A stretch of DNA of 64,000 nt from Amphiscolops sp. MND2022. Lineage: Eukaryota. The DNA is taken from the NCBI GenBank assembly GCA_964187785.1, contig OZ076409.1, positions 37,512,001 through 37,576,000 on the forward strand, written 5' to 3'. The notes under the pieces were generated by a model. It did no database searches. It was given only the letters and a program-made list of their open reading frames with translations, and was not told where the DNA came from. The position numbers were made by a program, and so were the translations under genes. This document shows, one piece after another, positions 1 to 64,000 of this stretch. The first letter of the stretch is position 1, and every line of letters begins with the position of its first letter.

Positions 1-580
1 GGAGGACTTGTTTTCTCACGGGTACAATGTTACCATTGGCTATCTGTACTTTGAACTCCGGGGCGGGGAGTTCCTCAAGAAGTGCTGCTGGGTGAGCGGT
101 GAGGATTCGACGGAGTTAAGCTTCTGAGAGGGCGCTTTGGGTTGCGCCGGTGTCTAGTAAGCCGAAGTTCTCATATGCACGGAATTGGAGTGGTACATAG
201 AGCATCCTGTCTTTCTTGTTGAGTTGGAGGGTGGCACTCAGCTGGCGTATTTCATACCTCGGTTTTTTGGGTATTTTCGGTAGTTTGGCAGATGTGGTCG
301 TTGTATCGGCATTTGGTTGATTGAAGGCTGTGTCATTGGGGGGGGCTGATTGATGTTGGTGACTTGTGGTCTTGTGCTTCATCTCTCTCGGTTTAATGGT
401 GTAATTGTTAGTCGAGTGTCTGGTAATGACAAAGTTTGTAGTCTCTTTAGTGTAAGTTGAAGAACGGGACTGCCACCCCTTCTGGTTTTCAGTATGTAGT
501 TGAGTCGGAGTCGTAGTTTGTGGTTGTTGATTTAATAGCGCACTTTTGTATGATTGCGGAGGATGACGTGGCTTTAGAAG
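1..580 (-). pseudogene. pol: Gypsy pol N-terminus (aspartic protease) in the -1 frame relative to gag; premature TAA at 116-118
   Basis: The frame is open from 580 through ORF 116..382 (LLDTGATQSALS) and continues after the stop as LRRILTAHPAALL...KVQIANG. Confidence 0.82.
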
Positions 581-2102
581 TTTTTTGGGTCTTCTACGTC
601 ATCGTGTCTCTCCATTTCCTCAGCGATGTCGGTTTCGTCGTTGGTGGTGTAGGACAATTCGTTCGTGTTGTAGGCCCTGTTGTTGGTCTGCCTAAAATCC
701 CGGCGGAATTGATTGTTCTCTTCTGTCGACTGCTTAGAATACGGGACGCTTCGGTAGGCTGACGTCGTCGTATTTCTGTAGTAGCAGTCTCGGGCGGAGT
801 GTCCCACTTTGCCACATATCTGGCACACCAGTTTGGGATTGTATTTGGGTTTGACCTCTTGGGTATTGGTGGGTGGGGTTGGTTGTTGTTGGTTGTTAGT
901 TGAAGTTTTGTTCTGCGCTTCTTCTCTGATGCGTTTTCGGCATTCGGCCCATTTGTGTCCGGTGATTCCGCAGTGGCGACATTGACCGTCGAATTTGCGC
1001 TTCGTCTCCCTGTTTTGGGGTTGGTTGGGAGTTGGATGACTGCGGTACTGCTACGTTGGGTTGTGGTGCGCTGATTTGGTTGAATGGTTGTGCTGTCGTA
1101 CTTGGGATGAGTTGGGCATATTGGCATCTGCGTTGGACGAATGTCCGGATCTCCTCCATGGACGCATCGTGTTTCCCGGCCATAGCCAATTCGTTCTGCA
1201 TTTGGACGGGAAGTTTGGCGAATAGAAATGTCTCCGTTAGATCACTTGATTTGTCCCCGAATGCTTGTTTCGCCACTTTCTTGAATTTGTTTAGGAAGTC
1301 ATTGAACGTCTCAGTTGTTGGATCATAACGCATTTGGTCGAATTTGTATTTCGCTACTTCCTTCAGATCTTCTTTCGCGTACTCTTTTTTGAAGTAGCGA
1401 AGGACTTGGGCGAGTGTGGTCTGGTTTGTCATTTTCAGCGATTGCCAGAACTCAATGGCGTCGTCTCGCAGCAAGCTTTGGAAGTACGTGAGTTTCTGTT
1501 CTTCGGACAGTTTGTGTTGATGTGGTCTGAGATGGTTGAGCAGCAAGTGCTCAAATTCATTGTACTTTTCCCGGTTTCCTCTGAAAAGCGGGACTTGTGT
1601 GTGCCAGATTTTGGGATGTTGCACTGTATCCGTCATTGTGTCTCTCAGGTGGTGGAATATCATTGACTATGTCGTCGAACTGGTTGGCTGGTGGCTGAGG
1701 GCATCTGGATGTAGATTGGTGTGTTGGGTGTGGGTTCGTCAAGTAGTTGGTTGGAGAGAATCCTGTCACCATGTCGGAACGTGCACAGGTCTTGACAGAC
1801 GCTGTATTCTGACTGTTCCCTTCTCCAGAATTGGAGAATAACTTTTCAGTTAATGCCAGAACTAATCCAGTTAGGTCGCTGATTTGCTTATTCATGTCGG
1901 AGAAACGTTGGTCTATCGATTTCTGCTCTGGATTGTTATTGGTACGGATAAGGTTTCCATAGTCTAATTCATCGATTTGGTCTCTAGAAAGGACCTCTGG
2001 AACACTACATTCGCTTTCCGTGTCGCTACTTCTGTCATTCATATCCATTCCACCCAAGAACACTGGGATAGAACTTCTCTTGTTAGAGCGAGTGTTAACC
2101 AT
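574..2102 (-). pseudogene. gag: Gypsy gag, frameshifted across three frames, with two CCHC zinc knuckles
   Basis: ORFs 1557..2102, 896..1663 and the frame of 574..828. Knuckles CRHCGITGHKWAEC (about 940-985) and CQICGKVGHSARDC. Confidence 0.85.
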
Positions 2103-3308
2103 TGTAAAGAGTGTTTAGAGTTTAAGGTTTATTGATCGAAGAAAGTTTGTTTTAGAAGGTATGTGAAACGAAGTTAGTGTAAATAACGGGTATGTAGGTA
2201 GGTACTGAACGTTAAGGTACAAAATGCTCTAATGGTAGCACCTATTTGCTTCGTGTCAGTTATGGCGATGCTGGTCACACGACCACATCGACCAATCATA
2301 TTGCAGTACTCATTCGCACCTTAGTGGGTAATTGCGCAATTCGCGCCTCAATTTGGTACAACACAGAAAATGATGTGCAATCTTGTTGCTATGGCTACAT
2401 GACTCATTGCTTAGTGTATATGGTAATATGATGATGGTAATATAAGCTCATCATAGCACGGTAATACTATATTCACTGTACGTGCACGTGGTAATGCATT
2501 GTGATGTTAATGGTGTTGCGTATATCGTTAGTTGGTTGGGTAATGATACTAATTGCACTTACAAGCACCAAATGGATGAAGTGAACACTGATGATAATAC
2601 ATTAACTACATCATTGACTGAATGCTACGAGATTGATTCTAATGAGTATATGTAAAAAGGGAATGATTATCGTAAATAAATAGTTGGACACTGCTTCGAG
2701 ATTAAATATAGTAGATGCAGGTAATAAGTTTGAGTTTATTTTACTTGATGTAGTTTGCCCAACTACATTCTTTCTTTTCAGTTTTTCGGTCATGTTTTCA
2801 TTTGATAAATCTGCTTTTTGGGTGTTGTATGATTGAGCTCGTTCTTGTTCGGTATATTCATGCGTCAGGCATGACAGATACACGATGATAGTGGCGAACA
2901 AAATTCAAGTTGATATTAGAACTTAGTGCCAAAAGTCGCAAAAGTTTTGCGTTTCGTTTACAAACGTGTAGGAAACTCTGAAATGAGCTTTGAAATGATA
3001 ATATTTTCCATTACTTTGAAGTTTCATGGATTAGTAATGGTAGTCGTGGAATATTTAATGTTATCACCCATGACGATCCGTGACATGAAAACTTGTCGCA
3101 AAAGTCATGATCATCCATATGATTCATATGATTCTACATGGAACTAGCAATGAAGGATCCGAAAATCCATGTTAATGGATGATTTCCACGAACAAGGCAT
3201 ATCAGACAGCTTGAGTGGAACCAGTGTGAAATTTTAGAAATAAATTTCAGAAAAATTGAAGCTATTGATTTTTAATAGATTTTATTGTTTTCTTGCCAAC
3301 TGTTTTAC

Positions 3309-3419
3309 CTGTTTTCTTGCCAAATCATCTTCGTTTTAAAACAATGTATATTTAGTAGGTGACTATAGTCACCTAAATATACATTGTTTTAAAACGAAGA
3401 TGATTTGGCATGAAAACAG
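3309..3419. repeat. Near-perfect loopless palindrome of about 110 bp
   Basis: Arms are reverse complements centred at GACTA|TAGTC (3365/3366), with one mismatch and one 3-nt bulge. Confidence 0.93.
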
Positions 3420-4862
3420 TAAGCTATTCATTCTTTGTAAACCGGATTATTGAGCCTTAACAATAATTAGCATCGTGGTACGTGTTTGCACCACTCAAGA
3501 ACTGCAAACTTCTAAGGGCACCAGCCCACCGTATGGTAAAACTCTTGAATATTTTTCGACAAAATTTTCTCCAAAATCAAAAAAACGGGACCAAAAAGTT
3601 AGCGCAAAATTTCCGTTTTTTCCTGTTTTCTTGTGTGGTCACTTTATAATACTGGGGCCAAAATTGGGTCAAAGGGGCCCTTGCACGTTTTGAAACAAGC
3701 TGAAATACAGCCAGAGACACCACGCAAGCAAAGTTTTGGCGCAAAGTCCGGAACCAGTGCGACGAAGCGGGCCCCCATCCCATCTATTTGAAAATCAAAA
3801 TGAAAGCCCTGATTGTCTTCTTTCGAACGCGCTGAAAATCGTTTATCGGACCGAAGAGTTCTGGAGATACTGCGCTTTAAAGTTTGAGCACAAGATTTTT
3901 GGATGCATCCAGAAAATTCCACCTCCATTCCGGTTGAACGAGTTTTGACCAAAGTATTTTCATTGAGAATGAATGAAAGTCCCAAAAGTTGTGAACTCTG
4001 TTTTTTTTCGGAAACTGGGATTCGTCGAACATTTGTCATGCAATGTCTCTAAAATCACTGTTTGACGAGAAGTGTTAGATTGTGTTTCGGCTTGTCAGCG
4101 TTCTTTCACTTACAACTTTAATATTCAATTGATATTGAAAAAAGTGAACTTAGTTTTTTTTACAGAAACATTAATTTGGATACACGCGAAAACGTTGCAA
4201 GAAATTTACAGTAGTTTTCCAACTAACACATTGTTTTTTCCGAAAACATTACAGTCCCACTGCGCTTTTTTACAGTGTGTTAAACGTGTCATATGGAATT
4301 TTACAAAACACTTATCGAAGCAGCGTTTGTAACATCTTCAAATAATATTTTAATATAGAATAATCGAATGTTCACTCTGTGATTTCTCAAGCTTTTCAGC
4401 ATGGTAGAAGTGGGACTTCGTCAGTCGACAATTTCATCAGTTTTTCTGTCTTTTTGGACTATAAACATAAACTTTACTCAAATCAAACGTGGTTCACGTT
4501 TTCTCTAACATATCTTTACCATTCGAAAATTGAGAGTACTAGATTTGAAGTTAAACATAGAACATGTAAAAATAGTTCCAAAAAATGAATTGTGCGTTTT
4601 GATGTTTTAACATGGCGGTTGAATCGCTCTATTGCACACGATTGTTTTCGATTACTCACCGGGGGCCTTTAATTAATGAGAACTTCACAAATACGCTTTA
4701 AAGTTAATCTGTCTAATTGTTTATGACTTGGTGAAGCCATGACTGATGTTCGAGTTAACGGCTGCTGAAACTCGGTACATCTTAACGTCAAATTTGTAAT
4801 CAAGATACTTCTCTCCGATTTGCGTGGCTGCTTTTTATAAAGTAAATTGGCGTGACTCATAG

Positions 4863-35245
<30,383 letters not shown>

Positions 35246-35283
35246 CGACTTGATTAAATTAATACTATCGACCATGTTTTCAT

Positions 35284-38200
35284 ATCAAATAAAACATTTT
35301 GAAAAAGCGAGCTGAGAAGTGAAGTAAAAACCAGGCGAATTGCTCTTTTATCTTTCACCGGATGCCCATTGATAGAAAAATGTCAAGTTTTGCTGTAGAA
35401 ACAATTTTTGAGGAAATGAGTGAAACTTTCAACAGATGAGTCATTCGACTCACAAGTTTTTCAAACCACAGTAAGGTTGTTAAATTTGAGCGAGAACATT
35501 TCTTGTGGCTAAATCAATCAAAGTTCTAGCATTGGAGTTGTTTGTCAGAAACTGGTAAACCCTGCTTGTAAATATTATCAGCTCTATTAGATCCAATCCA
35601 ATGTTTTTCTTCATCTTGCCATCCAAAATAACGGGAAATGCTATGTAGCTGCCCTAGTTGAAAGTGCTCTAAAGTTTTACATGTTTTTATAGGTTGCAAG
35701 GCAAATTTATTAGGTTTTTGGGAGCTGCTTGGTGAAAATTCCATGCTTAAAATTTTCATGCTGCGTCACTAATTCTTCAGGTATTTATTAGGATTCCTTT
35801 ACAAATTGCCTGGTTTTTTCCAAACATTTTCTAGGCTGCAGCCATATTTTTTCAAATGTGCATGGATCTGCTCAGAGGATTTTGCAGGTTGCATAGAAAT
35901 TTTACAAAATTTTTCCATGCATGCTTCCAGTATTTTCTATGTTTTTCAAAAATTTACAATGCATGCATGGATGCAACATGGAAAACTTTCCGGCATGTCC
36001 GACTAGGGTGAATTCGCAATTTTCAAAATTTTCCTTGGCGAATTCACCCAGACTCACGATCGACACAGCAATTTTATGTTGTAAATCATACCTCTCAAAC
36101 TCAAAGACTACTTTATTTGCAAGTTTGTTAAGTCCGATTTATTGGTGTTGATCGTATATGAAAATAGCAAATCTTAGATTGATTTAGCAGGACCCGACTT
36201 TTGGGACTTTGTTTTACTTTCAAGAAATATTTGATTGACAATAGCAGTAAGAGTTTTCTCTGTTCAACCTGGGAATAGTTTGTTTTTCAAAAGTGTTTCA
36301 CTCAATTCTGGCACTCTTTTTCTTAAAAATGGCTTTTCGTTTTTTTTCAGAACTTATAAAATGGTGGCTCAAAAGTTTCAAGTATGCAACACCAGAAGGA
36401 AAGTTGCCAAGTGGTAGGGTGCGAATTGGATTTCAAGCACTTTTTTAACTTTCCCAAATTGAACTCCATTCATAATCTTTTCCGATCTATTCTTGAATTC
36501 TCCTATTTTTGAGCCCCAGGGAGGGGAAAGCACCGAGTGATAAACTTTTGCTGGTTTGTTTCTGCATTTGTTTCCTATTGTTAGTTTTTCCTTTTCGGAG
36601 TTTTCGGGAATTCGGTAATTTAGATAGTTTCAAAAACGTTTTCCCGCAAATTTTATCTCTATTTGCGCCGAACAGAGTAATGCTGGTGTGTCAGTTTTCC
36701 TTTTAACTAAAATCAAGTTGCTTTCACCTCTCATTTTTGAAACGTCGTAACTTGACAAAGTCCAAAATTAGAACAAACAGAGCAAAATGACTCATGTTAA
36801 CAACTGTTAAGAAAAATGAACAACTTTATTGTCAAATGTGATTTTAGTACACTGGTAAATACAGTCGTGTGATAAAAGAATGGAAACCTTGTTTGATAAT
36901 GAAGTTTGGAATGTCTGATGATTTTGGGAAATTGTCAAAACTGTCAATTTTTCCAAATTATGATAGTAGCATTTCTTGGATTTCCGTTTAGTTTGCATTC
37001 CTCTAAAGTTGGAAGCCTTAAGAATGTATGAGACAAATTTGCAAAAAAATAATTTTTACGCCAAGTCATTACAGTGCACAGGCAAGCTATTTTGCTGCTT
37101 TTCGTGGAATCCGGGACACGAAAATTGAGAAAAGTCGTGGAATCCAGGACAAATTTTCCCTTTGATGTTGAGCGTGTCTTGGATTCCACCAGAGTGCTTG
37201 TCCTGGACTCCACGCCAATACTGCTGCTATAATGACGCTTTTGCCGCTGCTCTCTGATTGGTCCGCTGATTTGGAGTAATCAAATAAAACATTTTGAAAA
37301 AGCGAGCTGAGAAGTGAAGTAAAAACCAGGCGAATTGCTCTTTTATCTTTTACCAAATGCCCATTGATAGAAAATGTCAAGTCTTGCTGTAGAAACAATT
37401 TTTGAGGAAATGAGTGAAACTTTCAACAGATGAGTCATTCGACTCACAAGTTTTTCAAACCACAGTAAGGTTGTTAAATTTGCGCGAGAACAATTCTTGT
37501 GGCTAAATCAATCAAAGTTCTAGCATTGGAGTTGTTTGTCAGAAACTGGTAAACCCTGCTTGTAAATATTATCAGCTCTATTAGATCCAATCCAATGTTT
37601 TTCTTCATCTTGCAATCCAAAATAACGGGAAATGCTATGTAGCTGAATTCGCAATTTTCAAAATTTTTTTTCTTGGCGAATTCACCCAGACTCACGATCG
37701 ACACAGCAATTTTATGTTGAAAATCATACCTCTCAAACTCAAAGAATACTTTATTTGCAAGTTTGTTAAGTCCGTTTTATTGGTGTTGATCGTATAAGAA
37801 AATAGCAAATCATAGATTGATTTAGCAGGACCCGACTTTTGAGACTTTGTTTTACTTTCAAGAAATATTTGATTGACAAAAGCAGTTTTCTCTGTTCAAC
37901 CTGGGAATAGTTTGTTTTTCAAAAGTGTTTCACTCAATTCTGGCACTCTTTTTCTTAAAAATGGCTTTTCGTTTTTTTTCAGAAGTTATAAAATGGTGGC
38001 TCAAAAGTTTCAAGTATGCAACACCAGAAGGAAAGTTGCCAAGTGGTAGGGTGCGAATTGGATTTCAAGCACTTTTTTAACTTTCCCAAATTGAACTCCA
38101 TTCATAATCTTTTCCGATCTATTCTTGAATTCTCCTATTTTTGAGCCCCAGGGAGGGGAAAGCACCGAGTGATAAACTTTTGCTGGTTTGTTTCTGCATT

Positions 38201-40545
38201 TGTTTCCTATTGTTAGTTTTTCCTTTTCGGAGTTTTCGGGAATTCGGTAATTTAGATAGTTTCAAAAACGTTTTCCCGCAAATTTTATCTCTATTTGCGC
38301 CGAACAGAGTAATGCTGGTGTGTCAGTTTTCCTTTTAACTAAAATCAAGTTGCTTTCACCTCTCATTTTTGAAACGTCGTAACTTGACAAAATCCAAAAT
38401 TAGAACAAACAGAGCAAAATGACTCATGTTAACAACTGTTAAGAAAAATGAACAACTTTATTGTCAAATGTGATTTTAGTACACTGGTAAATACAGTCGT
38501 GTGATAAAAGAATGGAAACCTTGTTTGATAATGAAGTTTGGAATGTCTGATGATTTTGAGAAATTGTCAAAACTGTCAATTTTTCCAAATTATGATAGTA
38601 GCATTTCTTGGATTTCCGTTTAGTTTGCATTCCCCTAAAGTTGGAAGCCTTAAGAATGTATGAGACAAATTTGCAAAAAAAAATTTTTACGCCAAGTCAT
38701 TACAGTGCACAGGCAAGCTATTTTGCTGCTTTTCTTGGAATCCGGGACATGAAAATTGAGAAAAGTCGTGGAATCCAGGACAAATTTTCCCTTTGATGTT
38801 GAGCGTGTCTTGGATTCCACCAGAGTGCTTGTCCTGGACTCCACGCCAATACTGCTGCTATAATGACGCTTTTGCCGCTGCTCTCTGATTGGTCCGCTGA
38901 TTTTGAGTAATAAAATAAAACATTTTGAAAAAGCGAGCTGAGAAGTGAAGTGAAAACCAGGCGAATTGCTCTTTTATCTTTTACCGGATGCCTATTGATA
39001 GAAAATGTCAAGTCTTGCTGTAGAAACAATTTTTGAGGAAATGAGTGAAACTTTCAACAGATGAGTCATTCGACTCACAAGTTTTTCAAACCACAGTAAG
39101 GTTGTTAAATTTGCGCGAGAACAATTCTTGTGGCTAAATCAATCAAAGTTTTAGCATTGGAGTTGTTTGTCAGAAACTGGTAAACCCTGCTTGTAAATAT
39201 TATCAGCTCTATTAGATCCAATCCAATGTTTTTCGTTCATCTTGCAATCCAAAATAACGGGAAATGCTATGTAGCTGAATTCGCAACTTTCAAAATTTTT
39301 TTCCTTGGCGAATTCACCCAGACTCACGATCGACACAGCAATTTTATGTTGTAAATCATACCTCTCAAACTCAAAGACTACTTTATTTGCAAGTTTGTTA
39401 AGTCCGATATATTGATGTTGATCGTATATGAAAATAGCAAATCTTAGATTGATTTAGCAGGACCCGACTGTTGGGACTTTGTTTTACTTTCAAGAAATAT
39501 TTGATTGACAAAAGCAGTTTTCTCTGTTCAACCTAGGAATAGTTTTTTTTCAAAAGTGTTTCACTTAATTCTGGCACTCTTTCTCTTAAAAATGGCTTTT
39601 CGTTTTTTTTCAGAAGGTATAAAATGGTGGCTCAAAAGTTTCAAGTATGCAACACCAGAAGGAAATTTTGCCAAGTGGTAGGGTGCGAATTGGATTTCAA
39701 GCACTTTTTTAACTTTCCCAAATTGAACTCTATTCATAATCTTTTCCGATCTTTTTTTGAATTCTCTTCTTTTTGAGCCCCAGGGAGAGGAAAGCACCGA
39801 GTGATAAACTTTTGCTGGTTTGTTTCTGCATTTGTTTCCTATTGTTAGTTTTTCCTTTTCGGAGTTTTCGGGAATTCGAAAATTTAGATAGTTTAGAAAA
39901 CGTTTTCCCGCAAATTTTATCTCTATTTGCGCCGAACAGAGTAATGCTGGTGTGTCAGTTTTCCTTTTAACTAAAATCAAGTTGCTTTCACCTCTCATTT
40001 TTGAAACGTCGTAACTTGACAAAATCCAAAATTAGAACAAACAGAGCAAAATGACTCATGTTAACAACTGTTAAGAAAAATGATCAACTTTATTGTCAAA
40101 TGTGATTGTAGTACACTGGTAAATACAGTCGTGTGATAAAAGAATGGAAACCTTGTTTGATAATGAAGTTTGGAATGTCTGATGATTTTGGGAAATTGTC
40201 AAAACTGTCAATTTTTCCAAATTATGATAGTAGCATTTCTTGGATTTCCGTTTAGTTTGCATTCCTCTAAAGTTGGAAGCCTTAAGAATGTATGAGACAA
40301 ATTTGCAAAAGATAATTTTTACGCCAAGTCATTACAGTGCACAGGCAAGCTGTTTTGCTGCTTTTCGTGGAATCCGGGACACGAAAATTGAGAAAAGTCG
40401 TGGAATCTAGGACAAATTTTCCCTTTGATGTTGAGCGTGTCTTGGATTCCACGAGAGTGCTTGTCCTGGATTCCACGCCAATACTGCTGCTATAATGACG
40501 CTTTTGCCGCTGCTCTCTGATTGGTCCGCTGATTTTGAGTAATCA
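35284..40545. repeat. Tandem triplication, 1632-bp unit
   Basis: Near-identical ORFs at 36509, 38141 and 39773; units start at about 35284, 37279 and 38910. Confidence 0.95.
35652..36008. mobile_element. CCC-terminal MITE with 2-bp TSD (TG), present only in unit 1
   Basis: CCCTAGT...ACTAGGG; sister units show the empty site GTAGCTG|AATTC. Confidence 0.88.
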
Positions 40546-43500
40546 TTAGTGGCAAGGCAAAAGAACTTTTATTTAAATTAATTTTATATCAATGGAAACT
40601 GTTTTGATTGACACAAAAAATCATAAAGTACGAATAGAGATAGTCATCACTGGTACCAAAATCGCAGCATGTCATCAAAAAATGGCAGATTGTGATGATC
40701 TGACAGTTTGTTCAAAACTGGTACTGAACTGAAAAATACGCATATTTGTGTAATATAATATACTTTTTGCATAATTCTGATTGGAAAGGCAAAAGAACTT
40801 GAATTAAATCAATTTTATATCAATGGAAATTGTTTTGATTGACACGAATGAACCCATATTACGAATAGAGATACTCATGACTGGTACCAAACTTGCAGCA
40901 TGTCATCAAATAATGGCAGATTGGGATGATCTGGCAGTTTGTTCAAAACTGGTACTGAACTGAAAAATACGAAAACTTGTATGATATTGGTGTGTTTGTC
41001 TGAACCATTTTGAGTTAATATACGGAAAGTAGTGCATAAAATTATGTTTGTTCAGTCATCCATTTGAATTTAATTCAAGAAGAGATGCCGCGAATCGCGT
41101 CAAGCACAAAGTCGTGGAATCCAGGAAGTTTATGATTTCTGCAACCTGATTGGTTCATTTTGCAAACCTTACGTTTTTGTGGAATCCAGGACACAGCGGC
41201 ATGCCGACAGTGCGCACAGCTATGCATTTGTTACTGGAATCCACGACGAAATCCGTGAAATCCGGGACATATGACGTAATTTGCCAATTTTGCACGATTA
41301 AAGGTATGGTCGTGGAATCCGAGGTATTGAGAGTACCGTGTTGCGCTTTGAGCAAATTAAGCTTGCCTATGCTCTCTAATGATTGGGCCTTTCCCGATTT
41401 ATTACATTTTTGCATATAGTTTCACCAGGAGTGTCAAAAATTGGAAAAAGTTGATCTTTTTGACAATTTTGGCTTCAGGTTGAGGAAATTTTCTAACATG
41501 AAACTACAGATGTTTCTTCCAAAATAAGCCTACTGGACCCCAAGTTTAGTTGTTGTTGAATGTTTACACCATTCTAACACAACGAAGTAGTTCGAAAATT
41601 TTACAAAAATTGTTAAAAAACGTCAAAATATTTGATTTTTGGGTCATTCAGTTTTTAGTCGGCGCTTCATGAAGTGAAACGCGACTATTATAGTGCCTCT
41701 TTTTTTTCAATCCACACGAACTGAACAAAATAATTCTTAGAAGTTCTACTAAATATTATTGCACCAAATTGCACCATTTGGCCTAGCGAACTGAACCAAA
41801 AACATTTTTCCTGTTTTTTGCGTAACATACCATACCGGGCGAGACCAAAGGGTCCCCCCTTTCAATTTTTTTTTGGCACTGCGAGACTTTTTTTCGGAAA
41901 AAATTTTCCCCAAAGGGTTCCACCGTCAATTTTTTGTTTTTGCGTCAAAATGGATGTTGGAAAATCCCAAAGGGTCCCTCTTTTCAGTTTTTTTTGACAC
42001 TGAAGTTTTTTTTCCGGAAATAAAAGTTTTCCCCCCTTCAATTTTTTGATGTTTTGCGACAGAATGGTTGTTGAAAAAGCCCAAAGGGTCCCACCTTTCA
42101 GTATTTCGGCATTGTGAAACTCTTTTTCTGAAGTTTTTTTCTCTCCAAAAGGTCCCCTTTTCATTTTCGTCGATCTTTTACAACAAATTGGGTGTTTAAA
42201 AATCCAAAAGGGTCCCCCTTTTAGTTTTTCGGCAAGCTATTTTGCTGGTTTTTGTGGAATCCGGGACACGAAAATTGAGAAAAGTCGTGGAATCCAGGAC
42301 AAATTTTCCCTTTGATGTTGAGCGTGTCTTGGATTCCACGAGAGTGCTTGTCCTGGATTCCACGCCAATACTGCTGCTATAATGACGCTTTTGCCGCTGC
42401 TCCTTGATTGGTCCGCTGATTTTGAGTAATCATTAGTGGCAAGGCAAAAGAACTTTTAATTAAATTAATTTTATATCAATGGAAATTGTTTTGATTGACA
42501 CGAAAAATCCCAAAGTACGAATAGAGATACTCATGACTGGTACCAAACTTTCAACATGTCATCAAAGAATGGCAGATTGTGATGATCTGGCAGTTTGTTC
42601 GAAACTGGACTAAACTACAAAAAATACGGAAACTTGTATGATTTTGGTGTGTTTGTCTGAATCATTTTGAGTTAATATACGGAAAGTAGTGCATAAAATT
42701 ATGTTTGTTCAGTCATCCATTTGAATTTAATTCAAGAAGAGTTGCCGCGAATCGCGTCAAGCACAAAGTCGTGGAATCCAGAAAATTTATGATTTCTGCA
42801 ACCTGATTGGTTCATTTTGCAAAACTTACGTTTTTGTGGAATTCAGGACACAGCGGCATGCCGACAGTGCGCACAGCTATGCATTTGCTACTGGAATCCA
42901 CGACGAAATCCGTGAAATCCGGGATATATGACGTAATTTGCCAATTTAGCACGATCAAAGGTATGGTCGTGGAGTCCGAGGTATTGAAAGCACAGTGTTG
43001 CGCTTTGAGCAAATTAAGCTTGCCTATGCACTCTAATGATTGGGCTGTCCCGGCTTATTATATTTATGCTTATAGTTTCACCAGGAGTGTCAAAAATTGG
43101 AAAAATTTGATATTTTTGACATTTTTGGCTTCAAGTTGAGGAAATGAAACTACAGATGTCTCTTCCAGAATAAGCCTACTGGACCCCAAGTTTAGTTGTT
43201 GTTGAATGTTTACACCATTCTAACACAACGAAGTAGTTCGAAAATTTTACAAAAATTGTTAAAAAACGTCAAAATATTTGATTTTTGGGTCATTCAGTTT
43301 TTAGTCGGCGCTTCATGAAGTGAAACGCGACTATTATAATGCCTCTTTTTTTAATCCACACGAACTGAACAAAAGAATTCTTAAAAGTTATACAAAATAT
43401 TATTGCACCAAATTGCACCATTTGGCCTAGCGAACTGAACCAAAAAATTTTTTTCATGTTTTTTGCGTAAGATACCATACCGGGCGAGACCAAAGGGTCC

Positions 43501-43876
43501 CCCCTTTCATTTTTTTCGGCACTGCGAGACTTTTTTTCGGAAAAATTTTTCCCCAAAGGGTTCCACCGTCAATTTTTTTGCTTTTTGCGTCAGAATGGAC
43601 GTTGGAAAATCCCAAAGGGTCCCTTCTTTCAGTTTTTTTCGACACTGTGAAGTTTTTTATCCGGAAATGAAAGTTTTCCCCCCTTCAATTTTTTGATGTT
43701 TTGCGACAGAATGGTTGTTGAAAAAGCCCAAAGGGTCCCACCTTTCAGTTTTTTGGCATTGTGAAACTTTTTTTCTTAAATTTTTTTCTCTCCAAAAGGT
43801 AACCTTTCAATTTCTTTGTTATTTTACAACAGATTGGGTGTTTAAAAATCCAAAAGGGTCCCCCATTCAGTTTTTC
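40344..43876. repeat. Internal tandem duplication in unit X (40344-42230 / 42231-43876)
   Basis: ORFs 41150 and 42807 are homologous; junction at GGCA. Confidence 0.9.
41652..42234 (+). mobile_element. HINE-like element, 3'-truncated by the duplication junction
   Basis: TTTTTAGTCGGCGC start and AAAGGGTCCC repeats. Confidence 0.65.
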
Positions 43877-44112
43877 GGCATTGTGAGACTTTTTTTTCGA
43901 GAATTTGTTTTTTCTCCAAAGGGTCACCCTTCAACATTTTCGGAAGTGTCTCCCTTTTAACGCGCTGGGGGCTCGCGCCTGCGGGCCCCGGCGCGCCTCT
44001 CGGTCCATTTTTTTGCTTTTTCGATTTTCGAGTACTGTAAATTGACACTTGGAAGTCCTTTTGCTATTTTCGAGCCTTGGATATGGCGCCAACATGGGCC
44101 GATCCCAGCTTG
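43298..44112 (+). mobile_element. HINE-like element (full copy)
   Basis: TTTTTAGTCGGCGC...GGCGCCAAC-ATGGGCCGATCCCAGCTTGT. Confidence 0.68.
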
Positions 44113-46573
44113 TGCTTCCTACGTGGGAAACTGCAAAACATGTACCCTTGAAGGGTGTACTCCTAATCTAATGATTTTGCTTGGAACTAAATGAATATTA
44201 AACACTTGACGACGAAACGTTTCCGAGTAAAATTTTCGAAAGATGTGCACTTAAACCTGTCTGACATCTTTTGGAAAAACTACCAGTAGCTACACGTTTC
44301 AATCTTGAGTTTATGGGTTTTCTAATGGAAGTCAATTTTCGGAAAGGGTCCAAAATTGGGACAAGGTTGTCGATAATTGAGAAAATTTGGAATACTTGAC
44401 ACCTTTGCTGTAAAGTCCATGACTTCATCCCGTTTTTTCCCAAACTGCATTTCGAATATTCTTTTGTTTCAACGTTCAGGTCAATGGAAGTTCTATTCCA
44501 CAAAACTTTTCGTGGTTTGAACAAAAATTGGGATTCTGAGGAAACTTTCTGTCACAAACAACGGAAATTTCCCTATATAAAGTTTCCTGGAGTTTTCCGA
44601 AGCTTTTGTTCTACCCTTTTGCGGTCAATTTCGAGCCATTTTACTACTGAAAACAGCAACTATTTCTCTGGAAACCTACTGGGTTTTGAGTTGAATCGTT
44701 GTTGTTGAACGTTTGTCAACGTTTTGAATCCATAATGATTCAAAAAATACACAGCAATTCCATACAAACGTGAACGTTTTGGAATTTTTGGTACTTTTTG
44801 ACTCGTTTGGAGTCATTGTGAAGTGTTTTGCAGCAAAAGGCAGCAACGTTTTCTTAAAAAAACGTACTGCATAACTCGTTCTTTCGTTTTTGATTATATT
44901 GTTACTCATATCAATTTCTCTCGGAAATTGTGAAGAAATTGCATCAAAAACGACAAAAACATCAAATTTTTCAACATTTTCTGGGTCAATCTGATGCATT
45001 TTTTTCTACAAACAATTTTTATCTCGACAAAATGTCACTGAAACAAGTTTTCCATTGGTCAGGGGTTTTAAACTTGTAGTCCACGAAATCTATCGATAAT
45101 TTGAGAAAAACTGAATAAAAAAGGTGAAAATCGGAAAATTTTCGTAATTTTTGTCTTTTTTGATGTAAATTCCGGACCTTTTTTCATCTGAAAACTGCTT
45201 TTATCTCTTCACTAAGGATACTGGAAATTACGTATTTTTCTGATTGGCAATTTTCAAGAATCCAACCCACGAAGTCTGTGGAAAGTTTGACAAAAATTGC
45301 TTGAAAACATTTTAATTAGGAAAATTTTGTGTTTTTTGTCATTTTTGGTGCCCATTTGAGACTTTTTTCATATAGGGAACAGCAATTATCTCTTCGGAAA
45401 ACTCTACTGGACAACGAGTTTGTGCCATGTTGAGTGTTTTCATTTCAACATTCTATTCCTGGAGAGCTATCGAAAAGTTGACAAAAATTGCATAAAAACT
45501 TTTTGAACCATTGGGAAAAGTTGAATTTTTTGTATTTTTTCCGGGTCAGTTTGGGTCATTATGGGGTCATTTTTGTTAGTCCTAAGGAATTGAGAAATCA
45601 CTTGAAATACATAATATCGCACAAAGCTATATTTATTTGAGTTGAATTCTTTGGGTAGAATCCTTTAAAGTTGAACATGAATATTGTCCTTGGCAAATTT
45701 TGTAATAAAAAACCACTTGATTCAAATGTTTTTATTTTCCATATGGATTATGGGCGGAAAATAAGAAACATATCAGATTTCGAACACAAGTTTAAAAGGT
45801 GCTGAAACACATCGCAGTTGGTGTAAAAACTGTTGAAACTGCCCAGCATAGGTGGTTTCCGGTAAGAGTGGTGCTTACGCCTTGCTCCGCACTTGTAAGG
45901 AGCCACCTGGAGTATTATGCATTGTTTTCCTCTAAGTTATTTCTTCTTTATTGCTATCACTCGGAAAACAGATGAAATGGGCTGTGAAAATTGTACTTTT
46001 GCTCACGTCAATTACACCTAATGTGTAATAAGCGTCAGCTCTCCCTCTACAATGAAATGGTGTTCTGTCTCAAGTAATATATTACAAATTCAGTGGTAGA
46101 GTTCAAATTAGGAGGAGAAGCTGGTCAATGATTGCTTTTTGAAATCGTTCAAATTTTCTATCATTGACTTATTAGACTCCAAAAATTTGAGCTACTTAAA
46201 GTATATATGTAAACGGATAATCATAAATCCGTAGTCCTAAATCTAAACCCAACTTCAATACATGTACCACAATTAATTCAAAGGTGTTTGTCGATTTTCT
46301 TCAGACATGTGAATAATAAGCGGATCAAAGATTGAGAATGCTATCAGTGGGCTACGCTGGATCAAGAGGTGTGCAAAAACTGATCAAGTTTGTTTCTAAA
46401 TCAGACAAAAGTCAAAACTCGGTTTGCTAGCAAAATTATACATCGAGAGGTATCAAAAGCTATTTCCGCAACAATTGTCATGACAGTTTCAAACAAACTC
46501 GAATATAAAAAGGAACGAAATTGAAAGCATTTCTCTTGATTATCAATAGTTTAGTTGATATGGGCAGAAAAAT

Positions 46574-46684
46574 GGAATGTTCCAAAACGGGGTTCCTTTT
46601 TTTCAAGATCCCACGACGGTATATTTATATATGAATATACCGTCGTGGGATTTTGAAAAAAGGAACCCTGTTTTCGAACATTCC
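46574..46684. repeat. Near-perfect palindrome of about 110 bp
   Basis: TCCCACGACGGTATATT...AATATACCGTCGTGGGA core with extended arms. Confidence 0.92.
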
Positions 46685-47230
46685 TTTATTCTGGGCCAAT
46701 CTTACATAACTAAAGTCATGACAGAACAACGCGCATGCAATTGTTGTCTTCAATTTTTCTGTTTTTCTTCATTGTTTAAATTCGGGCCCTAATTATCTGG
46801 CAATTACCTCATTTTTGTGTTCGTTTGTCTAGTAAATTCAATTAAAAGTGACTTTTCGAGATTATTATCTGATAAAATTACCTAACCAGAAATAATTTAA
46901 AGGTCAGACTTGTCTGCTACATGTAATTTCTTCAACTTCTCCATATTGACTGTTATTATCATTCTCTTTTAATGGTTCCAGGCAATTCAATTGGGTAGCA
47001 ACAGGATGGAGAAAAGTTATCAAAATACTCCTGACAAAAACTTTTTGACGAACGAAATGTCATTTCTTTATTCAATTTAGATAACCTGGAAAGTACTAGT
47101 TCAGTTTTGAGATAGGGAAAACTTTACCCAGTGTTCGAAGCCATGGTACCCTTGCCAAGATCCATGGCAAGTTCCTTGATAGCCTTGTCAAGATCTTGCC
47201 ATGATCTTGCCATGATCTTGGCAAGTATAC

Positions 47231-47770
47231 CCGTGTTGGCATGTTTTAAAACAGACTGTTTTAAAACAGTTTTAAAACACTGTTTTAAAACAGTTTTAAA
47301 ACAAGGTCAAACTTCAGTAATTTTTTGAAACAGTGAATTTTTTTTTCAGACGAAATGAATAAAGGGCGTCCTCTTGACCCTATTTGAGAACATTTTGAGC
47401 GGAAAGACGGGAACAAGGCAAAATGTCTTGAATGCGGTTCGGAATCTGCCGCTTTAGTTGAACGTATGCGAACCCATTTCAACAAATAGCTGTTGTTATT
47501 AGCTGAAACAAGGTATAACAATGCGGTATCGGATGTTTGGTTTGCTGCCAATGTGCTCCATTCTAAGTATGGTGGACAATAACTAACTCAAAGTCAGCTC
47601 AAACTGGCAATGGAATTTATCAAAGAATTTCACGAAGAAGCACTAGAAGATTTTGTTTTCTTCATTGGCGGTGAAAATGTTAAATTTCACGATGAATTCA
47701 AAAAATTGGTGACGTGAAAATAGCAAACTTTGTAAAAGCTCAAGTACTGCTGGGCAATTTATCGGAAAAC
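47231..47770 (+). mobile_element. hAT deletion derivative (BED finger), truncated at the duplication junction
   Basis: Reads MNKGRPLDPIWEHFERKDGNKAKCLECG...RTHF; homologous to the element starting at 53412. Confidence 0.8.
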
Positions 47771-48258
47771 AACTGTTAAGAAAAATGAACAACTTTATTG
47801 TCAAATGTGATTTTAGTACACTGGTAAATACAGTCGTGTGATAAAAGAATGGAAACCTTGTTTGATAATGAAGTTTGGAATGTCTAATGATTTTGGGAAA
47901 TTGTCAAAACTGTCAATTTTTCCAAATTATGATAGTAGCATTCCTTGGATTTCCGTTTAGTTTGCATTCCTCTAAAGTTGGAAGCCTTAATAATGTATGA
48001 GACAAATTTGCAAAAAATAATTTTTACGCCAAGTCATTACAGTGCACAGGCAAGCTATTTTGCTGCTTTTCGTGGAATCCGGGACACGCAAATTGAGAAA
48101 AGTCGTGGAATCCAGGACAAATTTTCCCTTTGATGTTGAGCGTGTCTTGGATTCCACGAGAGTGCTTGTCCTGGATTCCACGCCAATACTGCTGCTATAA
48201 TGTCGCTTTTGTCGCTCTTCTCTGATTGGTCCGCTGATTTTGAGTAATCATTAGTGGC

Positions 48259-48900
48259 AAGGCAAAAGAACTTTTAATTAAATTAATTTTATATCAATGG
48301 AAATTGTTTTGATTAACACGAAAAATCCCAAAGTACGAATAGAGATAGTCATCACTGGTACCAAAATTGCAGCATGTTATCAAAAAATGTCAGATTGTGA
48401 TGATCTGACAGTTTGTTCAAAACTGGTACTGAACTGAAAAATACGCATCTTTGTGTAATATAATATACTTTTTGCATAATTCTGATTGGAAAGGCAAAAG
48501 AACTTGAATTAAATCAATATTATATCAATGGAAATTGTTTTGATTGACACGACAAATCCCAAAGTACGAAAAGAGATACTCATGACTGGTACCAAACTTT
48601 CAGCATGTCATCAAATAATGGCAGATTGGGATAATCTGGCAATTTGTTCAAAACTGGTACTGAACTGAAAAATACGCATATTTGTGTAATATAATATTCT
48701 TTTTGCATAATTCTGATTGGAAAGGCAAAAGAACTTGAAATAAACTAATTTTATATCAATGGAAATTGTTTTGATTGACACGAAAAATCCCAAAGTACGA
48801 ATAGAGATACTCATGACTGGTACCAAACTTTCAACATGTCATCAAATAATTGCAGATTGTGATGATCTGGCAGTTTGTTCTAAACTGGACTAAACTACAA
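48259..48900. repeat. VNTR of about 232 bp (3 copies here, 2 at 40554, 1 at 42441)
   Basis: AAGGCAAAAGAACTT recurs at about 48259, 48491 and 48722. Confidence 0.88.
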
Positions 48901-49502
48901 AAAATACGGAAACTTGTATGATATTGGTGTGTTTGTCTGAATCATTTTGAGTTAATATACGGAAAGTAGTGCATAAAATTATGTTTGTTCAGTCAACCAT
49001 TTGAATTTAGTTCAAGAAGAGATGCCGCGAATCGCGTCAAACACAAAGTTGTGGAATCCAGGAAAATTATGATTTCTGCAACCTGATTGGTTCATTTTGC
49101 AAAACTTACGTTTTTGTGGAATCCAGGACACAGCGGCATGCCGACAGTGCGCACAGCTATGCATTTGTTACTAGAATCCACGACGAAATCCGTGAAATCC
49201 GGGATATATGACGTAATTTGCCAATTTAGCACGATTAAAGGTGACTCTAATGATTGGGCCTTTCCCGGTTTATTATATTTATGCATATAGTTTCACCAGG
49301 AGTGTCAAAAATTGGAAAAATTTGATATTTTTGACATTTTTGGCTTCAAGTTGAGGAAATTTTCGAACATGAAACTAGAGATGTCTCTTCCAGAATAGGC
49401 CTACTGGACCCCAAGTTTAGTTGTTGTTGAATGTTTACACCATTCTAACACAACGAAGTAGTTCAAAAATTTTACAAAAATTGTTAAAAAACGTTCATTC
49501 AG

Positions 49503-50321
49503 TTTTTAGTCGGCGCTTCATGAAGTGAAACGCGACTATTATAGTGCCTTTTTTTTCAATCCACACGAACTGAACAAAATAATTCTTAAAAGGTATGCAA
49601 GATATTATTGCACCAAATTGCATCATTTGGCCTAGCGAACTGAACCAAAAAAATTTTCCCGTTTTTTGCGTAACATACCATACCAGGCGAGACCAAAGGG
49701 TCCCCCCTTTCAATTTTTTTCGGCACTGCGAGACTTGTTTTCGGAATAGTTTTTCCCCAAAGGGTTCCACCGTCAATTTTTTTTGCTTTTTGCGTCAAAA
49801 TGGATGTTGGAAAATCCCAAAGGGTCCCTACTTTGAGTTTTTTTCGACACTGTGAAGTTTTTTTTCCGGAAATAAAAGTTTTCCCCCTTCAATTTTTTGA
49901 TGTTTTGCGACAGAATGGTTGTTGAAAAAGCCCAAAGGGTCCCACCTTTCAGTTTTTCGGCATTGTGAAACTTTTTTTCTGACGTTTTTTTTCTCTCCAA
50001 AAGGTGGTCCCCCTTTCATTTTCTTCGATATTTTACAACAGATTGGGTGTTTAAAAATCCAAAAGGGTCCCCCTTTCAGTTTTTCGGCATTGTGAGACTT
50101 TTTTTCGAGAATTTGTTTTTTCTCCAAAGGGTCACCCTTGAACATTTTCGGAAGTGTCTCCCTTTTAGCGCGCCGGGGGCTCGCGCCTGCGGGCCCCGGC
50201 GCGCCTCTCGGTCCATTTTTTTTGCTTTTTTGATTTTCGAGTACTGTAAATTGACACTTGGAAGTCCTTTTGTTATTTTCGAGCCTTGGATATGGCGCCA
50301 ACTTGGGCCGGTCCCGGCTTG
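49503..50321 (+). mobile_element. HINE-like element (full copy)
   Basis: TTTTTAGTCGGCGC...GGCGCCAACTTGGGCCGGTCCCGGCTTGT; internal GCGCGCCGGGG/CCCCGGCGCGC hairpin. Confidence 0.68.
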
Positions 50322-52792
50322 TGCTTCCTACGTGGGAAACTGCAAAACATGTACCTTTGAAGGGTGTACTCCTAATCTAATGATTTTGCTTGGAACTAAA
50401 TGAATATTAAACACTGGACGAAGAAAGACGAAAAAAATTTTACGTTTCCGAGTAAAATTTTCGAATGATGTGCACTTAAACCTGTCTGACATCTTTTGGA
50501 AATACTACCAGTAGCTACACGTTTCAATCCTGAGTTTATGGGTTTTCTAATGGAAGTCAATTTTAGGAAAGGGTCCAAAATTGGGACAATGTTGTCGAAA
50601 ATTGAGAAAATTTGGAATACTTGACACCTTTGCTGTAAAGGCCATGACTTCATCCCGTTTTTTCCTAAACTGCATTTCGAATATTCTTTTGTTTCAACGT
50701 TCAGGTCAATGGAAGTTCTATTCCACAAAACTTTTCGTGGTTTGAACAAAAATTGGGATTCTGAGGAAACTTTCTGTCACAAACAACGGAAATTTCTCTT
50801 TAATGTTTCCTGGAGTTTTCCGAAGCTTTTGTTCTACCCTTTTGCGGTCAATTTCGAGCCATTTTACTACTGAAAACAGCAACTATTTCTTTAAAAACCT
50901 ACTGGGTTTTGAGTTGAATCGTTGTTAATGAACGTTTGTCAACGTTTTGAATCCAAATTGAGTCAAAAAATACACAGCAATTCCATACAAACATGAACGT
51001 TTTGGAATTTTTGGTACTTTTCGACTCATTTGGAGTCATTGTGAAGTGTTTTGCAGCAAAAGGCAGCAACGTTTTCTTCAAAAAACGTACTGCATAACTC
51101 GTTCTTTCGTTTTCGATTATATTGTTACTCATACCGATTTCTCTCGGAAATTGTGAAGAAATTGCATCAAAAACGACAAAAACATCAAATTTTTCGACAT
51201 TTTCTGGGTCAATCTGATGCATTTTCTTTCTACAAACAATTTTTATCTCGACAAAATGTCACTGAAACAAGTTTTTCATTGGGCAGGGGTTTTAAACTTG
51301 TAGTCCACGAAATCTATCAATAATTTGAGAAAAACTGAATAAAAAAGGTGAAAATCGGAAAATTTTCGTAATTTTTGTCTTTTTCGATGTAAATTCCGGC
51401 CTTTTTTCATCTGAAAACTGCTTTTATCTCTTCACTAAGGATACTGGAAATTACGTATTTTTCTGATTGGCAATTTTAAGAATCCAATCCACCAAGTCTG
51501 TAGAAAGTTTGACAAAAATTGCTTGAAAACATTTTAATTAGGAAAATTTTGTGTTTTTTGTCATTTTTGGTGCCCATTTGAGACTTTTTTCTTTTAGGGA
51601 ACAGCAATTATCTCTTCGGAAAACTCTACTGGACAACGAGTTTGTGCCATGTTGAGTTTTTTCATTTCAACATTCTATTCCCCGAGAGCTATCGAAAAGT
51701 TGACAAAAATTGCATAAAAACCTTTTGAAACATTGGGAAAAGTTGAATTTTTTGTTTTTTTTCCGGGTCAGTTTGGGTCATTATGGGGTCATTTTTGTCA
51801 GTCCTTAGGAATTGAGAAATCTCTTGAAATACATAATATCGCACAAAGCTAAATTTATTTGATTTGAATTCTTTGGGTAGAATCCTTCAATGTTGAACAT
51901 GAATATTTTCCTTGGCAAATTTTGTAATAAAAAACCACTTGATTCAAATGTTTTTATTTTCCATATGGATTATGGGCGGAAAATAAGAAACATATCAGAT
52001 TTCGAACACAAGTTTAAAAGGTGCTGAAACACATCGCAGTTGGTGTAAAAACTGTTGAAACTGCCCAGCATAGGTGGTTTCCGGTAAGAGTAGTGCCCAC
52101 GCCTTGCTCCGCACTTGTAAGGAGCCACCTGGAGTATTATGCATTGTTTTCCTCTGAGTTATTTCTTCTTTATTGCTATCACTCGGAAAACAGATGAAAT
52201 GGGCTGTGAAAATTGTACTTTTGCTCACGTCAATTACACCTAATGTGTAATAAGCGTCAGCTCTCCCTCTACAATGAAATGGTGTTCTGTCTCAAGTAAT
52301 ATATTACAAATTCAGTGGTAGAGTTCAAATTAGGAGGAGAAGCTGGTCAATGATTGCTTTTTGAAATCGTTCAAATTTTCCATCATTGACTTATTAGACT
52401 CCAAAAATTTGAGCTACTTAAAGTATATATGTAAAAGGATAATCACAAATCCGTAGTCCTAAATCTAAACCCAACTTCAATACATGTACCACAATTAATT
52501 CAAAGGAGTTTGTCGATTTTCTTCGGACATGTGAATAATAGGTGGATCAAAGATTGAGAATGCCATCAGTGGGCTACGCTGGATCAAGAGGTGTGCAAAA
52601 ACTGATCAAGTTTGTTTCTAAATCAGACAAAAGTCAAAACTTGGTTTGCTAGCAAAATTATACATCGAGAGGTACTAAAAGCTATTTCCGCAACAATTGT
52701 CATGACAGTTTCAAACAAACTCGAATACAAAAAGGAACGAAATTGAAAGCATTTCTCTTGATTATCAATAGTTTAGTTGATATGGGCAGAAA

Positions 52793-52911
52793 AATGGAAT
52801 GTTCCAAAACGGGGTTCCTTTTTTTCAAGATCCCACGACGGTATATTTATATATAAATATACCGTCGTGGGATTTTGAAAAAAAAGCAACCCTGTTTTCG
52901 AACATTCCATT
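52793..52911. repeat. Palindrome, duplicate of 46574-46684
   Basis: Perfect centre GGTATATTTATA|TATAAATATACC. Confidence 0.92.
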
Positions 52912-53307
52912 ATTCTGGGCCAATCTTACATAACTAAAGTCATGACAGAACAACGTGCATGCAATTATTGTCTTCAATTTTTCTATTTTTCTTCATTGTT
53001 TAATTTTGGGCCCTAATTATCTGGCATTTACCTCATTTTTGTGTTTGTTTGTCTAGTAAATTTAATTAATAGTGACTTCTCGAGATTATTATCTGATAAA
53101 ATTACCTAACCAGAAATAATTTAAAGGTCAGACTTGTCTGCTACATGTAATTTCTTCAACTTCTCCATGTTGACTGTTATTATCATTCTCTTTTAATTTA
53201 TCAAAATACTCCTGACAAAAACTTTTTGACGAACGAAATGTCATTTCTTTATTCAATTTAGATAACCTGGAAAGTATTAGTTTAGTTTTGAGATAGGGAA
53301 AACTTTA

Positions 53308-54306
53308 CCCAGTGTTCGAAGCCATGGTACCCTTGCCAAGATCCATGGAAAGTTCCTTGATAGCCTTGTCAAGATCTTGCCATGATCTTGCCATGATCTT
53401 GGCAAGTATACCAGTGTTGGCATGTTTTAAAACAGACTGTTTTAAAACAGTTTTAGAACACTGTTTTAAAACAGTTTTAAAACAAGGTCAAATTTCAGTA
53501 ATGTTTTAAAACAGTGAATATTCTTTTTCAGACGAAATGAATAAAGGGCGTCCTCTTGACCCTATTTGGGAACATTTTGAGCGGAAAGACGGGAACAAGG
53601 CAAAACGTCTTGAATGCGGTTCGGAGTCTGCTGCTTTAGTTGAACGTATGCGAACCCATTTCAACAAATAGCTGTTGTTGTTAGCCGAAACAAGGTATAA
53701 CAATGCGGTATCGGATGTTTGGTTTGCTGCCAATGCGCTCCATCCTAAGTATGGTGGACAACAACTAACTCAAAGTGAGCGCAAACTGGCAAAGGAATTT
53801 ATCAAAGAATTTCACGAAGAAGCACTAGAAGATTTTGTTTTGTTCATTGGCGGTGAAAATGTTAAATTTTACGATGAATTCAAAAAATTGGTGACGTGAA
53901 AATAACAAACTTTGTAAAAGCTCAAGTACTGCTGGGCAATTTATCGGAAAAACTTGGTAACATCTCGGAGCAGCTCATGGCCATGGTTCCTTCATCAGCT
54001 GGTCTGGAACGGATTGTCTCGTCAATGGGCTATATTCATTCGGAAATACGTAATAGACTTGATCCTGAAGAAGTTCGTACACTTGCCTTTTGTATGCGCT
54101 TGCTGAGTTCAGCAGCGAATTTGGAGTAATGTTTGTACTTTTCAATTGAATTGAAAGTTCAAATTGAAACCCTGTTTTAAAACGTTTTATAACGTATAAA
54201 AATACTTTTAAACGTTTTTTAACCAACCCTGAAGTATGCCATGGCCATGCAAGGTCGTGCAAAGGCTAACCATGATTAACCATGATCTTGGCAAGGGTTC
54301 CATGGT
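53308..54306. mobile_element. CCCAG-family TIR element with damaged right tip, hosting a hAT insert; left part duplicated at 47127
   Basis: TA-CCCAGTGT start; CCATGG(T/A)ACCCTTGCCAAGATC inverted at both ends. Confidence 0.6.
53412..54231 (+). mobile_element. Internally deleted hAT transposon (BED finger and dimerisation domain)
   Basis: TIR CAG(T/G)GTTGG; 8-bp TSD AAGTATAC / AAGTATGC; reads DPIWEHF... and VPSSAGLERIVSSMGYIHSEIRNRL. Confidence 0.9.
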
Positions 54307-54507
54307 ACCATTAGCGAAACCTTTGGAAAATTCAGAGCTCTTATTTTCAAATTGTAACTAGTATCTAAAAATTTATTCGGACCAAAAAACAGACATGTAT
54401 CGGGGTTAAACAGAAGAAAAATTGATACTCAAGACCTTAAAGGAAAAATGTTTTTGCATTTTAGGTTTTTATTGCATTCTCGAACTTCAGTAATTAGAAC
54501 CCGTTAC

Positions 54508-54703
54508 CTCAATAGATAAGGTAATAGCATGATTTGCATAATTGTAAACAAATCATAGCTAGAAGAGTTGGCCATATATGCCAATACCTCGTCTCTAGGG
54601 CCATGTCTGATTACTTTTTGTAATAACATGGAAATCTTTCTAACGTGTTTAATATAAGTATTCTCGCTCAAAACATTACTTAATTGTCCACTCAATATAC
54701 TAG
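54508..54703 (-). CDS. Candidate exon of a second, minus-strand gene or pseudogene; product unknown
   Basis: Acceptor gttccgtgtttttggttcag, open frame SILSGQLSNVLSENTYIKHVRK...LLPYLL, donor AG|gtaacg. Confidence 0.38.
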
Positions 54704-56201
54704 CTGAACCAAAAACACGGAACGAACAAAATCTTTCGAGCTCAAGGTTCCAAATATTTTCCAATCATTCAAGTTGGCAAAGTCTTCGGAACCAAAGAAC
54801 TATCACACATTAAAAGTGATAACGAAAAGACTGGTCAAGACGTCTAGACAGACTACAGTAGTGTGAGAAATAAACAGCCTTTGTTTGTAGAAAAAAATGG
54901 ACCAAAACAAAACTAGCTCTGTTTTCGGCTATCATCCAATAATTTGAAAATCAAATAAACAAACATTCTAAGGTTCTGGTGTGCACTTGAAAGGTAGGTT
55001 TATCTCAAACATTCGATTTGTCTTTTCAGTCCCGTAAATTCATGAGTAAAGTAGAGAATGTGTGATGCCATGATGCATGTCCTCAAAGATTTTATAAATC
55101 TGAAATACTCTGAACTTTTAACAGAAGAAATTAGTAAATCTAATTGAATCTAGAAACTAATTATTCTAGAAGAAACTTCATTTAATAGATCCTGTATCAA
55201 ACTTCCCTGTTTCATCCTGTTGCTGTCACATTATTAATTGATGTAACCTACCCTAGTTAATAGAATATATCTACTCGGAGAAATTGAGAATTCTTCCTAG
55301 CAATCAGTCTTCTTCCAGCACTTCAAGAACTGAGATCTCAGAAATAGATTGTACTCTGAACTAGCTAGCTACCAAGTATAAGATAAAAGATAAGACGACT
55401 CTGCTGTTAAAATCTTAGACTTCTTATGTCAGTTCTAACTCGTATAAAAGAAACAACTACCAAACTTTTTAACAGCTCAATTGGTGCGACCACGAAAATT
55501 CTTCTTTCTCTCCCATTTATTTCACACATCTACAATTGTTGTACACCTTTCCTCAACTTTCTCATCCGATATCTCTTTGTTCGACACACAGTCTCTCCAC
55601 CTCTCAATATTGCATACCGTTATTAACTTCAACGTTGCAACCAATTTCTACTTGAAATTGATCCGTGTTGCTATGGTTCTGACTGCGTTCATCAACGTAA
55701 TTCCTGTCAGTCATACTTCTTGGTTCTGACTACGTTTCTTCACGTAATTCCTGTCAGTTAAATTTTTCGTTCCAACCACCTCTGAGTGAATTCGTGTTGG
55801 CTTTTTTCTTCTCTCTTTCTTTCGTTCCAACCGCAGACGTGCGATACGTGTTGGCCCTTCTACAGTGCTATCCAGCGATTCCTGCTAGTAGAAATCTCTT
55901 TGGTTCTAGCCGCTTGGATCAACTTTAAAGTTGGCACACCTATATAACACATATTTTTTACATAACATAATTATAATACTTTTCTTATCCTCTCTTCTAT
56001 ACTACCAACCCCATACAAAACTCCTTTAAAACTCTCTTACGGATCCAAAGATATAACAATTAAAATACATACTACATAATAATCTAAATATATAACATAT
56101 ATCACATCTTTCTTTATATAACTTTCATTTTTTCATACAACTATATACAACAAATTCCTGTACAACCTTTTTGACAAACTTTAAATTAACCTTTATTGTA
56201 T

Positions 56202-56324
56202 ATGCCGCCTTCAGTAGACACTATAGTTAAACTTATTGTCTGCTTTTGGTTTTTTGTTGCTATCATTGCCGGTCTTGCACTTTTTCTAGACAAATTTTTA
56301 ATTTCATTCATACCAAAATTTTAA
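56202..56324 (+). CDS. Small upstream ORF, 40 aa, one predicted TM helix
   Basis: Manual translation: MPPSVDTIVKLIVCFWFFVAIIAGLALFLDKFLISFIPKF. Confidence 0.4.
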   Translation: MPPSVDTIVKLIVCFWFFVAIIAGLALFLDKFLISFIPKF

Positions 56325-56343
56325 AGTACAATCTTTTTCTTCT

Positions 56344-56583
56344 ATGTTGACAAGTATAGTACTACCTCTTTTTGGACTACTTAGTATATACCACACTTTC
56401 AAAATACTTATCCAATATATACAAAACCCACTTCTTCTTTTCATAAGTATTGTACTTACTATTTTTCTACAAGTTATTTTTATAGATCAAATTTTACCAT
56501 ATAATTCACAATTCAATACACAATATCTTCTTTTCCAATACATCTATCCTTTATGGCAATCCTATTGTACTAATCAAACTTAA
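56344..56583 (+). CDS. Small upstream ORF, 79 aa, two hydrophobic segments
   Basis: In the ORF track; 19 nt after the previous ORF and 9 nt before the next ATG. Confidence 0.4.
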   Translation: MLTSIVLPLFGLLSIYHTFKILIQYIQNPLLLFISIVLTIFLQVIFIDQILPYNSQFNTQYLLFQYIYPLWQSYCTNQT

Positions 56584-56592
56584 TATCATATA

Positions 56593-59500
56593 ATGCTCCC
56601 CACTCCATTTACAGTCTCTACTGATAAAAGACAAAATCGATCTCTTATACAATATGTAACACCTTTTCTACAAAATATTATCTTTCAGTACACTAACCCA
56701 CTTCCATTTGAAACAGAACCCCATATTTTACACACTATTCCATTAATACGAGAACATTGTGATTCCTACTTATATTATATCCAATATAAAACACTTGACA
56801 TAACACCATCACAAACCCCTTTCCAAGTTATTTTTAATCCTGTTAAAGGAATAAACTCTGGAACATTTTATAGAACTATACATCCACAGAATATTACACT
56901 TTCTATACAAGATGTTTTTCGCACATACATGCAAAAACTCATTAAATTCAATGAACACCAAGACATACCACCTTATCGTCCTTCTCATTTACAAGAACTA
57001 AAACACTTATCTGAATATTTCGAAGTCCCTGATCTTGACACAAAAGTTCAAAGACATGGTAACCCTCATTATTGGCTACAACGAGATATAATACAAATAA
57101 AGAATTTCGAGTTCAAATTCTTTACAAAAATTACCCTTACAGATGACACTATACCTCAAGTCAAAATTTTTACACATTTCTTATTAAAATTCTTTAGATT
57201 TAACTACCAATTACTTTGGGAACAAAAAGACCAAAACGCTTATACTAACTTCCCAAAAGCATTAACAGATATAGAACTCTTACCATACATCATAGACAAA
57301 AAAAAACAAACACTTACATTACATAGATCTTACTTCATTAAATGTTACACATTTTGAACAAATAAACCTAGATCACAACTTTGTACTTGAACATTCTGAA
57401 ACGTCAGATAGTAGACCTTATATTACATCTGATACTTTACATCAAACAACTCTTCAAACACAAACCTTTAATGTTGAACCTCCATATATCAGACAACAAT
57501 CAGAACAATCAGAACAAGAATCTATAACACAAGAAACACTTGTTCATCTTTTTCAAAATTCTGATTCTCCTCAAGAACAATCGCCACAGCCACCACAATC
57601 ACAAATCTCTGATACACGACAACCAAATCCGTCTGAAACACATACACTTCCCAATACATCAGAAGTTTCTGACGAAACAGTACAAAATCCACAAAGTTTT
57701 ACAATAACTGAAGACTCCAATCTTATAACAATTCCTACCCACAATATCACCCAAAGGACTACAAATCAGAATCAAGACAACCCTTCAAATGTCATCACAG
57801 ACAATACTTCTGTTTTATCTCCATATAATACTAACATTACACAACCCTCTCAGACACAAATAATACCTCCTCGAAATTATGATCCACCTCCTATTCCATC
57901 TCAATTCTCAGCTCAAATAAATACTCATGTCTCTCCTCAACCAAGCTCATCAAATACACACTCTATTACACAGAACAATAATACAGTACATTTCCAAACA
58001 CCAACTCCACCTTCATCTTCTGAAATACAAACTTCAACTTATACTCCAGCTCAAACTAACCCAGTACACACTACACAGCCTACTTTAAATATTAATACAA
58101 TTCATTCTAACCCGCTCTCTAACTATACTACAGCCAGACATCTGTCTCGACCTCCATTACAACCTATCTTAACTGACCCATTATCATACAATCTTACCAG
58201 TACCAATCCAAGTCATACCCAACAATCTCAAATAAATTATAACACACACAACCAATTAAACACTCTTTCTTCCCAGCATACATCCAATACAATCCCTCCT
58301 ACATTACAAACCTCTCACTTTCAAATATCAAATCCTCCTTCAACAACAATTAGAACTAACCCTCACTTTCATAATACTCTAACTATCCCTTCAACTAATA
58401 TTTCAAATCATCCTACGTACAATACAACACCTCCATCTACTATGTCTCATAACACTATGTCACATCCAACATATATTAACTCTTCTACTTCTATATCAGA
58501 ACCCATTAAACCTTTTGATGGACTCGATCACAACTATACACCTGAAGAATATTTACAACATATTGAGGCACGTGTTACATTCTCCTTAGGTCTACAACCT
58601 ACATCAGGACATGAATATAAATTTTGGCACGCCCGTCGCATGGCTTTCATACAATGCTCTTTAACAGGTACAGCACTCAGCTGGTACATTCGTTTAAACG
58701 ACACCTATAAACATGATTGGCACGCTTTCGTACAAGCTTTCAAAAAACAATTCTCATCACAAAAGAACGCCTACTATGCTCAAGTTGAAGCCCTTAACTT
58801 AACAAAGAAAGATAATGAAACAGTACGTCATTTTGCACTCAAAGTTCAACAACTGGTTGAAAAAGGCTGGTGTAATGAGAATGCATCTACTATAAACCTT
58901 AAATGTAATGAAATCTTTACAAAAGGACTTCCAAAATCCCTTAAAGACTTTGCAAACAAAAGACAAGTAAAACATACCTCCACTGTCTTAGAACCTTCAA
59001 TTCCTTTCCATACTTTGGTAAAACTTGTTGACGCTGAAGATATTGCAAACGACAAAATTAGAACACATGATCTTGCACTTGAAATCAATAATATTACAAA
59101 ACAATTGAACACTCAAACCCTAGATCACCCATCTCAAGAACAACTTATGTATACACAACCCAAAGACCCAAATAACAAAAATAAACCTGCATATAAAAAA
59201 TATTGCTCATACTGTCATAGAACAAATCACTCCATTTCTGCTTGTTTCAAAAAACAACGAGATGATCAAGATAAACGAGAAGCATATGCTCGATCAAAAT
59301 CTCCACAAAAATCATTCGTTCAGTACTTTCGTTCCCCTTCAAATGACAAAACAAAACACTATGATAATCGATATCGAAGTCGAAGTACTTCACGAGACAA
59401 CTCTTATAACCAAAAATATTCACAAGATCGATACCGTTCTACATCTCGAGATAGAGACCGATTTCGTTATGATAAAAGTACTACTCCTCCACATTACTCC

Positions 59501-60349
59501 AGATCAAGATATGATACATATAAACGTGATTCTCGATCTTACCGTTCTCCTTACAGATCTTCTTATAGATCTCCATATAGACCCTATTCAAGAGATGACA
59601 AATTTAACAAATACACAAATTCATATAGACCACCTTCTAGACCAAGAAACTCTCGATTTTCCAGATGCCGATCACATTCAAATTCCAGAAATAAAATCAA
59701 TATAAGACAACAACAAGAACAAACTGATCCTATCAAATTTGAAGTACACATGTATCACCCAACAGCAATGGCAAATGTTGTCACACCTACAAGTTGGTTT
59801 AATACTCTATATGTACACACCCCATCAAGTATAGTACAAAGAGATAACCCATCTAGATTAGAAATTGCATTCCTCCTAGATAGCGGTGCTTCCATTTCTG
59901 TACTCAATTACCCAACATACATAACCCTTACAAAACTTCTCGATATCAGACCAAATCACACCTCTGATGTTGGACCAACTAGAAATTCCAAAACACTAAC
60001 TGTTGCAAACCAAACTGAAGTTCCTATTTTACACTATGCAAATATCATTCTGAACACCACTATTGACGAAAACTCTCGATACTTTTCAGTACCCTTCGCA
60101 GTAGCTGATATTAAATACAATATCCTTGGCACACCATTCTTCGAAGACAATATACAAAACATAAACATACAAGACTTTACACTCGAATTTAAATACCAAT
60201 CAAAAACACACCCAAATTATGCAAAATTTACAACACTTCTATCTAAAGATTATCCATACTTCTCCTACATTTATAGAATTAACTCAAAAACTCAAATACG
60301 TTTAAAACCCAAATCTTCCAAAATTGCACACTTTCCGATCAAAAATTAA
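56593..60349 (+). pseudogene. gag: Extended gag-protease: unknown N-terminal domain, S/T/P/Q-rich linker, capsid, CCHC knuckle, RS-rich tract, aspartic protease
   Basis: ORF 56593..57357 joins the gag frame across the A9 run at 57298-57306; motifs IKPFDG, CSYCHRTNHSISAC and LLDSGA. Confidence 0.85.
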
Positions 60350-63300
60350 CATAATCTTCATTTTACAACTACACCACAAAACCACTTCTTTCCTTCAGTA
60401 CCTCATACCTATTTTGCTACCAAATTCCGTACGACTTTCAATTTTATTGAAGTTTTTACAGACGACAAGCCAGACATATGTGCAACTATTATTCAAAACA
60501 CTTCAAAACATATTGCAACGCTACCTACAGGACATATTGGCTACATTGAAGTTCCAATTACTAATGAAAAACCTAAATTCTTCCAAGTTAACGACATTAA
60601 TACCTTAATACATAATGTTACTCATACTTACCATCCTGATATTACTGAACCACTTCCACAGACCAATTATATTGTACAATATGATGATCCTACAACCCCT
60701 CCTCCACAATTCTCTCTACATCAAATTTATATGACAAATGACAACATTCCAAACCAAACTTCTCCCCTATATAACGTTCAACCTACTTCTCATACCTCAG
60801 AAAAACGCATTTTCCCTTCTCTTCCATATACTTCTGAAAATCTGAAATTTATTAACAAATTTAATTTCCAATTTTCTGACCTTACCGATTCAAAATATAT
60901 TACTCTTTGCAATATGCTACTCAAATATAAAACATGTTATGCAACCCATAAAAACGATGTTGGAAAAATTTCAACACCCTTTCGTATACGACTTAAACCA
61001 AATGCTCAACTTATGACACAACGTCCTTCCAAAGTCCCTATTCATTATCGAGACAAATTAAATGCACTTCTCAAAGAACTTGAAAAATATAACATTATTA
61101 AACAAATTGGTTCTTCTCCTCAAGACAAACCCGTTTATGGCACAACTTATTTAAATCCTCTTATTATAATCCCCAAGGGAGATACAATAAAATGTGTATT
61201 AGACGCTCGACATCTTAATTCCAATACAGAACAATCTGATGAATCTTGGCCTATTGAACCTCTTGCTCCACAACTAGCACGCGCAAACAAAAAGTACAAA
61301 TCTGCTATTGACCTTATGTATGCCTATGCACATACACCTCTTGACGAAGATACTATAAAACTTACTAGCTTCTCTTCAGGAGACAAACTTTTCGCTTTCA
61401 TACGAGGCCTTTATGGTCTCAAAGGACTACCAAATTTCTTTACAAAACAAATGTCTACTTTCTTTAAAACTCTTATAGAACAAGGTTTCGCGCTTGTCTA
61501 CATTGACGATATATTACTTTTATCCGACTCTAAAGAACACATGTTTCAACTCATAGAACAATTACACATTATCAGTACAAAAAATAATCTTAAACTAGCC
61601 CCTGAAAAATCCTTTTTCATGCTCCTCAAAGTCAAATTCCTTGGACATGAAATTGGTTACAATACAATTAAACCAATTCATTCAAAAATTGCAGCTGTTC
61701 ATAAGATCCCTTCTCCAACTGGCAAAGTTGCCCTAATGAGTTTCATTGGCGCACTCAATTTTTACACCAAATTTATTGAAAAACTACATATTAACCTCAA
61801 ACCATTTTACGATCTTTTACATGAAAACACTCCTTGGAAATGGACAGACGAACACGAAAGTCTATTCCAAAAACTTAAAATGTCTCTCACTTCTGAAACA
61901 GAATTAACAATACCGAACACAAAACATCCATTTTTCATTACAGTTGACGCTTCCCTTATTGGATTAGGCGCTGTCTTATTCCAGTTAAATGAACAAAACA
62001 AAATGAAAGTCATATCGTACAACTCTCGTATACTTAACCCACAAGAACAAAAACTCTCCACACTTGATAGAGAACTCCTTGGTATAGTACACGCACTTCA
62101 AATCTATGAATTTCTTATCATAGGTTCTCCACATCCAATACACATTTTCACTGATCACAAACCTTTATTACATTGTTTTACAAAGAAAGGTAATCTCAGC
62201 CCTTGTTTCTATAGAGCTCAAATGCAATTGACAAAATTTTCAAAACTCAAAATAATTCACACCCCAGGAAAAAATCTCTCTGTTGCCGATATGTTGAGTC
62301 GCTCATTCACAAAAACTGAATTACAACTTAACCAATTAAAACATAAACACCTCCCACCACAAATCGATTTTGCACTTATACAAGATAACACTCTTAAACC
62401 TGTACATTACTTAATAAAACATGAAGAAATTTTACCTCATCAAAAACATGACTCTCATCCAATTCTTGCTGATTATGGTACAGATCAATTTTCTATTCGT
62501 ATCAATGATAAAGGAAATGACATTATTGTAAAACCCTTACAATCTTTTTCATTCAAATCTGTAACTCCTTTTCAAACCAAATTTAAGACACCTACAAAAA
62601 GGAATAACAAAACCCTTCATCAACAATCTCTCTTACTCAATGATACTGACGTTACAAGTGATGACGAAGATCATATTTACACCAGAATTCCAAAACCTGA
62701 CTCTTCCTTCTCACAAGATACTACATTACAAACAGAAAATTATTCTACTCTTAAACAACCAAGTCACAACACCTCACAGAAATCAATTTCCGCAATAATT
62801 GTACAACCAAATTTACCATCTCTCACACACTGTCAACAAATTATACCTTTTTACGATACATCATTTTTTAAGTACAAAAACTATTTTCAAGGTTTCTTCC
62901 TCCCTGATGATTACTCCTTAGACATAAAAACTCTTCAACAACAACAATCTCAAGATCCGGTTCTCAGAACTGTTTATTCTTGGTTACTAAATAATGAAAA
63001 ACCCGAATTTATAACACCTCTTATCACTGGTACTCCATTTCTACATGTATATTACAAAAGATTTTCACAACTTTTCATTGATGAATCCACTAATCTTATT
63101 AGTTTGTATATTACAAACCCCACTGTTAATAACCAATCCTCTACTCCAAATTTTGTACAAGATACTATTCGCATATGCCTACCTTTTAGACTGTTTAAAA
63201 CTGTCTTTAACAAACTTCATGAACATTCTCACACTGGTATGAAAATCACCTACAATACATTCAAACAATATTACTATATTCCATTCCTTGAAAAATGGCT

Positions 63301-64000
63301 TTCCATTTTCATCCATGACTGTATTGAATGTCAACGTAATAAGCACTTCAATATGAAAATTCAAACTGCTCCTACACAATCATTTTCAGAACATGCTCCA
63401 TCTTTCAACTATAGAATCTCAATGGACACTAAAGGACCTACTAATCCTCCTTCTCATAACAAATCCTATATACATGTAATAATTGACGCTTTTAGTCACT
63501 TTGTTGTTACAGTACCCATCAAATCAAACAACGCAAAGACTGCTATCAAAACTCTCCTACACCATTGGATTATTAAATTTGGAACACCCATATACCTTGT
63601 CACTGATCGTTGATCAGAATATGTTAACAAAGAAATGGCACACCTTTGTACACTTATGGGAATTCGTCATTCTCCTAGAACAGCTTAATCTCCTTGGACA
63701 AATGGACTTGTTGAAGTACAAAACAGAAATCTTGGTACTCATCTTCGAATGTTCCTACATGACACACCTAAAGATTGGGCATTTCAAGTCCATATGTATG
63801 CTTATGCACATAATTCACAACCACTTTCAGAACTCAATGTTTCACCTCACGAAATTGTTTTCCATACTAGACCCAGAATACCCCTCACATTTGATTTAAA
63901 CCTTAATCGAGATACCTCCAAGACATGTATTTCACGCTATTGCTCTCAACTCCCTGAACACTCTCACTATGATAAATCAGATTTAAACCCATTCTTCTAC
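60350..64000 (+). pseudogene. pol: pol (RT, RNase H, integrase) in the same frame as gag; stops at 60347, 63611 and about 63686
   Basis: YIDD; DAS..GLGAVL; TDHKPL; ADMLSR; HEHSH..CIEC; SMDTKG, IIDAFS, VTDR*SEY and NGLVE. Confidence 0.93.

What the first reader, a model, noticed from the sequence alone, without database searches (positions are those of the whole stretch)
56202..56595. Two tightly packed small membrane-protein ORFs ahead of gag in a Gypsy element
Seen: after the PBS and a ~700-nt leader come ORFs of 40 aa and 79 aa, both strongly hydrophobic, separated by 19 nt, with 9 nt to the next ATG. The first ORF carries Gs although 55935-56040 and 56051-56159 contain none, which hints at coding constraint. 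Established: canonical Metaviridae have no membrane ORFs 5' of gag, and env-like genes are normally 3' of pol. Inference: a polycistronic accessory cassette (viroporin- or small-fusogen-like) translated by reinitiation or leaky scanning, possibly helping cell-to-cell spread. Caveat: T-rich DNA gives hydrophobic ORFs by chance.
Basis: partly seen in the sequence, partly recalled or inferred. Interest (0 to 1): 0.7.

Follow-up and report, generated by a model that had tools for sequence, protein, structure and literature searches.

The report
Two membrane micro-genes ahead of gag
A Gypsy-type retrotransposon family carries two tiny hydrophobic reading frames just before its capsid gene, preserved in relatives as little as one-third identical, so they are very likely real membrane-protein genes; they may help the element pass between cells as the fly protein sORF2 is proposed to, although they lack its typical motifs.

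Summary
Observation confirmed: ORF1 (56202-56324, 40 aa) and ORF2 (56344-56583, 79 aa) lie 19 nt apart and 9 nt before the gag start of a Ty3/Gypsy element; this copy's gag-pol is broken. Both look like real genes. ORF2 relatives only 26-46/76 identical align without gaps from the same first residue, and end at 77-82 aa in 10 of 11. Their substitutions are more conservative than 500/500 neutral simulations, for both ORFs. The leader holds 1 ATG against 7.9 expected. Neither ORF matches a known family or fold. These ORFs resemble that layout but fail its myristoylation and polybasic tests, and both are hydrophobic. Most likely they are leaky-scanned membrane accessory proteins. Cell-to-cell transfer is my leading guess (0.4) over intracellular membrane anchoring of particle assembly (0.3). 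There are no expression data, and the host and any 3' env are undetermined. The scan noted similar cassettes in two other genomes.

The parts
55061..55479 (+). 5' LTR (TG...CA, 419 nt)
   Evidence: Contigs of runs X1 and X2 start to match at 55061, X1 with a loose end before it. The 3' end is inferred from a CA two bases before the PBS-like TGG; the 3' LTR is outside the window.
55482..55499 (+). Primer-binding-site-like TGG motif (tRNA not identified)
   Evidence: Sequence; ARAGORN finds 0 tRNA genes in the window.
55482..56201 (+). ATG-depleted leader. It holds one 18-codon uORF (55673-55729, strong context), short direct repeats (55674-55718/55721-55765; 55765-55777/55820-55832) and a nearly G-free 267-nt stretch (55935-56201).
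   Evidence: 1 ATG vs 7.9 expected, 2 of 2000 shuffles as low; repeats; folding z = -1.05 for 55480-55960.
56202..56324 (+). ORF1, 40 aa, one predicted membrane helix (11-29) with a small-xxx-Gly motif and a conserved AGLALFxD stretch
   Evidence: found in front of ORF2 in 7 of 38 profile hits; pooled substitutions more conservative than 500/500 neutral runs.
56344..56583 (+). ORF2, 79 aa (77 in many relatives): hydrophobic/amphipathic helix 2-25, predicted membrane helix 29-47, aromatic amphipathic helix 59-78; in frame with gag but separated by a stop
   Evidence: 185 relatives, 105 of the 120 listed being 76-80 aa; distant relatives; model with pLDDT 74.7, pTM 0.42.
56553..56573 (+). 6-codon out-of-frame uORF inside ORF2, ending 19 nt before the gag ATG
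   Evidence: not followed up.
56593..57357 (+). Start of gag: a 236-aa N-terminal domain of no known family. In this copy it is cut off by a frameshift near the A9 run at 57298-57306.
   Evidence: 204 relatives; 95 of 120 listed start at this Met. No Pfam or fold match.
57296..64000 (+). Rest of gag (Ser/Thr/Pro/Gln linker, capsid), protease, RT, RNase H and integrase; in-frame stops at 60347, 63611 and 63686; cut by the window end
   Evidence: Pfam; best solved RT relative is Ty3, E 1e-37. A natural relative, P0243, is one 2731-aa gag-pol with no clear membrane segment.

Best explanation
ORF1 and ORF2 are two conserved small reading frames of this Gypsy family that are predicted to encode membrane proteins, are likely made from the element's full-length RNA by leaky scanning ahead of gag, and would most likely act at the cell membrane to help capsids pass to a neighbouring cell without an envelope protein, as proposed for fly sORF2. 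Shown: position, conservation of start, length and order across about nine deep lineages, conservative substitution, and the ATG-poor leader. Predicted: the membrane helices. Inferred: translation, leaky scanning (ORF1 and ORF2 starts have U at -3, gag has A at -3), and any role in transfer. That both are real selected protein genes I put at about 0.9 (ORF2) and 0.85 (ORF1); the confidence given is for the whole statement, including cell-to-cell transfer.
For: Selection: 11 distant ORF2 rows (26-46/76 identical) align ungapped from the same first residue (10 Met, 1 Leu), and 10 of 11 end at 77-82 aa. Neutral runs keep both an open frame and the ATG in 0-3.7% of trials. Pooled over 8 deep lineages, mean BLOSUM of differences is -0.03 vs -0.67 neutral (0/500 at three transition ratios) and membrane-helix hydropathy is 2.46 vs 1.85 (0-3/500). 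For ORF1 (5 rows) it is 0.09 vs about -0.6 (0/500). Among 163 distinct ORF2 rows, changes shared by >=8 rows score +0.38 and singletons -0.77, the same pattern as the gag N-domain (neutral 1-2/200). In the same copy, ORF2 is 87-94% identical while the gag linker is 76-81%. The ORF block has no stable RNA fold (z +0.53). Translation layout. Likeness to sORF2: upstream of gag, same strand, 77-79 aa (sORF2-like range 63-107), about 28 residues before the main membrane helix (about 30 in sORF2), and amphipathic helices on both sides (muH 0.58 and 0.54). The gag-pol of P0243 has no env-like segment.
Against: No MGxxxS/T in 0 of 145 stand-alone ORF2 rows, 0 of 11 distant rows, or in ORF1. At most 2 K/R in the 15 residues after the helix in 145 of 145 rows; only 3 of 11 distant rows reach 3. 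Lys sits just before the helix in 9 of 11 distant rows and an acidic residue usually just after, which hints at the opposite topology or a two-helix hairpin. ORF1 is shorter than the 60-aa screen limit. Charged-residue avoidance in the helices is not significant. Single-row ORF1 tests are weak (0, 20, 30, 42, 62 of 300). An env gene 3' of pol cannot be excluded because the window ends in integrase. Even sORF2 did not fuse cells in heterologous assays. There is no RNA, ribosome or protein evidence.
Confidence: 0.4

Rival explanations
1. The two proteins are intracellular membrane anchors. Their hydrophobic nascent chains would bring the translating genomic RNA to the ER, and the proteins would scaffold particle assembly or nuclear entry in the same cell, with no cell-to-cell step.
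For: They lie on the same RNA just 5' of gag, and lack FAST hallmarks. Ty1 RNA is carried to the ER by SRP to nucleate assembly sites (PMC3945221, abstract). The family also has an unusual 236-aa Gag N-domain that could be the partner.
Against: Specific residues are conserved well beyond plain hydrophobicity (ORF1 A23, G24, L25, A26, F28, D30; ORF2 N28, Q43, F46, P52, F57, T59), more than an SRP signal needs. No interaction was tested.
Confidence: 0.3
2. They are viroporin-like or host-modulating micro-proteins, forming an oligomeric pore or regulating a host membrane protein or a defence pathway.
For: Size; a small-xxx-Gly packing motif in ORF1 in 8 of 9 rows; ORF2's borderline first helix (median KD19 1.69) could make a hairpin. 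The likeness to viroporin layouts is recalled, not from a call.
Against: No match in the viral structure library (best E 2.5), Pfam or PDB sequences. Few polar pore-lining residues in ORF1.
Confidence: 0.17
3. They are regulatory upstream ORFs that only tune gag-pol translation; the peptides themselves do not matter or only stall the ribosome.
For: Tight spacing, weak-weak-strong start contexts, and an ATG-poor leader.
Against: Gap-free length conservation, conservative substitution and retained hydropathy at 34-60% identity point to folded products.
Confidence: 0.09
4. They are chance hydrophobic frames in T-rich leader DNA, carried along by element copying.
For: One such ORF arises in 17% of shuffles, and 2 of 9 off-frame ORFs in gag-pol reach KD19 >=2.0. 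The protein collection holds only frames that a gene caller found open, and many hits are broken.
Against: Nulls conditioned on an open frame still fail (0/500). Detection bias is small: 200 of 300 neutral rows would have been found, with mean score -0.65. Codon-position bias is seen in both ORFs but not in the leader.
Confidence: 0.04

Closest known systems
sORF1/sORF2 of Drosophila MDG1-group Gypsy elements (412, mdg1, Stalker, Tabor, Blood) and 105 insect sORF2-like candidates (10.1101/2025.03.14.642691; PMC13486581)
   Same: Two short same-strand ORFs between the LTR and gag, under purifying selection. The second is 70-80 aa, with about 30 residues before a membrane helix and amphipathic helices on either side.
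   Different: Here both ORFs are hydrophobic, whereas sORF1 is an ~110-aa nuclear protein. No myristoylation motif, no polybasic patch in this copy or near relatives, and possibly two membrane helices. ORFs are packed 19 and 9 nt apart, with no AATAAA between them. The element has a 2731-aa single gag-pol with a novel N-domain. Direct sequence comparison with sORF2 was not possible.
Reovirus FAST proteins (p10, p13, p14, p15; features from PMC12945298 passages)
   Same: Small, membrane helix with hydrophobic or amphipathic flanks.
   Different: Shorter than 100-200 aa (80-200 in the sORF2 paper); no N-myristoylation, no membrane-proximal dicysteine, no polybasic motif; topology uncertain.
Nackednavirus smORF1/smORF2 (as described in 10.1101/2025.03.14.642691)
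   Same: Two small ORFs upstream of the capsid gene of a reverse-transcribing element.
   Different: smORF2 has a polybasic region, and 7 of 11 have a myristoylation motif; different virus family.
Extra ORFs upstream of gag in plant Tat/Ogre Gypsy elements (PMC4408406 passages)
   Same: Accessory ORFs 5' of gag in Ty3/Gypsy elements, function unclear.
   Different: Those carry plant-mobile-domain or Transposase_28 domains; no Pfam domain here.

Membership tests
Ty3/Gypsy LTR retrotransposon (Metaviridae) | gag then protease-RT-RNase H-integrase order | tested here: met
   Pfam on the window and on P0243; the protease hit is weak (E 0.16).
Ty3/Gypsy LTR retrotransposon (Metaviridae) | RT closest to Ty3-type enzymes | tested here: met
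   Best solved relatives 4ol8 and 7q5b (Ty3 Gag-Pol), E 1e-37 and 3e-37.
Ty3/Gypsy LTR retrotransposon (Metaviridae) | Two LTRs and a PBS | tested here: inconclusive
   5' edge at 55061 and TGG at 55482; the 3' LTR is outside the window and the tRNA is unidentified.
MDG1-group (412/mdg1 clade) | pol falls in the MDG1 clade | not testable with these tools
   No named clade references could be fetched; scans of viral, metagenome and genome contigs gave no loci.
sORF2/FAST-like | Short sense ORF upstream of gag, 60-210 aa | tested here: met
   ORF2 is 79 aa and meets it; ORF1, at 40 aa, does not.
sORF2/FAST-like | N-myristoylation motif MGxxxS/T (absent in 2 of 6 fly sORF2s) | tested here: not met
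   0 of 145 near rows, 0 of 11 distant rows; ORF1 starts MPP/MPS.
sORF2/FAST-like | Three or more K/R in the 15 residues after the membrane helix | tested here: not met
   Window ORF2 has 0; <=2 in 145 of 145 rows; 3 of 11 distant rows reach 3. ORF1 has 2 in the window and 3 in 1 of 9 rows.
sORF2/FAST-like | Single membrane helix, N outside and C inside | tested here: inconclusive
   No TMHMM-type tool. Helix 29-47 is clear; helix 2-25 is borderline (KD19 >=1.6 in 97 of 145). Flanking charges are ambiguous.
sORF2/FAST-like | Amphipathic motifs in ecto- and endodomain; ectodomain about 30 aa | tested here: met
   muH(11) 0.58 and 0.54 in the window, 0.30-0.64 in 21 rows; 28 residues before the helix. 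No background distribution was computed.
sORF2/FAST-like | Element lacks env | tested here: inconclusive
   None inside gag-pol (P0243); the region 3' of pol is not available.
sORF2/FAST-like | Plasma-membrane localisation and cell-cell transfer or fusion | not testable with these tools
   Needs experiments.
Viroporin | Oligomeric ion-conducting pore | not testable with these tools

The most novel reading that the evidence does not exclude
An independently evolved, two-component membrane module in an envelope-less Gypsy lineage: a 40-aa and a 77-79-aa protein that together move capsids between cells without the myristate and polybasic patch of sORF2/FAST. This would be a second class of retrotransposon micro-fusogen that myristoylation-based screens cannot see.
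Probability: 0.25. Interest if true: 0.85.

Novelty: new variant of a known kind. Interest (0 to 1): 0.58.

Why it matters
Envelope-independent spread of LTR elements is known from one fly clade, and candidates were screened only with a myristoylation filter, a limit the authors state. Here a cassette in the same position, but with no myristoylation or polybasic motif and no known homologue, has been held under protein-level selection across about nine deep lineages. It gives two very small, cheaply testable genes. They would either widen the set of micro-fusogens or reveal another membrane step in the Gypsy life cycle.

Tried and rejected
No whole genome is held for the window, so there is no genome-wide copy survey and no DNA-level dN/dS. 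Locus scans confirmed nothing: viral contigs with RT (0 of 43 pattern matches), metagenome contigs (0 of 40) and GTDB contigs (0 of 31) with the gag N alignment. The run search listed 2 low-share holders and no RNA holder; this says nothing on expression. Laid contigs were shallow; the two listed ORF2 differences (56466, 56481) are both synonymous, too few to count, and 26 further differences were not shown. A direct ORF1 search gave 1 cluster, so distant ORF1 sequences come only from frameshift-fused calls. No Pfam family at a meaningful score for ORF1, ORF2, the gag N-domain or 16 ORF2 rows. No PDB sequence hit. Atlas best score was 0.75 for ORF2, and the BTB-like lead for the gag N-domain was weak (0.86-0.90) and not supported by fold searches (best Z 5.7, no E<=0.001; model pLDDT 56.6). 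ORF2 fold search gave no match. An ORF1-ORF2 programmed fusion was rejected: the 10 fused calls among 120 have different junctions. An ORF2-Gag fusion as the normal product was judged unlikely: 7 read-through copies carry different residues at the stop position, although low-level read-through is not excluded. RNA structure as the cause of conservation was not supported. Complex prediction of ORF1 with ORF2 was not available, so binding is untested. The host was not identified. Literature searches: (0 papers for LTR retrotransposon + upstream ORF + viroporin + gag) showed no description of this family's ORFs; the library lacks most subscription papers.

Full report
OBSERVATION. Both ORFs are as described: ORF1 56202-56324 (40 aa), ORF2 56344-56583 (79 aa), 19 nt apart, and 9 nt before the ATG at 56593. 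Their best 19-residue hydropathy windows are 2.89 and 2.72, and the two G-free stretches are exact. The chance caveat is real for one ORF: 507 of 3000 leader shuffles give an ORF of >=40 aa with KD19 >=2.0, and 2 of 9 off-frame ORFs within gag-pol reach that value. A pair as hydrophobic as observed appeared in 0 of 3000, with thresholds chosen after the fact. Both ORFs show codon-position bias (p 0.03 and 0.01), and the leader does not.

THE ELEMENT. The LTR starts at 55061, where contigs of two public runs begin to match. A CA at 55478-55479 and a TGG at 55482 give the likely LTR end and PBS. Domains run capsid, RT, RNase H, integrase, and Ty3 is the closest solved RT. The ATG at 56593 is the gag start: 204 proteins match the N-domain, and 95 of the 120 listed begin at this Met. 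One natural relative, P0243, is a single 2731-aa gag-pol, 96-98% identical to the window's gag and pol pieces, with no clear membrane segment. The window copy is broken by a frameshift near 57298-57306 and by stops at 60347, 63611 and 63686. The window ends inside integrase, so an env gene 3' of pol is not excluded. The host was not identified; all relatives looked up come from unnamed ENA assemblies.

ARE THE ORFS SELECTED? ORF2 has 185 relatives among 186 candidates; 105 of the 120 listed are 76-80 aa, 10 are ORF1-ORF2 frameshift fusions with differing junctions, and 5 are other forms. Across 163 distinct rows, minority residues shared by at least 8 rows average BLOSUM +0.38 (n=29) against -0.77 for singletons (n=156; p=0.0005). 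The gag N-domain gives +0.35 and -0.74. Neutral simulations reach that gap in 1-2 of 200 runs at each of five transition ratios. In six proteins holding both ORF2 and Gag, ORF2 is 87-94% identical to the window, the gag N-domain 82-92%, the linker 76-81% (5 copies) and the capsid region 95-96% (2 copies); these copies are not independent.

A profile search of 1.84 billion representatives gave 38 hits. I kept by eye 11 distant rows whose ORF2 part is unbroken, and set aside 27: three near relatives and 24 truncated, frameshifted, chimeric, gapped or near-subfamily rows, as expected among decaying copies. The 11 are 26-46 of 76 identical to the window and 26-68% identical to one another. They align without gaps from the same first residue (10 Met, 1 Leu), and 10 of 11 end at 77-82 aa. 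For six of them, neutral change to the same identity keeps both frame and ATG in 0-3.7% of runs, before counting indels. A tree of 21 rows resolves about nine deep branches with an open backbone. Pooling one row for each of 8 deep branches, against a null conditioned on an open frame, mean BLOSUM is -0.03 vs -0.67 (0 of 500 at three settings) and membrane-helix hydropathy 2.46 vs 1.85 (0-3 of 500). ORF1 (5 distant rows, 15-18 of 31 identical) gives 0.09 vs about -0.6 (0 of 500) and 2.34 vs 1.95 (14-20 of 500). Avoidance of charged residues was not significant. Detection bias is small: 200 of 300 neutral rows would have been detected, at mean -0.65. Gene order is kept: 7 of the 38 hits carry ORF1 in front and 7 carry Gag sequence behind. 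Limits: these are protein-level tests on gene-caller output, the nulls start from the window sequence, and no DNA alignment or dN/dS was possible. The ORF block has no stable RNA fold (z +0.53).

ANATOMY. ORF1 has a 10-residue N-terminus, a predicted helix at 11-29 with a small-xxx-Gly motif in 8 of 9 rows, nearly invariant A23-G24-L25-A26, F28 and D30, and a short tail. ORF2 is modelled as three helices, 2-25, 29-50 and 59-78 (pLDDT 74.7, pTM 0.42). The middle one is the clear membrane helix (KD19 >=1.6 in 143 of 145 rows), the first is borderline (97 of 145), and the third is aromatic and amphipathic. Neither matches Pfam, PDB sequences, the Atlas or viral structures.

TRANSLATION (inferred). 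The 720-nt leader holds one ATG against 7.9 expected (2 of 2000 shuffles), opening an 18-codon uORF. ORF1 and ORF2 starts have U at -3, and gag has A at -3; that A at -3 is the strong context is general knowledge, not tested in this host. This fits scanning with reinitiation and leaky scanning through two weak starts to gag. ORF2 is in frame with gag, but 7 read-through copies carry different residues at the stop, so separate products look like the norm. No RNA holder was listed, so expression is untested.

COMPARISON. Voichek et al. (10.1101/2025.03.14.642691; I read parts 1-5 of 10, the limitations section and method passages; its supplementary sequences were not seen) show that env-less MDG1-group elements encode sORF1 and sORF2 upstream of gag. 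sORF2 is a translated FAST-like membrane protein found at capsid-filled protrusions into the oocyte; fusion was not reproduced in cell culture. PMC13486581 (passages) reports sORF2 in >=80% of mdg1-group consensus sequences and never together with env. By that paper's criteria, ORF2 meets position, size, ectodomain length and amphipathic flanks. It fails myristoylation (0 of 145; 0 of 11) and the polybasic patch (0 of 145; 3 of 11 distant rows), and its topology is unclear. ORF1 is too short and, unlike sORF1, is hydrophobic. So this is not filed as sORF2/FAST, though it may work like one. FAST features were also checked in PMC12945298 (passages), plant extra ORFs in PMC4408406 (passages), and the ER-targeting rival in PMC3945221 (abstract). 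PMC13524379 (passages) does not mention sORFs. Seven searches showed no account of this family's ORFs. The scan's notes list two similar cassettes in other genomes (e1-7496144, e1-9565843), unchecked here; no look-alike sequence was on record.

VERDICT. A real, selected, two-gene hydrophobic cassette with no known homologues, in the position of a known kind of accessory gene: a new variant of a known kind. Function remains inferred: cell-to-cell transfer 0.4, intracellular membrane anchoring 0.3, pore or host modulator 0.17, purely regulatory uORFs 0.09, chance 0.04. Interest 0.58.

Noticed in passing
window 56593-57300: A 236-aa Gag N-terminal domain, conserved in 204 relatives down to 47% identity, with no Pfam, PDB or viral fold match (helical 100-210). 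It is followed by about 400 residues of Ser/Thr/Pro/Gln-rich linker before the capsid domain, an unusually long Gag front end.
   Followed up: partly
window 55674-55855: Two pairs of short direct repeats in the leader (45 nt at 82%; TTCGTTCCAACC...GTGTTGGC twice, each able to form a hairpin), possibly packaging or dimerisation signals. The single leader ATG sits at the first repeat.
   Followed up: no
window 55935-56201: A 267-nt stretch with only 6 G, directly ahead of ORF1; unexplained (unstructured ribosome landing zone or AG-free zone).
   Followed up: partly
window 55426-55626: A 66-aa ORF crossing the LTR end into the leader; not hydrophobic (KD19 1.36), no Pfam match.
   Followed up: partly
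window 59400-59700: An Arg/Ser/Tyr-rich low-complexity region after the zinc-finger-like motif of Gag.
   Followed up: no
window 35377-53820: Tandem units of about 1.63 kb and duplicated segments spaced about 6.2 kb apart, with internal ~120-nt subrepeats.
   Followed up: no
window 116-2114 (- strand), 7300-12800, 16590-19469 (- strand): Other decayed mobile elements: an LTR element with gag and zinc knuckle, further pol-like fragments, and a non-LTR-type RT.
   Followed up: partly
window 34946-35110: Weak SAM-domain match (Pfam E 0.003), possibly a host exon.
   Followed up: partly
P0001, P0042, P0121: Relatives with internal tandem duplications, one placing ORF2 in frame behind a Gag fragment.
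   Followed up: no
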